Shown: in pieces, positions 1-19,598 of the stretch
How positions within the stretch are numbered: position 1 is the first letter of the stretch
Layout of the letters: each line of letters begins with the position of its first letter
Origin: a virus
Lineage: Duplodnaviria > Heunggongvirae > Uroviricota > Caudoviricetes
Virus record (IMG/VR): IMGVR_UViG_2526164634_000022
Length of the DNA: 19,598 nt
Reading direction: 5' to 3' (one strand)
The notes under the pieces: model-generated
The model's input: only the letters and a program-made list of their open reading frames with translations
Databases searched by the model: none
What the model was told of the DNA's origin: nothing
Program-made: the position numbers and the translations under genes

Positions 1-1254
1 ATGCTGGAACAAATGGGCATTGCCGCGAAGCAAGCCTCGTATAAATTAGCGCAACTCTCCAGCCGCGAAAAAAATCGCGTGCTGGAAAAAATCGCCGATG
101 AACTGGAAGCACAAAGCGAAATCATCCTCAACGCTAACGCCCAGGATGTTGCTGACGCGCGTGCCAATGGCCTTGGCGAAGCGATGCTTGACCGTCTGGC
201 ACTGACGCCCGCACGGCTGAAAGGCATTGCCGATGATGTGCGCCAGGTGTGTAACCTCGCCGATCCGGTGGGGCAGGTAATCGATGGCAGCGTACTGGAC
301 AGCGGCCTGCGTCTTGAGCGTCGTCGCGTACCGCTGGGGGTTATTGGCGTGATTTATGAAGCGCGCCCGAACGTGACGGTTGATGTCGCTTCGCTGTGCC
401 TGAAAACCGGTAATGCGGTGATCCTGCGCGGTGGCAAAGAAACGTGTCGCACTAACGCTGCAACGGTGGCGGTGATTCAGGACGCCCTGAAATCCTGCGG
501 CTTACCGGCGGGTGCCGTGCAGGCGATTGATAATCCTGACCGTGCGCTGGTCAGTGAAATGCTGCGTATGGATAAATACATCGACATGCTGATCCCGCGT
601 GGTGGCGCTGGTTTGCATAAACTGTGCCGTGAACAGTCGACAATCCCGGTGATCACAGGTGGTATAGGCGTATGCCATATTTACGTTGATGAAAGTGTAG
701 AGATCGCTGAAGCATTAAAAGTGATCGTCAACGCGAAAACTCAGCGTCCGAGCACATGTAATACGGTTGAAACGTTGCTGGTGAATAAAAACATCGCCGA
801 TAGCTTCCTGCCCGCATTAAGCAAACAAATGGCGGAAAGCGGCGTGACATTACACGCAGATGCAGCTGCACTGGCGCAGTTGCAGGCAGGCCCTGCGAAG
901 GTGGTTGCTGTTAAAGCCGAAGAGTATGACGATGAGTTTCTGTCATTAGATTTGAACGTCAAAATCGTCAGCGATCTTGACGATGCCATCGCCCATATTC
1001 GTGAACACGGCACACAACACTCCGATGCGATCCTGACCCGCGATATGCGCAACGCCCAGCGTTTTGTTAACGAAGTGGATTCGTCCGCTGTTTACGTTAA
1101 CGCCTCTACGCGTTTTACCGACGGCGGCCAGTTTGGTCTGGGTGCGGAAGTGGCGGTAAGCACACAAAAACTCCACGCGCGTGGCCCAATGGGGCTGGAA
1201 GCACTGACCACTTACAAGTGGATCGGCATTGGTGATTACACCATTCGTGCGTAA
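1..1254 (+). CDS. proA: gamma-glutamyl phosphate reductase (ProA)
   Basis: 417-aa ORF starting at window position 1; translation ([24 protein letters not shown]...) recognised as enterobacterial ProA; thrW follows, as in E. coli chromosomes. Confidence 0.95.
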
Positions 1255-1368
1255 ATAAAACCGGGTGATGCAAAAGTAGCCATTTGATTCACAAGGCCAT
1301 TGACGCATCGCCCGGTTAGTTTTAACCTTGTCCACCGTGATTCACGTTCGTGAACATGTCCTTTCAGG

Positions 1369-1444
1369 GCCGATATAGCTCAGTTGGTAGAGCAGCGCAT
1401 TCGTAATGCGAAGGTCGTAGGTTCGACTCCTATTATCGGCACCA
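1369..1444 (+). tRNA. thrW: tRNA-Thr (anticodon CGU)
   Basis: 76-nt sequence GCCGATATAGCTCAGTTGGTAGAGCAGCGCATTCGTAATGCGAAGGTCGTAGGTTCGACTCCTATTATCGGCACCA; 7-bp acceptor stem GCCGATA/TATCGGC, T-arm GGTTCGACTCC, anticodon loop with CGT, encoded CCA end. Confidence 0.9.
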
Positions 1445-1461
1445 TTCATACATCTCCCCAA

Positions 1462-1545
1462 GTCTACTAAAGTCTTTCAAAACCCCTTATAATCCACGTA
1501 TTAAAGCCCCGTTCGTCTTTTGACGTCTACTAAAGTCCCTCAAAA
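1462..1545. repeat. Two 21-bp direct repeats GTCTACTAAAGTC(T/C)(T/C)(T/C)CAAAA (1462-1482 and 1525-1545, 19/21 identical) between thrW and int; possible integrase arm-type or accessory-factor sites
   Basis: Direct repeat read from the sequence, 63 bp apart, in the attL-proximal region just upstream of the integrase gene. Function is inferred. Confidence 0.45.
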
Positions 1546-1609
1546 TCTACGGTCAGATGGGGGTACTTATGGGGGTATTTGCTGTTCGGTTTAGTGGAGG
1601 TACCCCCAA

Positions 1610-2824
1610 GTGAAACTCAATGCCCGTCAAATAGACACAGCCAAGCCAAAAGAGAAGGCTTACAAGCTGGCCGATGGTGGCGGTTTGTATCTCTTGGTAA
1701 AACCTAATGGAGGTAAATACTGGCGACTTAAATATCGTGTAGCTGGTAAAGAGAAGCTATTGGCACTAGGTGTGTATCCTGAGGTTACTCTAGCCGATGC
1801 TCGGGCAAAACGTGAAGATGCGAAAAGAGGTATCGCTGGTGGTATCGATCCGATGGAAGCGAAACGAGAGGAAAAGATTGCCCGGGAAACGCAGTTAAAC
1901 AACACCTTCAAAGATATTGCCCTTGAGTGGCACAGCAGCAAATTAAAAAAATGGTCTGCTGGTTATGCTTCAGACATCCTCGAAGCCTTCAACAAAGATG
2001 TGTTCCCTTACATTGGCAAAAAACCAATCGCCGAAATCAAACCACTTGAACTTCTGAATGTGCTGCGGCGCATCGAGGGGCGCGGTGCGACAGAAAAAGC
2101 CAAAAAAGTGAGGCAGCGGTGCGGGGAAGTTTTCCGCTATGCAATAGTCACTGGTCGCGCAGAGTATAACCCTGCACCAGACCTTACTAGCGCGATGCAA
2201 GGCCATGAATCTAATCATTACCCTTTCCTTACGACCAAAGAATTACCTGATTTTTTCAAGGCATTATCCAGTTACTCAGGAAGCGCATTGGTTGTTATGG
2301 CGGCTCGTCTACTGATTATCACCGGCTTGCGAACTGGCGAACTACGTGGCGCATTATGGGATGAAATTGATTTCAACAAGGCTATATGGGAGATACCCGC
2401 TTCACGTATGAAAATGCGGCGGCCTCATATTGTGCCATTGTCTGAGCAGGCTCTTTCGCTTATTGGGAAGATTAGAGAAATAACAGGCAATTACCCTCTT
2501 ATGTTTCCCGGGCGCAATGATCCAAGGAAAACAATGAGTGAGGCCAGCATAAACCAAGTGTTTAAGCGCATTGGCTACGCTGGACGTGTAACTGGTCATG
2601 GGTTCCGACACACTATGAGCACGATTTTGCATGAGCAGGGCTATAACACCGCGTGGATAGAAACGCAGCTCGCTCACGTTGATAAGAACTCAATTCGTGG
2701 CACATACAACCATGCGCAATATCTGGATGGACGGCGGGAGATGCTTCAATGGTATGCCGACTATATGGATTCTCTCGAGCATGGCGGAAATGTGGTGCAT
2801 ATGGTGTTTGAAAAACACGCATGA
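1610..2824 (+). CDS. P4-family tyrosine integrase (site-specific recombinase)
   Basis: 404-aa ORF with GTG start at 1610 and GGAGG 9 nt upstream. N-terminus (MKLNARQIDTAKPKEKAYKLADGGGLYLLVKPNGGKYWRLKYR) is typical of P4-type integrases; C-terminal catalytic region has HGFRHT and a downstream RGTYNHAQY tyrosine motif. Sits directly 3' of a tRNA gene. Confidence 0.9.
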   Translation: MKLNARQIDTAKPKEKAYKLADGGGLYLLVKPNGGKYWRLKYRVAGKEKLLALGVYPEVTLADARAKREDAKRGIAGGIDPMEAKREEKIARETQLNNTFKDIALEWHSSKLKKWSAGYASDILEAFNKDVFPYIGKKPIAEIKPLELLNVLRRIEGRGATEKAKKVRQRCGEVFRYAIVTGRAEYNPAPDLTSAMQGHESNHYPFLTTKELPDFFKALSSYSGSALVVMAARLLIITGLRTGELRGALWDEIDFNKAIWEIPASRMKMRRPHIVPLSEQALSLIGKIREITGNYPLMFPGRNDPRKTMSEASINQVFKRIGYAGRVTGHGFRHTMSTILHEQGYNTAWIETQLAHVDKNSIRGTYNHAQYLDGRREMLQWYADYMDSLEHGGNVVHMVFEKHA

Positions 2825-3251
2825 AACAACTGGACAAGTATACAGAGGTTTACTAAAGTATAGGGGAGTAGATTGATAAAAACTCACAGAGGATTGCTAT
2901 TTAACAGTTAGCCCTGGAGAAGGGCAATCGCTCTTTTATAAACGAAGGTGTATTGAGCCTTCTACGCTGCTGAAAAGCGGAATGTTCTTTAACAGGCTTT
3001 GGCGCTGACAAAGCGCAATTGTTCTTTAAAACTACTGGATGTCACGCCTAATAGCGTGATCCTGCCGAAATGCAGGGTAGCTCTACCCTTGTGGAGCAAA
3101 CAAACCAAAACAATCTGACTATCTTTTATAAAAGACCGCAATATGTTTTTCATATTGTGGTCTTTGGCGTATTCGACATTTGACGCAAATAAAACTCTCG
3201 CCATTCGTTGCAGGAGGGGGTTATTGCGTCATTAGTACAGGATATTAATAA

Positions 3252-3455
3252 ATGGCTAATTACAATTCATTAATTCGTCTCTCTGAAGTTCAAAGGCGAA
3301 CTGGTTATAGCAAAGCATGGATTTATCGTCTTATTAGTCAGGGGAGGTTCCCTAAACAGGTAAAAATTGGAAGTCGGGCAATTGCTTTTGTTGAGTCTGA
3401 AATAGATGAATGGATTGAGAAGTGTATATTAGAATCTAGAGACGAGGTGGCCTGA
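3252..3455 (+). CDS. alpA: AlpA-family transcriptional regulator / excisionase-like HTH protein
   Basis: 67-aa ORF; the motif LIRLSEVQRRTGYSKAWIYRLISQGRFPKQVKIGSRAIAFVESEIDEWI matches the AlpA/phage-Xis MerR-like HTH pattern; typical position after a P4-type int. Confidence 0.85.
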   Translation: MANYNSLIRLSEVQRRTGYSKAWIYRLISQGRFPKQVKIGSRAIAFVESEIDEWIEKCILESRDEVA

Positions 3456-3886
3456 TGGAAAAGAAAAACCGCCCATTACAGGCGGCTAATTCAGATATTC
3501 GCGTATCTGATGTTACGCCCCTGACAAAATCCCTTCAAGCACCAAAGCGCACGCCGAAAAAGCATCGTGCCCGAGTCTATATGCTGCGTACTGGTATAGA
3601 GGGATGGACAGAAAATGACATTCTTCGCTACTGCCGTCTGTCTTCTGGTCGTAACTATGCAACAGAGTTAGAACGCCAGCTCGGAATCACTCTGGAGCGT
3701 ATCGACGAAAAGAATCCTGATGGTATCGGAACACACCTTCGCTACCGTTTCTCCTGCCGTGGTGATGTTCTGAAAGTGATCACTCATATTAACCATCTTG
3801 CGAACATAAATGATCACAACGGACTTTCTCAGCAGGAAATTGCCGACATTCTGAAACTCTACCCGGACGCGTTTAACGCCGCCTAA
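3455..3886 (+). CDS. hypothetical protein (143 aa), translationally coupled to alpA
   Basis: ATG overlaps the alpA stop (TGATG); basic N-terminus; no family recognised by eye. Confidence 0.65.
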   Translation: MEKKNRPLQAANSDIRVSDVTPLTKSLQAPKRTPKKHRARVYMLRTGIEGWTENDILRYCRLSSGRNYATELERQLGITLERIDEKNPDGIGTHLRYRFSCRGDVLKVITHINHLANINDHNGLSQQEIADILKLYPDAFNAA

Positions 3887-3898
3887 CGGAGACTGAAA

Positions 3899-4732
3899 AT
3901 GAACATCGAAAAAAGCAGATTAATTTCTGAGGCTGCCCCTCATCTAAACGCCTCTCTGGGCACAATTAACGGTAATGAATTTGCCGCAATTGTCCCGGTT
4001 ATTCCTGGTCATATCGGTGGGCGTGAAACCAATATTGTTAGCGCAAAAGCGTTACACAAAGCGTTGGACGTGGGAAAAGACTTCTCTACATGGATCACTG
4101 ATCGCATCTCTGAATATGACTTCACCATTGGGCACGATTACTCAGTCCATAAAACTATTTCCCCAAATTTGGGGAAAATCCCGAATGGCGCGGCTTACAG
4201 CAAGATTAAGCAGTCTGGAAGACCCGGCAAAGACTATCTGTTAAGTGTCGGAATGGCGAAAGAACTGGCAATGATCGAACGCAATGATCAGGGGCGCGCT
4301 ATCCGTCGTTATTTCATCCAGTGCGAGGAAGAATTACAGCGTAGCGTGCCTGAAATCGCCGCCCGCTATCGTCGCCAGCTAAAAGCCCGTATCAGTGCCG
4401 CAAACAACTTTAAGCCAATGTGCGATGCGCTGAATATGGCCCGTGCCGAGATGGGGAAAACGACGCAGCAACACCACTACACAAACGAGAGCAATATGAT
4501 TTCTCGTATCGTTCTTGGTGGGCTAACTGCTAAGCAGTGGGCGCGGATAAATGGCTATTCTGGCGAACCTCGCGACCATATGAACGCAGAACAGCTTGAG
4601 CACCTCTCATATCTCGAAAGCACCAATATCACGTTAATTGATATGGGCATGGAATATGAGCAGCGCAAAGGAGAACTCACCCGCCTGTCGCAACGCTGGC
4701 TCGCTAAGCGTCTGGAGGCGGTCCATGTTTAA
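3899..4732 (+). CDS. AntA/AntB-type phage antirepressor-like protein
   Basis: 277-aa ORF with GGAG 7 nt upstream. N-terminal region (SAKALHKALDVGKDFSTWITDRISEYDFTIGHDY ... LSVGMAKELAMIERNDQGRAIRRYFIQCEE) resembles the AntA antirepressor domain; C-terminal half unassigned. Confidence 0.7.
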   Translation: MNIEKSRLISEAAPHLNASLGTINGNEFAAIVPVIPGHIGGRETNIVSAKALHKALDVGKDFSTWITDRISEYDFTIGHDYSVHKTISPNLGKIPNGAAYSKIKQSGRPGKDYLLSVGMAKELAMIERNDQGRAIRRYFIQCEEELQRSVPEIAARYRRQLKARISAANNFKPMCDALNMARAEMGKTTQQHHYTNESNMISRIVLGGLTAKQWARINGYSGEPRDHMNAEQLEHLSYLESTNITLIDMGMEYEQRKGELTRLSQRWLAKRLEAVHV

Positions 4733-4907
4733 GCCGACAGGAACACCACAACCTCAAAAACGCTACAAAGATGCCCACGGAGCACTCGTTACTGTCGAAA
4801 GCGTGTCTCACAACCGAGTGACGTTTTATCGCGACGGGTATCAATCGCCATGCGTACAACCGCTGGCACGTTTCATGAAGGAGTTCGCGGAGGTTAACAA
4901 ATGCTAA
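4725..4907 (+). CDS. small hypothetical protein (60 aa)
   Basis: ATG at 4725 with GGAGG 6 nt upstream, overlapping the end of the previous gene by 8 nt; in frame with the listed 4638-4907 ORF. Confidence 0.45.
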   Translation: MFKPTGTPQPQKRYKDAHGALVTVESVSHNRVTFYRDGYQSPCVQPLARFMKEFAEVNKC

Positions 4908-5968
4908 CCGCCCAGAAGAAGACATTTTCACTGGCTGGTATGTCGCCAAAATCCAGCAATATGACAGCAAAGTCAGGCATTAATACAGCAGATACAAGCA
5001 AAGTTTATCATTTGCTGGTGGTAGGAGCGGATGCCTTAACTATGTCAGAAATTACGGTCGATGGTGTTAGCGTTGAGAAGGTCAGCGGCTGCGCCAGAGA
5101 ATTTCTGGTCGTAGATGGCTTTCTCTGCTCGCGTAGTGACTCCACAAAAACCTTCGTCCACGCGCGTGACGTTAACGAAATGAGCGCGATGTACTGTGCT
5201 TCTGGTTCTTCCAATAGTGAGTTTTCGGAGTCCATAAAAAAGAGCTTGCCGTTATGCGGCAACACGGTTTATGGTTATAAGGCACCTCATAAAACGGGTG
5301 CCGGGATTGGCGTCCTGGTAAATCGAATGGCGACATATGACGCGCCGAGCGTCTTTTTTTATGTCGTAGGTCTGACTCACCCATTTTTTGGGCGTTGGTG
5401 TATAATCCAGCGCCTTTGTCAATCAATGGTGGCTCAGGCAGGGGCTTCTTCGGAAGCGCCGGTATCCATTCGAGCCGGTTACGCCAACCCTGTCTGGGCT
5501 ACCACCAGCGAAATTGGCGTTTCCGGTGGTAGCGTTACATGCTATCGAATGGAGGCTGCCACATGCTGGCTACTACCCCTACCCAAAAACCGCAATTTAT
5601 CTGGATTATCGCCGCAGTTCGCCGCGATTGCCCGACAATTACCGCCAAAATTCATCATATTGCTGCCGAGTCTGAACGCGATGCTCGCCGTTCTCTGGTG
5701 CGCGATCACGTCTGCTTTTTTGCTGGTCGTATCCGCATGGAGGTGGCACATGATTAAAACCTACGATGTGCATATGGATCCCCTCGAACGCACAAGCCAG
5801 ATCATCACACTGACAGAAGTGATTAACGACATTCTGGTGAGCAACTCTCCCTCACGAGACGAAAGACTGAAGGCGTTACTCGCGATATTGGATCTCGCCG
5901 TTCGTGACGTTCATTTCCTGCTGGAAGGTGGCGAAATGCCAGTAAAAACGGGGGAAACCAATGAATAA
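4901..5968 (+). CDS. long ORF of uncertain structure; 4901-5560 looks coding, the 3' part overlaps two better-supported small genes
   Basis: ATG at 4901 with GGAGG 9 nt upstream; the frame stays open for 355 codons, which is unlikely by chance; no recognisable family. True end unknown. Confidence 0.3.
5563..5757 (+). CDS. small protein, possibly Icd-like (P4-family host cell division inhibitor-like)
   Basis: ATG at 5563 with GGAGG 7 nt upstream; 64 aa ([57 protein letters not shown]...); the resemblance to Icd-like proteins is from memory, not a search. Confidence 0.45.
   Translation: MLATTPTQKPQFIWIIAAVRRDCPTITAKIHHIAAESERDARRSLVRDHVCFFAGRIRMEVAHD
5750..5968 (+). CDS. small hypothetical protein (72 aa)
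   Basis: ATG at 5750 with GGAGG 6 nt upstream; overlaps the previous stop (ATGATTAA); first gene of a chain of coupled small genes. Confidence 0.5.
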   Translation: MIKTYDVHMDPLERTSQIITLTEVINDILVSNSPSRDERLKALLAILDLAVRDVHFLLEGGEMPVKTGETNE

Positions 5969-6155
5969 CTCAATTAATACCCCTCGCCTTACGTCCGCAC
6001 TTCAATTAATCGAGCAAGCAGCGGCTGTCCTGGTTGCTGTCAGTCTTTCGGCTGAAGAAATGGACGCTACTGATGTCGTGGATGCGATTAAAGCGTGCTC
6101 ATCTTTGGTTAACGATGCCCGTGCAGAGCTGGTAATTCTTGGGGGTGAAAAATGA
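5961..6155 (+). CDS. small hypothetical protein (64 aa)
   Basis: ATGAATAA start/stop overlap with the upstream gene; G-rich RBS upstream. Confidence 0.5.
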   Translation: MNNSINTPRLTSALQLIEQAAAVLVAVSLSAEEMDATDVVDAIKACSSLVNDARAELVILGGEK

Positions 6156-6415
6156 ATATCAACTTAATTTATCGTCATCCGTGTGAGCTGGAAATTGAAT
6201 CATTGCTGAGCCGTGAAGAGCCATATCCAGACACATTCACTCTTGCAGATCGCACGACTGAACGGCTTACCAGAGCGCGCACAGGTCTGGTTCATGTGAT
6301 GAATGAGATTCTTCCATCGGTGGGAGGGGAACAGGCGACAGTAATCACTAGCTGGCTACAAAAAGTTACCTCTCTGATAGATATCAGTTTAATCGATGCG
6401 GAGAGTGCGAAATGA
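6152..6415 (+). CDS. small hypothetical protein (87 aa)
   Basis: ATGA start/stop overlap; GGGGGTGA RBS upstream. Confidence 0.55.
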   Translation: MNINLIYRHPCELEIESLLSREEPYPDTFTLADRTTERLTRARTGLVHVMNEILPSVGGEQATVITSWLQKVTSLIDISLIDAESAK

Positions 6416-6633
6416 CCAACATCCAGCTCATTGAAGCGCAATGTCGCATCGAACAGGTTCAGACTGTTTTAGGGTTCTGGCTTGAAGGGGCCAGCCCCAG
6501 CAACAGAGACAAGTTAATGATTGGCGCGGTTATGTCACTGCTCAATGGCGTACCAGAAGCTATTCAGGAAGCAGACGAATTGTTGGGCAAATATGAGTTA
6601 CAGAATCATTCAGGCGAGGCGAAACATGAATAA
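6412..6633 (+). CDS. small hypothetical protein (73 aa)
   Basis: ATGA start/stop overlap; GGAGAG RBS upstream. Confidence 0.55.
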   Translation: MTNIQLIEAQCRIEQVQTVLGFWLEGASPSNRDKLMIGAVMSLLNGVPEAIQEADELLGKYELQNHSGEAKHE

Positions 6634-7228
6634 TTTCTTAACTTTCCATGCAGAAGCAACGCCTGACGGCGTAAACATCATGCACCGCAGCAACGATGGC
6701 ATGACAGAACGCGTTGAGACCGTCTCATATATTGATGCCGTAAATCGTCTGGATGCCGGGGATTATGACGATAAACCAGATGAAGGCATGTCAATACATC
6801 TCGCTATAGCCGATGGCGGCAACCAGGGATATTTCGATTACACATCACAGCATAACGTCATTATGTGGAGATGGCTGATCGCAACAGTATTCATGCTGGA
6901 AATGAGAGAGGAAAACGGCACTGTCAGCATCATTGATGATACTGGCAATCCTTCCGAAGTGGCTGTTTATTCCAACGGCATCGTCGCCATGCCGCTGTAT
7001 CCAGTAGCAGAGCGCCTCGCTATGGCAAACAACATTGAGGGCGCGATGATAGAACGTTTTGGCATCGAGTCTGGCACAGAACGCGCCATCATTTTCTACA
7101 GAGCCATGATGGATGTGGAACAAGGAGCACTGACTCCATTTGGTCGTGAAACGCTTGCTGAACTTCACAACAGCTTTATAGCTGAACTGAATGAAAACGG
7201 CATGCCAGCGGAACCAGTGACGCACTGA
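6626..7228 (+). CDS. hypothetical protein (200 aa)
   Basis: Most likely start is ATG 6626 (ATGAATAA overlap with the upstream stop), not the longer 6521 ORF; part of the coupled operon. Confidence 0.6.
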   Translation: MNNFLTFHAEATPDGVNIMHRSNDGMTERVETVSYIDAVNRLDAGDYDDKPDEGMSIHLAIADGGNQGYFDYTSQHNVIMWRWLIATVFMLEMREENGTVSIIDDTGNPSEVAVYSNGIVAMPLYPVAERLAMANNIEGAMIERFGIESGTERAIIFYRAMMDVEQGALTPFGRETLAELHNSFIAELNENGMPAEPVTH

Positions 7229-7238
7229 GGATGGAGCC

Positions 7239-7580
7239 ATGATTACTAAAAATTTCCGACTGAATGCGCTGGCAAATAAGTATGCGTCGGCACTGTATAA
7301 CCACATTACCTCCACCAGCGGCGGGGACTATTTCATGGTTGATGCGGACGGCGAGGCCGTACGTGTGGAAATCGTCAATGGAGTAAAAGGCGTTCGCAGC
7401 CTGATCGATAGCTACACACTGGCAGCCATGAAAGTGTTCTACCCGCAGTGGGAAACCGTGGGGATCGAGCTTCTTGAGCGTTGCGTCACTAAGGACGGAT
7501 TGACTGACGTCGGGCGTGAGATATGGCAAAGCATGGTTAATGACATGGGCGCAACTGTAGCGGGAGGTTCTCATGCGTGA
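7239..7580 (+). CDS. hypothetical protein (113 aa)
   Basis: ATG with GAGGATGGAG upstream; 10 nt after the previous stop. Confidence 0.6.
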   Translation: MITKNFRLNALANKYASALYNHITSTSGGDYFMVDADGEAVRVEIVNGVKGVRSLIDSYTLAAMKVFYPQWETVGIELLERCVTKDGLTDVGREIWQSMVNDMGATVAGGSHA

Positions 7581-7944
7581 AAATGCAGAAATGGCGCTTA
7601 GCTCCGCAATCGGAGAGCAGGTGGCAAAGATTGCTGGTGCTGTGTGGATTCATAACCTTCATTCTACTGGTGAAGAGAAAATGGCAATTCAGACGCCAGA
7701 GGGACGCACCATTACTACATCTCTGAAGCCGTCAGATGTTTGTGATCTGATTTGCGCATTCATGTACCCAGCAATGAGGACTGTCCACGGCGATAAGTGG
7801 AAACTTGCGACAACCGCTGAATTTGATATGTGGCTAAACAATGATGGCATGCTGACTGATTACGGAATAACCAAGTGGCAGATGCTGGTTAGCCATATCG
7901 CAAACGCTATAGACCACGTGGGGTACGGTGATGCGAAACATTGA
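7573..7944 (+). CDS. hypothetical protein (123 aa)
   Basis: ATG with GGGAGG RBS; overlaps neighbours at both ends. Confidence 0.6.
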   Translation: MRENAEMALSSAIGEQVAKIAGAVWIHNLHSTGEEKMAIQTPEGRTITTSLKPSDVCDLICAFMYPAMRTVHGDKWKLATTAEFDMWLNNDGMLTDYGITKWQMLVSHIANAIDHVGYGDAKH

Positions 7945-10687
7945 TCTTATCCGTCAGGTTATCAGTGCGTCTGAAAACAACTGGCCTCATGTGCTGGGCT
8001 GCCTGAACATAAATGTCCCTGACTCTCCGCGCCGTCATGCTCCCTGCCCTGCATGTGGGGGCAAAGATCGATTCCGGTTCGATGACAACGGGCGCGGTAG
8101 CTTCATCTGTAATCAGTGCGGCGCTGGTGATGGGCTGGATTTAATTAAACGCGTAAATAACTGCGACACAACAGAGGCGGCGCTTCTTGCCGCTGATGTT
8201 CTGGGTATTGATTACCGGACAACGGAAACACCAGAAGCCACCAGCCAGAAACGGGAACAACTGGAAACCGAGCGCCAGCGACGCGAACAGGAGCGCCTGA
8301 AAAGGGCAGAGAAGGACGAACAACAAAGACGGGATACGTTTTCCCGTCAGTTTGATGACATGCGCAGAAAGGCTGTAAACGGCAAATCTGATTATCTGGT
8401 TGCGAAAGGGGTAGGTGATTTTACATTCCCCGTGTTGCCCGATGGATCTCTGTTGCTGGCGCTGGTGGATAAATCCGGCGCAGTCACAGCAGCACAGACT
8501 ATTACCTCACATGGTGAAAAAAGACTCCTGACAGGTTCAGCAAAGCGGGGGGCATATCACGCCTTAAACGCACCAGAAACAACACAGAGCATCTTAATCG
8601 CAGAAGGGCTGGCAACGGCATTATCTGCCCATTTAATTCGTCCAGAGGCGCTGACAGTGGCGGCAATTGATGCCGGGAACCTGTTATATGTGGCCCAGGT
8701 ACTGCGGGATAAATTTCCTTCAGCACAAATCATCATTGCTGCGGATAACGACCACAGCGAAGGAAGACAAAACACGGGGAGAATAGCAGCAGAAAAAGCA
8801 GCTTTATCTGTTTCTGGATGGGTGGCATTACCCCCGACAGATCACAAAGCAGACTGGAATGATTACCACCAAAAACACGGCATTAAATGCGCCACAGAAG
8901 CGTTCAATAAGTCAATGTACCAACCACAGGGTAATGGCGTGAAACAGGAGCCACAGACCATTGAGGGAAGCGATTTTAAGGTTATGGATACCGACCCACT
9001 GAAACCAAGAATAGAAAGCCGCGAGGATGGTATTTATTGGGTATCTCCGAGAGCTGACAACCAGAGTGGAGAAATCATCAATAACGAAAGCTGGTTATGT
9101 TCTCCGTTAAGCGTTATCGGTACTGGCAGAGACGATAAAGACCAGTATCTCATTCTTCGCTGGCTGTCGTTTGGTTCTGAAACGCCGACAACCGCTGCCA
9201 TTCCACTGGCTGATATTGGTGAACGTGAAGGATGGCGCACACTTAAAGCTGGTGGGGTAAATGTCACGACCAAAAGCAGCCTCAGAGCAATACTGGCAGA
9301 CTGGCTACAACGCAGTGGCTCTCGTGAATTGTGGCGTGTTGCTCATGCCACTGGCTGGCAATGCGGAGCGTACATCATGCCTGATGGGGAAATCATCGGA
9401 ACACCTGAAAATCCTGTGCTGTTCAGCGGGAGAAGCTCAGCCGCAGCCGGATATACCGTCTCAGGGAGCGCGAAAAGCTGGCGTGATAACGTGGCGCGTC
9501 TGGCCTTTGGTAACTATTCAATGATGACCGGGATAGGCGCAGCACTGGCAGCGCCATTGATTGGGCTGGTGGGCGCTGACGGGTTCGGCATTCATTTCTA
9601 TGAGCAGTCGAGCGCAGGTAAGACCACCACGGCAAACGTGGCGAGCAGCTTATACGGCAACCCTGATTTACTGCGGCTGACGTGGTACGGAACCGCGCTG
9701 GGGCTGGCAAATGAGGCCGCCGCCCACAATGACGGACTAATGCCGCTTGATGAAGTTGGTCAGGGCGCTGATCCTGTCAGCGTTTCACAGTCTGCCTATG
9801 CGTTATTTAACGGTGTAGGGAAACTGCAAGGCGCTAAAGATGGTGGAAACCGGGATCTAAAACGCTGGCGTACAGTGGCAATCAGCACCGGAGAAATGGA
9901 TTTAGAAACATTTATCGCTACTTCCGGGCGAAAAACCAAAGCCGGGCAACTGGTGCGACTGCTGAATATTCCGTTGAGTAAAGCAGTACGCTTTCACGAT
10001 TACCAGAACGGAAAACAGCACGCAGACGCACTGAAAGACGCTTACCAGCATCACCACGGCGCGTCCGGGCGTGAGTGGATTAAATGGCTGGCAGACCACC
10101 AGCAACAGGCTATTAAAACCGTTCGTGACTGCGAAAGCAGATGGAGAAGCCTGATCCCATCCGATTATGGTGAGCAGGTTCACCGTGTAGCCGCGCGATT
10201 TGCCATTCTGGAGGCCGCATTGTTGTTAGGCGAGGTTGTAACAGGCTGGGATGCTCAGACATGCCGTGATGCGATACAGCACAGCTATAACGCATGGTTG
10301 CGCGAGTTCGGCACAGGTAACAAAGAGCATCAGCAGATTATTGAACAAACGGAGGCATTTCTTAATGCCTATGGGCTTAGCCGTTTTGCACCATTTCCAT
10401 ACAGCCCGGCAGATTTGCCCATCAAAGATTTAGCCGGATACCGTCAGCGTGGAGAACATGACGAAAGCCCAATGATTTTCTACACATTCCCGGCCACATT
10501 TGAAAAGGAGATCGCATGTGGTTTCAACGCAAAACAGTTTGCTGAAGTGTTGAAAAAAGCCGGGATGCTAACCCCACCAAACAGCGGTCGTGGATACCAA
10601 AGAAAATCACCACGTATTCAGGGACGACAAATAAACGTTTATGTACTCAATTACCAGCCAGGAGATTATAACTCATCTGAAGAATGA
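7928..10687 (+). CDS. P4-alpha-like primase / replication protein (zinc-ribbon + Toprim primase + P-loop/DUF927-like C-terminal domain)
   Basis: 919-aa ORF (GTG 7928 or ATG 7931). N-terminal Cys4 zinc ribbon (CPACGG...CNQCG); Toprim-like motifs ILIAEGLATALSA (compare the P4 alpha EGYATA motif) and IIIAADNDHSEGRQNTG; P-loop-like YEQSSAGKTT; followed directly by an iteron origin. Confidence 0.9.
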   Translation: MMRNIDLIRQVISASENNWPHVLGCLNINVPDSPRRHAPCPACGGKDRFRFDDNGRGSFICNQCGAGDGLDLIKRVNNCDTTEAALLAADVLGIDYRTTETPEATSQKREQLETERQRREQERLKRAEKDEQQRRDTFSRQFDDMRRKAVNGKSDYLVAKGVGDFTFPVLPDGSLLLALVDKSGAVTAAQTITSHGEKRLLTGSAKRGAYHALNAPETTQSILIAEGLATALSAHLIRPEALTVAAIDAGNLLYVAQVLRDKFPSAQIIIAADNDHSEGRQNTGRIAAEKAALSVSGWVALPPTDHKADWNDYHQKHGIKCATEAFNKSMYQPQGNGVKQEPQTIEGSDFKVMDTDPLKPRIESREDGIYWVSPRADNQSGEIINNESWLCSPLSVIGTGRDDKDQYLILRWLSFGSETPTTAAIPLADIGEREGWRTLKAGGVNVTTKSSLRAILADWLQRSGSRELWRVAHATGWQCGAYIMPDGEIIGTPENPVLFSGRSSAAAGYTVSGSAKSWRDNVARLAFGNYSMMTGIGAALAAPLIGLVGADGFGIHFYEQSSAGKTTTANVASSLYGNPDLLRLTWYGTALGLANEAAAHNDGLMPLDEVGQGADPVSVSQSAYALFNGVGKLQGAKDGGNRDLKRWRTVAISTGEMDLETFIATSGRKTKAGQLVRLLNIPLSKAVRFHDYQNGKQHADALKDAYQHHHGASGREWIKWLADHQQQAIKTVRDCESRWRSLIPSDYGEQVHRVAARFAILEAALLLGEVVTGWDAQTCRDAIQHSYNAWLREFGTGNKEHQQIIEQTEAFLNAYGLSRFAPFPYSPADLPIKDLAGYRQRGEHDESPMIFYTFPATFEKEIACGFNAKQFAEVLKKAGMLTPPNSGRGYQRKSPRIQGRQINVYVLNYQPGDYNSSEE

Positions 10688-10712
10688 GCTTCTTCATGTG
10701 CGTAGAAAAGGT

Positions 10713-10832
10713 GTTGGTTCAGTTGGTTCAGTTGGTTCAGTTGGTTCAATTTGTAAAGAGTATTGTTTTATAAGGATTTTATTCTTTTTATTGAACCAAC
10801 ACTGAACCAACAACACGGTATTTTGAACCAAC
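10713..10832. repeat. Iteron-type replication origin: GTTGGTTCA x4 tandem (10713-10748), AT-rich spacer (10749-10791), then inverted TGAACCAAC x3 (10792-10800, 10803-10811, 10824-10832)
   Basis: Exact 9-bp units read from the sequence; iterons flanking an AT-rich segment, 26 bp downstream of the primase stop. Confidence 0.8.
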
Positions 10833-10882
10833 ACAATGTGACTGAATTGATGCGCACAACACCTGGCTGGCATCAGAGAGTG

Positions 10883-10958
10883 TTTTACGAGACTTTCGTA
10901 AAATCCTGTGTACAAGGGCGTGACGTTTTTGAAAGTGAGCACTACGAAATTTTCGTAG
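10883..10958. promoter_or_regulatory. Two related palindromes: TTTTACG-N7-CGTAAAA (10883-10903) and CTACGAAA-T-TTTCGTAG (10942-10958); candidate operator sites
   Basis: Inverted repeats seen in the sequence; both share the TACGA/TCGTA half-site; located between the origin and a terminator. Confidence 0.3.
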
Positions 10959-11152
10959 TTCAGAAAACAGCCTCTGAGAAGTTGTTATGCCTGTTCAGCA
11001 AACCATCCGCATAGCTGATCGCGAATCAAATTACCAATGGAGCCAGAAGCAAGGGCAGAACTGAAAAGCGCCTGCCGTGAAGAGTAATGCGACACCATAA
11101 ATATAGTTTTTAGAGTCCATAAAAAACCTGTCAAAACCTGACACACAGAACG

Positions 11153-11186
11153 ATGCCACCAGCTACTGAGCGGTGGCATTTTTTTG
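11153..11186 (+). terminator. Rho-independent terminator
   Basis: Stem ATGCCACC (11153-11160) / GGTGGCAT (11172-11179) with an 11-nt loop, followed by a T-run starting 11180. Confidence 0.6.
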
Positions 11187-11280
11187 TGCTATTTGTTTCA
11201 TATTTTGCAATTACGATGATGAATATTGCGATTTGTGAAACTATAATAACTGTTGTTTTATACAGTTCTAAGGGGGCGTT

Positions 11281-11442
11281 ATGGCTATTTCAGTAAAGCC
11301 GGTATTGATAAGTGAGAAGCAAATGGAAGCGATAAAGAAAATTCAGGAAGAGCAGCGTAAAAAATCAGGAATTGGAGTAGCGCCAACTCTGCATGAAATT
11401 GCACGAGGGTTAATAGATAAGGCGCTGGCAGGCTGTATGTGA
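11281..11442 (+). CDS. small hypothetical protein (53 aa; MAISVKPVLISEKQMEAIKKIQEEQRKKSGIGVAPTLHEIARGLIDKALAGCM)
   Basis: Not in the ORF track (under 60 aa); ATG 11281 with AAGGGGG about 6 nt upstream; preceded by a TATAAT hexamer at about 11243; first gene after the terminator. Confidence 0.5.
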   Translation: MAISVKPVLISEKQMEAIKKIQEEQRKKSGIGVAPTLHEIARGLIDKALAGCM

Positions 11443-11458
11443 AAATGGATGGCATCGC

Positions 11459-11920
11459 ATGGAACTAAAATTTATTGATAACCCTGTGCGATTACAGGCC
11501 TTTCTTAACGAGCCAGGCAATACCGAAAATATTGTTGAGCCGGGGCACACGTACTACATCAAGCCTGATGCGGTATATCTCGGCATCTACGAAGGATTAG
11601 TGCTGGCTGGCGTTCATGAAGTGCGTAACTTCTGGCATAGCGTTGTTGAATGCCATGCGGTGTACGACCCCGGATTCCGTGGTGAATATGCACTGCAAGG
11701 ACATCGATTATTCTGCAAATGGCTTCTCGAAAACTCACCATTCCTTAACAGCATCACTATGGTTCCTGACACCACGAAATACGGACGGGCAATTATCCGT
11801 TTGCTTGGCGCTACCCGTGTTGGTCACCTTGATGATGCTTATATCAGATGTGGTAAACCCGTCGGCGTAACGCTTTATCAGTTAACTCGGCAACAATATA
11901 AGGAATTCAGCGAATGTTAA
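11459..11920 (+). CDS. hypothetical protein (153 aa)
   Basis: ORF with the next gene's ATG overlapping its end; no family recognised. Confidence 0.6.
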   Translation: MELKFIDNPVRLQAFLNEPGNTENIVEPGHTYYIKPDAVYLGIYEGLVLAGVHEVRNFWHSVVECHAVYDPGFRGEYALQGHRLFCKWLLENSPFLNSITMVPDTTKYGRAIIRLLGATRVGHLDDAYIRCGKPVGVTLYQLTRQQYKEFSEC

Positions 11921-12591
11921 TTACCCATATAGCTCATAAACATCTCAATCGTGCCGTATACGAAAAAGGCGGTGATGGTGGTGCCTCTAAAGCTCAGGCG
12001 AAGGCCCAGCAGCAGGCAATTGATTTGCAGCGCGAGCAGTGGAATACGGTGATGAATAATCTCAAGCCGTATGCAGAAGTCGGATTGCCTGCTTTACAAC
12101 AACTACAAGGACTGATGACTCTGGAAGGGCAGAATAAAGCCGCGAATGATTTCTTTGGTTCTGGTTTATATAAAACACAGGCAGATCAGGCCCGTTATCA
12201 GAACCTTGTCTCAGCAGAAGCTACCGGGGGGCTTGGCTCAACAGCTACCAGTAACCAGTTATCTTCCATTGCGCCCATGCTTTATAACAATTGGCTTAGT
12301 GGGCAAATGCAAAATTATGGAAACCTGCTAAATGTCGGGATGAATGCGGCATCAGGGCAGGCAACGGCAGGGCAAAACTACGCCAATAATACCGGACAAC
12401 TCTTGCAGGGGCTTGGCGCTATTCGTGCAGGTCAGGCGCAGCAGCCATCCAGTCTTGCGCGTGGTATTGGTGGGGCAGCATCAGGCGCTTTAGCGGGTGC
12501 GCAACTTGGTTCCGTTGTTCCTGGAATAGGAACTGCGGCCGGCGCTATTGGTGGTGGGCTTATTGGTCTTGTTGGGGGGCTTGGATTCTAA
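11914..12591 (+). CDS. Q/A/G-rich protein, possibly a P22-family ejection (DNA-transfer) protein gp7 homolog
   Basis: 225 aa; N-terminal YEKGGDGGASKAQAKAQQQ, Q/N/A-rich middle, Gly-rich hydrophobic C-terminus (GIGTAAGAIGGGLIGLVGGLGF); size and first position in a three-gene coupled operon match P22 gp7 (229 aa). Homology is recalled, not searched. Confidence 0.5.
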   Translation: MLITHIAHKHLNRAVYEKGGDGGASKAQAKAQQQAIDLQREQWNTVMNNLKPYAEVGLPALQQLQGLMTLEGQNKAANDFFGSGLYKTQADQARYQNLVSAEATGGLGSTATSNQLSSIAPMLYNNWLSGQMQNYGNLLNVGMNAASGQATAGQNYANNTGQLLQGLGAIRAGQAQQPSSLARGIGGAASGALAGAQLGSVVPGIGTAAGAIGGGLIGLVGGLGF

Positions 12592-14012
12592 TGGCGACAT
12601 GGCAACTTGGCGGGCTGCCTAGCATGGCACCGCAAAATGATAATGCTCCTCGTTCTTCCGTTCCTCAGCCTGTGCAGTATCAGCAGCAGCCAAACGTAGG
12701 TTTAATGGCGCTACAGGGGCTAAGAGGCGTTGCTGAGATTAATCAGCAGGCACGTCAACAACAGCGTAAAGCAGAGTTTCAGAAAGCATATGCCGGGGCT
12801 TTTGAGTCTGGAGACAGAAACAAAATGCGCAGTCTTATTTCTGAGTATCCAGAAGAATTTGAAAGCGTTCAGAAAGGGATGGGCTTTATTGATGACGACC
12901 AGAGAAATTCTATTGGTCATCTTGCGACTAGTGCTCAAATCGCATCTTCGCTCGGAACTGGGGCATTTGGAAAATTCATAGCAGATAACGAAGATGAAAT
13001 GCGTCGCTTGGGAATTTCTCCTGAGTCTGTTGCCGAAATGCATGTTAATGATCCACAGGGGTTCCAGCGGCTTGCTGGTAGTATGGCACTGTTTTCTCTC
13101 GGTCATGAGAAGTATTTCGATATCAAAGATCAAATGGAAGGTCGGGATATTGAGCGTGGCAAGTTGGCAGAAACAATCCGCAGCAATCAGGCTGGCGAAG
13201 CACTTCAGGCGAGAGGGCAGGATATTAGCCGAGCAAATGCGTTAACGTCAGCATATGCACCAACAGCAGCAATGCAGAATTACAATCAGTACGCTCAAAT
13301 GTTAAAGGCGGATCCAGAGGGGGCGGCGGCATTTGCGGCAGCGGCTGGAATTAATACAAACGCCAAAAAATTAATGAGTGTTAGAGAAAACGATGATGGC
13401 ACTGTCACAAAATACTACACAGACGGAAGTGAAGAGCAGGGAAAACTAAACCAGCCAATATCTGGAGATGGGTTTCGTCCAATAGCTTTGCCAACAGCCC
13501 AAAAGATCATGGAAAAGTCGCCAGAAGGGGCTAAAAAAGCTGCTGGATTTGCATACAGGGTTAGGGATGCTCTTGATTCAATAGATACACTGAAAGACCA
13601 GCTTAGCCCACAGCGAGTGGCGATCATTAATAATGCTTTGGGTAATGGGACGCTGGCTAACTTAACGCTCAGCCCAACAGAACAGCAATACGTTGTTAAT
13701 GCTAATGACGCAATAATGGCAATACTCCGTCAGGAAACAGGGGCAGCCATCGTACCTGCTGAAATGTCAAAATATTATCAAATGTATTTCCCTCAGCCTG
13801 GCGACTCCACAAAAACCATTGATACCAAGCGCCGGAAGATGGAAAACCAGTTCAATTCGCTGAAAGCTGCTTCTGGTCGAGCTTATGATGCTTTGCGGGT
13901 TATTTCAGCAGTTGACAGAGGAACTTCTTCTTCGTCGCAGACATTGCCGCAATCTGAGCAGGTATCACAGCCAGCAGCCAGCAGTAACTTTTCTTCACTA
14001 TGGGGTGATTAA
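12591..14012 (+). CDS. Q/A-rich protein, possibly a P22-family ejection protein gp20 homolog
   Basis: 473 aa (P22 gp20 is 471 aa); TAATG start/stop overlaps at both ends; low-complexity Q/A-rich composition. Confidence 0.5.
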   Translation: MATWQLGGLPSMAPQNDNAPRSSVPQPVQYQQQPNVGLMALQGLRGVAEINQQARQQQRKAEFQKAYAGAFESGDRNKMRSLISEYPEEFESVQKGMGFIDDDQRNSIGHLATSAQIASSLGTGAFGKFIADNEDEMRRLGISPESVAEMHVNDPQGFQRLAGSMALFSLGHEKYFDIKDQMEGRDIERGKLAETIRSNQAGEALQARGQDISRANALTSAYAPTAAMQNYNQYAQMLKADPEGAAAFAAAAGINTNAKKLMSVRENDDGTVTKYYTDGSEEQGKLNQPISGDGFRPIALPTAQKIMEKSPEGAKKAAGFAYRVRDALDSIDTLKDQLSPQRVAIINNALGNGTLANLTLSPTEQQYVVNANDAIMAILRQETGAAIVPAEMSKYYQMYFPQPGDSTKTIDTKRRKMENQFNSLKAASGRAYDALRVISAVDRGTSSSSQTLPQSEQVSQPAASSNFSSLWGD

Positions 14013-16116
14013 TGGCTAAAGCATGGAAAGATGTTATCGCCTCTCCACAGTATCAGGCGTTAGCACCAGAACAAAAAGCGCAGGCTCAGGAGCAATACTT
14101 CAATGAAGTCGTGGCCCCGCAAGCCGGAGAAAGTGTAGAGCAGGCTAAGCAGGCTTTTTATGCTGCCTATCCACTACCATCAACGAATGAAATAGACCGA
14201 TCCCAATCAGCAACTCAAAATATTCAACATACATCATCTGATAATTCTCTTGCGTCAGGGTATGCAAAGTTAGCTACTCAGCAAAGAGAGGGGCTTGAGC
14301 GTTCAGCAGAACAGGGAGCCAGTCTTGGGGCTGCGATGCGCGATGCTATAACAGGCGAAAGCCGAATGACTCCAGAGATGGAGAGACTGCAAAATGTCGA
14401 CCTTGCCCCAGAGTTAACCTCACTCAGCATGGATGCTCTAAAAGCTCGATGGTCTCAACTTTTCGGCTCTGACGCATCTCAGGAAAAGATTCTTCAGAGC
14501 ATGGGAGCGAAATTAAGGCAGGATGAGAAGGGTAACACTATCGTTTCCCTGCCATCCGGTGATTATGCTCTGAACAAGCCGGGTTTATCGCCGCAAGACG
14601 TGGCATCGTTTCTGGCTAATGCGCAGGCGTTTACACCAGCGGGCAGGGCTGGAACGGTGCTTGGTGCCATAGGAAAATCAGCAGCTACAGATTTAGCACT
14701 ACAGGGAGCCACTAGCCTTGCTGGTGGAGAAGATATTGATCCGTTACAAACGGTAATTTCTGCTGGCATTGGTGGTATTGGTAAGGGGCTGGAAAATACA
14801 GCGAGTGCGGTTTCGAGGGCTGTTCGTGGTGATATGTCGCCTGAAGCAAAGGCTGCTGTCGACTTTGCATCGGAAAGAAATCTGCCGTTAATGACCAGTG
14901 ACATGCTAAAAGATAAAACCTTTATGCAGAGTCAGGCTCAGACATTAGGCGAAAGAGTTCCTTTTTTGGAACCGGTAAGAATCGGCTGAATCAACAACAA
15001 GCACGAGAAAATTTAGTCAGAACATTTAGCGATGGTCTGGGTGGCATTTCTGATAAACAGCTTTATGAATCTGCGACTAAAGGGCAACAAAAATTCATTG
15101 AGGCAGCGGGAAAGCGATATAACCGCATAATTGACGCTATGGGGGATACCCCTGTCGATCTCTCAAACACGGTAAAAGCTATCGACAATCAGATTGCCGT
15201 GTTAAGCCGCCCGGGCAAATCTCAGGATAGAGCCGCGGTAAAAGTCTTGCAGCAATTTAAAGACGATATCACCAGCGGACCAAATGACCTGCGTCTGGCG
15301 AGGGAAAACAGAACCGATCTTCGAAATCGATTTATGGCGTCATCTGACACTGTTGATAAAGATACGCTCCAGAAAGCCAGCGATATTATCTACAAGGCAT
15401 ATACGGCGGATATGAAAAAAGCCGTAGCCAAAAATCTTGGAGCAGACGAAGCCATTAATATGGCAAGGGTTGATCGCTCATGGTCTAAATTCAATGACAT
15501 GATGGGAAGAACGCGCGTTCAAAAGGCAATAGCCAGCGGCAAGGCCACGCCTGAGGATGTAACAAAACTCGTTTTTAGCCAAAGCCCATCAGAACGTTCT
15601 CAGCTTTACAGGCTTCTGGATGACAATGGTAGGCAAAACGCACGAGCAGCCATAGTTCAGAATGCTGTAGATAAGGCGACTGATCCGTCTGGAAATATCA
15701 GTGTTGAGAAGTTTATTAATGCGTTACACCGGAACAGGAAGCAATCAGCAACTTTCTTTAAAGGCGTACATGGAAAGGAACTGGACGGCGTTATTAAATA
15801 CCTCAACGATACAAGACACGCGGCAAAAGCGAACGTTCAAAACTTAAATGGTCAGCAGCTTTATGGATTGTTAGTTGGTGGTGGCATCATAAACGCAGCA
15901 GTATTAGCGGGGATGCTAAAAACGGCTGCGTTTGTTGTTCCTGCTGCTGGTGCCGTAGGCGGAGCAGCGAAGGCATACGAAAGCCCTGTTATACGAAATG
16001 CCTTGTTACGTCTGGCAAATACGCCAAAAGGTAGCACAGCATATGACAGAGCGATCAGTACGGTCACACAATCGCTCACCAGAGTCGCACAGGCATCACA
16101 AAAAGAAGCTCAATAA
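14012..16116 (+). pseudogene. gp16-like ejection protein gene split by a frameshift (or homopolymer sequencing error): ORF halves 14012-14989 and 15139-16116
   Basis: The downstream frame is open with no ATG from 14917 to 15138, overlapping the end of the upstream ORF; a T6 run at 14962-14967 lies in the overlap; the 150-bp gap contrasts with the 1-nt overlaps elsewhere in the operon. Confidence 0.55.
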
Positions 16117-16135
16117 CTGGTTAGCCATGGATGGC

Positions 16136-16750
16136 TTAGATATCTCTGCTGTCTCCATTAGGAAATAAAAGATAATATGGATTTGCCTTTCTTGCTCTCC
16201 TTGCTTCACCTGGATACCTGTTAGTCAGTAGCTTGCATAATGAGCAGAGAACAACACTCAAGAAAATTCCGAATGAGAAGATCAATATCTCACCAAAAAT
16301 CAATGGCGATATTAAATTTTCAGGATTTAATGATAAGTCAATGTTAAAAACATATTGAGCAATACCAGTAAGTATCAATAATATAATCCCTATGGAATAC
16401 ATTGCTGTTTCCCAAACATCAGACAGTCTATTTTTGAATTGTTCGCTGGAGTAGTAGTTTGTTATAAAGTCAGAAAAATCACTCTCATATGCATCATCTT
16501 TAGGTGATGTTAGAAATCCTCTGTCTCTCCATACCTTCTCCCAATTAGTCGATTCTTTTTTTAAGGAAAAATAAATATGTATTGCCAAAAGGATAGCCAA
16601 AATTGGTGTTAGCTCTAAAAAATAGAATGTTATGGAATAAATAATACTGCCATGTTCAAACTCATCTGGGACTATCATGTATGCACAAAAATAAATTGAA
16701 AAGTACACCATGCAGATAGTTAGCAATTCTTTAGTATCTTTTCTGCTCAC
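16136..16750 (-). CDS. AT-rich integral membrane protein (about 4 TM helices); candidate superinfection-exclusion (SieA-like) or other membrane effector
   Basis: 204-aa ORF, GTG start at 16750 with AAGGGGG 5 nt upstream; hydrophobic segments (LLTICMVYFSIYFCAYMIV, ILAILLAIHIYF, IGIILLILTGIAQYVF, IFGEILIFSFGIFLSVVLCSL); about 33% GC versus about 50% in flanks; convergent with the gp16-like gene, as sieA is with gene 16 in P22. Confidence 0.7.
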   Translation of the reverse strand: MSRKDTKELLTICMVYFSIYFCAYMIVPDEFEHGSIIYSITFYFLELTPILAILLAIHIYFSLKKESTNWEKVWRDRGFLTSPKDDAYESDFSDFITNYYSSEQFKNRLSDVWETAMYSIGIILLILTGIAQYVFNIDLSLNPENLISPLIFGEILIFSFGIFLSVVLCSLCKLLTNRYPGEARRARKANPYYLLFPNGDSRDI

Positions 16751-16863
16751 ACCAACCCCCTTTAGCGTTGTTTAGAATGGCAATCATCATATATCCAAGA
16801 CATGGCATTTGGTACATAGCTTGGGTCGGGATTTCAAATCCGCCCCCGTTGATGGGGTCGTTA

Positions 16864-17260
16864 CAGTACGCGCATATCCGCTTTATGTGAAACAGGAAGA
16901 TTTTTCTGATATCACTGCCACAGCAAAACACCAATTTCGAGACAAGTACGCGCGCGAGGGGTATCAGTTGCAAAAAGTTTTGCAACTGCGTCCGACCAGT
17001 ACGCACACAATGGAGGGGAGTACCATAAAACTGTTCTCTACATAAGACAGAGTGGTGGTGATGTGTTGATTATCGGCGTATATGCGCACAGGACGCGCTA
17101 TGACGATGTTTTATGCGGGTACACCAATCACATGTATCTGGTGTGATAAATCGCGTTACATGACATCTCATGTTGTGCTGGTGGTTATCACGACGTTCTG
17201 AATCTGGCCTTTGCCTGATATTTTGCGACAAGTACGCGCGCGTAGCATAGAAATTATCGG
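16864..17260. repeat. Repeat-rich noncoding region: exact 16-bp direct repeat GACAAGTACGCGCGCG (16941-16956, 17227-17242), AGTACGC(G/A)C motif x4, and palindrome CAGTTGCAAAA-AG-TTTTGCAACTG (16965-16988)
   Basis: Repeats read from the sequence; no convincing ORF with an RBS; lies between the membrane-protein gene and the Abi gene. Confidence 0.45.
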
Positions 17261-17393
17261 ATGGCGTATGCTGCTGGCAATATGAAGACCGATAGTATTA
17301 ACCGAAAAGCGATTAAGGAGTGCCAACTTTTCAGTAGAGAAACTAGCCAGCATAGGAAAATGTAGAAATTACCCAATTAATAGGTAAAAGTTA

Positions 17394-17523
17394 TTGACAC
17401 AGCCTGTAGTGGATAACGATATGAATAAAAACCACATATAGTGGTTTTTCGTGAGTGATGATAGTATCTATGTTAGTTTCCTAAGTAACTGTGCATTGAC
17501 ATGTGGATAACTTCGGATAGAGT
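17394..17523 (+). promoter_or_regulatory. Two candidate sigma70 promoters for the Abi gene, each with a DnaA-box-like site next to the -35 (TTGACA 17394-17399 + AGTGGATAA 17408-17416; TTGACA 17496-17501 + TGTGGATAA 17502-17510, -10 TAGAGT 17518-17523)
   Basis: Two perfect TTGACA hexamers; TGTGGATAA is the reverse complement of the DnaA box TTATCCACA. -10 elements are weak. Confidence 0.3.
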
Positions 17524-17619
17524 TACAGGCAACCGAGCCCGATCCTCTGTTTCTCCGCCGCCGATTTCAGGCATGTGAGTTTCACGGTCGGGCCTTTTAT
17601 TATCTTTTGTTTCGCCACT

Positions 17620-18597
17620 ATGATTGCCGCAAAGCCTCATAAGGACTATCACGAATTGCTAGGATTGCTACTTGAACGTGGCATGATTATCAATGATCGA
17701 AATCGTGCGATACGTAAGCTGTCGCAGGTTGGATATTATCGATTGTCAGGTTTTTGGTACCCATCAAGAATTATTGCGACAACAGATAAAGGTCTTTCGT
17801 ACAGAACAGACCGATTTCTTGCTGGTACCAGTTTCGAGAAGACGTACGATCTATATCTTTTTGACAAAAAACTGCGTCTTTTGATGATTGATGCTATCGA
17901 AAGAATAGAGATTCATGTTCGTTCAGTCATCGCGCATGAGGTTGGTCGCAATGATCCACTTGCCTACATGTCATCAAAATACATTAATCCAAAATTCTCA
18001 TCTGCCTTCGAGCATTGGGTGTATAAGCAAAAAGTAAAATTAGACGAAAGCAGAGATGACTGTATTGAATGGCATCGAAGCCAAGGCAAGGAGATTCCAT
18101 TTTGGGTGGCGGTGGAGACCTGGGATTTTGGTCAGATGTCTAAATATTATGCGATGCTTAATGGTCATATGCAGGGGAAAATTATACGTCGTTTTGGCAT
18201 TGATAATAAGCAGACATTTGCAAAATGGTTGAAGTGCCTTAATCTCATAAGGAATCGTTGCGCTCACCATTCCAGAATATGGAATAGAAAGCATCCCCGA
18301 GTTCCAGTACCGGATAATGAATACTTTGACGGACTTAATCTCCATCCAGAGAGTTGCGAGAGGATTTTTAGCGCGATCTGTATTATCTGGTACTTAGTTA
18401 AACGACTTGGTCCGGGATCAACATGGCTTCGGCAAATTGCAGACCTTATTGACTCTAAACCAAATGTTCCCGGATGTGGATATGATTCAATGGGTTTACC
18501 TGCTAAAGGATTCCCACGAGAGAGATTCTCTCAGGACTTAGGTTTTGTTATCGCCGACAACGACCCTGTAGCTGAAGGGCGGAAAGGGAGCGATTGA
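17620..18597 (+). CDS. Abi_2 family abortive-infection protein (AbiD/AbiF-like)
   Basis: Motifs YYRLSGFWYP, ERIEIHVRSVIAHEVG and NLIRNRCAHHSRIWN, characteristic of the AbiD/AbiF (Abi_2) family. Start set at the first in-frame ATG (17620); the track ORF extends to a GTG at 17575. About 40% GC. Confidence 0.8.
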   Translation: MIAAKPHKDYHELLGLLLERGMIINDRNRAIRKLSQVGYYRLSGFWYPSRIIATTDKGLSYRTDRFLAGTSFEKTYDLYLFDKKLRLLMIDAIERIEIHVRSVIAHEVGRNDPLAYMSSKYINPKFSSAFEHWVYKQKVKLDESRDDCIEWHRSQGKEIPFWVAVETWDFGQMSKYYAMLNGHMQGKIIRRFGIDNKQTFAKWLKCLNLIRNRCAHHSRIWNRKHPRVPVPDNEYFDGLNLHPESCERIFSAICIIWYLVKRLGPGSTWLRQIADLIDSKPNVPGCGYDSMGLPAKGFPRERFSQDLGFVIADNDPVAEGRKGSD

Positions 18598-18626
18598 GCG
18601 ATAAATATCATTTATACACTGATCAA

Positions 18627-19067
18627 TTACTGAAGCAGCGTATTGATTCTTTTAATATTGTTACCCTGACGCTTCCACGCGCTGTAAATGTCTTTATCCC
18701 ACGCTTTACCAGCTTTTGTTTGGTAGCCTGCTTCATTGAGTCGTTCCGCTATCACACGCCCATTATCAAATCCCTGTCGGATGGTATCGGCAATGATCTT
18801 TATAACTGCTGTTTCGTTATATGGCTTTGGTGGGATGTTCGGCTTTCCGGCAATAAGCGATGCTGCGGCTTTTTCCATGCGCTCCACCAGCCCAAGCATT
18901 CGTGAATCAATAGACTTTTCCGGCTGTCCCAGCTTCATGCGAATCGCATCAACAAGCCAGGAGGTTTTATCCCCTCCAGAAGCGAGAACAGACCGATTAA
19001 ACTCATCCTGCAATTCAGATGGGATGCGGAACGCGATCAGATTAGATTTGCTCATTGCAAAGACCAT
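18627..19067 (-). CDS. Arc/MetJ-type ribbon-helix-helix DNA-binding protein with a C-terminal recombinase-like DNA-binding segment
   Basis: 146 aa (start 19067 or 19055). N-terminus NLIAFRIPSELQDEFNRSVLASGGDKTSWLVDAIRMKL fits a beta-strand/helix/helix RHH fold; C-terminal GRVIAERLNEAGYQTKAGKAWDKDIYSAWKRQ resembles the recombinase domain of serine recombinases; palindrome GTATAACA-C-TGTTATAC (19090-19106) just upstream. Confidence 0.65.
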   Translation of the reverse strand: MVFAMSKSNLIAFRIPSELQDEFNRSVLASGGDKTSWLVDAIRMKLGQPEKSIDSRMLGLVERMEKAAASLIAGKPNIPPKPYNETAVIKIIADTIRQGFDNGRVIAERLNEAGYQTKAGKAWDKDIYSAWKRQGNNIKRINTLLQ

Positions 19068-19159
19068 ATCAGTGAGTAATATCCATACAGTATAACACTG
19101 TTATACGCTCAAATATCAGCCAGAAAATAACGAACCAATCACAAATCTATCGCTGTGTT

Positions 19160-19280
19160 GTTGGTTCAGAGCTGGGCTGTGTTGGTTCAAAATGAGTTGA
19201 TGTTGGTTCAATATTTTAGAAAAAACACAATAAAAACAACGCTCTTTACAAATTGAACCAACTGAACCAACTGAACCAAC
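19160..19280. repeat. Second iteron cluster, an inverted and diverged copy of the 10713-10832 origin: GTTGGTTCA at 19160, 19181, 19202 (21-bp phasing), AT-rich spacer, then TGAACCAAC x3 tandem (19254-19280)
   Basis: Same 9-bp unit as the first cluster; flanks also match (CTCTTTACAAATTGAACCAAC...ACCTTTT in cluster 2 equals the reverse complement of the cluster 1 flank; TGTGTTGGTTCAAAAT shared). Confidence 0.8.
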
Positions 19281-19316
19281 ACCTTTTTGCTTATCTATAT
19301 AATCTGAGAGGCAGAA

Positions 19317-19598
19317 ATGATAAAGGACAGGAAAGCTGAAGAGCTGGAGTCAAAAGGGCTATACCGGAGAGCTGCCGCACGATGGATGGAAGTCATGCTG
19401 TTATGCACCGAGGACGATGATCGGGAATGGATAAAGCGCCGCCGTGAAACGTGTCTGGAGAACGTGAAGCGCCCGCCCGTGAAGGTTGAGGACTTTGGCG
19501 ACCTGCATAAAGCTGTTACCGAAACGCAACACCGCATGGGGATAGCGCAACCGAACGGTAACGCCTTCCGGTTAAATGGCGGCAAGAGGCAAAGGTAG
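19317..19598 (+). CDS. PerC-family transcriptional activator-like protein
   Basis: 93-aa ORF ending with a stop at 19596-19598; N-terminus MIKDRKAEELESKGLYRRAAARWMEVM matches the PerC/Pch family signature; starts 37 bp after the iteron cluster. Confidence 0.75.
   Translation: MIKDRKAEELESKGLYRRAAARWMEVMLLCTEDDDREWIKRRRETCLENVKRPPVKVEDFGDLHKAVTETQHRMGIAQPNGNAFRLNGGKRQR

Follow-up and report, generated by a model that had tools for sequence, protein, structure and literature searches.

The described element closest to the locus analysed here is EcCIMP1, a PICI of 19,963 bp that occupies the same tRNA-Thr site in E. coli MP1 (Pick, Stadel & Raivio, ISME J 2025, PMC11773190; GenBank OR778291). 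Its att core is likewise TCCTATTATC, the P22-like phage Kapi1 induces and transduces it, and precise excision takes place only with this helper and requires alpA and int (PMC11773190). AlpA was shown experimentally to be the master activator of EcCIMP1 (PMC11773190), and its PerC homologue represses LEE (Pick et al. 2025). SatelliteFinder-style scoring would class the element only as a 'Type C' PICI, and in a nucleotide tree it stands far from the EcCICFT073/EcCIEDL933-type PICIs (PMC11773190). Gram-negative PICIs (EcCICFT073, EcCIEDL933; Fillol-Salom 2018; Mageeney 2023) run from int and alpA at the left end through the Bro zone, the primase, an origin with two iteron sets and the late zone to the accessory genes, and PICIs have been described as capturing helper late genes.

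The thrW locus and its relatives

The window, that is, the whole 19,598-nt stretch of DNA analysed, is 97.8% identical over positions 1-12751, core included, to the MP1 locus that holds EcCIMP1. The two copies agree in insertion site, att core, gene order from int to primase, isrK/C4 region and PerC gene, as well as in the terS/pac-like segment (97% identical over 180 bp) and the first half of the ejection cassette; several proteins are identical, and AlpA is the same protein in MP1 and in the syntenic genome L001 (WP_000035054.1). We conclude with high confidence that an EcCIMP1-type Gram-negative PICI sits in the 3′ end of thrW and that region 1369-10832 is its half for integration, regulation and replication (Table 1). 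As a class, the element is judged from its sequence to be ordinary, being almost the same as an E. coli satellite whose description and testing date from 2025; this kind of PICI being already known, the possibly new part is the P22-type pac-like segment. Against the identification stands that the window copy departs from EcCIMP1 in the C-terminus of gp20 and the gp16-slot gene, both of which are swapped, and in the accessory region, and that its gp16-slot gene is frameshifted. Helper-dependent excision, circularisation and transduction are known from the MP1 copy with Kapi1 and are predicted for the window copy.

Table 1 Features of the window (positions in the window; E values and scores as obtained with the method named)
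Feature	Position	Strand	Basis or remark
proA	1-1254		directly before tRNA-Thr(CGT)
tRNA-Thr(CGT), thrW by position after proA	1369-1444	+	ARAGORN; Rfam tRNA
attL core TCCTATTATC	1428-1437		inside tRNA-Thr
Candidate integrase arm-type repeats	1462-1578	+	GTCTACTAAAGTC..TCAAAA twice, plus ATGGGGGTACTTATGGGGGTAT; repeat families D10, D7
P4-type tyrosine integrase	1610-2824	+	Pfam Arm-DNA-bind_3, Phage_int_M, Phage_integrase
AlpA	3252-3455	+	Pfam Phage_AlpA 7e-20
Conserved 143-aa core protein	3455-3886	+	611 homologues, all unnamed
AntA/Bro-network protein	3899-4732	+	Pfam AntA 2e-21; PHROG anti-repressor 3e-37
DUF4222 small protein	4725-4907	+	Pfam 6e-25
'Ash family' ORF	4901-5968	+	Pfam Phage_ASH over aa 124-232 (nt 5270-5596)
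107-bp copy of the middle of P22-type terS (gene 3)	5049-5155	-	E 1e-29, about 88% identity
isrK-type RNA (P4 seqA equivalent)	5282-5359	+	Rfam 67.1 bits, gathering score 50
C4 antisense RNA (P4 CI / P1 c4 equivalent)	5422-5509	+	Rfam 79.5 bits, gathering score 45
Icd-like ORF	5563-5757	+	annotated in MP1 and in a 12-kb circular relative; P4 region similarity
Six overlapping small ORFs	5961-6155, 6152-6415, 6412-6633, 6626-7228, 7239-7580, 7573-7944	+	ORF list
Primase-helicase	7928-10687	+	Pfam Zn_Ribbon_Prim, Toprim_3, DUF927
Origin-like site	10713-10834		GTTGGTTCA iterons: 4 direct (10713-10750), AT-rich spacer, 3 inverted (10791-10834)
Conserved 53-aa ORF, opens the late zone	11281-11442	+	42-84% identity in most relatives
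P22-type ejection-protein cassette (gp14/gp7/gp20/gp16 slot)	11459-16116	+	Pfam
gp14-like gene	11459-11920	+	cassette gene
gp7 gene	11914-12591	+	cassette gene
gp20 gene	12591-14012	+	cassette gene
gp16-slot gene	14012-16116	+	1-nt deletion near 14961 in this window
Second, weaker pac-like 28-mer GAAGATTTTTCTGATATCACTGCCACAG	16896-16923	+	also in L001 and MP1
AbiD/Abi_2 abortive-infection gene, accessory cargo	17575-18597	+	Pfam Abi_2 2e-52; PADLOC AbiD 8e-58
PerC-family regulator	19317-19598	+	Pfam PerC 2e-30

The features listed by an earlier sequence-only reading (tRNA, integrase, AlpA, AntA, coupled small ORFs, primase and iteron origin) are all present at or near the positions it gave, and its proposal of a non-canonical satellite is borne out by the near-identical core in MP1, where EcCIMP1 is proven to depend on a helper. 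Its satellite-type module stands as a module but not as a bounded element: position 10832 is no element end, and 1369-10832 is only the left half of an element of about 19.7 kb that extends beyond the window end and holds, to the right, the ejection-protein cassette, AbiD and PerC. The insertion site is the tRNA-Thr between proA and yagU, with direct repeats of the att core on both sides. The attR site was located outside the window in L001, where the core recurs at 36137-36146, 19,709 bp from attL, with yagU further on; it is expected about 1.5 kb beyond the window end. In L001 the D7 repeat is found again some 60 bp ahead of the attR core. Inward-facing int followed by co-oriented alpA, and the zone order Integration-Bro-Replication-Late with isrK/C4 matches, are as described for Gram-negative PICIs, which also share a helper-induced alpA according to the EcCIMP1 data. 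At least 80% of the window is present in 121 E. coli genomes, and the island family is widespread, with relatives in about 65 species.

Regulatory and replication genes in comparison with P4

Between 3252 and 7944, consecutive ORFs overlap or abut by 1-8 nt, consistent with translational coupling, and several of the six small ORFs are kept in relatives. The conserved 143-aa protein was modelled by AF2 with a pLDDT of 74.8 and gave weak, wHTH-like fold matches (best E 0.028); it is possibly a winged-helix protein. In the 'Ash family' ORF, the stretch that matches Pfam covers the genes for the isrK and C4 RNAs, and the N-terminal 115 aa are unconserved outside Escherichia, tblastn alignments of relatives beginning at aa 116-124. 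The isrK-type RNA has its own terminator (5339-5359), and the C4 loop UCCAUUCGA is complementary to a target on either side of it (5323-5330 and 5545-5553), the downstream one overlapping the Shine-Dalgarno sequence of the Icd-like ORF. This loop-target complementarity corresponds to P4-type RNA immunity, with a CI RNA and a seqA-type target, and both RNAs exceed their Rfam gathering thresholds in P4 too. Neither these RNAs nor the terS/pac-like segment had been noticed in the sequence-only reading.

The immI locus of P1/P7 (c4-icd-ant) and the Salmonella Gifsy-1 isrK locus show a similar arrangement, in which a C4-family RNA is followed by an Icd-like ORF, the C4 target covers the icd ribosome-binding site and an antirepressor-family gene belongs to the operon. 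They differ in that the AntA gene of the island lies upstream of the RNAs, not downstream, and in that the island module would gate a satellite replication operon instead of a phage antirepressor.

With P4 the island shares the integrase family, the AlpA/Vis-type regulator family, the isrK(seqA)-C4(CI) RNA immunity in the same order and a Zn-ribbon/Toprim primase domain followed by an iteron origin. The integrase is 42.5% identical to P4 Int (407 aa, E 3e-106) and 49% identical to the Kapi1 and Louie integrases. The primase-helicase matches residues 5-339 of P4 alpha only, at 33% identity, so that the term alpha-like is apt for the N-terminal primase domain; the helicase, ori-binding and C-terminal part of alpha has no match in it, and DUF927 is the helicase domain instead. 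Primase relatives at 50-81% identity occur in about 65 Enterobacterales species, and the two iteron sets around an AT-rich region that follow the primase have the same layout as Gram-negative PICI origins (PMC6092414).

These likenesses would suit a true P4-family satellite of a P2-like helper, with Sid-type size control, Delta/epsilon activation and cos packaging, yet the genes that such a life style calls for were not recovered. Tblastn with P4 Sid, Delta, Psu, epsilon, orf151, orf106, gop, beta and cII found none in the window or the full L001 element, in agreement with the earlier remark that Sid, Psu and Delta homologues were not recognised; among these three, E ≤ 1 was reached only by Delta, over 28 aa (E 0.2) of L001 host DNA lying far upstream of thrW, and epsilon gave 14-aa chance-level matches only (E 0.2). 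A P2/P4 cos site is absent as well, the joined P4 ends giving only 12-13-nt chance matches by blastn-short. The helper type also differs: the late genes and the pac-like site of the island are P22-type, and the near-identical EcCIMP1 has a P22-like podovirus as its mobilising helper. We regard membership in the P4 family as largely refuted and extremely improbable. By its gene content, the element is a Gram-negative PICI, and the label P4-like, applied previously, holds for the integrase type, AlpA and the isrK/C4 pair and fails for Sid, Psu, Delta, epsilon, cos and the helicase/C-terminal part of alpha.

The late zone

The ejection cassette was identified by Pfam matches to DUF2824 (1.5e-61), P22_gp7 (6.6e-73) and Inj_translocase (4.5e-58), and with it the late zone differs from that of the EcCICFT073/EcCIEDL933-type PICIs. 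Capsid, tail, terminase and lysis genes are absent within 1369-10832, as had been stated before, and a complete phage structural or lysis module is absent between the att sites, where the four cassette genes are the only late genes. The cfPICI genes (capsid, portal, protease, head-tail connector) are likewise not found between the att sites, and Pfam and PHROG gave no homologues of Rpp, TerS or capsid-remodelling/morphogenesis proteins, a conclusion also reached by Pick et al. L001 does have a capsid gene past attR, but in a neighbouring element distinct from the island. Measured against the complete maps of Kapi1 and Louie, the Lederbergvirus modules (terminase, portal, scaffold, coat, tailspike, lysis, cI/cro) are absent, and the P22-like content amounts to the 14-7-20-16 cassette and the 107-bp terS fragment.

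A cassette cut off from the rest of the P22 late operon might be debris, left when an integrase island was fused by deletion to a P22-like prophage remnant at thrW; the antisense terS fragment and the frameshifted gp16-slot gene of this copy would fit such a dead composite, and Pick et al. initially termed the EcCIMP1 region an incomplete prophage (PMC11773190). However, the att core and arm-type repeats bracket all 19.7 kb, ejection genes included, and both precise excision and transfer are established for EcCIMP1, whose layout is the same. L001, L006 and MP1 each have an intact cassette, with a gp16-slot product of 701 aa in L001 and of 906 aa with an SLT domain in MP1, and the gp14 and gp7 of a Leclercia relative are 82-83% identical. 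The pac-like motif persists across genera, and capture of helper late genes is known from PICIs. We therefore consider a dead composite very unlikely and treat the cassette as part of the satellite.

The pac-like segment and a proposed life cycle

In P22, pac lies in terS (gene 3). The homologous 107-bp segment of the island has its start precisely at the 22-bp pac site annotated in P22; it is not part of any terS gene and runs antisense to the local ORF, and its pac-like 28-mer reads from 5155 to 5128. The 28-mer had 22 matches in 1.32 Mb of family loci, compared with 0-1 in shuffled sequence, and is kept across genera within otherwise unconserved DNA. Escherichia islands have a single copy, extended by 85 bp of terS, in an orientation inverted relative to other genera, some of which carry arrays of 3-6 copies. 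Within the island family, the 28-mer agrees with the Louie-type terS allele at 24 of its 28 positions and with P22 at 22, and the variation between two island alleles parallels that between two alleles of phage terS. Among the viral contigs that hold the 20-mer core, it lies within P22-type terS in 93 of 94, and the remaining contig is satellite-like.

A P22-type pac-like signal could explain how the island is packaged. Mimicry of packaging signals is a principle shared with EcCICFT073, which carries helper-like cos sites; those PICIs use cos lambdoid helpers, whereas the helper of EcCIMP1 is a headful P22-like podovirus and the candidate signal here is pac-type. We give an even chance to the proposal that the family is packaged via decoy copies of P22-type pac, refreshed by recombination with helper terS. 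The same sequences might instead be a recombination scar or operators of the isrK/C4 promoter, with packaging by other means. The motif lies directly upstream of the isrK promoter, so that a regulatory role is possible, and in relatives the repeats stand 100-250 bp upstream of isrK beside TACGCG-containing repeats and a conserved GAGTTTCNGGAGTCCATAAAAAA box. The E. coli core agrees with P22 pac at 16 of 22 positions and departs from a published pseudo-pac pattern at one. Differences from P22 within the segment are non-synonymous in the gp3 frame, which indicates that it is not maintained as coding sequence. Moreover, the TerS of Kapi1 is unrelated to P22 gp3 and shows no match to the pac-like segment, so the proven helper cannot use this site as proposed. 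On the other hand, the exact start at pac, the co-variation of island and phage alleles and the near-restriction of the 20-mer core in viral contigs to the terS pac speak against this reading; the inverted orientation is awkward for a promoter-proximal operator and harmless for pac on a circular replicon, and EcCICFT073 provides a precedent for a PICI that copies a helper packaging site. A role apart from packaging thus appears quite possible, though short of an even chance.

If packaging via decoy pac is correct, the site would be the missing packaging signal of EcCIMP1, its natural helpers would be predicted to be P22-like phages with P22-type TerS rather than Kapi1, and the unrelated TerS would explain the very low EcCIMP1 transfer reported with Kapi1. 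Taken with the ejection cassette and a genome of half the helper's size, it would also make the island a satellite that needs no capsid remodelling, borrowing no more than head, terminase and tail and supplying the DNA-delivery proteins itself.

The life cycle may then be pictured as follows. In the resting state, an internal promoter would make the isrK and C4 RNAs, and the C4 loop would pair with the identical flanking targets, so that the Icd-like gene and the replication genes are terminated or blocked, as in P4 and P1. When a P22-like helper enters lytic growth, the alpA promoter would be switched on, and AlpA and integrase would excise the island, as shown for EcCIMP1. By analogy with other Gram-negative PICIs, the primase-helicase would fire the adjoining iteron origin. 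The helper small terminase would recognise the pac-like site or sites and initiate headful packing of about two island copies, a step that, as far as our literature search showed, may be undescribed so far. To the particles the island would contribute its own P22-type ejection proteins, and the cargo genes for AbiD and PerC would benefit the host. The AbiD gene belongs to the window copy and not to EcCIMP1 of MP1, which diverges from the window over 17307-19159 and carries an alpA_1/xis-like gene in its place.

Identity and extent of the element

We identify the element as a Gram-negative PICI of the EcCIMP1 type and thus as a variant of a satellite that is already published and validated by experiment. 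EcCIMP1 of E. coli MP1 is a 19,963-bp PICI in the tRNA-Thr between proA and yagU with the att core TCCTATTATC, and it carries an integrase, AlpA, an antirepressor, an Ash protein, a primase, 'DNA transfer' proteins and PerC (PMC11773190). Its excision and circularisation were observed only with the P22-like temperate phage Kapi1 present, alpA and int are required, the alpA promoter is helper-induced, and transduction by Kapi1 occurs at very low frequency (PMC11773190). Positions 1-12751 of the window align with the MP1 locus at 97.8% identity in one single block. The two islands diverge at 12751-16823 (the gp20 C-terminus and the gp16 slot) and at 17307-19159, and match again at ~16823-17307 and across PerC. 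As a class, the region 1369-10832 is nothing new: a paper of 2025 named and mapped the element and demonstrated that it works as a satellite.

Every feature noticed in the sequence-only reading (the integrase at the tRNA, AlpA, the AntA protein, the chain of small ORFs, the primase and the iterons) was located in the window, with the genes from integrase to primase all co-oriented, and the near-copy relationship to EcCIMP1 supports its interpretation as a satellite. The P4-family label did not hold. When the complete P4 protein set was compared with both window and full element, P4 Int matched the island integrase (42.5% identity over 407 aa) and P4 alpha matched the primase at 33%, confined to the first 339 alpha residues (the primase domain). 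Apart from these, only the CI region was similar; Sid, Delta, Psu, epsilon, orf151, orf106, gop, beta and cII found no match, and the P2/P4 cos site was absent from both window and full element, and P4-family membership was thus rejected. Most small ORFs of the window gave no match in Pfam, PHROG or PADLOC, and the predicted structure of the 143-aa core protein resembles a winged helix weakly at best.

Positions of features in the window
Feature	Position	Strand	Remark
proA	1-1254
tRNA-Thr(CGT)	1369-1444		directly after proA
P4-type integrase	1610-2824	+
AlpA	3252-3455	+
143-aa protein	3455-3886	+	no assigned function
AntA-domain protein	3899-4732	+
DUF4222 protein	4725-4907	+
'Ash family' ORF	4901-5968	+
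isrK RNA	5282-5359	+	Rfam, 67 bits
C4 antisense RNA	5422-5509	+	Rfam, 79.5 bits
Icd-like ORF	5563-5757	+	GGAGG in front
Six small ORFs	up to 7944	+	overlapping
Primase-helicase	7928-10687	+	Zn-ribbon/Toprim/DUF927
Origin-like site	10713-10834		immediately past primase; 4 direct GTTGGTTCA repeats, AT-rich spacer, 3 inverted copies
53-aa ORF	11281-11442	+	no family match
Second, weaker pac-like 28-mer	16896-16923	+
AbiD/Abi_2 abortive-infection gene	17575-18597	+	PADLOC AbiD 8e-58

The tRNA gene occupies the thrW position of E. coli. In L001, a syntenic genome that matches the whole window at 98.7%, the tRNA 3' core TCCTATTATC recurs 19,709 bp downstream as attR, and the repeat ATGGGGGTACTT(A/T)TGGGGGTAT, which adjoins attL, is found again ~60 bp before the attR core. 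Because core and repeat recur, the element is ~19.7 kb long, includes the ejection genes and ends ~1.5 kb past the window. The span 1369-10832, while correct in its features, is not the complete element, as the ejection genes and attR lie further right. The att sites bracketing the element, together with the EcCIMP1 comparison, led us to reject a P22-like prophage, whether complete or degraded. The island integrase shares 49% identity with those of the P22-like phages Kapi1 and Louie, and the annotated att sequence of Kapi1 differs from the thrW core.

Between the island attR and yagU, L001 carries a second, unrelated element in tandem (36150-48515, outside the window), with 20-bp iterons at 38643-38776, a major capsid gene, a baseplate-annotated gene, an outward-facing integrase and another thrW-like repeat at 48486-48515; the neighbour at the corresponding place in MP1 is different (vat, MarR). 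The capsid and baseplate genes lie beyond attR and belong to this neighbour, and a cfPICI was rejected on these grounds.

The family is widespread: at least 80% of the window is present in 121 of the 5,426 complete E. coli genomes (~2%), and relatives of the primase, preceded by the same core, were found in ~65 Enterobacterales species. Assignment of the primase to a plasmid replicon was rejected, since its full-length close matches in the plasmid collection, on which this comparison was based and besides which there are thousands of weak ones, are 12-22-kb island-sized circles with the same island genes. Two such circles with the same core genes, deposited as 'plasmids' (L088, NZ_CP148430.1, 12,152 bp; L089, CP031370.2, 19,229 bp), are probably excised or episomal forms.

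An isrK/C4 RNA pair within the Ash reading frame

Relatives of P4 seqA and CI are picked up by the isrK and C4 models, which also match several GN-PICIs (Mageeney et al. 2023). In the island, the C4 loop UCCAUUCGA is complementary to TCGAATGG within isrK (5323-5330) and also to TCGAATGGA at 5545-5553, overlapping the Shine-Dalgarno GGAGG of the Icd-like ORF. P4 has the isrK/C4 pair in the same order, and the arrangement including the Icd-like ORF is that of P4 seqA/seqC and P1 c4-icd, suggesting that an RNA switch of the P4/P1 type probably gates replication: isrK/C4 would silence the replication operon until read-through of the helper-activated alpA transcript. Such a switch, which goes beyond the EcCIMP1 paper, would be a mechanistic link between PICIs and P4.

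The Pfam Phage_ASH match (aa 124-232 of the Ash ORF) exactly covers the isrK and C4 genes. In relatives outside Escherichia, protein similarity to this ORF starts only at residue 116-124, the first 115 residues being unconserved, which makes its N-terminal part doubtful as coding sequence; the long Ash call may in part be a by-product of conserved RNA sequence. A box, AGTTTTTAGAGTCCATAAAAAA, lies immediately ahead of the isrK promoter (5221-5242) and again within 11097-11190 (+), there followed after ~25 nt by a strong hairpin and T-run (11144-11188). Rfam gave no match for the latter region, which may encode a short transcript that is not annotated or mark the boundary of a module.

Ejection cassette and cargo slot

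The 53-aa ORF past the origin-like site may regulate the late zone. It is kept at 42-84% in most island relatives, irrespective of what comes next. In the window it is followed, on the same strand as the core genes, by a P22-type ejection cassette with Pfam matches to DUF2824/gp14 (1.5e-61), P22_gp7 (6.6e-73) and Inj_translocase/gp20 (4.5e-58) and then a gene at the gp16 position. Similarity to the Kapi1 and Louie proteins is 83% identity for gp14, 58% over the N-terminal 163 aa for gp7 and 34-45% in the N-terminal part only for gp20, and the gp16-slot protein shows hardly any similarity. MP1, L001 and a further related locus (L006) have an intact cassette, a Leclercia relative (L035) has gp14 and gp7 at 82-83% and gp20 at 45%, and most relatives, including the 12-kb E. 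coli circle L088, lack the cassette. The capture of helper late genes by the PICI late zone has been described before (Mageeney et al. 2023). In the gp16-slot gene of the window, one nucleotide is missing from a T-run near 14961 (14955-14966; T6 vs T7 in L001), which splits a 701-aa ORF into 14012-14989 and 15139-16116; either the gene is a true pseudogene, or the frameshift stems from a sequencing error in the homopolymer. Two island copies amount to 39.4 kb, close to the genome sizes of Kapi1 (39.4 kb) and Louie (38.0 kb), so headful packaging of ~2 copies would need no capsid remodelling.

The accessory slot holds AbiD, followed by PerC, in the window and an xis-like alpA_1 in MP1. For EcCIMP1, no known defence system was found, yet superinfection immunity was seen (PMC11773190). 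That this cargo slot is swappable, with AbiD in the present variant, is a point beyond the EcCIMP1 paper.

A pac-like segment upstream of isrK

Searching the island core against phage genomes returned only one type of match: window 5049-5164 (-) resembles the middle of P22-type terS, the small terminase gene, at 86-88% (E 1e-29, blastn repeat). This match starts exactly at the 22-bp pac site annotated in P22 records and extends ~107 bp downstream (5049-5155, -); upstream of pac, island segment and terS share no similarity. The pac-like core of the island agrees with P22 pac at 16/22 positions and, in our own check against the pattern text, fits the published pseudo-pac pattern at 16 of 17 (PMC10996546). 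P22 initiation cuts fall within ~120 bp around pac (PMC10996546). On sequence grounds we read the motif as a putative pac decoy for small terminases of the P22 type; it may instead have a regulatory role or be a recombination scar.

Two island alleles mirror two phage terS alleles: window and MP1 resemble P22 and APC_JM3.2, and the Louie/IME10 string ACGAGCGGAAGACATC is found in L001 and L006. This pairing suggests that the segment was exchanged repeatedly with terS genes of helpers. In relatives from other genera, the same place upstream of isrK holds between one and six copies of a 28-bp motif (consensus GAAGGTTTTTCTGACATCACTACGCGAG; 24/28 positions shared with Louie terS), with 22 matches in 1.32 Mb of family loci versus 0-1 in shuffles. 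A coding repeat was rejected, since most of the 28-38-bp unit spacings are not divisible by three and the motif is inverted in some genera relative to others, as was a C4 target, since the motif lacks complementarity to C4, whose targets lie elsewhere. Among 2.9 million viral contigs scanned, 94 contain the 20-bp core; in 93 the match lies in or at most 30 bp from a P22-type terS, with the pac-region string, and the remaining contig is satellite-like. At least 80% of a 181-bp query around the segment is present in 484 E. coli genomes, in the sampled rows under ash or Icd-like gene annotations.

The candidate packaging signal bears on the question left by the EcCIMP1 authors of how the island is packaged and why Kapi1 transfers it so poorly. 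Kapi1 TerS is unrelated to P22 gp3 and the Kapi1 genome has no match to the segment; a decoy for P22-type TerS would explain the poor transfer and predicts better helpers. The functional helper-like cos sites of EcCICFT073 are a precedent for an island copying its helper's packaging site. Pick et al. never mention pac (PMC11773190), and in the open-access literature we found neither satellites with ejection proteins nor P22 pac mimicry. Dispersed repeats of the type ..TTT..GACAAGTACGCGCGCG occur at 16927 and 17213 within 16860-17250 (+), an MP1-conserved block between the two variable segments; in relatives, the pac-like arrays come with TACGCG repeats of a similar kind.

Follow-up and report, generated by a model that had tools for sequence, protein, structure and literature searches.

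What a 355-codon open reading frame (ORF) that runs across two smaller genes can stand for is the question raised by positions 4901 to 5968 of a virus sequence assigned to the Caudoviricetes (IMG/VR record IMGVR_UViG_2526164634_000022), of which a stretch of 19,598 nucleotides was analysed as a whole and is referred to below as the window. The original prediction pointed out the ORF, which does run from ATG at 4901 to TAA at 5966-5968 on the plus strand, as well as two small genes with strong ribosome-binding sites that overlap it, a perfect TATAAT hexamer and a UUCG hairpin. All are present, the hexamer one base and the hairpin two bases away from their estimated positions, and both small genes do overlap the ORF, the one at 5563 in another frame and the one at 5750, which had gone unremarked, in the same frame. 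The choice then offered between an RNA leader and a real long ORF is, however, a false one, since both coexist, as in the eta ORF of phage P4 (PMC10111431). The region is very likely the immunity switch, serving to maintain lysogeny, of a phage-parasitic E. coli island that is related to P4, depends on a helper and belongs to the EcCIMP1 type; it is built like the eta-kil-cI region of P4. Systems of this kind are already known, P4 eta, Kil, CI and seqA having been described and found also in Gram-negative PICIs (PMC10111431), with IsrK equivalent to seqA and C4 to CI (PMC3632133; PMC4825925), and the copy in the window has its own specificity. Coordinates of the features discussed are collected in Table 1.

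Table 1. Features in and around the long ORF (window coordinates; SD, Shine-Dalgarno sequence; RBS, ribosome-binding site).
Feature	Position	Strand	Sequence, basis or remarks
eta-like long ORF	4901..5968	+	SD GGAGG 4889-4893; start overlaps upstream DUF4222 stop (ATGCTAA)
Inverted copy of a phage P22 gene 3 (small terminase) segment that takes in the 22-bp pac position (5134-5155)	5049..5155	-	blastn
Promoter-like pair	5246..5275	+	TTGCCG (5246-5251), 18 nt, TATGGT (5270-5275); conservation
IsrK/seqA-like leader RNA	5282..5359	+	Rfam RF01394; two hairpins, a1, b1, intrinsic terminator
Target a1	5307-5313	+	UUGGCGU, in hairpin loop; exact complement of a'
Target b1	5323-5330	+	UCGAAUGG; exact complement of b'
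Intrinsic terminator	5339-5360	+	5339-5353, then T-run; terminator scan
Hairpin with TATAAT in loop	5390..5414	+	stem GGGCGUUGG / CCAGCGCC, loop UG-UAUAAU
C4/CI-type antisense immunity RNA	5422..5509	+	Rfam RF01695; span is that of the Rfam model
Recognition loop b'	5466-5473	+	CCAUUCGA
Recognition loop a'	5481-5487	+	ACGCCAA
seqC-equivalent target region	5514..5555	+	exact complements to C4 loops at fixed offsets
Target a2	5514-5520	+	UUGGCGU
Target b2	5545-5552, pairing reaches 5553	+	UCGAAUGG; overlaps icd SD GGAGG 5551-5555
icd/kil-like gene, 64 aa	ATG 5563..TAA 5755-5757	+	SD GGAGG 5551-5555; frame differs from that of the ORF at 4901
Small gene, 72 aa	ATG 5750..5968	+	overlaps icd stop by 8 nt; in frame with eta-like ORF; good RBS

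That an immunity leader like that of P4, together with a CI-type RNA and Icd, stands here ahead of a replication operon had been correctly anticipated and is borne out by Rfam, by blastn to P4 cI, by NCBIfam and by covariation. A covariance search with the CI RNA family, suggested as a check, was run and gave a full-length match (1-87) to Rfam RF01695, the C4 antisense RNA family that includes P4 CI, at 79.5 bits (gathering score 45); the mature RNA within the matched span is probably about 77-79 nt long. The UUCG hairpin GCTTC-TTCG-GAAGC, at 5444-5457, is helix 2 of this RNA, and the 88-nt structure that holds it has a minimum free energy (MFE) of -47.2 kcal/mol (z = -5.8), far beyond chance, so that the interval 5400-5560 does contain the structured RNA on which the original prediction had staked its reading. 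As in RF01695, an outer long helix with compensatory changes encloses two hairpins. The 27 base pairs are paired in 100% of 1160 cells over 43 distinct sequences, a value favoured by the fitting of the alignment to the Rfam model, and 14 of them show compensatory double changes; none of 500 shuffles attained the observed values, and slid controls were 32-52% paired. Scanning genome contigs with a relaxed pattern of the second C4 hairpin gave nearly all chance matches in G+C-rich genomes, and three real loci, in Erwinia, Leclercia and Serratia, were kept.

Two unpaired segments of the RNA, a' and b', are complementary to sites on both sides of it in the same transcript and co-vary with them, again as in RF01695. 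All 43 distinct C4 variants have an exact 7-mer complement of a' upstream and another at +5 to +8 after C4, and 42 of them an 8-13-nt complement of b' upstream and at +32 to +39, the sole exception being an Erwinia locus (L013) with no clear b2; in the window the offsets of a2 and b2 are +5 and +35/36. These variants fall into at least nine a types and about 19 b types, and own-type loop-target duplexes are more stable than cross-type ones. C4 stands 51-57 nt before icd in 88 of 88 related loci, a count that, like every count over relatives given here, overstates independence through shared ancestry.

Upstream of C4, Rfam RF01394 (the isrK/P4 seqA leader) is matched at 67.1 bits against a gathering score of 50, with both hairpins and the terminator of the family in place, and a weak c4-a1b1 match covers 5269-5321. 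The start of the transcript is predicted near 5282, just downstream of a promoter-like pair whose TATGGT is intact in 45 of 61 distinct loci and whose -35 element keeps its TTG, with a spacer free to vary; the module common to other islands begins at about 5253. In position this predicted promoter is equivalent to PLE of P4 and P51 of P1, and the P4 promoter likewise lies inside the long ORF (PMC10111431).

The original prediction looked for the promoter elsewhere, at the TATAAT (5401-5406), which could transcribe C4 directly, instead of or beside its processing from leader read-through. It is a perfect -10 hexamer 16 nt upstream of the C4 model start, and 34 of the 61 distinct loci have it, with TAnnnT variants in several more, inside an otherwise diverged stretch. 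Yet no -35 element stands at 16-18 nt and no TGn extension precedes it, the promoter scan did not call it, and the seven copies of TATAAT in the window lie below expectation (10.4 +/- 3.2) and are unremarkable alone. In about a third of the loci GTCATA, GTTACT or other sequences replace it, P4 lacks it, and both c4 promoters of P1 lie upstream of a1/b1. The hexamer sits, moreover, in the loop of a hairpin with a covarying stem (MFE -15.8 kcal/mol against -4.9 +/- 2.0 for shuffles), which points to a role at the RNA level; all 20 relatives that were folded have hairpins at this position, with differing stem sequences, and these came to light only when sequences were folded singly, since RNAalifold predicted no structure on the alignment around the hairpin, where two stem registers are mixed. 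The TATAAT is probably not the promoter, and we consider a second start at this place doubtful next to the conserved TTGCCG-N18-TATGGT pair upstream of the leader; if it did make C4 independently, the read-through origin of C4 would change.

The first gene after the RNA is, as in P4-type switches, of the kil/icd-like (cell-division inhibitor) type: the proposed homology search of the 5563 product was run and matches NCBIfam NF033153 (phage_ICD_like) at 3.7e-20, and b2 (5545-5553) overlaps its GGAGG. In P4 its homologue corresponds to the final 65 codons of the former 'cI' ORF. Judged by the promoter inferred above, it would be the first gene translated from the internal promoter. The stretch 5538-5693, which takes in its 5' half, is C-rich and G-poor (C/G ratio 1.5-1.9) and is a candidate Rho entry site; in P4-type switches a Rho-dependent terminator (timm), which translation suppresses, lies inside the first gene. 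The small gene at 5750 was considered as a counterpart of P4 epsilon and rejected, as the two have no similarity.

Neither chance nor conservation of a protein sequence accounts for the long ORF itself, which matches P4 eta and is conserved as an open frame, not as an amino-acid sequence. Across the RNA region its frame has no stop in 53 of 56 distinct relatives, whereas each other frame is open in none of the 56, with 1-8 stops (mostly 2-7) in the same sequences; the variable loops do contain stop triplets, but only outside the long-ORF frame. The arrangement with icd in frame 0 and the long ORF in frame +1 is common to 49 of 74 distinct relatives, the other 25 being P4-like. Where the ORF uses this icd+1 frame, in window-type loci, it crosses icd without a stop in 38 of 38 cases, whereas at least one stop interrupts it in 16 of the 25 P4-type loci where it is unused. 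The start precedes the internal promoter in 72 of 74 distinct relatives, and its overlap with the stop of the preceding ORF, which in the window couples it to the DUF4222 gene as in a P4-type switch, recurs together with a strong SD in 42 of 49 distinct starts. At its 3' end the ORF and the 5750 gene share a frame, the product of the latter being the ORF's C-terminus. The frame is broken in three of the 56 distinct regions, and several proteins in the databases carry a frameshift, placed either in the A6 run (5236-5241) or in the T-run of the terminator; hence the open frame is not indispensable, or some copies are defective. A separate real gene from 4901 to about 5400, another suggestion of the original prediction, was rejected, as this part has no in-frame stop, no family match and no relatives outside the island family.

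Three other readings of the region as a whole have to be weighed against these observations. The 355-aa product could be a true 'Ash family' regulator that depends on its amino-acid sequence, the RNA matches being secondary, and much in the databases speaks for it: Pfam PF10554 (Phage_ASH) is matched at 105.3 bits against a cut-off of 26 (E 3e-30; aa 124-232, or nt 5270-5596), PHROG families matching the ORF bear the label of a transcriptional repressor or regulator, preservation of the frame is strong, and sister islands encode full-length 355-aa homologues (e.g., WP_001812770.1 and WP_000613398.1). Such homologues were to count against a leader according to the original prediction; they were found, but the leader is not refuted by them, because what is conserved in the ORF is its openness. 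The Pfam match, moreover, coincides exactly with the leader, C4 and the target region, and the 95 substitutions between two immunity types show no preference for a codon position (35, 31 and 29 at positions 1, 2 and 3), with all RNA pairs intact, so that membership of PF10554 does not reflect selection on amino acids. The N-terminal 115 aa had no relatives beyond their own island family in a similarity search, the C-terminal part is icd read in the wrong frame, and the family name traces to a P4 ORF first labelled 'put. ash gene' or 'cI gene product'. The P4 immunity factor itself is an RNA, as was reportedly shown by Ghisotti et al. in 1992 and in later papers of that group. Taken together, a protein of this sort is very improbable.

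Slightly less remote, although still unlikely, is the opposite extreme, in which the ORF is purely an artefact of annotation, a G+C-rich structured RNA and an overlapping gene happening to lack stops, with no effective translation. RefSeq is indeed inconsistent, labelling the ORF an 'ash family protein' of 355 aa, a pseudogene (fragment) or nothing, some copies are frameshifted, and constraint at the protein level is absent. The stops in the other two frames, the restriction of loop stop triplets to those frames, the difference between used and unused icd+1 frames and the recurrent SD with start/stop overlap all argue against it, as does P4 eta, an experimental precedent for a read-through ORF in the account of PMC10111431, which cites Forti et al. 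(1999). Finally, the shared Rfam family and the a1-b1-c4-a2-b2-icd order, together with an AntA/AntB protein encoded nearby (3899-4732), recall the immI module of P1, in which C4 controls an antirepressor gene (icd-ant). In P1, however, ant lies downstream of icd, whereas here the AntA/B gene lies upstream of the module and icd is followed by a run of small genes and then a DUF927 primase (7928-10687), as in P4, where the replication operon is the controlled one; an immI module is hardly credible.

We therefore return to a switch of the P4 eta-kil-cI type, and describe how it may work by homology with P4 and P1. The sequences themselves show the RNA identities, the structure, the complementarity and co-variation of loops and targets, the preserved open frame and the start/stop overlap; which promoter is used, how the RNA is processed, that Rho terminates and what translation does are inferred from the two phages. 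In the repressed state, the constitutive promoter at 5246-5275 inside the long ORF would produce the leader, mostly ending at its own terminator, and the C4/CI RNA, carried on read-through transcripts, would be excised from them as a stable product, its 5' end presumably cut by RNase P as in the RF01695 family. Its loops a' and b' would pair with a1/b1 in the leader and a2/b2 downstream, and the pairing at b2 would cover the SD of the icd/kil-like gene and leave it untranslated; on the untranslated C-rich RNA, Rho would stop transcription and the downstream small genes and primase would remain silent. In the induced state, transcripts would arise from the upstream AlpA-controlled operon, and ribosomes would move from the DUF4222 gene into the 355-codon ORF and translate across the leader, C4, the targets and icd up to 5968, which would keep Rho off and make read-through insensitive to the immunity RNA. 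From this proposed read-through, the role of the long ORF would therefore, with the same high likelihood as the switch as a whole, be that of being translated and not that of encoding a conserved protein.

The likeness to P4 is extensive. The P4 cI region aligns by blastn to 5423-5584 (71% over 160 nt), P4 itself gives both Rfam matches (isrK and C4) in the same order, its first gene is a homologous Kil/Icd-like one, its long ORF likewise reaches across the RNAs from a start that precedes the internal promoter, and in both cases a replication/primase operon lies downstream and an AlpA-type gene upstream. The two differ in their recognition loops (a' and b' being UUCUCAC and CCUGUGAA in P4, as opposed to ACGCCAA and CCAUUCGA), in the distance from leader to C4 (107 nt in P4, 62 nt in the window), in the primase, of DUF927 type in the window, and in their helper, which for this island is probably P22-like and not P2. 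They also differ in that kil is the in-frame end of eta in P4, whereas the window ORF is out of frame and passes icd to the end of the next gene, so that a literal 'nested eta/kil' fails here. With immI of P1 and P7 the region shares the Rfam family, the order and spacing of the annotated a1, b1, c4, a2, b2 and icd, and a b2 that adjoins the icd ribosome-binding site; P1, however, controls ant1/ant2 and not replication genes, and has no annotated long overlapping ORF. The Salmonella prophage Gifsy-1 (IsrK - STnc1160 - orf45 - anrP) is the locus on which the Rfam isrK family matched by the window leader was built, and short terminated and read-through leader forms are to be expected in the window as well. 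In Gifsy-1 a processed C4-like RNA lies downstream of IsrK, whose short form is reported to activate translation in trans, with an antirepressor/antiterminator cascade as the output; it is for Salmonella IsrK only that the short form is reported to bind Hfq and to act in trans (PMC4825925).

Closest of all is EcCIMP1, a PICI of E. coli MP1 (Pick, Stadel and Raivio 2025, PMC11773190), which shares the integration site (proA - tRNA-Thr), the order of genes and the pac-like fragment described below, its flanks being at least 97% identical. Yet across the immunity cassette (245 bp, 5306-5550) identity falls to 61%, with no indel, and all six recognition and target sites have changed together. The window is thus an EcCIMP1-like island with a different immunity cassette, and given how far the cassettes have diverged in sequence, the two islands should be heteroimmune. 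The ORF is treated as a conserved 'Ash family protein' in the EcCIMP1 paper, which mentions neither the RNAs nor a pac site (PMC11773190).

That fragment lies within the first part of the long ORF, on the opposite strand, and matches positions 4-110 of P22 (87.8% over 107 bp, E 2e-29, blastn). In P22, pac is a 22-bp recognition sequence in gene 3 at which gp3 starts headful packaging, and a pseudo-pac pattern has been published (PMC10996546); the fragment agrees with the pac 22-mer at 16 of 22 positions and with the pattern at 16 of 17, and the window holds five sites with at most one mismatch to the pattern against 1.35 expected. Exact copies of the pac-like 20-mer were confined to 11 satellite-like viral contigs, and none was found in a phage terminase gene. 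A minus-strand ORF (5008-5265) was tried as a gp3 fragment and rejected at the protein level. Kapi1, the proven EcCIMP1 helper, differs in its small terminase and lacks any match to the fragment, and in two further island types (L164 and L150) the N-terminal module matches no phage DNA, so that a helper-derived fragment is not general at this position. EcCIMP1-type islands have no terminase gene, and how they are packaged could, as stated for EcCIMP1, not be characterised (PMC11773190). Tentatively, as a possibility that we rate as rather less than even, the fragment may be the packaging signal of these islands or, because its transcript is antisense to gene 3, the source of an RNA directed against the small-terminase mRNA of the helper. 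Equally tentatively, the out-of-frame eta layout, in which the read-through ORF stays free of stops over the full length of a conserved gene read in another frame, would be a distinct way of making read-through insensitive to immunity.

The module with the same upstream part is present in 479 of 5426 complete E. coli genomes (about 9%), and the protein-family label given to this locus hides two regulatory RNAs and an icd/kil gene. The combinatorial a and b specificities could serve to type satellite immunity groups, and the pac-like fragment gives a testable starting point for asking how EcCIMP1-type islands come to be packaged and which helper phages are efficient: if it does act as a packaging signal, phages with a P22-type small terminase would package them.

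The hairpin GCTTC-TTCG-GAAGC that the original prediction singled out is present (5444-5457) and belongs to an 88-nt fold (z = -5.8), as the first inner helix of a C4 antisense RNA recognized by Rfam downstream of an isrK-type leader; a weak c4-a1b1 match also occurs at 5269-5321. The idea of a P4-like immunity leader is borne out, since 5423-5584 and the phage P4 genome can be aligned at 71% and P4 gives identical Rfam matches in the same order, and C4 has been equated with the P4 CI RNA and IsrK with P4 seqA (PMC3632133, PMC4825925). A covariance model made from five C4 copies and run on related loci, 80 of them gathered by Icd protein search, found C4 in 88 of 88, always ending 51-57 nt before the icd start. 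Among 43 distinct C4 sequences, standard pairs occupy 100% of 1160 cells and both-side changes affect 14 of 27 pairs, including all five of the UUCG hairpin; zero shuffles attain these values and slid controls are 32-52% paired, the alignment being fitted to the model and the sequences related to each other. A more distant, 87-nt C4 copy in Leclercia sp. EMC7 (L034; 3525-3611, minus strand), where the read-through frame is closed and the leader spacing much shorter, may represent a different sub-architecture.

Features of the island and its immunity region (window coordinates)
Feature	Position	Details
proA	1-1254	window begins in proA; basis: 417-aa length and annotated MP1 locus
tRNA-Thr	1369-1444	
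Integrase	1610-2824	
AlpA	3252-3455	
AntA/B	3899-4732	
DUF4222 gene	4725-4907	
Inverted P22 gene 3 (small terminase) copy	5049-5155	minus-strand sense; 107 bp, 87.8% identity
Promoter-like pair (putative)	5246-5251, 5270-5275	TTGCCG, TATGGT
isrK (RF01394)	5282-5359	Rfam, gathering threshold; 67.1 bits vs 50
a1	5307-5313	
b1	5323-5330	
C4 antisense RNA (RF01695)	5422-5509	Rfam, gathering threshold; 79.5 bits vs 45
b′	5466-5473	
a′	5481-5487	
a2	5514-5520	
b2	5545-5552	
icd-like gene	5563-5757	64 aa; GGAGG 5551-5555; frame other than long ORF's
Small gene	5750-5968	72 aa; in long ORF's frame, forming its C-terminus
Small genes	between long ORF and primase	
DUF927/Toprim primase	7928-10687	

The two recognition loops of C4 are each complementary to sites on both sides of the RNA. 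For the a′ 7-mer, 43/43 variants contain two perfect complements: a1, most often at -115 upstream of C4, and a2, +5 to +8 past it. Complements of the b′ 8-13-mer, present on both sides in 42/43, are b1, most often at -100, and b2, which lies +32 to +39 past C4 and extends into the GGAGG of icd; b2 was sought in an Erwinia locus and no clear one was found. These 43 variants display at least nine types of a and some 19 of b in several combinations, and the annotated P1 order, a1-b1-c4-a2-b2-icd, is that of the window. Complementarity is maintained by co-variation, as emerges when 5306-5550 is compared with L004, L005 and L011 (EcCIMP1, the PICI of E. coli MP1). To the left and right of this stretch the window agrees with EcCIMP1 (also JL05 and KK19-02) at 95-100% identity, with no difference in icd, while the 245 bp in between, which hold C4 and all four target sites, show only 61% identity and zero indels. 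The a elements have switched jointly (ACGCCAA/UUGGCGU in the window, CUGCGAA/UUCGCAG in EcCIMP1), as have the b elements (CCAUUCGA/UCGAAUGG versus CCUUGUAC/GUACAAGG), and own-type duplexes exceed cross-type ones in stability by 3-8 kcal/mol, except a′ with a2 (gap, 1.4 kcal/mol). This stretch is a swapped immunity cassette and, since C4 and all four targets have changed together, the window island and EcCIMP1 should be heteroimmune.

The 355-codon frame noticed earlier exists (ATG 4901, TAA 5966-5968), and its Pfam Phage_ASH match (residues 124-232, nt 5270-5596) coincides exactly with leader, C4 and targets, the name "ash" tracing to a P4 ORF annotated "put. ash gene" or "cI gene product"; the protein annotation of the locus is misleading. 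The 95 substitutions between the two immunity types fall 35/31/29 at codon positions 1/2/3, and the amino-acid sequence is therefore not under selection. The frame itself stays open: over the interval that begins 145 nt before C4 and reaches the icd ATG, 53 of 56 distinct regions carry no stop in it (three do), and each of the other two frames has stops in all 56. Among 74 distinct loci, 72 have the ORF start ahead of the internal promoter. In 25 of the 74 the ORF shares the icd frame and ends with icd, P4-like; in the other 49, the window among them, the two frames differ, and 48 of these ORFs pass through icd and stop where the next gene stops. All 38 distinct window-type icd genes lack stops in the icd+1 frame, which is interrupted in 16/25 of P4 type, where it is unused. 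The 5563 gene itself is Icd-like (NCBIfam NF033153, 3.7e-20), and its P4 counterpart is formed by the final 65 codons of what used to be the "cI" ORF, in agreement with the 65 residues of P4 Kil. Coupling signals are present as well, the ORF start overlapping the stop of an upstream ORF (at least 50 codons) in 42 of 49 distinct starts, in the window as ATGCTAA with GGAGG at 4889-4893. Start overlap, internal promoter and enclosed RNAs match P4 eta, a long ORF that encloses a constitutive promoter, seqA and CI and has Kil as its short form (PMC10111431, citing Forti et al. 1999). The N-terminal 115 residues of the window's long ORF match no family, and relatives of them are confined to this type of island.

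Database records of this DNA vary. RefSeq/PGAP labels for 4901-5968 differ among L001, L002, L006, L007 and L011: an "ash family protein" of 355 or 454 aa, a partial pseudogene accompanied by an Icd-like entry, or an "Icd-like" protein of 188 aa whose upstream end is lengthened over C4, and none of these five RefSeq genomes has an RNA gene annotated here. PHROG families over the same interval carry the labels transcriptional repressor or regulator, which probably go back to the time when P4 cI was taken for a protein. Several sister-island proteins are frameshifted at A6 (5236-5241) or the terminator T-run (T7, 5354-5360), truncating the long ORF, which may reflect true variation or misassembly.

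The predicted TATAAT is present at 5401-5406, and 34 of the 61 distinct loci retain it, but its role as a promoter is unlikely: no -35 element accompanies it, it forms part of a hairpin loop (5390-5414, -15.8 kcal/mol) closed by a stem that changes in sequence among loci with pairing always kept, and both P1 c4 promoters are upstream of a1/b1. The window holds seven TATAAT copies versus 10.4 expected; the hexamer alone is not beyond chance. This hairpin, located between leader terminator and C4, usually with UAUAAU in its loop and a T-run before it, could have a part in processing or stability. Two motifs ahead of the leader are conserved, AAAAAGGGCTTGCC... and TATGGT (the latter in 45/61 distinct loci), separated by a freely variable 18-nt spacer; from the position of TTGCCG/TATGGT, transcription would begin close to where the isrK model begins. 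The module common to other island types starts at about 5253.

The window island shares insertion site and gene order with EcCIMP1, which is mobilized by the P22-like phage Kapi1 (PMC11773190), and at least 80% of 4901-5770 is present in 479 of 5426 complete E. coli genomes. Likely cargo of the island is encoded at 11459-14012 and 17575-18597: an Abi_2 abortive-infection-type protein, a DUF2824 protein, and counterparts of gp7 and gp20 (Inj_translocase), the ejection proteins of P22, to which they are homologous. The inverted fragment has its 87.8% identity with the reverse complement of P22 gene 3 at genome positions 4-110 (E 2e-29). The annotated 22-bp P22 pac site (P22 4-25) aligns with 5134-5155, matching at 16/22 positions, and the pseudo-pac pattern (PMC10996546) matches there at 16/17, a one-mismatch pattern being unspecific (5 matches in the window versus 1.35 expected). 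The fragment matches 117 P22-type phages, and the exact pac-like variant was found only in satellite-like contigs. Kapi1, whose small terminase is of another type, gave no match, and no comparable sequence occupies this place in other types of island. EcCIMP1 packaging has been hard to characterize, with very inefficient Kapi1 transfer, and the EcCIMP1 paper does not mention a pac site (PMC11773190). Judged from sequence, a P22-gp3-type helper is a reasonable proposal, given the fragment and the ejection-protein homologues; a relic of recombination is an equally plausible reading. The fragment could be a packaging signal, antisense to helper terS mRNA, or a relic.

The system is homologous to the P4 immunity region and probably works like it, and its RNA core is of the same family as P1 c4; it lacks the kil nested in frame in eta of P4 and the downstream ant of P1. 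Promoter use and RNA processing would follow these two models, on whose analogy Rho may also terminate transcription, with translation suppressing it; a possible Rho entry site is the C-rich, G-poor stretch 5538-5693. C4 and isrK had already been noted in Gram-negative PICIs (PMC10111431). Within the known P4-type kind the window has a distinct immunity specificity, and its notable points are a misleading protein annotation, an out-of-frame read-through variant, a swapped immunity cassette and a pac-like fragment.

Follow-up and report, generated by a model that had tools for sequence, protein, structure and literature searches.

In PICI-type satellites, the replication origin lies directly after the pri-rep gene, and SaPI and PICI origins consist of an AT-rich melting region with oppositely directed iterons to its left and right (PMC6092414; PMC9371898). 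Criteria for a Gram-negative PICI also include an attachment site that temperate prophages do not use and reliance on a helper phage for induction, replication, and packaging. A C-terminal winged-helix domain that acts as the iteron reader is a criterion of the SaPI-type Rep/origin system, and the EcCICFT073 origin comprises about 11 TGTCTACC iterons within 230 bp. Elsewhere, one Rep protein acts on several site clusters in a single small replicon, as with the alpha, beta, and gamma origins of R6K and incA of P1, where looping or handcuffing is possible. Replication of phage P4 needs crr, and the alpha protein loops ori to crr. According to the GenBank annotation of P4, crr directly follows the alpha gene and ori lies 4.5 kb away, with the same iteron in both orientations; crr is made of two 120-bp direct repeats, and ori carries type-1 and extra type-2 repeats.

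The window analyzed here is a stretch of 19,598 nt (IMG/VR virus record IMGVR_UViG_2526164634_000022), for which an earlier note had described two inverted clusters of a shared 9-bp iteron, 8.4 kb apart. Indeed, the 9-mer GTTGGTTCA was found in 13 exact copies, all of them within positions 10713 to 10832 (M1, plus strand) and 19160 to 19280 (M2, minus strand), compared to a chance expectation of 0.08 copies (maximum of 2 in 200 dinucleotide shuffles of the window). M1, delimited by the iteron count and by comparison across relatives, begins 25 nt after the Pri-Rep stop codon. It has a left arm of four tandem forward iterons (10713 to 10748, 9-nt spacing), a 43-nt spacer (10749 to 10791; 83.7% AT), and a right arm of three reverse iterons at 10792, 10803, and 10824 (spacings of 11 and 21 nt). 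M2, delimited by the iteron count and by alignment, has three forward iterons at 19160, 19181, and 19202 (spacings of 21 and 21 nt), a 43-nt spacer (19211 to 19253; 79.1% AT), and three tandem reverse iterons (19254 to 19280), all six of its iterons being intact. Both spacers bore out the AT-rich cores reported previously, the average for the whole window being 52.6% AT. When the clusters were aligned, M2 proved to be the reverse complement of M1, with 78% identity over ~190 nt and a 48-nt arm that was 96% complementary. The matching flanks that had also been claimed were present, but the likeness was modest, amounting to 7 nt on the outside (AAAAGGT) and, on the inside, to a weak motif, CTGGCTG. 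The modules are separated by 8,327 nt (8,447 nt from start to start). A CTGGCTGG motif, read directly at 10864 to 10871 (plus strand) about 30 nt inside M1, lies between both modules in several compact relatives. We consider it probable, from the sequence, that both clusters are Pri-Rep binding modules and that the single replicon to which they belong, a Gram-negative PICI-type satellite at thrW, has a split origin.

Related islands were searched for one versus two clusters. In about 24 of them, both modules lie adjacent to each other within 300 to 390 bp after the primase gene; these loci use seven different iteron sequences, and both modules of a locus always carry the same one. The iterons were also selectively conserved: iteron columns of M1 were 97.9% conserved in 13 genomes versus 60.3% for the other M1 columns, and those of M2 were 95.8% conserved in seven genomes from six genera versus 61.3% for the other M2 columns (across genera, 96 to 98% versus 55 to 61% for iteron and non-iteron module columns, respectively). 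Modules split apart in this way, their relative orientation unchanged, also occurred in Lonsdalea, Chimaeribacter, Pantoea, Leclercia, and Cedecea as well as in at least eight IMG/VR contigs, and the cargo between the modules differed from island to island (5.9 to 10.4 kb). M2 has both the complete arrangement of inverted iterons and an AT-rich core (about 80% AT) in all split islands. The commonest compact type has a second module with a GC-rich center (32 to 34% AT); therefore, not all members of the family have a second origin unit. Moreover, four islands (L016, L019, L027, and L028) showed M1 only within 10 kb, and M2 may therefore be dispensable for replication. Compact and split layouts were interleaved on the primase tree. 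Two Lonsdalea islands with 93% identity over the primase gene and M1 differed solely in the stretch that joins M1 to the tandem M2 iterons, where one has a 5.86-kb cassette in place of 119 bp.

The 919-residue Pri-Rep protein (7928 to 10687, plus strand; Pfam) has a primase part with a zinc ribbon and TOPRIM, a helicase/initiator part of the DUF927 family (Pfam DUF927 E = 2.5e-47), and a C-terminal region that varies with iteron specificity. Residues 1 to 360 are 33% identical to P4 alpha (E = 9e-42), and beyond residue ~360 no similarity to alpha was detectable by BLASTP. An alpha-type assignment, comprising primase, SF3 helicase, and C-terminal iteron binding, was rejected, as only residues 1 to 360 align. 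Residues 404 to 814 instead matched 8tch_A, a SaPI "Pathogenicity island protein" (phmmer E = 1.5e-11), and the profile also matched 5dgk_A, the Cch helicase. By homology, Pri-Rep is a P4 alpha-like primase joined to a SaPI Rep/Cch-like DUF927 helicase. Seven protein columns discriminate between the GTTGGTTCA and TGTTGTCTC iteron classes, and all of them are at residues 824, 892 to 897, and 911. For a primase that was 55% identical overall and used the same iteron, identity was 75% at residues 841 to 900. Since all split islands found use the single iteron GTTGGTTCA, this covariation of iteron and Rep C terminus is demonstrable only for compact origins. The AlphaFold2 model of residues 700 to 919 was poor (mean pLDDT of 52).

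The element that carries both modules is a Gram-negative PICI-type satellite of ~19.9 kb integrated at the tRNA-Thr gene thrW (1369 to 1444, plus strand; ARAGORN and Rfam). The attL core, TCCTATTATCGGCACCATT, is the 3' end of thrW (about 1428 to 1446) and recurs with a 1-nt deletion as attR in three loci (L001, L002, and L004); attR consists of TTCCTATTATCGCACCATT and an integrase arm site. The arm-type site, GGGGGTACTTATGGGGGTAT, lies near 1558 to 1577, directly upstream of the gene for a tyrosine integrase with an arm-binding domain (1610 to 2824, plus strand; Pfam Phage_integrase, Arm-DNA-bind_3, and Phage_int_M), and is repeated beside attR. The island runs on for ~1.7 kb past the window end to attR, and sizes from att to att were 18.5 to 19.9 kb. 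In all cases examined, M2 lay within the island relative to attR, which followed after ~2 kb in ET565 and PRO_A-1534 and after ~0.7 kb in MB49. The interval between M2 and attR holds only perC and small tail genes, with no integrase or primase gene. Beyond attR, MB49 continues directly with core genes (paoD and others); in ET565, a tailed prophage separates thrW from the island, and remnants of other islands come after attR.

Gene content was in keeping with this assignment. The order int, alpA, (Bro zone), pri, and ori, all directed rightward, matches that of Gram-negative PICIs, as does the size (10- to 20-kb range); the order was established from the map of open reading frames, Pfam, and the RefSeq annotation of identical islands. 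Upstream of the primase gene, an isrK-like RNA (5282 to 5359) and a C4 antisense RNA (5422 to 5509), both on the plus strand and above the Rfam gathering score, form a P4-type immunity RNA region inside an open reading frame annotated "ash." Such an isrK and C4 RNA pair has been reported in GN-PICIs, for which the late-zone concept has also been described (PMC10111431). The island has neither a lysis module nor a complete virion module, and its phage late genes are limited to homologs of the P22 DNA ejection/transfer genes 14, 7, 20, and 16 (11459 to 16116, plus strand; Pfam DUF2824, P22_gp7, and Inj_translocase; PHROGs DNA transfer protein) and a SieA-like gene. The gene 16 homolog is split by a frameshift in the window and is an intact 2,106-nt coding sequence in L001 and L004. 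The SieA-like (superinfection exclusion) gene encodes 204 residues (16136 to 16750, minus strand) and matched only weakly (PHROGs phrog_7745; E = 4e-4). It is followed by a defense gene for an Abi_2 abortive-infection protein (17575 to 18597, plus strand; Pfam Abi_2 E = 2e-52; PHROGs abortive infection resistance protein) and by orf146 (146 residues; 18627 to 19067, minus strand). The latter had no Pfam match, was 63 to 67% identical across many related islands by tblastn, and directly borders M2 on the inside in the majority of split islands; a palindrome, GTATAACAnTGTTATAC, in its upstream region (19090 to 19106) is shared with L031. Outside M2, the first gene encodes a perC-family regulator (19317 to 19598, plus strand; Pfam PerC E = 2e-30; ET565 annotation). 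This late/accessory zone of P22-type ejection genes, SieA-like gene, Abi_2 gene, and orf146 now lies between M1 and M2, and the claim that origin-type elements in opposite orientation bracket a cargo was thus borne out. Judging by that cargo, the helper phage is presumably P22-like.

In several respects the island resembles known PICIs and SaPIs. M1 lies immediately 3' of the initiator gene and fits the published origin anatomy, the initiator, like SaPI Rep and Cch, to which it is homologous, is a DUF927/MCM-like helicase of the self-loading kind, and the island has perC as well as a late zone made up of captured phage genes (compare PMC10111431). Published PICI origins, however, are one compact unit after the gene, whereas this island has another complete unit, in inverted orientation, 8.4 kb away beyond the late zone. 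A literature search of incomplete coverage turned up no account of a split or double PICI origin.

The P4 ori/crr pair had been offered as a precedent, and it holds as a useful geometric analogue, one region lying directly 3' of the primase-helicase gene (crr in P4, M1 here) and a second with the same iteron, in both orientations, kilobases away. By extension, M1 and M2 could form an obligate pair, both needed in cis, with Pri-Rep looping out the 8.4 kb of cargo and only one of them firing; we regard this as possible, though a clearly minor candidate. It would agree with the homology of the N-terminal primase domain to alpha and with the P4-type C4 and isrK RNAs on the island, and the variable distance between the modules (0 or 5.9 to 10.4 kb) at constant orientation fits an element that works at a distance. 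Each module, however, is a single and complete PICI/SaPI origin unit that mirrors the other, unlike the two direct repeats of crr, and the helicase and DNA-binding part is DUF927/SaPI-Rep-like rather than alpha-like; on these two counts, the pair does not look like a homolog of P4 ori/crr. In addition, both units are contiguous in most relatives of this island, unlike those of P4, and the occurrence of M1 alone within 10 kb in some relatives also speaks against an obligate pair. P4-like satellites differ further in that no sid, delta, or psu gene was present among the Pfam or PHROGs matches or the RefSeq annotations of the island.

About equally tentative is the proposal that M2 is mainly a regulatory Rep-binding site, either an operator for orf146 and perC or a handcuffing array that limits initiation at M1. 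The distant arrays to which such a handcuffing M2 can be likened are incA of P1 and the distant sites of R6K. M2 takes up nearly all of the 250-nt divergent intergenic region between orf146 and perC. A TA-rich box, TATATAAT, was read directly at 19296 to 19303 (plus strand), at 15 nt from the outermost tandem M2 iteron; such a box occurs at this fixed distance in the majority of related M2 modules, irrespective of iteron type and of the gene that follows, is absent beside M1, and might serve as a promoter. The GC-rich center of the second module in the commonest compact type makes that module an unlikely melting site, and in the Lonsdalea pair the tandem iterons and outer flank stayed constant while the inner part was swapped. 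Against a mainly regulatory role, M2 has its AT-rich core and full origin layout here and in all split islands, a consensus scan detected no sigma-70 promoter at M2, and the TATAAT box is just 14 nt before the perC start codon, a distance that would hardly suit a normal leader. Nor would negative copy number control be an obvious need for a satellite with burst-like replication. The island differs from R6K and P1 in that its initiator belongs to an unrelated family, being a helicase-initiator and not a RepA or pi winged-helix dimer, in that both units have full origin anatomy, and in that no partition or copy-control genes were seen on it.

It is improbable that M2 has no function and is a relic of cargo acquisition, an inverted origin duplicate that recombination left in place. 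The interleaving of layouts on the primase tree does suggest that rearrangements are frequent, and M2 is seemingly missing from some islands; however, the six intact iterons and their conservation relative to the intervening bases are unlike a decaying relic, and the second module has been kept through seven iteron specificities. Still less likely is the suggestion that M1 and M2 are crossover sites for inversion of the cargo, as in an invertible switch. The arms do make up a 48-nt inverted repeat with 96% identity, a length that would permit an occasional RecA-dependent event, but a simulated inversion junction (the 3' end of pri, the module, and orf146 in the plus orientation) was covered at 80% or more in 0 of the 552 Escherichia coli genomes that matched its parts. 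Cargo orientation was constant across genera: orf146, where detected, was on the minus strand just inside M2 in split islands of four other genera. Pfam and PHROGs revealed neither an invertase nor a serine recombinase in the cargo or next to it. Finally, although tandem arrays at thrW do occur, as in ET565, and one IMG/VR contig has an integrase gene 97% identical to that of the island about 1.9 kb after perC, the idea that M2 is the origin of a second related island integrated in tandem was rejected for this island as extremely improbable, attR being reached 0.7 to 2 kb past M2 in ET565, PRO_A-1534, and MB49 with no second integrase or primase gene.

In the mechanism that we propose, the island would excise to form a circle of about 19.9 kb, on which M2 would lie 8.45 kb from M1 along one arc and about 11.4 kb along the other. 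Pri-Rep hexamers would read the iterons via their extreme C-terminal region, melt the AT-rich core, and load themselves. M1, beside the pri-rep gene, would be the primary origin; M2 would stay a complete inverted origin unit that may fire alone or pair with M1 through Rep-Rep contacts. Since the tandem iterons of M2 abut the conserved TA-rich box before perC, Rep occupancy may also affect perC transcription. In most relatives the modules are adjacent and form one compact origin after the primase gene; therefore, the origin of this island looks like one PICI-type origin that has been split into two complete inverted units.

The iteron GTTGGTTCA occurs 13 times in the 19.6-kb window, and every copy lies within either 10713-10832 (iteron cluster 1, M1) or 19160-19280 (iteron cluster 2, M2); dinucleotide-preserving shuffles gave 0.08 copies on average and 2 at most. 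M1 opens with four forward copies in tandem, one every 9 nt, which 43 nt of 83.7% AT separate from three reverse copies at intervals of 11 and 21 nt. In M2, three forward copies, with both intervals 21 nt, are followed by a spacer with 79.1% AT and then by a tandem run of three reverse copies; AT content averages 52.6% over the whole window. M2 is the reverse complement of M1, with one 48-nt arm 96% complementary and approximately 190 nt at 78% identity. The position and description of the clusters in the earlier note, as inverted groups of the same iteron around an AT-rich core, were correct, but the matching flanks that it reported come down to no more than a weak CTGGCTG motif on the inner side of the modules and 7 nt on the outer side. 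The tandem iterons of M1 (10713-10748) number four in the window and in strain ET565 and three in MB49, PRO_A-1534, and Escherichia sp. MOD1-EC7003; in some genomes, the tandem array of M2 apparently has a fourth copy. A permissive Rfam scan of 10650-11500 for structured RNA in M1 returned only sub-threshold matches to plant and animal miRNAs, which were treated as artefacts because M1 is palindromic in shape.

The window opens with proA and the tRNA-Thr gene thrW (1369-1444) and continues with the integrase gene (1610-2824), alpA and antA, a 355-aa ORF annotated as ash (4901-5968) that contains the isrK and C4 antisense RNAs (5282-5509; 67 bits for isrK and 79.5 bits for C4), small ORFs, and the gene for a 919-aa zinc-ribbon/TOPRIM/DUF927 protein (Pri-Rep; 7928-10687), after which come M1, the cargo, M2, and perC. 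At least 121 complete E. coli genomes carry this island. In MB49, an integrase arm-type site and a degenerate copy of the thrW 3' end (TCCTATTATCG-CACCATT) were located about 0.7 kb past M2, and core genes (paoD onward) come after this attR; in PRO_A-1534 and in ET565 (99.9% identity to the window), the same attR lies about 2 kb past M2. The island is 18.5 to 19.9 kb long with M2 inside it, and in the excised circle the modules would lie 8.45 kb apart on one arc and 10.1 to 11.4 kb apart on the other. The alternative raised in the earlier note, that the pair marks a junction with a second related element, is excluded, since attR lies beyond M2 in these three genomes and no second integrase or primase lies between the two. 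The description of Gram-negative phage-inducible chromosomal islands (GN-PICIs) fits: int, alpA, and pri are all transcribed one way, C4 and isrK RNAs lie in a "Bro zone," and perC is present. In GN-PICIs, captured phage late genes form a "late zone" downstream of pri (PMC10111431), where an accessory and defence region is also found (PMC11364771), and the island fits both accounts.

Matches to the window in E. coli mostly end inside perC, at 19397-19400, and the MB49 perC allele is only 52% identical; this position is a recombination breakpoint within perC, beyond which the island tails differ. The thrW locus also hosts arrays of elements. In ET565 (L001, 1-14800), the interval from thrW to the island is occupied by a tailed prophage that carries glucosylation genes of the gtr type, and another island has left remnants beyond attR; in an IMG/VR contig (L114; 2617270975_000009), a 97% identical int recurs about 1.9 kb past perC, possibly as part of a tandem copy.

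Over residues 1-360, Pri-Rep shares 33% identity with the primase part of the P4 alpha protein (E = 9e-42), and nothing further aligns with alpha. Residues 404-814 match the SaPI "Pathogenicity island protein" 8tch_A (E = 1.5e-11), and the family profile matches the SCCmec Cch helicase 5dgk_A. By homology, the replication protein is therefore a domain chimera, with a zinc-ribbon and TOPRIM part related to alpha and a predicted helicase/initiator part (DUF927) related to SaPI Rep and SCCmec Cch, that is, a Pri-Rep fusion of the PICI/SaPI kind. Rep proteins of this kind are self-loading helicases whose C-terminal winged-helix domain reads iterons, and these iterons lie directly after the gene, flanking an AT-rich region on both sides (PMC6092414, PMC9371898). 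M1 corresponds to this published definition of a PICI origin and is predicted to be one. With the isrK/C4 segment, the island also has an RNA immunity region of the P4 type, alongside a replication protein that resembles P4 in one half and SaPIs in the other.

Among primases that are 70 to 81% identical, only seven alignment columns (residues 824, 892-897, and 911) fully separate the class associated with GTTGGTTCA (n = 16) from that associated with TGTTGTCTC (n = 5). Moreover, a Morganella primase that also occurs with GTTGGTTCA is 55% identical overall and 75% identical over residues 841-900, a segment in which primases with other iterons are only 32 to 44% identical. These comparisons place the predicted specificity determinant at the extreme C terminus, as in SaPI Reps. 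An AlphaFold2 model of residues 700-919 (32 sequences; mean pLDDT of 52) was of too low a quality to confirm the presence of a winged helix.

The iterons of both modules are strongly conserved between different genomes. In the M1 alignment (n = 13), iteron columns had 97.9% pairwise identity versus 60.3% for the other columns inside the module, and in the M2 alignment (n = 7) the values were 95.8% versus 61.3%. M2 is a second complete, inverted unit that is putatively under selection, and both clusters are predicted Rep-binding units of one PICI-type replicon. The searchable literature yielded no report of PICIs with a split or double origin.

M2 takes up most of the divergent intergenic region between perC and orf146, a 146-aa ORF on the minus strand (18627-19067). 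A TA-rich box, TATATAAT (19296-19303), lies 14 nt from the perC ATG; in most relatives, and across iteron classes, such a box stands at a fixed 15 nt outside the M2 tandem iterons, and it is absent beside M1. A scan of 18900-19598 gave no consensus promoter (or terminator) at M2, so the box would be at most a putative promoter. Between the orf146 start and M2 is a palindrome, GTATAACAnTGTTATAC (19090-19106), which also occurs upstream of a Morganella orf146 homologue (L031, 15338-15354) with no iterons nearby and is probably an operator for orf146 or for a neighbouring regulator. Identity of orf146 with RgdR was rejected, RgdR being 99 aa.

In a family comparison, 80 loci with primase relatives were taken from species-representative genomes, and a repeated 9-mer was sought just after the primase gene. 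In about 24 of these loci, with primases 45 to 81% identical, the origin is compact: both modules lie within 300 to 390 bp after the stop codon, as tandem forward iterons, an AT-rich segment, and spaced reverse iterons, followed by spaced iterons, a spacer, and tandem reverse iterons. The iteron varies by lineage (GTTGGTTCA, TGTTGTCTC, GTTGTACCA, AGTGTGTCA, GTTGTCTCA, ACGGGTTAC, or GTTATCCCA), and in compact origins it is always the same in both modules. An E. coli example is a 12.5-kb island between yicC and dinD with the order pri, M1-M2, ssb, perC, and tail. Second modules are of two kinds, one with a GC-rich centre (32 to 34% AT) and the other with an AT-rich centre (78 to 81% AT) that is a true inverted copy of M1; M2 of the window is of the latter kind. 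Two compact origins, in the 400 bp after the primase gene in Lelliottia (L033) and Scandinavium (L035), have GTTGTCTCA mixed with GTTGGTTCA/TGAACCAAC in the same module set, which suggests mosaic origins or relaxed specificity. A CTGGCTGG(CA) motif about 30 nt past the last spaced iteron of M1 (10864-10871 in the window, 12975-12982 in L006, and 12949-12956 in L031) is common to several relatives of differing iteron type and lies between both modules in several compact origins.

A split origin whose modules keep this relative orientation was found in the E. coli island and in Lonsdalea, Chimaeribacter, Pantoea, Leclercia, and Cedecea (gap of 5.9 to 9.0 kb), and IMG/VR holds at least 8 split contigs (gap of 7.4 to 10.4 kb) plus about 16 compact ones. 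Split and compact forms are interleaved in the primase tree. Indeed, two islands of Lonsdalea britannica, with primase and M1 93% identical and with M2 tandem iterons and right flank 91 to 97% identical, differ by a 5.86-kb cassette in place of 119 bp between M1 and the M2 tandem iterons. Together, these comparisons suggest that the origin is modular across the island family, usually contiguous, and in this island and a recurrent subset split by the late/accessory zone. Some relatives had M1 alone within the fetched 10 kb, and there M2 may be dispensable or further away. A search of IMG/VR for split origins with the TGTTGTCTC-type pattern gave one compact origin and five chance matches, which offered no means of showing co-variation for split origins.

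The cargo between the modules comprises a P22-type block (11459-16750) with homologues of genes 14, 7, 20, and 16, which encode ejection/DNA transfer proteins, and a weak SieA-like ORF (minus strand), followed by Abi_2 and orf146. This order, from gene 14 to the SieA-like ORF, is presumably that of P22-like phages. The gene 16 homologue (14012-16116) appears in the window as two 325-aa ORFs in different frames and is one intact 2,106-nt coding sequence in ET565, MB49, and PRO_A-1534; the split is due to a frameshift mutation or to an error in sequencing. The idea that the cargo was captured recently from a sequenced phage was rejected, since its genes have diverged from those of sequenced phages, only 3 to 6% of the 8.6 kb matching P22-like phages at the megablast level, and the modules occur in no phage record. 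Other split islands carry a tape-measure protein (Leclercia and Chimaeribacter), an SLT-domain protein with a P4 Beta-like protein (Cedecea), or SSB with ProQ/FinO (Leclercia), and in some contigs of the E. coli island the right-hand cargo (SieA-like ORF, Abi_2, and orf146) is replaced. Since the cargo differs in this way, the segment between the modules is a variable late/accessory zone, the one already recognised in GN-PICIs. Because relatives carry tape-measure or SLT-domain proteins at the same position, such islands apparently supply DNA-delivery proteins of their own that suit the type of helper. Short repeats containing GCGTGACGTT or resembling AGTTTTCGGAGTCCATAAAAAA (4810-4827, 5131-5241, 10900-10969, and 11105-11126) occur both immediately upstream of isrK/C4 and in the 620 nt of noncoding DNA that separate M1 from the first late gene, and may be a shared regulatory element; a longer shared leader was not retained, global alignment of 5100-5520 with 10860-11290 being uninformative and leaving only these repeats.

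As to how the two units might act together, the likeness to P4 ori and crr proposed in the earlier note holds for geometry, P4 crr lying directly 3' of alpha with ori 4.5 kb off. However, P4 crr is a pair of direct repeats, unlike the modules here, and the helicase and DNA-binding part of Pri-Rep is unrelated to alpha. P4 ori and crr are reported as bridged. By analogy, Pri-Rep might bridge both inverted units and loop out the late zone, which would couple replication initiation with perC and late-zone expression; the units, being the most conserved noncoding sequences among islands sharing Rep specificity, would also be portable homology arms for swapping helper-phage late and defence cassettes between satellites, and the origin would frame the accessory hotspot. 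We consider this combined scheme unlikely. The two units may fire independently or cooperate by looping, and M2 may also control perC. The inversion switch that the earlier note also considered was rejected: with the junction expected from inter-module recombination as the query against all complete E. coli genomes, 552 matched its halves and none covered at least 80% of it, and the orf146 homologue, where detected, is on the minus strand just inside M2 in split islands of four other genera.

PICI/SaPI origins have so far been treated as one compact unit beside the initiator gene, an assumption that underlies satellite annotation and the building of minimal replicons. The present comparisons suggest a two-unit origin, contiguous or kilobases apart, with the late/defence zone exactly between the units in a recurrent subset from at least six genera. 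Should both units be active, replication of such satellites would start at two inverted origins or at a looped pair resembling P4 ori/crr, which would link the PICI and P4 replication strategies and match the chimeric P4-primase/SaPI-Rep initiator. The arrangement also offers a concrete, testable explanation for the exchange of helper late-gene and defence cassettes downstream of pri, and in island engineering or the mapping of accessory hotspots the distal module should be counted in the replicon.

Follow-up and report, generated by a model that had tools for sequence, protein, structure and literature searches.

The closest described relative of the locus analysed here is EcCIMP1, a PICI of E. 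coli MP1 whose helper is the phage vB_EcoP_Kapi1, hereafter Kapi1 (Pick, Stadel & Raivio 2025, PMC11773190). EcCIMP1 was induced, excised and transduced only with this P22-like helper, and its alpA gene was shown to function as the master activator of the island cycle (PMC11773190). A group of its genes was labelled only 'DNA transfer/DUF2824' and guessed to have a role in packaging; the genes were not identified as P22 gp14, gp7, gp20 and gp16, and pac-like sequences were not reported (PMC11773190).

The window, by which we mean the whole stretch of 19,598 nucleotides that was analysed (IMG/VR record IMGVR_UViG_2526164634_000022), carries an island that is not new, its family having already been described in 2025 (PMC11773190). 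It is a phage satellite of the EcCIMP1 family, whose members parasitise P22-like podophages; it sits at thrW and is a PICI whose regulatory and replication backbone is P4-like. The backbone features are the following.

1369-1444, plus strand: thrW tRNA-Thr (CGT), from ARAGORN
1428-1437, within thrW: left attachment core TCCTATTATC, single copy in the window
1610-2824, plus strand: island tyrosine integrase (NCBIfam integrase domain, E 9e-90; also annotated in RefSeq on the identical island)
3252-3455, plus strand: AlpA-family regulator (annotation)
5282-5509, plus strand: isrK (5282-5359) and C4 antisense RNA (5422-5509), Rfam 67.1 and 79.5 bits, both above the gathering score
7928-10687, plus strand: primase/replicase with Zn-ribbon, Toprim and DUF927 (Pfam)
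10713-10830, plus strand: probable replication origin, read from the sequence

Positions 1-12751 are 97.8% identical in nucleotide sequence to EcCIMP1, and the two islands have in common the thrW site between proA and yagU, the attachment core, which is the one published for EcCIMP1 (PMC11773190), and the gene order int, alpA, antA/B, ash, primase, small ORF, gp14, gp7, gp20, gp16, PerC. The primases share 99.3% amino acid identity. The isrK/C4 region is an immunity RNA region of the P4/P1 type lying inside the 'ash' ORF, and the segment at 10713-10830 is read as the origin because it is located after the primase; it consists of four tandem GTTGGTTCA iterons followed by an AT-rich spacer and inverted TGAACCAAC copies. 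In E. coli ET565 the island measures 19.87 kb and is bounded by both copies of the attachment core; another prophage adjoins it there, and tandem elements thus occur at thrW. A first-pass annotation of the window had named thrW as the integration site of both P22 and Sf6, which is correct for P22, but the Sf6 type uses a tRNA-Arg site (compare the IntS prophage beside tRNA-Arg). The window and EcCIMP1 part company at about codon 50 of gp20, and from there through the whole of gp16 their alleles are unrelated; the window pair encodes 473 and 701 aa, whereas the EcCIMP1 pair encodes 439 and 906 aa and includes an SLT domain. The cargo also differs, the window having a SieA-like gene and AbiD, and the gp16 of the window is frameshifted.

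The module and the cargo beside it comprise these genes.

11459-11920, plus strand: P22 gp14 homologue, assembly factor, DUF2824 (Pfam PF11039, E 1.5e-61; phrog_651 'head morphogenesis')
11914-12591, plus strand: P22 gp7 homologue, ejection protein, 225 aa (Pfam PF25688, P22_gp7, E 6.6e-73)
12591-14012, plus strand: P22 gp20 homologue, ejection protein, 473 aa (Pfam PF16928, Inj_translocase, E 4.5e-58; phrog_917, E 4.8e-112)
14012-16116, plus strand: P22 gp16 homologue, ejection protein, 701 aa after repair (phrog_770; two 325-aa ORFs in the window)
16136-16750, minus strand: SieA-like inner-membrane protein, superinfection exclusion (phrog_7745, E 4e-4)
17575-18597, plus strand: AbiD/Abi_2 abortive-infection gene, island cargo (Pfam Abi_2, E 2.3e-52; PADLOC AbiD, E 8e-58)

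The first-pass annotation had proposed from composition, order and size that three coupled genes of 225, 473 and about 700 aa, the last after frameshift repair, correspond to P22 genes 7, 20 and 16, and the profile searches bear this out. The ORFs lie at 11914-12591, 12591-14012 and 14012-14989 plus 15139-16116, and their start and stop codons overlap, which is consistent with coupled translation. The first gp16 half matches the N half of phrog_770 'DNA transfer protein' (E 3e-40) and the second its C half (E 4.8e-96), and the intact 701-aa protein of E. coli ET565 can be aligned over its full length with Sf6 gp13 (33%, E 8e-96) and over 482 aa with P22 gp16 (30%, E 6e-52); the closest isolated phage for this protein is Escherichia phage N7 (67% aa). 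The window gp7 is 55-58% identical to phage gp7s and 98.7% to that of EcCIMP1, while its gp14 shows 84-85% identity to the gp14 of Kapi1 and 720R6 and 98% to that of EcCIMP1. Homology far beyond chance marks the three genes as genuine relatives of those whose products P22 injects with its DNA. The window holds no coat, portal, terminase or tail genes, as had also been noticed. Both gp14 (11459-11920) and the convergent SieA-like gene (16136-16750) had been overlooked. With gp14 upstream and the SieA-like gene downstream, the block is colinear with P22 14-7-20-16-sieA.

The SieA-like gene is convergent with gp16, as in P22, and its product is 29% identical to P22 SieA over 108 aa (pairwise E 8e-8). 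Its last hydrophobic segment is followed by an RYPGEA motif, and it has an additional hydrophobic segment at the N terminus; the SieA motif and types are described in PMC10883804. Together with AbiD it would constitute defence cargo of the resident state, adjoining the module.

The frameshift in gp16, likewise recognised in the first-pass annotation, is real in the window, where one nucleotide has been lost (T6 at 14962-14967 versus T7 in ET565). T6 was found in none of 326 matching E. coli records, T7 occurs in essentially all of the 325 E. coli genomes with this gp16 allele, and the 62-nt span expected for T7 is present in all but one of the 59 full-length matches among those listed. Because T6 is private to the window sequence, it must be put down either to a sequencing error in the homopolymer or to a mutation that arose very recently.

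The gp16 allele itself is 92.9% identical in nucleotide sequence, over 14240-16136, to that of a true P22-like prophage. Recombination breakpoints are sharp, at about 12726-12751, 14240 and 16136, the first of which lies in gp20, whose C-terminal two thirds are an allele different from that of EcCIMP1. The gp20-C/gp16 alleles are swapped between satellites and P22-like prophages in a live exchange. EcCIMP1 and its proven helper share only 26% identity in gp20 and 24% in gp16. A P22-like prophage in SF-468, which has the same gp16 allele as the window, has a frameshifted gp16.

The control elements ahead of the module are as follows.

11155-11267, plus strand: conserved control region ahead of the module (seven-satellite alignment and sequence)
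11281-11442, plus strand: small ORF, 53 aa, always first in the operon (conservation)

The control region starts with a terminator hairpin with a T-run (11155-11185) and continues with the inverted repeat TGCAAT-N13-ATTGC (11206-11229), a perfect TATAAT (11242-11247) that lacks a -35 box, and the dyad AACTGT..ACAGTT (11248-11267). We infer that it is an activator-dependent promoter for the module; the SieA-like and AbiD genes, unlike the module, have near-consensus sigma-70 promoters. The small ORF is 87-89% conserved at the amino acid level in loci L039 and L040, even with different cargo behind it, and other genera likewise have a small ORF (53-56 aa) at this position. Family searches with the 53-aa ORF gave no match; our guess for its fold is ribbon-helix-helix. 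In a related island an unrelated HExxH protein sits in the module slot behind the same small ORF, so the slot can take other cargo.

The distribution of the module supports the conclusion that it is a conserved working part of the island and not prophage debris. The primase-to-gp7 junction is present in 236 of 5426 complete E. coli genomes, and satellites from five genera (Escherichia, Leclercia, Citrobacter, Klebsiella and Pectobacterium) have the module behind the primase; in E. coli 042 it stays with the satellite core despite a different integrase and attachment site. Across species genomes, protein-context look-ups and 80 IMG/VR loci, gp7 homologues fall into two groups by their identity to the window copy: loci of at least 71% identity with a readable flank are all satellites, none with portal or gp10, and loci of 70% or less are all P22-like phages. 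Satellite gp7 and satellite gp14 are each monophyletic, one clade separate from the phage copies. Between satellite copies dN/dS is 0.04-0.08, with dS of at least 1, which is equal to or below that of phage-phage pairs; purifying selection on the module thus matches that in phages in strength. The full set is dispensable in some lineages, since the variant L039, extrapolated from a sample to roughly 130 E. coli genomes, lacks gp14 and gp7, and a Klebsiella variant (L050) lacks gp14 alone. The first-pass annotation had left a choice between a prophage remnant fused to a satellite and deliberate carriage of ejection proteins; mobility, the five genera, selection and monophyly favour carriage and speak against the remnant.

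Downstream of the module lie the following elements.

16851-17245, plus strand: candidate pac-site mimic array, non-coding
16896-16915: P22-type-like pac unit GAAGATTTTTCTGATATCAC
16934-16956 and 17220-17242: Sf6/Kapi1-type pac units ATTTYGNGACAAGTACGCGCGCG
16854-16873 and 16994-17005: degenerate pac units

In 1.03 Mb of loci, the Sf6-type 12-mer (0.12 chance matches expected) and the P22 pac core 13-mer, which comes from the experimentally defined P22 pac site, are confined to terS genes and to satellite DNA downstream of gp16. In phages the motif lies at a fixed offset within terS in 16/16 of the P22 type and 6/10 of the Sf6 type. Leclercia and E. coli type-2 satellites have 9 plus at least 3 pac-like units. 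The precise position of the Sf6 pac used here is the one reportedly given by Leavitt et al. 2013. The array probably imitates the pac sites inside the P22-type and Sf6/Kapi1-type small-terminase genes of the helpers, which would explain packaging.

Our best reading, to which we give a probability of about 0.6, is that the satellite supplies its own P22-type injection kit and pac mimics for capsids built by the helper. The helper-satellite interface would have two parts, the operon small ORF-gp14-gp7-gp20-gp16, which would provide a complete functional ejection set with its assembly factor, and the pac-mimic array just downstream of it. When the helper enters lytic growth the island would excise and replicate, as shown for EcCIMP1, and the ejection operon would be turned on from its own activator-dependent promoter. 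The satellite ejection proteins would enter helper procapsids during assembly, the helper terminase would read the pac mimics and fill the head with island concatemer, and in the next cell the satellite's own proteins would build the trans-envelope channel. P22 E-proteins are taken up while the procapsid assembles, being 'incorporated if available' (PMC4992974), and hybrid phages with very divergent E-proteins are viable (PMC10883804). If the reading is true, its own kit frees the satellite from the gp20/gp16 alleles of its current helper, including defective ones, and may let it enter cells guarded by exclusion proteins that target gp20/gp16, e.g. SieA. This second rationale is weakened by the observation that phages with several divergent sets of E-proteins were excluded by SieA of types A and B (PMC10883804). 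The very low transduction of EcCIMP1, about 5e3 per ml (PMC11773190), counts against the reading, as do the variants without gp14 and gp7 or without gp14 alone, the other cargo that the slot can take and the frameshifted gp16 of the window. Helper capsids, moreover, already hold the helper's ejection proteins, so that transfer does not obviously require the module.

Satellites often interfere with their helpers, and the module could instead act against phages, either poisoning virions of the helper or of competitors by mixed assembly or serving as a decoy in the envelope of the resident cell that jams the channel of an incoming P22-like phage. It adjoins defence cargo (SieA-like, AbiD), its slot carries non-virion cargo in the related island, and EcCIMP1, in which no known defence system was found, adds superinfection immunity against Kapi1 (PMC11773190). 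In the window, however, such immunity could equally stem from the SieA-like gene, and EcCIMP1 changed neither Kapi1 titres after induction nor infection of non-lysogens (PMC11773190). The module genes match no PADLOC defence model, their promoter looks inducible rather than constitutive, and all four, including the non-virion gp14, are under phage-like constraint, which a jamming decoy would not need; we consider an anti-phage role unlikely.

Less probable still is that the virion proteins were selected as insurance, rescuing defective helper prophages that lack ejection-protein genes, like the island's second AlpA/Xis-like gene. In EcCIMP1, alpA_1 can replace the Kapi1 excisionase, the authors of that study proposed this logic, and a Kapi1-like prophage was present in only 2 of 21 EcCIMP1 strains (PMC11773190); the frameshifted gp16 of the SF-468 prophage also fits. 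Rescue of rare defective helpers nevertheless seems too weak to account for a dN/dS of about 0.05 across genera, the EcCIMP1 alleles are unrelated to those of the helper, and insurance is a sub-case of the injection-kit explanation and not a separate mechanism. An inert fossil, formed by deletion between a P22-like prophage and a satellite in tandem at thrW and now decaying, would fit P22's own use of thrW, the tandem elements in ET565, the P22-like colinearity, the split gp16 and the variants without gp14 and gp7, but is contradicted by ORFs intact in hundreds of genomes of five genera under strong purifying selection, by the module at other attachment sites, by satellite copies that form old monophyletic clades and by a frameshift private to one sequence, and we regard it as highly improbable. 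The module may well have arisen by such a fusion, but the event is ancient and its product was kept.

Compared with the module of P22-like phages (P22 14-7-20-16-sieA; Sf6 10-11-12-13), the genes, order, coupling and convergent sieA-type gene are the same, and mosaicism is common to phages and satellites, gp20-C/gp16 varying most and gp7 least. The satellite module differs in lacking genes for portal, scaffold, coat, tail and terminase, in having its own promoter cassette where the phage module closes a Q-dependent late operon, and in gp7 and gp14 clades found only in satellites. With P4-like satellites the island shares the P4-type integrase at a tRNA gene, AlpA, a large primase, an Ash-family gene, an antisense RNA of the C4/CI type accompanied by an Icd-like gene and, towards one end, defence cargo. 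The first-pass description of the island as P4-like holds only for the backbone of integrase, AlpA, C4 RNA/icd and primase: sid, psu, delta and the P2/P4 cos are absent from the island, its primase carries DUF927, and its helper is a podophage with headful packaging from pac, whereas the helper of P4 is a P2-like myophage. Satellites that copy a packaging signal of the helper are known, namely P4 with its cos and the cos- or pac-carrying SaPIs such as SaPIbov5; like these, the window island has no terminase of its own and would carry a signal for that of the helper. We know of no comparable packaging-signal array with multiple specificities. The array differs from P4 cos and the SaPIs in consisting of several short units, about 12 in some members, that imitate at least two TerS specificities and probably three or four.

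The first-pass annotation had read 11914-16116 as three P22-like ejection-protein genes, in the order 7-20-16, inside a P4-like island, and had left the choice between a prophage remnant and deliberate carriage. Our analysis identifies a four-gene operon (gp14, gp7, gp20 and gp16) in an island with the following layout.

1-1254, proA (the window start lies inside the gene)
1369-1444, thrW, tRNA-Thr with anticodon CGT
1428-1437, left att core TCCTATTATC, equal to the published EcCIMP1 core
1610-2824, integrase
3252-3455, AlpA
between AlpA and the Ash-family ORF, AntA/B antirepressor
5282-5509, isrK and C4 antisense RNAs (Rfam), contained in the Ash-family ORF
between the Ash-family ORF and the primase, several small ORFs
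7928-10687, primase (Zn-ribbon/Toprim/DUF927)
10713-10830, probable iteron-type origin, 3' of the primase
11281-11442, small ORF of 53 aa, preceded by a terminator and promoter cassette
11459-11920, gp14 homologue, 153 aa
11914-12591, gp7 homologue, 225 aa
12591-14012, gp20 homologue, 473 aa
14012-16116, gp16 homologue, split in two
16136-16750, SieA-like membrane protein, 204 aa, convergent with gp16
16851-17245, non-coding stretch with a pac-like array
17575-18597, AbiD
window end, PerC-like gene (start only)

The four module genes are translationally coupled, the gp14 gene overlapping the start of the gp7 gene by 7 nt, and P22 has the identical layout, 14-7-20-16 followed by sieA on the opposite strand. 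The three genes named in the first pass stand as named; the gp14 gene upstream and the SieA-like gene downstream had been overlooked. The gp7 homologue matches Pfam PF25688 (P22_gp7) with 245.8 bits (cut-off 28; E 6.6e-73), its residues 16-223 aligning with profile positions 19-229 of 230, and pairwise BLASTP gives 55-58% identity to the P22, Sf6, Kapi1 and 720R6 proteins. The gp20 homologue matches PF16928 (Inj_translocase; 197 bits, cut-off 29.7, E 4.5e-58) and, over residues 1-473, phrog_917 (E 4.8e-112), and in pairwise BLASTP its first ~200 residues are 35-48% identical to the same four phage proteins. Both the N half and the C half of the split gp16 gene match phrog_770. For pairwise BLASTP gp16 was repaired to 701 aa from the identical copy in E. 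coli ET565, and the repaired protein is 33% identical to Sf6 gp13 over its full length (728 columns, E 8e-96) and 30% identical to P22 gp16 over 482 (E 6e-52); Pfam PF26808 is on record for the gp16 of sister satellites, and the nearest gp16 of an isolated phage is that of Escherichia phage N7 (67%). By Pfam, PHROG and pairwise BLASTP against P22 and Sf6, gp7, gp20 and gp16 are true homologues of the P22 proteins, with clear homology for all three. The gp14 homologue, encoded directly upstream of the gp7 gene, matches PF11039 (DUF2824; 207 bits, cut-off 25, E 1.5e-61) and is 84-85% identical to gp14 of Kapi1 and 720R6; a literature search found no statement on the role of gp14. None of the four proteins matched NCBIfam or a PADLOC defence model, the only PADLOC match being the neighboring AbiD.

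The split in gp16 concerns the window sequence only. Over 4.8 kb the window and the ET565 copy show two differences, one of which is the loss of a T from a T7 run at 14962-14967. A 61-nt probe over this run matched 326 E. coli records, with no exact T6 match; of the 60 probe rows listed, one is partial, and of the other 59, 58 span the 62 nt expected of T7 and one spans 61 nt. Because no probed E. coli record has the exact T6, the break is private to the window sequence and stems from a homopolymer error or from a mutation that is very recent, and gp16 is intact in the E. coli population. Widespread decay of gp16, suspected from "hypothetical protein (x4)" annotations and from match lengths of 2001 versus 2002 nt, was rejected on the same probe.

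The closest described element is EcCIMP1 (Pick, Stadel and Raivio 2025, PMC11773190), a PICI of 19,963 bp that E. coli MP1 carries at tRNA-Thr, in the interval from proA to yagU. It excises and circularizes only in lysogens of Kapi1, a phage of the P22 genus Lederbergvirus, its cycle requires its own int and alpA, and it is transduced at a low rate by Kapi1, a phage without generalized transduction (PMC11773190). In the published map its module genes are colored "DNA transfer", and EcCIMP1 boosts Kapi1 superinfection immunity, the source of which was left unexplained, as was the packaging mechanism (PMC11773190). The MP1 locus has the gene order of the window, 97.8% identity over window 1-12751 and the att core in common, and the window holds the synteny of int, alpA, antirepressor, ash and primase together with the thrW att core of an EcCIMP1-like PICI. 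The window island is a new allelic member of the EcCIMP1 family. Helper-dependent excision, replication and transfer, demonstrated for EcCIMP1, may by likeness be expected of the window copy. The comparison with P4 held for the regulatory backbone, since the window contains the C4/CI antisense RNA, icd and AlpA immunity of P4 (Rfam C4 79.5 bits, isrK 67.1 bits; Icd-like and AlpA annotated), and failed as membership: sid, psu and delta are absent from the annotation of the identical island and from the family matches of the scanned proteins, and the P4 cos 19-mer has no match in the window at up to 3 mismatches.

Several further features of the island backbone were recorded. The window ends before the right att copy is reached; in ET565 two core copies flank an island of ~19.86-19.87 kb. 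A length of ~19.9 kb is roughly half a P22-like headful; we give this no evidential weight, since packaging of concatemers by headful has no need of such a length. In ET565 (L001 1-6036) the island has no direct contact with thrW and stands in tandem behind another prophage, which carries baseplate and tail-fiber genes and a gtr O-antigen-modification cluster. The window has two iteron clusters with GGTTCA/TGAACC repeats around an AT-rich spacer: the cluster after the primase (10713-10830) is likely the replication origin, judging from its position, and the other (19155-19280), directly before the PerC-like gene, repeats it in inverted orientation. The isrK (5282-5359) and C4 (5422-5509) RNAs, an immunity RNA pair of P4/P1 type, both lie in the "ash" ORF of 355 aa, which for this reason may be partly spurious; the ET565 and MP1 annotations list the ORF as a pseudogene.

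The distribution of the module bears on whether it is a remnant. The junction from the primase 3' end through the intergenic region and gp14 to gp7 is present in 236 of 5426 complete E. coli genomes, and the window gp16 allele in 325 E. coli genomes. E. coli 042 matches 3445-16136 at 98.8% identity, yet its island has another integrase and adjoins dinD, and another E. coli subtype of the island adjoins xseA/guaB. The order primase, small ORF, gp14, gp7, gp20, gp16 is also found in Leclercia adecarboxylata, the Citrobacter freundii complex and Pectobacterium polonicum, and, minus gp14, in a Klebsiella species, with primase identity across genera down to 68%. Among GTDB species genomes, a large protein collection and 80 IMG/VR loci, gp7 homologues show a bimodal distribution of identity to the window protein: loci at 71% or above with a readable flank are all satellites, none with a portal or gp10 gene, and loci at 70% or below are all complete P22-like phages or prophages (portal, coat, 4, 10, 26, 14, 7, 20, 16 and tailspike). 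In neighbor-joining trees the satellite gp7 sequences group in a single clade with a long branch, and the satellite gp14 sequences in a single clade that is sister to Kapi1-type phage gp14. All four genes give dN/dS values (Nei-Gojobori) of 0.04-0.08 between satellite copies of different genera, dS being at least 1; these values are equal to or lower than the 0.04-0.20 found between phages by the same method. These five lines of evidence (distribution, linkage to the satellite, breadth, phylogeny and selection) indicate that the module is maintained. The prophage-remnant option of the first-pass annotation is rejected on the distribution, the other att sites, the monophyly and the dN/dS values; the comparison with other islands, proposed there for those at thrW, placed the module in satellites of five genera and also at sites other than thrW. 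Fusion of a P22-like prophage with a satellite is plausible as the origin of the module; if so, it is old and its product has been kept. The satellites of Leclercia, Citrobacter and E. coli type 2 (L008, L043, L044, L046 and L047, ~6700-9100) carry extra genes for an SSB, a ProQ-domain protein and a 329-aa protein between the primase and the small ORF, which are absent from the window.

Within the maintained module two parts behave differently. From gp14 to about codon 50 of gp20 the sequence is a satellite-specific block that is nearly invariant in E. coli, and from there to the gp16 stop the alleles are exchanged, with sharp breakpoints at ~12726-12751, 14240 and 16134-16136, just past the gp16 stop. 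EcCIMP1 carries an unrelated gp20/gp16 pair of 439 aa and 906 aa, the latter with an SLT domain, and over 14240-16136 the window gp16 shares 92.9% nucleotide identity with the gp16 of a bona fide P22-like prophage that E. coli SF-468 carries at tRNA-Arg. RefSeq annotates the SF-468 prophage gp16 (L042 13174-15187) as frameshifted, and a satellite could in principle complement a prophage of this type. Matching of the satellite alleles to those of the helper was rejected for the sole proven pair: between EcCIMP1 and its helper Kapi1 gp20 is only 26% and gp16 only 24% identical, so the satellite is not a simple copier of its helper. Some lineages have lost part of the module: E. coli Ec-050-T20 (L039 10651-14222) is without gp14 and gp7, and a Klebsiella locus (L050 10001-14711) is without gp14 only, both with gp20 and gp16 intact. 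The gp20 N-terminus of Ec-050-T20 is different and more P22-like.

The module appears to have its own control region. Alignment of seven satellites upstream of the small ORF showed conservation of a terminator hairpin with T-run (11155-11185), an inverted repeat TGCAAT-N13-ATTGC (11206-11229), a perfect TATAAT (11242-11247) with no usable -35, and an AACTGT..ACAGTT dyad over the likely start site. From these elements the promoter looks activator-dependent and operator-controlled, which would fit induction in the helper lytic cycle. The Kapi1 region downstream of Q has no similarity in the island, i.e. there is no copy of the helper late promoter/qut, and TGCAAT-N13-ATTGC, having a single copy in the island, gives no indication of a shared regulator site. 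The cassette with the small ORF (window 10882-11429; for the ORF, 10473-10646 in L039 and 10399-10572 in L040, another fetched locus) is ~94% conserved at the nucleotide level in E. coli islands, where the ORF has 53-57 aa, and it is kept even in a related island with a different primase and, in place of the module, an HExxH protein. In other genera an ORF of about this size is found at the equivalent site. The small ORF has no informative Pfam, PHROG or NCBIfam match, and together with the cassette it resembles a transferable regulatory leader to which different cargo is attached.

The search for packaging signals compared the Kapi1 terminase region with the islands, from which a short repeated match emerged. 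The window has the Sf6/Kapi1-type 12-mer GACAAGTACGCG (extended ATTTYGNGACAAGTACGCG) twice, at 16941 and 17227, and EcCIMP1 and ET565 have it three times; other satellites of the family carry the motif one to three times (with one mismatch in Leclercia and Citrobacter), and every copy lies 3' of gp16 on the module strand. In the rest of the 1.03 Mb of loci examined the 12-mer is found only inside terS of Sf6, Kapi1 and a Kapi1-like prophage, the chance expectation being 0.12. A second natural terS allele reads TTTCGTGACCAGTACGCG; other satellites contain this 18-mer without mismatch, along with up to 22 nt of its surroundings. For P22, the pac site mapped by experiment is a 22-bp sequence inside gene 3, given in PMC9611059 as AGAGAAGATTTATCTGAAGTCG. 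Its core GAAGATTTATCTG is found exactly in prophage P22-type terS and in Leclercia, Citrobacter and Klebsiella satellites, and with one mismatch in Pectobacterium, in E. coli type-2 satellites and at 16896 in the window (GAAGATTTTTCTGATATCAC), the P22-type similarity extending over ~34 nt. The window units comprise Sf6/Kapi1-type matches of 16-17 of 18 nt and one degenerate P22-type unit with 12 of 13 core positions; sister satellites have the exact 13-nt P22 core, the exact 18-nt Kapi1-type terS match and exact 22-nt matches to the second Sf6-type allele. Translated, the units correspond to the TerS segments AKHEDFRDKYAK, RVREDLSEVVTRAEQ and EGFSNITTRAEE.

In all 16 P22-type terS genes among the 80 IMG/VR loci the P22-type motif is placed at nt ~268, and in 6 of 10 Sf6-type terS genes the Sf6-type motif is placed at nt ~172-175; both kinds also lie downstream of gp16 in most satellite loci in which this region is present. 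The position of the Sf6 pac site in terS we take to be that of Leavitt et al. 2013. The units, 20-35 nt long, form arrays in the window (16851-17245), in L008 (15500-16080), in L046 (15690-16245) and in EcCIMP1 (L002 10358-12456, minus strand); some satellites have up to ~12, all on the module strand, and the Leclercia and E. coli type-2 satellites have nine P22-like units of ~30 nt and at least three Sf6-like units in ~550 bp. Loose matches to P22 pac (up to 4 mismatches in 18) in the 3' end of some phage gp16 genes were discarded, being about the chance number and at homologous positions. We infer from the sequence matches that the arrays are pac mimics for several terminase specificities, which makes them a candidate packaging signal for the whole satellite family; pac mimics serving the helper terminase would explain the specific packaging of a terminase-less island by Kapi1.

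The product of the gene at 16136-16750, which adjoins gene 16 convergently in the position of P22 sieA, is 29% identical to P22 SieA over 108 aa (pairwise E 8e-8; phrog E 4e-4). It has RYPGEA after its last hydrophobic segment, the other positions of the FxRYPxEAxxFNK motif being different, and, like type B SieA, an additional hydrophobic segment at the N-terminus; no Pfam or NCBIfam match was found for it. The variable genes after gp16 likewise gave no informative Pfam, PHROG or NCBIfam match. Two near-consensus sigma-70 promoter matches (10/12) are present, 17253-17280 on the minus strand facing the SieA-like gene and 17496-17523 on the plus strand facing AbiD, and the leftward one would transcribe through the pac-like array. 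These predicted promoters would fit expression of both genes from a resident island, as expected.

The module is present, complete, conserved and constrained, has its own control cassette and lies beside pac-like units. In P22 the ejection proteins enter at procapsid assembly, for which the scaffold is required and the portal is not; they are "incorporated if available", gp7 being the primary binder that aids the entry of gp20 and gp16 (PMC4992974), and P22 hybrids with very divergent ejection-protein sets are viable (PMC10883804). The likeliest mechanism is that island gp7, gp20 and gp16 are loaded into helper heads, that the pac mimics steer headful packaging of island concatemers, and that the island ejection proteins form the injection conduit in the next cell. 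As to the benefit, our best guess is that the satellite need not depend on the gp20/gp16 alleles of its helper, which vary greatly and are in some cases defective. SieA acts on the C-terminal regions of gp16 and gp20, and escape from such exclusion may be a further benefit, useful because a satellite gains by entering cells that already hold the helper prophage; the idea is weakened in that SieA of both types, A and B, excluded phages with several divergent ejection-protein sets (PMC10883804).

The most far-reaching interpretation, to which we give a probability of about 0.35, is that a widespread family of Enterobacterales satellites uses P22-like podophages through a two-part interface, consisting of its own vertically inherited ejection set and a multi-specificity pac-mimic array. 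The satellite ejection proteins would replace or join those of the helper and so allow injection whatever the helper alleles, the satellite might enter helper lysogens or cells with exclusion targeting gp20/gp16, and several different small terminases could package it through the array. The element itself is known, and its most unusual feature is now directly testable. The published account of EcCIMP1 does not name the module as P22 14-7-20-16 (plus sieA in the window copy) or recognize it as an old, selected hallmark of a satellite family in five genera, and it includes neither the allele exchange with prophages nor the pac-mimic arrays. The three open points of EcCIMP1 (its packaging, the role of its "DNA transfer" genes and the immunity boost) each become a concrete test resting on the conserved four-gene P22-type ejection kit, the candidate pac array and the SieA-like gene of the window copy. 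These islands occur in ~4% or more of complete E. coli genomes, with defense genes and virulence regulators as cargo (AbiD, PerC-like). If their ejection proteins are loaded into helper heads, they would offer a natural system for the co-assembly of divergent gp7/gp20/gp16 sets in one capsid and for SieA evasion.

Known satellites take over capsids or change their size, redirect terminases, or make heads of their own. To our knowledge none brings its own DNA-injection proteins, and we know of no satellite for which this two-part interface has been described; should the satellite ejection proteins load into helper heads, they would add a new layer to molecular piracy.

Follow-up and report, generated by a model that had tools for sequence, protein, structure and literature searches.

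The interrupted gene and its source

The window, by which is meant the whole stretch of 19,598 nucleotides that was analysed, contains two plus-strand open reading frames, ORF1 and ORF2, that correspond to the two parts of one gp16-type ejection-protein gene broken at a run of six T residues (Table 1). As a preliminary description of this DNA had stated, the two lie in different frames (phase 2 for ORF1 and phase 1 for ORF2), and the frame of ORF2 is open and ATG-less upstream of its called start, overlapping ORF1 across the T6 run; all of these coordinates hold. The ORF2 frame opens after the TAA at 14914-14916, and ATG, GTG and TTG are all absent from it between 14917 and 15139. A 1-bp indel in the run had further been proposed to fuse the halves into a protein of ~700 residues, which is correct for the gain of a base but not for the loss of one, as only one added base (T7) or the removal of two bases joins ORF1 to ORF2. 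The T7 version of the window gene encodes 701 residues, as in its relatives, and reads ...GERVPFFGTGKNRLNQQQ... across the join. T7 is the longest homopolymer of the gp16-type gene and hence the likeliest spot for an accidental indel. Neither the ORF scan nor the alignment to the closest relative, the island of E. coli ET565, revealed an additional stop codon or indel in the downstream -1 frame, which fits a recent event.

Table 1. Coordinates of the genes and sequence features of the window (positions are those of the window; aa, amino acids).
Feature	Positions	Strand	Remarks
proA	1-1254		
thrW, tRNA-Thr	1369-1444	+	shared 3' part from 1399 is the left end of the island
integrase	1610-2824	+	
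AlpA	3252-3455	+	
antirepressor	3899-4732	+	
primase	7928-10687	+	
gp14-like DUF2824	11459-11920	+	Pfam DUF2824, 1.5e-61
gp7	11914-12591	+	Pfam P22_gp7, 6.6e-73
gp20	12591-14012	+	Pfam Inj_translocase, 4.5e-58
gp16-type ejection-protein gene (inner-membrane E protein), whole	14012-16116	+	frameshifted in the window; intact form 2106 nt, 701 aa
ORF1	14012-14989	+	325 aa, ATG start; native residues 1-318, then an out-of-frame 7-aa tail LEPVRIG and TGA
start-less open stretch of the -1 frame	14917-15138	+	encodes native residues 320-376 from 14968
perfect 5-bp inverted repeat GTTCC/GGAAC	14957-14973	+	T run as loop; from sequence reading and RNA fold
T6 run	14962-14967	+	one T shorter than the T7 of intact alleles (1-bp deletion)
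ORF2 as called	15139-16116	+	325 aa, ATG start; native residues 377-701
SieA-like gene	16136-16750	-	204 aa; phrog_7745, E 4.4e-4; precomputed PF26849 SIEA match, weak
AbiD/Abi_2 abortive-infection protein	17575-18597	+	PADLOC, 8e-58

Both ORFs are matched exactly in contig AIHD01000016.1 of E. coli DEC12D (GCA_000250275.2), where they are annotated separately as a 'gp16 domain protein' (EHX52748.1, ORF1) and an 'injection domain protein' (EHX52749.1, ORF2). The same island is present in E. coli ET565, where 18.2 kb can be compared at 99.9% identity. The differences amount to six SNPs and three indels; among the latter is T7 in place of the T6 of the window, the sole change at the run site. 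The ET565 gene is one CDS of 2106 nt (WP_096249158.1, 'injection protein', 701 aa) that differs from the window gene by a single SNP in addition to the T7/T6 indel.

Homology to phage gp16

That the two ORFs are remnants of one gene is apparent from the relatives. In tblastn searches residues 1-700 of the fused protein align in single pieces to gp16 of Sf6, of P22-type Salmonella phages and of others (31-33% identity, E 1e-67 to 1e-81), and its residues 69-701 are 67% identical to ORF13 of Escherichia phage N7. The fused protein also matches positions 3-667 of the 668-position family phrog_770 ('DNA transfer protein') in one stretch with an E value of 7e-161, ORF1 accounting for positions 3-265 and ORF2 for 325-667. 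In an alignment of three sequences, those of the island, of N7 and of Proteus phage Brookers, the break lies within the best-conserved block of this family, E-x-(V/I)-P-x-x-G-T...R..QQ.AR..LVR.F.D, and the part GTG..R..QQ.AR..LVR.F.D is encoded in the -1 stretch that lies between ORF1 and ORF2. A chance juxtaposition of two ORFs is ruled out by the end-to-end alignment to single gp16 genes together with the phrog_770 span.

The gene follows gp7 and gp20 in an E-protein cassette and has the SieA-like gene downstream, and some copies of it are labelled 'P22-gp16 family' by PGAP. The gp16-like identity given in the preliminary description is supported by this position, by the tblastn matches to phage gp16 and by phrog_770; both halves, moreover, map to the single 701-residue ET565 protein. 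Scans against local Pfam and NCBIfam copies yielded no usable match for either half or for the fusion, precomputed matches to PF26808 are faint and fall on the C-terminal half only, and a PDB sequence search returned no solved relative.

The order of genes in P22 is gp14-gp7-gp20-gp16 with sieA after gene 16. The gp16 proteins of the Lederbergviruses (P22 gp16, Sf6 gp13, N7 ORF13) are the closest known counterparts of the window gene, with homology from end to end and the same cassette order gp14-gp7-gp20-gp16 followed by a SieA-like gene; the window gene differs in that it is carried on a satellite island and is frameshifted. Sizes of gp16 in the P22-like phages P22, Sf6, CUS-3 and HK620 are 609-722 aa (PMC8954989), a range that includes the 701 aa of the island protein. 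At the DNA level no sequenced phage carries the allele beyond its first 170 nt.

Two protein families appear to bear the imprint of such split copies. The 327-position phrog_29117 ('head morphogenesis') matches ORF2 end to end with the same starting methionine, and is best explained as a family of the split C-terminal half of the gp16-type gene; phrog_29864 ('transglycosylase') matches residues 65-411. Both families look as though they were built from truncated or split copies of the gene, in which case their labels would be misleading.

The carrier island

By its sequence and gene content, the region 1254-19598 of the window is an EcCIMP1-family phage-inducible chromosomal island (PICI) at thrW and not a P22-like prophage. 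EcCIMP1 itself is a 19,963-bp PICI at thrW of E. coli MP1 that is induced and transduced by the P22-like phage Kapi1 (PMC11773190). The two islands share the thrW site beside proA and the integrase, AlpA, antirepressor, Ash, primase, DUF2824, gp7 and PerC genes, and are 98.1% identical over 11.5 kb (positions 1254-12751 of the window); the Ash-like gene and the PerC gene at the far end are additional to the features of Table 1. Profile searches found no capsid, portal, tail or lysis genes in the island, and the window agrees with the definition of a PICI in the EcCIMP1 paper: integrase, AlpA and primase, no capsid, tail or lysis genes, a length of about 20 kb, and a position at thrW near proA (PMC11773190). 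Helper-dependent excision and transfer have been shown experimentally for EcCIMP1 with Kapi1 (PMC11773190) and are putative for the DEC12D island.

From the middle of gp20 onward the two islands differ, in that the gp16 equivalent of MP1 is 906 aa long and includes a lytic transglycosylase domain whereas the DEC12D island has as its own cargo the 701-aa gp16 allele, the SieA-like gene and AbiD. Other genes take the place of the last two in EcCIMP1 of MP1, so that their region looks like a variable defence slot; AbiD was the only hit of PADLOC. The EcCIMP1 authors described the products of the cassette genes merely as hypothetical, with a resemblance to DNA transfer and DUF2824 proteins, and a literature search for satellites that encode ejection proteins found nothing besides that paper (PMC11773190).

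A search of the window and of the ET565 locus for a right-end copy of the thrW att repeat found none. In ET565 the island follows a partial thrW copy (2396-2441) beside yfdG/yfdH (gtr), an arrangement that suggests tandem elements at thrW. The ET565 island has in addition a 7-bp deletion of its own (at 7374; window 6378-6384) that frameshifts a small ORF intact in the window (6152-6415).

Length of the T run among relatives

The exact ORF1 sequence was found in the DEC12D contig only, and the repaired 701-residue sequence in no other genome of the collection; 398 of 5,426 complete E. coli genomes (about 7%) carry at least 80% of the allele, and among the matches listed (40 of the 398 genomes) all span 2106-2107 nt as against the 2105-nt query. 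About 293-298 of 324 records of complete E. coli genomes contain an exact match to a 72-nt probe with T7, and the 72-nt span is kept in all six sampled records that have 1-2 differences from it; the corresponding 71-nt T6 probe has no full-length exact match in complete E. coli genomes (~324 with the allele). A pattern scan in which the run could be 5-9 bases long, and which so sampled loci regardless of run length, yielded T7 in 31/31 metagenome contigs, 18/18 viral contigs and the one species-representative genome (GTDB) with the locus, or 51 of 51 loci when ET565 is included. The normal state is thus T7, from which the window departs by a one-base deletion. In a large protein collection split copies come from roughly 50-60 contigs and intact ones from well over a thousand. 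The comparison of related strains proposed in the preliminary description thus bears out its claim of one gene that a one-base frameshift in the T run interrupts, and the possibility it had raised that homologs always keep the halves separate fails, since phages and almost all E. coli copies have the gene as one ORF; an uninterrupted ORF of ~600-720 aa is absent from the window (325 + 325 aa) and present in ET565.

Selection on intact alleles and the predicted product of the T6 allele

The median pairwise dN/dS is ~0.16 across 22 intact alleles and similar in both halves of the gene, and 22 of 24 full-length copies among the loci sampled regardless of run length have an intact frame, the other two being frameshifted elsewhere. 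The gene is thus constrained, and on these sequence comparisons its intact alleles are under purifying selection, a maintained frame from which T6 departs. The window also has a private A at 14625 (T in 27 other loci) that changes the conserved Leu206 of ORF1 to Gln, and an independent assembly of the DEC12D reads reproduces it. This substitution was considered as a sign of relaxed selection or of a low-quality region and discarded, because at least one other private SNP lies elsewhere in the island and there is no excess in the gene.

The change from T7 to T6 would have removed one T, most likely by strand slippage during replication. Translation from 14012 would then stop at 14989 after 318 native and 7 foreign residues, and residues 319-376 would come from neither called ORF. 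The ATG at 15139 shows no anti-Shine-Dalgarno complementarity (duplex +0.7 kcal/mol, weaker than 94% of the ATGs of the window, as against -5.5 to -9.3 kcal/mol at the real starts of the cassette), and because of this lack of a Shine-Dalgarno sequence ORF2 is probably not translated on its own. A hydropathy scan places the only strongly hydrophobic segment at residues about 616-650, in the C-terminal half that is lost. The truncated product would accordingly be without both the conserved central block and this segment, and with ORF2 presumably not initiated independently the arrangement points to a recent loss-of-function allele rather than to a regulated one.

Deletion, read error or switch

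The T6 of DEC12D appears to be a real, recent and strain-private loss-of-function deletion in the gp16-type gene, a reading based on the sequence comparisons above to which we assign a probability of about 0.6. The idea that ORF1 and ORF2 are instead separate, independently expressed genes is next to untenable: it agrees with the separate calls made by gene finders (EHX52748.1 and EHX52749.1) and with the exact correspondence of phrog_29117 to ORF2, but the homologs of both are single ORFs, the start of ORF2 is without a ribosome-binding site, and 58 conserved residues would be lost between the two. A weightier alternative, possible though doubtful, is that DEC12D in truth has T7 and an intact 701-aa gene and that its reads under-call the seven-base run. 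The universality of T7 in the loci sampled regardless of run length suits such an artefact, as does the complete lack of T6 among ~324 complete genomes, which would equally fit a rare mutation; in many other assemblies T6 is accompanied by the loss of single bases from nearby homopolymers (G6 to G5, A6 to A5), the signature of under-calling; and the DEC12D assembly dates from 2011-2012, when the sequencing centre used 454 alongside Illumina. Against it, the Logan assembly of run SRR125865, which was made independently, is 100% identical to the window over 14103-19116 with T6 included, and also has the private SNPs of the window at 14625 and 18741. The agreement of the two assemblies indicates that T6 reflects the consensus of the reads rather than a fault of the assembler. 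Within the 18.2 kb common to ET565, moreover, the four further 7-base runs and every shared 6-base run have the same length in both islands; only one more homopolymer differs, G5 versus G4 at about 11268-11272, and there the window has the majority state. According to a sister paper the centre sequenced one genome on 454 Titanium and two others, with accessions near the DECA series, on HiSeq2000; the use of HiSeq2000 for DEC12D, which would also speak against under-calling, is an inference only, drawn from the neighbouring accessions of the same centre. Among split copies in other draft assemblies, T6 and T8 are spread over at least four haplotypes, and in some cases the two lengths share a haplotype. 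Most of these assemblies also carry G6 to G5, A6 to A5 or similar deletions within a few kb, and a few loci, five in number, are clean over 2-5 kb except at this run. The proposal that the recurrence marks a true mutational hot spot is weakened by these accompanying deletions, and much of the recurrence looks technical from its sequence context. The T run is fragile both biologically and technically, and its recurrence does not decide the DEC12D case. Scattered one-base deletions in G6, A6 and T7 runs also split gp7, gp20 and gp16 in many draft assemblies of the island from Logan, ENA and NCBI.

Programmed slippage sites such as A_AAA_AAG of dnaX and that of Shigella mxiE are well known, as are homopolymer frameshifts that are pseudogenes or errors. 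The preliminary description had also offered a slippage-prone switch, of which the first element stands, the run being the longest of the gene and variable in some assemblies, while nothing supports a switch that is selected or programmed. A functional recoding of this kind, whether as a phase-variable tract or as full-length protein made from T6 by a -1 ribosomal slip on T_TTT_TTG or by a polymerase-added U, is very improbable. An X_XXY_YYZ heptamer, T_TTT_TTG, is present at 14962-14968 in the zero frame of ORF1 (codons CCT TTT TTG), and a -1 slip on it would give the full-length protein with only F319L changed; in addition T6, T7 and T8 occur on otherwise identical haplotypes, and some T6/T8 loci are without any other indel over 2-5 kb. 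Yet the out-of-frame state is rare (0/51 loci sampled regardless of run length and 0/~324 complete genomes), most of the T6/T8 recurrence coincides with other homopolymer errors, and the phage homologs do not conserve the phenylalanine pair that the run encodes: N7 has IA and Brookers FA, and hence both are without the T run. With -23.3 kcal/mol, the downstream RNA (14955-15060) folds no better than shuffled sequence, for which the mean is -20.0 (z = -1.05), so that no stimulatory structure is evident, and seven bases are short for a contingency tract. The DEC12D run thus resembles the dnaX and mxiE sites in that a change of one base shifts the frame and a slippery heptamer is formally present, but differs from them in having neither a conserved shifted state nor a stimulatory element and in its short tract, and it behaves like an accident. 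That the run is a working slippage site is a proposition we regard as extremely unlikely: as a toggle of the satellite ejection protein it would decide whether satellite-loaded particles can inject, and by transcriptional or -1 ribosomal slippage the T6 allele would give a tuned low dose of full-length protein. An ordinary one-base deletion in the longest homopolymer of the gene is the preferred account, and a programmed switch is unlikely.

Significance

As a feature of the window the frameshift is real and was correctly read, but it is ordinary, and the island that carries it belongs to a published PICI family. T6 matters little by itself, as one more frameshift allele or homopolymer miscall in a gene of a mobile element, and the two 'domain protein' entries of DEC12D are best read as one pseudogene. 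The homopolymer deletions scattered among draft assemblies call for caution when 'pseudogenes' are counted.

The context is of more interest. The frameshifted gene is the satellite's own copy of a helper-type ejection protein, and E. coli satellites mobilised by P22-like phages keep a complete P22-type ejection cassette under purifying selection, with a putative role in the transfer of the satellite or in interfering with its helper. If it occurs naturally, the T6 allele would offer an existing knockout with which the role of the ejection cassette could be tested.

Follow-up and report, generated by a model that had tools for sequence, protein, structure and literature searches.

A candidate SieA-family exclusion protein encoded next to the ejection protein genes of an Escherichia coli phage satellite

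Introduction

What is the function of a short AT-rich gene, coding for a membrane protein, which lies on the opposite strand immediately after a gp16-like ejection protein gene? In phage P22 this is the place of sieA, which codes for a superinfection exclusion protein of the inner membrane. The gene analyzed here is found in a stretch of 19,598 nucleotides (IMG/VR record IMGVR_UViG_2526164634_000022), which we call the window. A first-pass annotation of this sequence had proposed a SieA-like protein on the basis of gene position, with an abortive infection effector as the alternative.

SieA proteins have been described in detail by Leavitt et al. 2024 (PMC10883804). Those of P22 (type A) and of the E. 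coli HS1 prophage (type B, EcHS_A0321), which were tested experimentally, suffice to prevent injection, with escape mutations located in gp16 and gp20. Type A proteins have three transmembrane (TM) helices, types B and C have four, with a cytoplasmic C-terminus. The motif FxRYPxEAxxFNK is conserved and predicted to be cytoplasmic. Every sieA examined was placed between genes 16 and 9 of a P22-like prophage. Type C was found in P22-like prophages of Providencia, Morganella and Proteus and limited to Morganellaceae; the E. coli proteins were stated to be of type A or B only.

Results

The Gene and Its Base Composition

The main features of the window are shown in Table 1. The GC content of the gene (33.0%) is well below that of gp16, which has the same value as the whole window (47.4%). 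This AT-rich signature is common to all sieA genes examined, which have 33–38% GC (33.7% in P22, 36% in HS1), as compared with 47–50% in gp16. The stop codons of the gene and of the convergent gp16-like gene are separated by 19 bp, a gap which is 22 bp in P22, so both the base composition and the P22-like placement noticed in the first-pass annotation are borne out.

The open reading frame is identical to the RefSeq coding sequence WP_000087355.1, labelled there as a hypothetical protein. It is a genuine gene and not a chance reading frame, since it has homologs in Citrobacter (exactly 204 amino acids, 50% identical) and in Serratia and Providencia/Proteus (34–41% identical). Another open reading frame which overlaps the start codon (16731–17006, 91 amino acids) has no family match and was treated as spurious.

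No convincing sigma-70 promoter is found within 100 bp upstream. Promoter-like sites in the upstream region are no more abundant than in shuffled sequence, the best one is listed in Table 1. The upstream 824 bp (16751–17574) have no phage match; a part of them (16823–17307) is common to the E. coli island EcCIMP1. The operon partners of the Citrobacter gene (mnt-like and orf105) were sought upstream and are absent.

Table 1. Coordinates of the features discussed in the text
Feature	Position	Strand	Remarks
tRNA-Thr	1369–1444		
int (integrase)	1610–2824		
gp20-like ejection protein gene	12591–14012	+	Pfam Inj_translocase, 4.5e-58
gp16-like ejection protein gene	14012–16116	+	PHROG 770/29117; convergent partner of the sieA-like gene
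sieA-like CDS	16136–16750	-	204 aa, GTG start, 33.0% GC; from ORF, RefSeq, SieA homology and PHROG
Motif CKLLTNRYPGEARRARK (residues 172–188), predicted cytoplasmic	16187–16237	-	Counterpart of the published FxRYPxEAxxFNK
Predicted TM4 (residues ~148–172)	16235–16309	-	Hydropathy and AlphaFold2 (AF2)
Predicted TM3 (residues ~113–137)	16340–16414	-	Hydropathy and AF2
Motif YYSSEQFKNRLSD (residues 99–111), predicted cytoplasmic	16418–16456	-	Conserved in alignments A1, A2 and A7
Predicted TM2 (residues ~36–60)	16571–16645	-	Hydropathy and AF2; aligned to TM1 of P22 SieA
Predicted TM1 (residues ~9–27)	16670–16726	-	Kyte–Doolittle peak 2.12; AF2 helix 2–29
Shine-Dalgarno-like AAGGGGG	16756–16762	-	5 nt upstream of the GTG; read from sequence
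Best sigma-70-like site, TTGCCA-16-GATAAT	17253–17280	-	~500 bp from the start codon; candidate only
AbiD/Abi_2 gene	17575–18597	+	Pfam Abi_2, 2.3e-52; PADLOC AbiD, 8.4e-58

Homology to SieA

A BLASTP comparison gives 29% identity with P22 SieA over 108 amino acids (E = 8e-8) and 34% with HS1 SieA over 118 amino acids (E = 2e-9). None of 2000 shuffled sequences reaches the real score, even when shuffling preserves local composition (z = 7.4–16.3). When profiles are compared with hhalign, the sieA-like clade matches type A with a probability of 96.6% (E = 4.8e-10) and the type B clade, which includes HS1 and Morganella proteins, with a probability of 98.5% (E = 2.2e-15), over 170 columns and nearly the full length. 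PHROG 7745, described as superinfection exclusion SieA-like, also matches the protein (E = 4.4e-4). The sensitive search suggested in the first-pass annotation thus finds SieA. The proposal made there from gene position is now supported by homology, by the motifs and four-helix topology described below and by the placement of relatives. The gene codes for a very divergent SieA relative: global identity to the experimentally tested proteins is only 18–20% (18% for P22, about 20% for HS1).

Pfam, NCBIfam and PADLOC scans of the protein gave nothing above threshold; these negatives are uninformative about SieA membership, because P22 SieA, used as a control, was likewise missed. PADLOC, NCBIfam and the copy of Pfam used in these scans contain no SieA model. 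In precomputed matches, the Pfam SieA model (PF26849.1) recognizes type A, including P22 SieA, and several relatives with three TM helices, but not the sieA-like cluster (P0001, P0002, P0003). On the basis of a tblastn search of 50,697 phage genomes, by a method too insensitive to reach P22 sieA, no sequenced phage would carry this SieA type: there was no match at E ≤ 1.

A phmmer search of 1.84 billion representative proteins returned only 22. Three are the E. coli protein itself (identical, or truncated or frameshifted copies), the other 19 belong to the sieA-like clade or are SieA-like proteins with three TM helices and both motifs. A housekeeping transporter or antiporter subunit would not be expected to show this pattern, in which all relatives are SieA-like. 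Homology to such a transporter, which the first-pass annotation considered contrary to its proposal, is seen only below threshold: MnhB scores 15.7 bits (cut-off 22.5) and TIGR00943 13.9 bits (cut-off 139.75). The gene is present in 103 of the 5426 complete E. coli genomes (about 2%), always on a mobile island, and neither its predicted fold nor its sequence finds a significant match in the PDB. This distribution and the scores below the family cut-offs effectively refute a transporter. We think it likely, by analogy with the tested proteins, that the gene codes for a divergent inner-membrane exclusion protein of the SieA family, which would block DNA injection by P22-like phages.

Predicted Topology and Conserved Motifs

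The four TM helices expected in the first-pass annotation are predicted both by Kyte–Doolittle hydropathy (Table 1) and by AlphaFold2, whose model has four long helices at residues 2–29, 35–65, 104–133 and 148–175 (mean pLDDT 83.5, pTM 0.69). Lysine and arginine are enriched at the N-terminus, in the loop of residues 63–112 and in the C-terminal tail. Hydropathy, charge and the model together predict a protein with four inner-membrane spans and both ends in the cytoplasm. Two motifs, S..x..NRxSD before TM3 and RYPGEA...K after TM4, would be placed at the cytoplasmic face. Foldseek comparison of the model with BFVD and PDB gave no significant structural match, and therefore the structure gives no independent support for the SieA identity. 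A profile search of PDB sequences was also without a significant match.

The conservation of both motifs is considerable. N107, R108, D111 and P180 are invariant in three family alignments (A1, A2 and A7). R178 does not vary in A1 or A2 and is conserved in at least 90% of the sequences in A7; Y179, E182, A183 and K188 do not vary in A1 either and are mostly kept in the wider alignments. The C-terminal motif reads T-N-RYPGEA-RR-ARK: it keeps the RYPxEA core and the final K of the published motif, but not its flanks, where T replaces the first F and AR replaces FN. The same replacements are found in the whole sieA-like clade and in many relatives with three TM helices.

P22 SieA (162–164 amino acids) has in common the motifs S..x..NRxxD and RYPGEA...K, its three TM helices align with the last three of our protein, and its gene is placed and oriented in the same way with respect to gene 16. 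The predicted TM1 is an additional N-terminal helix: type A proteins lack this region of about 40 amino acids, and P22 SieA also lacks the C-terminal 9 residues or so. HS1 SieA is closer in outline, with four predicted TM helices, both motifs and a gene convergent with gene 16. It differs by its low overall identity, its separate clade in the tree and another C-terminal tail, and its gene is part of a complete P22-like prophage, in which immI and tailspike genes lie beyond it.

Our protein belongs to a distinct clade with four TM helices, which is probably type C, an assignment based on IMG/VR prophages of 40% GC. These probable type C examples (P0035 and the proteins in L049 and L050) are 34% identical to our protein over 177–192 amino acids (E = 6e-29 to 8e-34), and have the same N-terminal extension of about 40 amino acids with an extra TM helix. 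The E. coli protein differs from them in its host, its 64–66% divergence and its location on a phage satellite.

T4 Imm and HK97 gp15 are other small inner-membrane proteins, of phage or prophage origin, which stop genome entry after adsorption. They are alike in outline only, their target phages differ, and the sieA-like protein has no Pfam or PHROG match to their families.

The Carrier Island

The window is not a P22-like prophage: it is a variant of EcCIMP1, a PICI satellite, with P22-type ejection protein genes. It has the features of a PICI: an integrase gene by a tRNA and attachment site, an AlpA-type regulator, a primase-replicase, a size of about 15–17 kb and no capsid, terminase or lysis genes. 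The island genes include AlpA, AntA/B, Ash, a TOPRIM+DUF927 primase and PerC. Each of the 13 E. coli contexts examined has the sieA-like gene on an EcCIMP1-type island; these islands carry gp20 and gp16 and have no coat, portal, terminase, tailspike or lysis genes. The E. coli gene does not lie between genes 16 and 9 of a P22-like prophage, but its Citrobacter and low-GC relatives do. Such residence is a trait of the known SieA distribution, not of the protein.

EcCIMP1 itself, from E. coli MP1, is 97.9% identical to positions 108–12751 of the window (12.6 kb). Both islands use the thrW site by proA and present the same series of genes: int, AlpA, AntA/B, Ash, Icd-like, primase, gp14/gp7/gp20 and PerC. 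The difference is a cassette exchanged from the middle of gp20 onward. EcCIMP1 has an unrelated gp16 of 906 amino acids and, in the sieA slot, a gene for a 232 amino acid lipoprotein on the gp16 strand; a tblastn search of EcCIMP1 finds no sieA-like gene, and AbiD is absent from it as well. The P22-like phage Kapi1 mobilises EcCIMP1, and the island adds immunity to superinfection by this phage (Pick, Stadel & Raivio 2025, PMC11773190). This phenotype cannot be attributed to the sieA-like protein, because EcCIMP1 has a different gene in the slot.

In the window, the sieA-like gene and a conserved gene coding for 146 amino acids are separated by a slot for variable cargo, which here contains AbiD. 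Other islands have in this slot an M78 peptidase pair, a pair of genes coding for 318 and 145 amino acids, or small ORFs. AbiD is a neighbour, outside the sieA unit. In an alternative explanation, the sieA-like gene would code for an abortive infection or toxic membrane effector, which might act with AbiD, depolarising or permeabilising the membrane and killing the infected cell. A small multi-pass membrane protein, with AbiD about 0.8 kb away in the defence cargo region of a satellite, would suit such a role. Nevertheless, AbiD is found in some islands only and on the opposite strand, while the sieA-like gene is fixed beside gp16. The Abi_2 domain belongs to the AbiD gene, the 204 amino acid protein has no Abi_2 or PADLOC match, and its homology is to SieA, which blocks entry without killing. 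The effector suggested in the first-pass annotation finds no support here and is very improbable.

The gp16-like gene is split in the window by a deletion of 1 nt in a T7 run (about 14955–14961), which could mean that the module is decaying in this strain; in strain ET565 the protein is intact, with 701 amino acids. The sieA-like gene might be part of an inert remnant, a piece of a P22-like prophage (genes 14-7-20-16-sieA) acquired through recombination at a common attachment site, as thrW is used by both P22 and this island. In line with this idea, gp16 contains an IS66 element in one island and is not called in another, and all E. coli copies of the sieA-like gene are at least 99% identical, so that selection is unmeasurable. 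Against it, the open reading frame is intact in 102 of the 103 carrier genomes, and the module persists in islands which differ in integrase, attachment site and primase type (DUF927 or DUF5906). Protein length, the four predicted TM helices and the motifs are also preserved over 50–66% divergence, and a mere remnant seems decidedly improbable.

Relatives and Synteny

The Citrobacter homolog, convergent to gene 16, belongs to a full P22-like prophage, in which mnt-like, arc, ant and tailspike genes lie beyond it. Relatives with 34% identity occupy the same slot in P22-like prophages of 40% GC, where mnt is on one side and gene 16 on the other. In E. coli, convergent adjacency to gp16 is found in 11 of the 13 contexts; the exceptions are those with the IS66 insertion (L036) and without a called gp16 gene (L031). 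Another relative directly follows a CI-type repressor gene, far from any gp16, in a typical site for an exclusion gene expressed by the lysogen.

This type of sieA-like gene is always found beside one type of gp16, which is 98–99.7% identical within E. coli, 76% in Citrobacter and 37–50% in the low-GC prophages. In the islands, the sieA-like gene is paired with the 701 amino acid gp16, and the lipoprotein gene of EcCIMP1 with the 906 amino acid gp16. Phage N7, which has the nearest sequenced gp16 (67%), contains unrelated small genes after it.

The strict association with a single type of gp16, which is seen in both PICIs and prophages, and a different slot gene in EcCIMP1, with its unrelated gp16, might also suggest a factor in the satellite life cycle. 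Such a protein would handle the gp16 and gp20 of the satellite or its helper in the producing cell, for example by preventing premature membrane insertion or self-intoxication or by biasing the loading of ejection proteins, and exclusion would be a side effect at most. Moreover, sieA is reportedly up-regulated upon P22 induction (PMC10883804). Nevertheless, P22 and HS1 sieA by themselves, without a phage, are enough for exclusion, the standard P22 engineering strains in which sieA is deleted have yields similar to a c+ lysogen (PMC10883804 supplement), and the relative which adjoins the CI repressor is distant from gp16. We consider this role distinctly unlikely.

Proposed Function

As a member of the SieA family, the protein would be made constitutively and at a low level in the carrier cell, by analogy with P22 and HS1 SieA. 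Its target would be the conduit built by the ejected gp20, which forms a periplasmic tube, and gp16, which forms the inner-membrane part. By disturbing the assembly or function of this conduit, it would keep P22-like podophages and their transducing particles from delivering DNA. The phages would adsorb as usual and the cell would survive, and the block would not extend to unrelated phages.

A more specific role may be imagined, although it is unlikely: sieA, gp20 and gp16 might form a matched set of the satellite. SieA would keep P22-like phages out, while the satellite's own gp20 and gp16, loaded into particles built by the helper, would allow injection into recipients protected by SieA. If true, this would explain why a PICI without capsid or packaging genes keeps ejection protein genes, and why a change of gp16 type is accompanied by a change of the gene in the sieA slot. 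Many recipients would be lysogens of P22-like phages, which are the cells a satellite needs, and extra copies of the satellite's own type of helper would also be kept out. The satellite would then be engaged in an arms race of entry and anti-entry with borrowed virion proteins.

Significance

Genes of this kind are overlooked in defence censuses because RefSeq labels them as hypothetical, there is no SieA model in PADLOC or NCBIfam, and that of Pfam does not recognize them. In EcCIMP1-type PICIs, the sieA-like gene is a concrete candidate for an exclusion gene; the immunity of EcCIMP1 itself to its P22-like helper is unexplained. A satellite with sieA beside the genes for the two SieA target proteins makes the recognition of diverse gp16 and gp20 proteins directly testable, and bears on the question of why satellites carry ejection proteins. 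In summary, the range of SieA is extended to a third clade, found in about one in fifty complete E. coli genomes and located on phage satellites.

The sieA-like Gene and Its Product

The sieA-like reading frame is a real gene, and an identical CDS is annotated in the RefSeq genome of E. coli ET565 as WP_000087355.1, which is labelled "hypothetical protein". As stated in the first-pass annotation, it lies on the opposite strand directly after the gp16-like gene and is sharply AT-rich: It has 33.0% GC, while both the adjacent gp16 gene and the whole window have 47.4%. The stop codons of these convergent genes are 19 bp apart. Gene 16 and sieA of phage P22 are likewise convergent, with a gap of 22 bp, and the proposed likeness in placement is borne out. 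A lower GC content than gp16 is common to the four sieA genes measured (sieA/gp16 values of 33.0/47.4, 33.7/49.9, 36.3/47.1 and 38.0/50.0%). No good sigma-70 site is found within 100 bp upstream of the gene. The best similar site on its strand lies about 500 bp upstream, and the number of such sites around the gene is not above chance.

The four or so transmembrane helices suggested previously are also predicted. Hydropathy shows four hydrophobic stretches (residues ~9–27, 36–60, 113–137 and 148–172), and the AlphaFold2 model (30-sequence alignment, mean pLDDT 83.5, pTM 0.69) has long helices at 2–29, 35–65, 104–133 and 148–175, with short helices also in the loop and tail. Lysine and arginine are clustered in the N-terminus, the 63–112 loop and the C-terminal tail, while the short loops 28–35 and 138–147 are acidic or neutral. 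According to the positive-inside rule, this clustering points to an N-in/C-in topology.

Features of the window and of the compared loci
Feature	Position	Strand	Remarks
Variant of EcCIMP1	1–19598		whole window
Segment aligned with EcCIMP1	108–12751		
P1/P7-type immI region	5282–5509		
isrK Hfq-binding RNA	5282–5359		Rfam, 67 bits
C4 antisense RNA	5422–5509		Rfam, 79.5 bits
Ejection-protein homologs	11459–16116		gp14 (DUF2824), gp7, gp20, gp16
gp16-like gene	14012–16116	+	two 325-aa ORFs
T homopolymer in gp16	14955–14961		T7 run, T6 here
sieA-like gene	16136–16750	−	204 codons, GTG start
Ribosome-binding sequence AAGGGGG		−	5 nt upstream of GTG
Cargo slot, window	16751–18626		
Best sigma-70-like site	17280–17253	−	
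146-aa gene	18627–19067	−	
PerC-family gene	19317–19598	+	cut by window end
Cargo slot, islands L031–L040	around 8200–10000		
EcCIMP1 locus (L030), E. coli MP1	NZ_CP139039 3557000–3587000		
232-aa lipoprotein gene, EcCIMP1	L030 12632–13330	as gp16	lipobox LAGC
CI-type repressor and 199-aa relative	L046 5218–6546		IMGVR_UViG_2871176517_000001; repressor HTH_3 + Peptidase_S24

Relationship with SieA

Pfam gave only sub-threshold noise (MnhB, 15.7 bits, cut-off 22.5 bits), and no match was found in NCBIfam or PADLOC, nor by tblastn in 50,697 phage genomes. The Pfam, NCBIfam and PADLOC results are uninformative, since P22 SieA, used as a control, is also unmatched in all three. The sensitive search against SieA proposed in the first-pass annotation does find the family. 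The protein matches PHROG 7745, "superinfection exclusion SieA-like" (E = 4.4e-4), and BLASTP aligns it with P22 SieA (29% identity over 108 aa, E = 8e-8) and with SieA of the E. coli prophage HS1 (34% over 118 aa, E = 2e-9). Composition alone can make membrane proteins align, so the targets were shuffled 2000 times, both over their full length and inside blocks of 10 residues. The real score was never attained (z = 10.4 and 7.4 for P22, 16.3 and 8.5 for HS1). Profile–profile comparison of five sequences of its own clade gave a probability of 96.6% with the type A alignment (E = 4.8e-10) and 98.5% with the HS1 and Morganella clade (E = 2.2e-15, 170 columns), the latter being a nearly full-length match which takes in both N-terminal helices.

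Among 1.84 billion representative proteins searched exhaustively with phmmer, only 22 matched: identical, truncated or frameshifted E. coli copies, four longer relatives, and SieA-like proteins with three transmembrane helices (3-TM), which align to residues ~89–194. Two motifs are conserved. The first, Y-S-S-E-x-F-x-N-R-x-S-D, immediately precedes TM3 and has invariant N107, R108 and D111. The other, C-K-L-L-T-x-R-Y-P-G-E-A-x-x-x-R-K, directly follows TM4; here P180 never varies, R178 is wholly or almost invariant, and A183 and K188 are conserved in at least 90%. The second is the SieA motif FxRYPxEAxxFNK described by Leavitt et al. as the best-conserved part of SieA, predicted to be cytoplasmic (PMC10883804).

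Both motifs are also present in 3-TM proteins of environmental Beta- and Gammaproteobacteria (loci L009–L027; Pseudomonas, Variovorax, Polaromonas, Methylophilaceae, Woeseiaceae and others), far outside Enterobacterales, the range given in the literature. BLAST detects no P22-type gp16 or gp20 near these loci. In L023 and L025, a primase resembling that of our island lies within 3–4 kb.

Leavitt et al. divide SieA into three types that share less than 30% identity with one another. P22 SieA belongs to type A and HS1 SieA to type B, which has an additional transmembrane helix at the N-terminus. Type C has an N-terminal extension of about 40 aa and is restricted to Providencia, Morganella and Proteus. 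SieA proteins of E. coli and Salmonella are stated to be type A or B (PMC10883804). Our protein, with a global identity of 18% to P22 SieA and 20% to HS1 SieA, sits in a separate clade of the tree, together with proteins from Citrobacter freundii (50% identity, also 204 aa), Serratia fonticola (39–41%), a Providencia rettgeri/Proteus mirabilis cluster (32–35%) and the related protein P0036. Two IMG/VR prophages with 40% GC encode further members (34% identity, E = 6e-29). Each of these prophages has a complete P22-like late region in which the gene is flanked by gene 16 and an mnt homolog (order gp26-14-7-20-16, sieA-like, mnt, arc, ant, gp9). These members are very probably type C, and we infer that the clade is type-C-like. 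The precomputed Pfam SieA model PF26849 matches type A and several 3-TM relatives, not this cluster, which explains the "hypothetical" annotation.

A Satellite Carrier

The surroundings of the gene are not a prophage. The window contains proA, tRNA-Thr(CGT) and an integrase; AlpA-type HTH, AntA/B, DUF4222 and Ash genes; C4 antisense RNA and isrK, with an Icd-like gene; small genes followed by a TOPRIM + DUF927 primase; gp14-like, gp7-like, gp20 and gp16 genes; and finally the sieA-like gene, AbiD (+), the 146-aa gene and PerC. Coat, portal, terminase, tailspike and lysis genes are absent. It is a variant of the phage-satellite island (PICI) EcCIMP1, integrated at thrW beside proA, and the aligned segments are 97.9% identical.

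The isrK and C4 RNAs adjoin the Ash/Icd-like and antirepressor genes, forming a P1/P7-type immI (c4-icd-ant) control module inside a PICI. P22-type ejection-protein homologs are carried by a satellite without capsid, terminase or tail genes, and elsewhere in the family gp20 and gp16 are the only ones retained; a packaging role for such genes was suggested in the EcCIMP1 paper (PMC11773190). The EcCIMP1 homolog of PerC represses LEE1 instead of activating it (PMC11773190). In every island, the 146-aa protein is encoded between PerC and the cargo slot. The N-terminus of this protein (SNLIAFRIPSELQDEFNRSV...WLVDAIRMKL) resembles ribbon-helix-helix proteins, and its gene shares the strand of the sieA-like gene and lies upstream of it, much like mnt relative to sieA in P22. 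The protein has no significant family match, only PHROG 30270 (function unknown) at E = 3e-4.

In experiments, EcCIMP1 excised and was transferred only with the P22-like helper phage Kapi1, against which it adds superinfection immunity; neither PADLOC nor DefenseFinder detects a defence system in it (PMC11773190). From mid-gp20 onward the two islands diverge. EcCIMP1 has a different gp20 C-terminus, an unrelated gp16 (906 aa, with a transglycosylase domain) and, in the slot of the absent sieA-like gene, a lipoprotein gene. The published immunity is thus not attributable to our gene; the lipoprotein gene is an obvious candidate for exclusion.

Distribution in E. coli

Of 5426 complete E. coli genomes, 103 carry the gene, always on the chromosome, at least 99% identical and annotated as "hypothetical". 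This distribution, together with the failed family thresholds, excludes a housekeeping transporter, the identity which the first-pass annotation had set against its own proposal. All 13 contexts analyzed (three RefSeq regions and ten non-redundant places) are islands of the same kind, at thrW, yicC/dinD or beside yagU/pao. They differ in integrase, in primase (DUF927 or DUF5906) and in the presence of gp14/gp7. All contain gp20, and all but two have gp16 with the convergent sieA-like gene: In L036, gp16 carries an IS66 insertion, and L031 lacks a called gp16 gene.

The window's gp16 is itself split, one T having been lost, while ET565, otherwise 99.9% identical, has an intact gp16 of 701 aa. 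Possible explanations are a sequencing error, a pseudogene and phase-variable slippage. Such a frameshift might suggest that the sieA-like gene belongs to an inert captured fragment, but it is intact in 102 of the 103 genomes and has been kept in islands that differ in other respects.

Between the sieA-like gene and a conserved 146–151-aa gene there is variable cargo: AbiD in the window and L040, an M78 peptidase with a 125-aa protein in L032, L033 and L036, a 318 + 145-aa pair in L034 and L037, and otherwise small ORFs (66–73 aa). The slot resembles a defence hotspot for PICIs of this family. AbiD is variable cargo and lies on the other strand, which argues against an abortive-infection effector paired with it.

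Proposed Function

Either P22 SieA, whose inner-membrane location has been demonstrated, or HS1 SieA is enough by itself to stop P22-like phages from injecting their DNA, other phage types being unaffected. The block mimics virions without ejection proteins (no K+ efflux), is partly overcome by high multiplicity, and extends to generalized transducing particles; mutations that escape it map to gp16 and gp20 (PMC10883804). By homology, our protein would be located in the inner membrane and would disturb the conduit of gp20 and gp16 close to or at the cytoplasmic face, the predicted side of the invariant residues; we consider this reading likely.

A single gp16 type is always found beside this sieA type, 98–99.7% identical among E. 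coli islands, 76% identical to the Citrobacter prophage gp16, and 50% and 37% identical to those of the 40%-GC prophages; gp20 is more mosaic. This tight linkage might suggest that the satellite uses the protein for its own handling of gp16/gp20. The Citrobacter homolog occupies the canonical sieA slot of a full P22-like prophage (coat ... gp7, IS-interrupted gp20, gp16, then convergent mnt-like, orf105 and sieA-like genes, with arc, ant, tailspike and int beyond). A 199-aa relative in the clade (35% identity) is found in a lambdoid prophage directly downstream of a CI-type repressor, on the same strand, a classic place for a lysogen-expressed gene. SieA-like genes are thus not limited to the gene 16 slot. 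Own handling is disfavoured, since this relative is far from any gp16 and sieA alone is enough for exclusion in the tested homologs.

In summary, the protein is a divergent member of the SieA family and no new kind of system. What is new is that it represents a third SieA clade in E. coli, that annotation and defence finders miss it, and that a SieA is located on a PICI satellite, next to copies of the two SieA target proteins which the satellite itself carries; our literature search found no paper linking SieA with satellites. Such a location allows the reading, improbable in our opinion, that the satellite may use a matched exclusion and entry set.

Follow-up and report, generated by a model that had tools for sequence, protein, structure and literature searches.

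A conserved, covarying RNA, putatively an antitoxin, in the leader of an abiF gene at the Escherichia coli thrW locus

The window analyzed here, a stretch of 19,598 nucleotides held as IMG/VR virus record IMGVR_UViG_2526164634_000022, is Escherichia coli chromosome at the thrW locus. It opens with proA (1-1254) and a tRNA-Thr gene (1369-1444), followed by an integrase gene (1610-2824) and, further along, a Toprim/DUF927 primase-helicase gene (7928-10687), and near its far end lies a gene of the Abi_2 family. The Abi region is 100% identical in E. coli SLK172 and many other strains, where RefSeq records solely an "Abi family protein" and leaves the 870 nt upstream without annotation. An identical abiF gene is carried by a predicted viral contig in IMG/VR. 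Together, the integrase, the primase-helicase and the viral-contig copy point to a satellite- or prophage-like island integrated at thrW. Comparison of the flanks in 554 E. coli genomes reveals a hotspot with conserved borders, from 16747 to about 17251/17312 on one side and from 18657 onward on the other, and a variable interior that holds this abiF, a second abiF allele, an ImmA/IrrE peptidase pair or a small ORF. Backbone homology ends at 17251 or 17312, depending on the locus compared (L091 or L090, respectively), and resumes at 18657, delimiting an AbiF cargo module of 17252-18656 on the plus strand.

The abiF gene itself occupies 17620-18597 on the plus strand and encodes a protein of 325 amino acids, a HEPN RNase toxin as far as function can be assigned by homology. 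A first-pass annotation of this DNA had called it an Abi_2 (AbiD/AbiF-like) defense gene on the strength of the motifs YYRLSGFW and RNRCAHHSRIWN, both of which are present in the ORF, and profile searches bear the call out: the Pfam Abi_2 model PF07751 matches with an E of 2e-52 and 178.6 bits (gathering cut-off 25.6 bits) over profile positions 2-184 of 184, and the PADLOC AbiD model matches with an E of 7e-58. Residues 4-301 show full-length homology (E 4e-36) to PbAbiF in PDB entry 8VZ6, an RNA complex and the only solved member of the Abi_2/AbiF family. The HEPN catalytic motif R211-N-R-C-A-H216 (Rx4H; 18250-18267, plus strand) aligns with R210...H215 of PbAbiF, whose R210A+H215A variant has been reported to be inactive (PMC12373285), and R211, N212, A215, H216 and H217 are invariant across 25 homologs. 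Judged by its sequence, the ORF is a genuine Abi_2/AbiF HEPN RNase. Its first in-frame ATG lies at 17620, where it had been placed originally, and RefSeq WP_021542399.1 ("Abi family protein") has the identical start. No recognizable Shine-Dalgarno sequence precedes this ATG, and the same is true throughout the enterobacterial subclade. Two other ORFs were considered and discarded. An alternative GTG start at 17575, which would give a 340-codon frame, falls within the RNA described below, and homologs align from ATG 17620; a minus-strand ORF of 59 amino acids (17473-17652) is a by-product of the conserved RNA region.

Immediately upstream of abiF, at about 17530-17612 on the plus strand, lies a conserved structured noncoding RNA, AbiFr-like and putatively a type III antitoxin, which was delineated by a covariance model (R1), by covariation and by its minimum free energy (MFE) fold. 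It comprises, in order, a 5' flank CAACCGA, a closing helix P1, an internal loop, a second helix P2 and a U-rich tail. The 5' strand of P1, GCCCGAUC (17537-17544), pairs with its 3' strand, GGUCGGGC (17586-17593); six of the eight pairs show compensatory changes across homologs, and the covariation is seen in both the genomic and the IMG/VR sets. Next to P1 lies a conserved 5' bulge of the form C-Y-C (17545-17547), placed opposite the single nucleotide C17585. Its three columns (23-25 of the alignment A2) are nearly invariant, and the bulge may serve as a protein contact. The P2 hairpin (17548-17584) starts from two invariant pairs, U17548-A17584 and G17549-C17583 (pairs 26-69 and 27-68 of A2), and continues through a UUU/UUU internal loop and a CUC/GAG stem to a variable apex. 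Compensatory changes affect seven of the nine P2 pairs, and the enterobacterial subclade conserves UGUUUCUC...GUGAGUYUCA in this hairpin. The pyrimidine- and U-rich tail CUUUUAUUAUCUUUUGUUU (17594-17612) has 14 U in 19 nt, and the abiF ORF starts 26 nt past P1. By analogy with the C. difficile RNA RCd22 (PMC12373285), the tail is probably a leaky intrinsic terminator and/or a processing site.

Part of this structure had been noticed before, as a long-range stem between GAGCCCGATC (17535-17544) and CGGTCGGGCC (17585-17594), followed by a T-rich tract and taken together to be a terminator or attenuator. Both strings lie at these positions, and the helix is real, being maintained with compensatory changes, but its true register is the 8-bp pairing of G17537-C17544 with G17586-C17593. 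The T-rich tract is likewise confirmed, at 17595-17612. A structured leader with a U-rich tract before the start codon therefore stands, although the stem is better read as the closing helix of a conserved RNA and hence not merely as a terminator hairpin. Folding of 17530-17612 gives an MFE structure that coincides with the consensus, yet it is only modestly better than shuffled sequences (z -2.14, and z -0.86 for 17525-17625), so that the structural evidence is comparative rather than thermodynamic. As for termination, a terminator scan made no call at the tail despite P1 and its U-rich sequel, owing to a loop that is too long, and no alternative (antiterminator) pairing was found in the leader. 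In most relatives the tail reads CCUUCUUGUUUC, a weak U-tract, and the family consensus is only moderately U-rich.

The comparative evidence comes from 80 genomic loci encoding relatives of 41-68% amino acid identity, gathered from Enterobacterales, Pseudomonas, Vibrionaceae, Pasteurellaceae, Burkholderiales, Desulfobacterota and a Nitrospirota MAG. Nearly every homolog in this identity range has the same RNA motif directly upstream and on the same strand. All told, the RNA precedes about 110 homologous genes (in 79 genome loci and in 32 of the 34 viral ones), and its carriers span Gamma- and Betaproteobacteria, Desulfobacterota, Nitrospirota and prophage contigs. The consensus runs, 5' to 3', from a CAAYNG flank through an 8-bp G+C-rich P1, the C-Y-C bulge and P2, a variable hairpin whose base is an invariant U-G paired with Y-A, to one unpaired nucleotide, the 3' strand of P1 and a pyrimidine-rich tail, CCUUCUUnUUUC, of which CCUUYU... 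is kept across the family. In alignment A2, which holds 75 non-identical homologous loci, 90.9% of cells are paired, and double (compensatory) changes are seen at 13 of 17 pairs. The alignment has a covariation score of 0.477, compared to 0.213 for column shuffles (none of 500 reaches the observed value) and at most 0.168 for slid registers, and RNAalifold recovers the core from A2 unaided.

The covariance model R1, built from the alignment, finds a single copy in the window (17525-17613, 46.4 bits). Across 515 kb of homolog loci it gives 79 matches, all on the gene strand and 78 of them abutting the gene, the remaining one being a displaced copy in a single locus (L053); 705 kb of unrelated viral DNA yielded no match. 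The 32 viral matches mentioned above come from independently fetched IMG/VR loci, in which P1 is 98.5% paired. R1 also matches a human-gut scaffold (25.7 bits) whose protein is just 35% identical. A loose DNA pattern, CCTG...GGGCCTTCTT, retrieved 80 IMG/VR loci, none of which R1 accepted, and this set was used as a specificity control. The leader is thus a conserved, covarying RNA tied to abiF, with the stem as its helix P1, and as a structured leader it very probably controls the gene.

A sigma-70 promoter for this transcript lies at 17496-17523 on the plus strand, with 10 of 12 matches in a promoter scan: a -35 hexamer TTGACA (17496-17501), a 16-nt spacer and a -10 hexamer TAGAGT (17518-17523). 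Among the 79 homologous loci, 69 have a -35 hexamer with at most one mismatch 40-43 nt before P1, and this conserved distance supports the promoter. The position of the -35 hexamer places the predicted start of transcription at about 17530, precisely where the CAAYNG flank lies. In the homologous loci the gap between RNA and start codon is only about 20-45 nt, without room for a second promoter; together with the fixed promoter distance, this indicates that RNA and abiF are co-transcribed. A second TTGACA had been proposed as a further promoter. The strings at 17394 and 17496 are both present as described, but the distal one (17394-17399; with GTGGATAAC at 17409-17417 it spans 17394-17417, plus strand) was rejected as a promoter, as the scan finds no acceptable -10 and the sequence runs straight into a hairpin. 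That hairpin, a perfect 9-bp inverted repeat of AAAAACCAC and GTGGTTTTT (17427-17449) with a 5-nt loop and an A run and a T run on its flanks, resembles a terminator acting in both directions and would insulate the module from upstream transcription. A similar hairpin with a T run precedes the promoter in two relatives (L214 and L219).

The second abiF allele of the hotspot, found in E. coli strain 779, offers a view of how the parts of the module travel. Its promoter is essentially identical to that of the window up to about 17528, beyond which RNA and gene both diverge; the genes show about 68% DNA similarity in the sole stretch that still aligns. P1 changes from GCCCGAUC/GGUCGGGC to GCCCGGCC/GGCCGGGC, a compensatory replacement of A-U by G-C. 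Joint divergence of RNA and gene behind a shared promoter suggests that the two form one cassette, as expected of a cognate RNA-protein pair.

An RNA associated with abiF is already catalogued, as the Rfam abiF RNA motif RF03085, which is attributed to Weinberg et al. 2017, although abiF goes unmentioned in the main text of that paper. RF03085 has no match at E <= 10 in the window (17380-17640; 16500-19598) and none at E <= 1 in four of the loci examined (L002, L008, L018 and the human-gut scaffold L083). Its gathering score is 37 bits, and the leader of phage phiC2, taken as positive control, scores 37.6 bits. A permissive search of the leader against Rfam returned only noise (lactis-plasmid, isrK and mir, all at E > 0.7). 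Conversely, R1 has no match among RF03085-type loci, so that neither model detects the other class. The RNA class is undescribed in the 4227 models of Rfam 15 and in the literature searched, a body that does not include the primary 2025 Cell paper, and it may be new, with a fold that differs from the catalogued abiF family.

The two RNAs share their association with abiF, a G+C-rich closing helix and a CCUCU just inside its 5' strand, as well as, by eye in the fetched examples, a CAAY-type 5' flank. They differ in the side and size of the bulge, in P2 and in the conserved tail. RF03085, with the consensus CCCGCC-A-AGC-CUCUCA...GCU-CAAAUC-GGCGGG, is 37 nt long; its P1 has 6 bp and its P2 has 3 bp (AGC/GCU), with a single nucleotide on the 5' side, a terminal loop that contains CUCU and a 3' bulge of 6 nt, CAAAUC. 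The RNA of the window, by contrast, has an 8-bp P1, a 3-nt 5' bulge (CYC) opposite one nucleotide, a long and variable P2 that starts from UG/YA and a conserved CCUUCUU tail. The two classes may conceivably be homologous; the likeness is by eye, and neither model lends it statistical support. Hairpins of the RF03085 type were also recognized by eye in Phocaeicola (51% identity), Bacteroides, Acinetobacter, Synechocystis and Rhodococcus, the fetched relatives that are closest to PbAbiF. Since the closest relatives of PbAbiF carry the other type of hairpin, the RNA-protein interface seen in 8VZ6 is not simply transferable to the RNA of the window.

Several described systems resemble this module in layout. 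PbAbiF-AbiFr from Prevotellaceae (8VZ6) pairs a full-length homologous toxin having the same Rx4H motif with a short structured noncoding RNA immediately upstream on the same strand, a single gene and RNA on mobile DNA; its protein is only about a third identical, however, its nearest fetched relatives have RF03085-type hairpins, and AbiFr itself enters this comparison indirectly. RCd22-AbiFCd from the C. difficile prophage phi027/phiC2 (PMC12373285) is likewise a prophage or satellite locus in which one sigma-A/sigma-70 promoter drives a noncoding RNA in the 5' leader, a terminator-like element precedes the ORF, read-through reaches abiF and the toxin has the R...H pair. RCd22, however, contains two tandem RF03085 motifs, is detected by Rfam and has a separate terminator hairpin, with 168 nt to the ATG; the window holds a single copy of another motif, whose own P1 comes before the U-rich tail, and the transcription start lies about 90 nt from the ATG. 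AbiFCd and the AbiF of the window are about 29% identical. ToxIN, AbiQ and AbiV follow the logic proposed for the window, with an RNA antitoxin upstream of an RNase toxin, a leaky terminator between them and abortive infection. Neither ToxN nor AbiQ belongs to the HEPN/Abi_2 proteins, and the antitoxins of both consist of tandem repeats from which pseudoknots are processed, while the window has a different toxin fold and a single hairpin as putative antitoxin.

How such modules work has been described recently. PMC12373285, PMC12737573 and PMC13064643 present AbiF as a type III toxin-antitoxin system: a noncoding RNA encoded upstream occludes the HEPN site, and a terminator subject to read-through separates RNA and toxin. 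RCd22 sits in the abiF leader behind a common promoter and most of its transcripts halt at the terminator; it represses abiF in cis and neutralizes the toxin in trans by direct binding, an activity that is lost with stem-disrupting mutations and not with compensatory ones (PMC12373285). The PbAbiF structure, as PMC12737573 and PMC13064643 describe it, is a HEPN dimer with one noncoding RNA per monomer and the active site blocked. The first-pass annotation had held that a leader attenuator on an Abi_2 gene would be new. With the AbiF/AbiFr type III system published in 2025, and a noncoding RNA antitoxin in an abiF 5' leader already reported (PMC12373285; Zilberzwige-Tal et al. 2025, as cited in PMC12737573 and PMC13064643), a regulatory leader on such a gene has precedents.

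The window has the same anatomy as these published AbiF systems, and the leader is assigned on that ground the roles of RNA antitoxin and expression limiter of AbiF. We consider it likely that the module is a two-component AbiF-type type III toxin-antitoxin or abortive-infection system, carried as cargo in a hotspot of the thrW island. Building on the protein family and catalytic motif, the conserved, covarying, gene-linked RNA and the promoter position observed here, and borrowing tail termination or processing, RNA-protein binding, antitoxin function and phage defense from homologous or analogous systems, its operation can be pictured as follows. The single sigma-70 promoter would start a transcript at about 17530, of which the first ~65 nt would fold into P1, the C-Y-C bulge and P2, with the U-rich tail after them. 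By analogy, most transcripts may end or be processed in the tail, giving an abundant RNA of ~70-80 nt, and a minority would read through into abiF. Scarce read-through and the lack of a Shine-Dalgarno sequence would mean that little toxin is made. The RNA would then bind the AbiF HEPN RNase dimer and block the active site at R211/H216. Upon phage infection, the labile RNA may be lowered or displaced, and free AbiF could cleave cellular and phage RNA and arrest growth.

A different picture would make the promoter the seat of control, with DnaA acting through its boxes and tying abiF to the replication status of the cell or of an infecting phage. The boxes are real enough. A perfect DnaA-box 9-mer, TTATCCACA, lies on the minus strand at 17502-17510 (TGTGGATAA on the plus strand), where it had been reported, inside the spacer of the proximal promoter, the one with support, and the window has no other perfect match. 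A one-mismatch DnaA-like box lies at 17408-17416, and GTGGATAAC forms a 9-nt direct repeat with two copies 94 nt apart. Moreover, the whole window holds 11 DnaA-like 9-mers where 4.6 are expected, a number attained in 2 of 200 shuffles. E. coli has many perfect DnaA boxes, however, most of which are not regulatory. A box conserved among orthologous promoters would be the mark of a DnaA-regulated promoter, but of the 79 homologous loci only 1, the E. coli module, has a DnaA-like box ahead of the RNA, and the direct repeat is not conserved either. Close relatives have TGYCGGTAACTT or TGYCGGTAA at the box position in the spacer, the nearest ones have TGCCGGTAA or TGTCGGTAA there, and in the closest, TGCCGGTAACTT or TGTCGGTAACTT takes the place of the window's TGTGGATAACTT; the box thus looks like drift within a promoter spacer. 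The distal TTGACA being no credible promoter, two DnaA-box-bearing promoters, as originally envisaged, are reduced to one with comparative support. DnaA regulation is ruled out as a family feature by conservation, and even for this single module it appears quite improbable.

Control might instead reside in the leader and act purely in cis, through termination, attenuation or translation, with no antitoxin in trans and AbiF kept in check by expression level alone. The G+C-rich P1 followed by its U-rich tract would suit such a role, as would an abiF gene lacking a Shine-Dalgarno sequence in the enterobacterial subclade. For strain 779 and one other relative (L018), a pairing is predicted between the conserved tail CCUUC and the Shine-Dalgarno sequence GGAGG/GGGAA. 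RCd22, too, represses in cis (PMC12373285), and PMC13064643 describes a phage protein that activates AbiD1 translation. Still, a terminator needs no invariant C-Y-C bulge, no invariant U-A/G-Y base of P2 and no conserved CAAYNG flank; no antiterminator pairing is seen; RNA and protein alleles are swapped jointly, as strain 779 illustrates; and homologous proteins bind their own leader RNA (8VZ6; PMC12373285). Control in cis alone is accordingly unlikely in our estimate, if somewhat less so than control by DnaA. That the stem and T-tract form a hairpin by chance, or are simply where transcription of a gene upstream terminates, can be dismissed almost entirely. The fold of 17525-17625 is unremarkable, as its z-score indicates, but covariation and strict linkage to abiF across phyla speak against chance, as does a conserved promoter only 41 nt upstream, and the nearest gene upstream of the leader is on the opposite strand.

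Taken together, what began as speculation about a new attenuator becomes, once the leader is read as an RNA antitoxin, a regular representative of a system that has recently been explained. Defense-system annotators label such loci as single-gene "AbiD", and no Rfam 15 model finds the RNA; with a covariance model of this RNA, many proteobacterial Abi_2 loci could be annotated in full. Beyond this, we tentatively suggest, at somewhat less than even confidence, that the RNA at 17530-17612 represents a second, uncatalogued class of AbiF antitoxin RNA, defined by P1, the C-Y-C bulge, a variable P2 and the CCUUCUU tail, and belonging to a large proteobacterial and Desulfobacterota branch of Abi_2 that includes E. 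coli satellites. Behind a common promoter, the cognate RNA and toxin would be swapped as one cassette, and in most members the tail may double as an anti-Shine-Dalgarno sequence, thereby combining antitoxin, terminator and translational control in one leader of ~80 nt. AbiF has been proposed as an ancestor of Cas13, and its RNA partner as a forerunner of the crRNA. From that perspective, a second and structurally different RNA partner would show how plastic the RNA side is. More than 100 covarying examples support the class, which is present in genetically tractable E. coli; if the suggestion holds, it would provide a clean system for the specificity of cognate RNA-toxin pairs, the termination or processing of the RNA and the phage cue that releases the toxin.

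The Abi module, which comprises the promoter, the structured leader RNA and the abiF (Abi_2) gene, is placed within a cargo hotspot of the thrW-integrated island, as seen by comparison with the E. coli island loci L089, L090 and L091. The hotspot flanks (16747-17312 and 18657-19300) are common to about 550 E. coli genomes while the interior differs. It is occupied by abiF, in the window's version or as a second allele, or else by a small ORF, an HTH regulator, or an ImmA/IrrE peptidase paired with a hypothetical gene. Within the left flank, a conserved non-coding stretch of ~500 nt (16747-17251) is without annotation and returned no match in an Rfam search. Four ORFs around the module, ranging from 146 to 325 aa, have no match in Pfam or PADLOC: 14012-14989, 15139-16116, and, on the minus strand, 16136-16750 and 18627-19067, the last of 146 aa. 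Elsewhere on the island, P22-type DNA-ejection genes adjoin the satellite-style primase; this region (11459-14989) includes DUF2824, P22 gp7 (E 7e-73) and Inj_translocase, a translocase of the injectosome (E 5e-58). A different gene set occupies the equivalent position in SLK172, an E. coli strain whose Abi region is identical to that of the window.

The conserved pyrimidine-rich tail of the leader RNA could possibly serve as an anti-Shine-Dalgarno element, as its CCUUC/UUCUUA is predicted to pair with the GGAGG/UGGGAA Shine-Dalgarno sequence of those relatives that have one (L089, 1141-1165; L018, 2978-2993). In the window's own subclade, the Shine-Dalgarno sequence is wholly absent.

In Candidatus Electronema halotolerans (L053), the abiF match (3001-3924) begins only from residue 20 and the RNA motif (1-54) precedes it by about 2.9 kb, which suggests that an insertion parted the RNA and the N-terminus from the remainder of abiF. 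A type I restriction system on the Acinetobacter pittii plasmid pApiA45Pc has an Abi_2 gene lodged between its S and R subunit genes, and the leader of that Abi_2 gene resembles the Rfam abiF RNA motif (RF03085).

Between the minus-strand ORF at 18627-19067 and a PerC-family gene (19317 onward) lies a dense iteron-like array (19124-19282). Three GTTGGTTCA units (19159-19214) are spaced by 21 nt and are faced by three TGAACCAAC units (19254-19280) spaced by 9 nt, a layout that looks like an operator or origin-type repeat set. DnaA-box-like 9-mers with at most one mismatch number 11 across the window, compared to 4.6 in shuffled sequences, and a count of 11 was reached in 2 of 200 shuffles. They include those at 8464-8748, 15351-15674 and 17408-17510, with three grouped within the ORF at 15139-16116. 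This excess may be tied to replication of the island, or may have arisen by chance.
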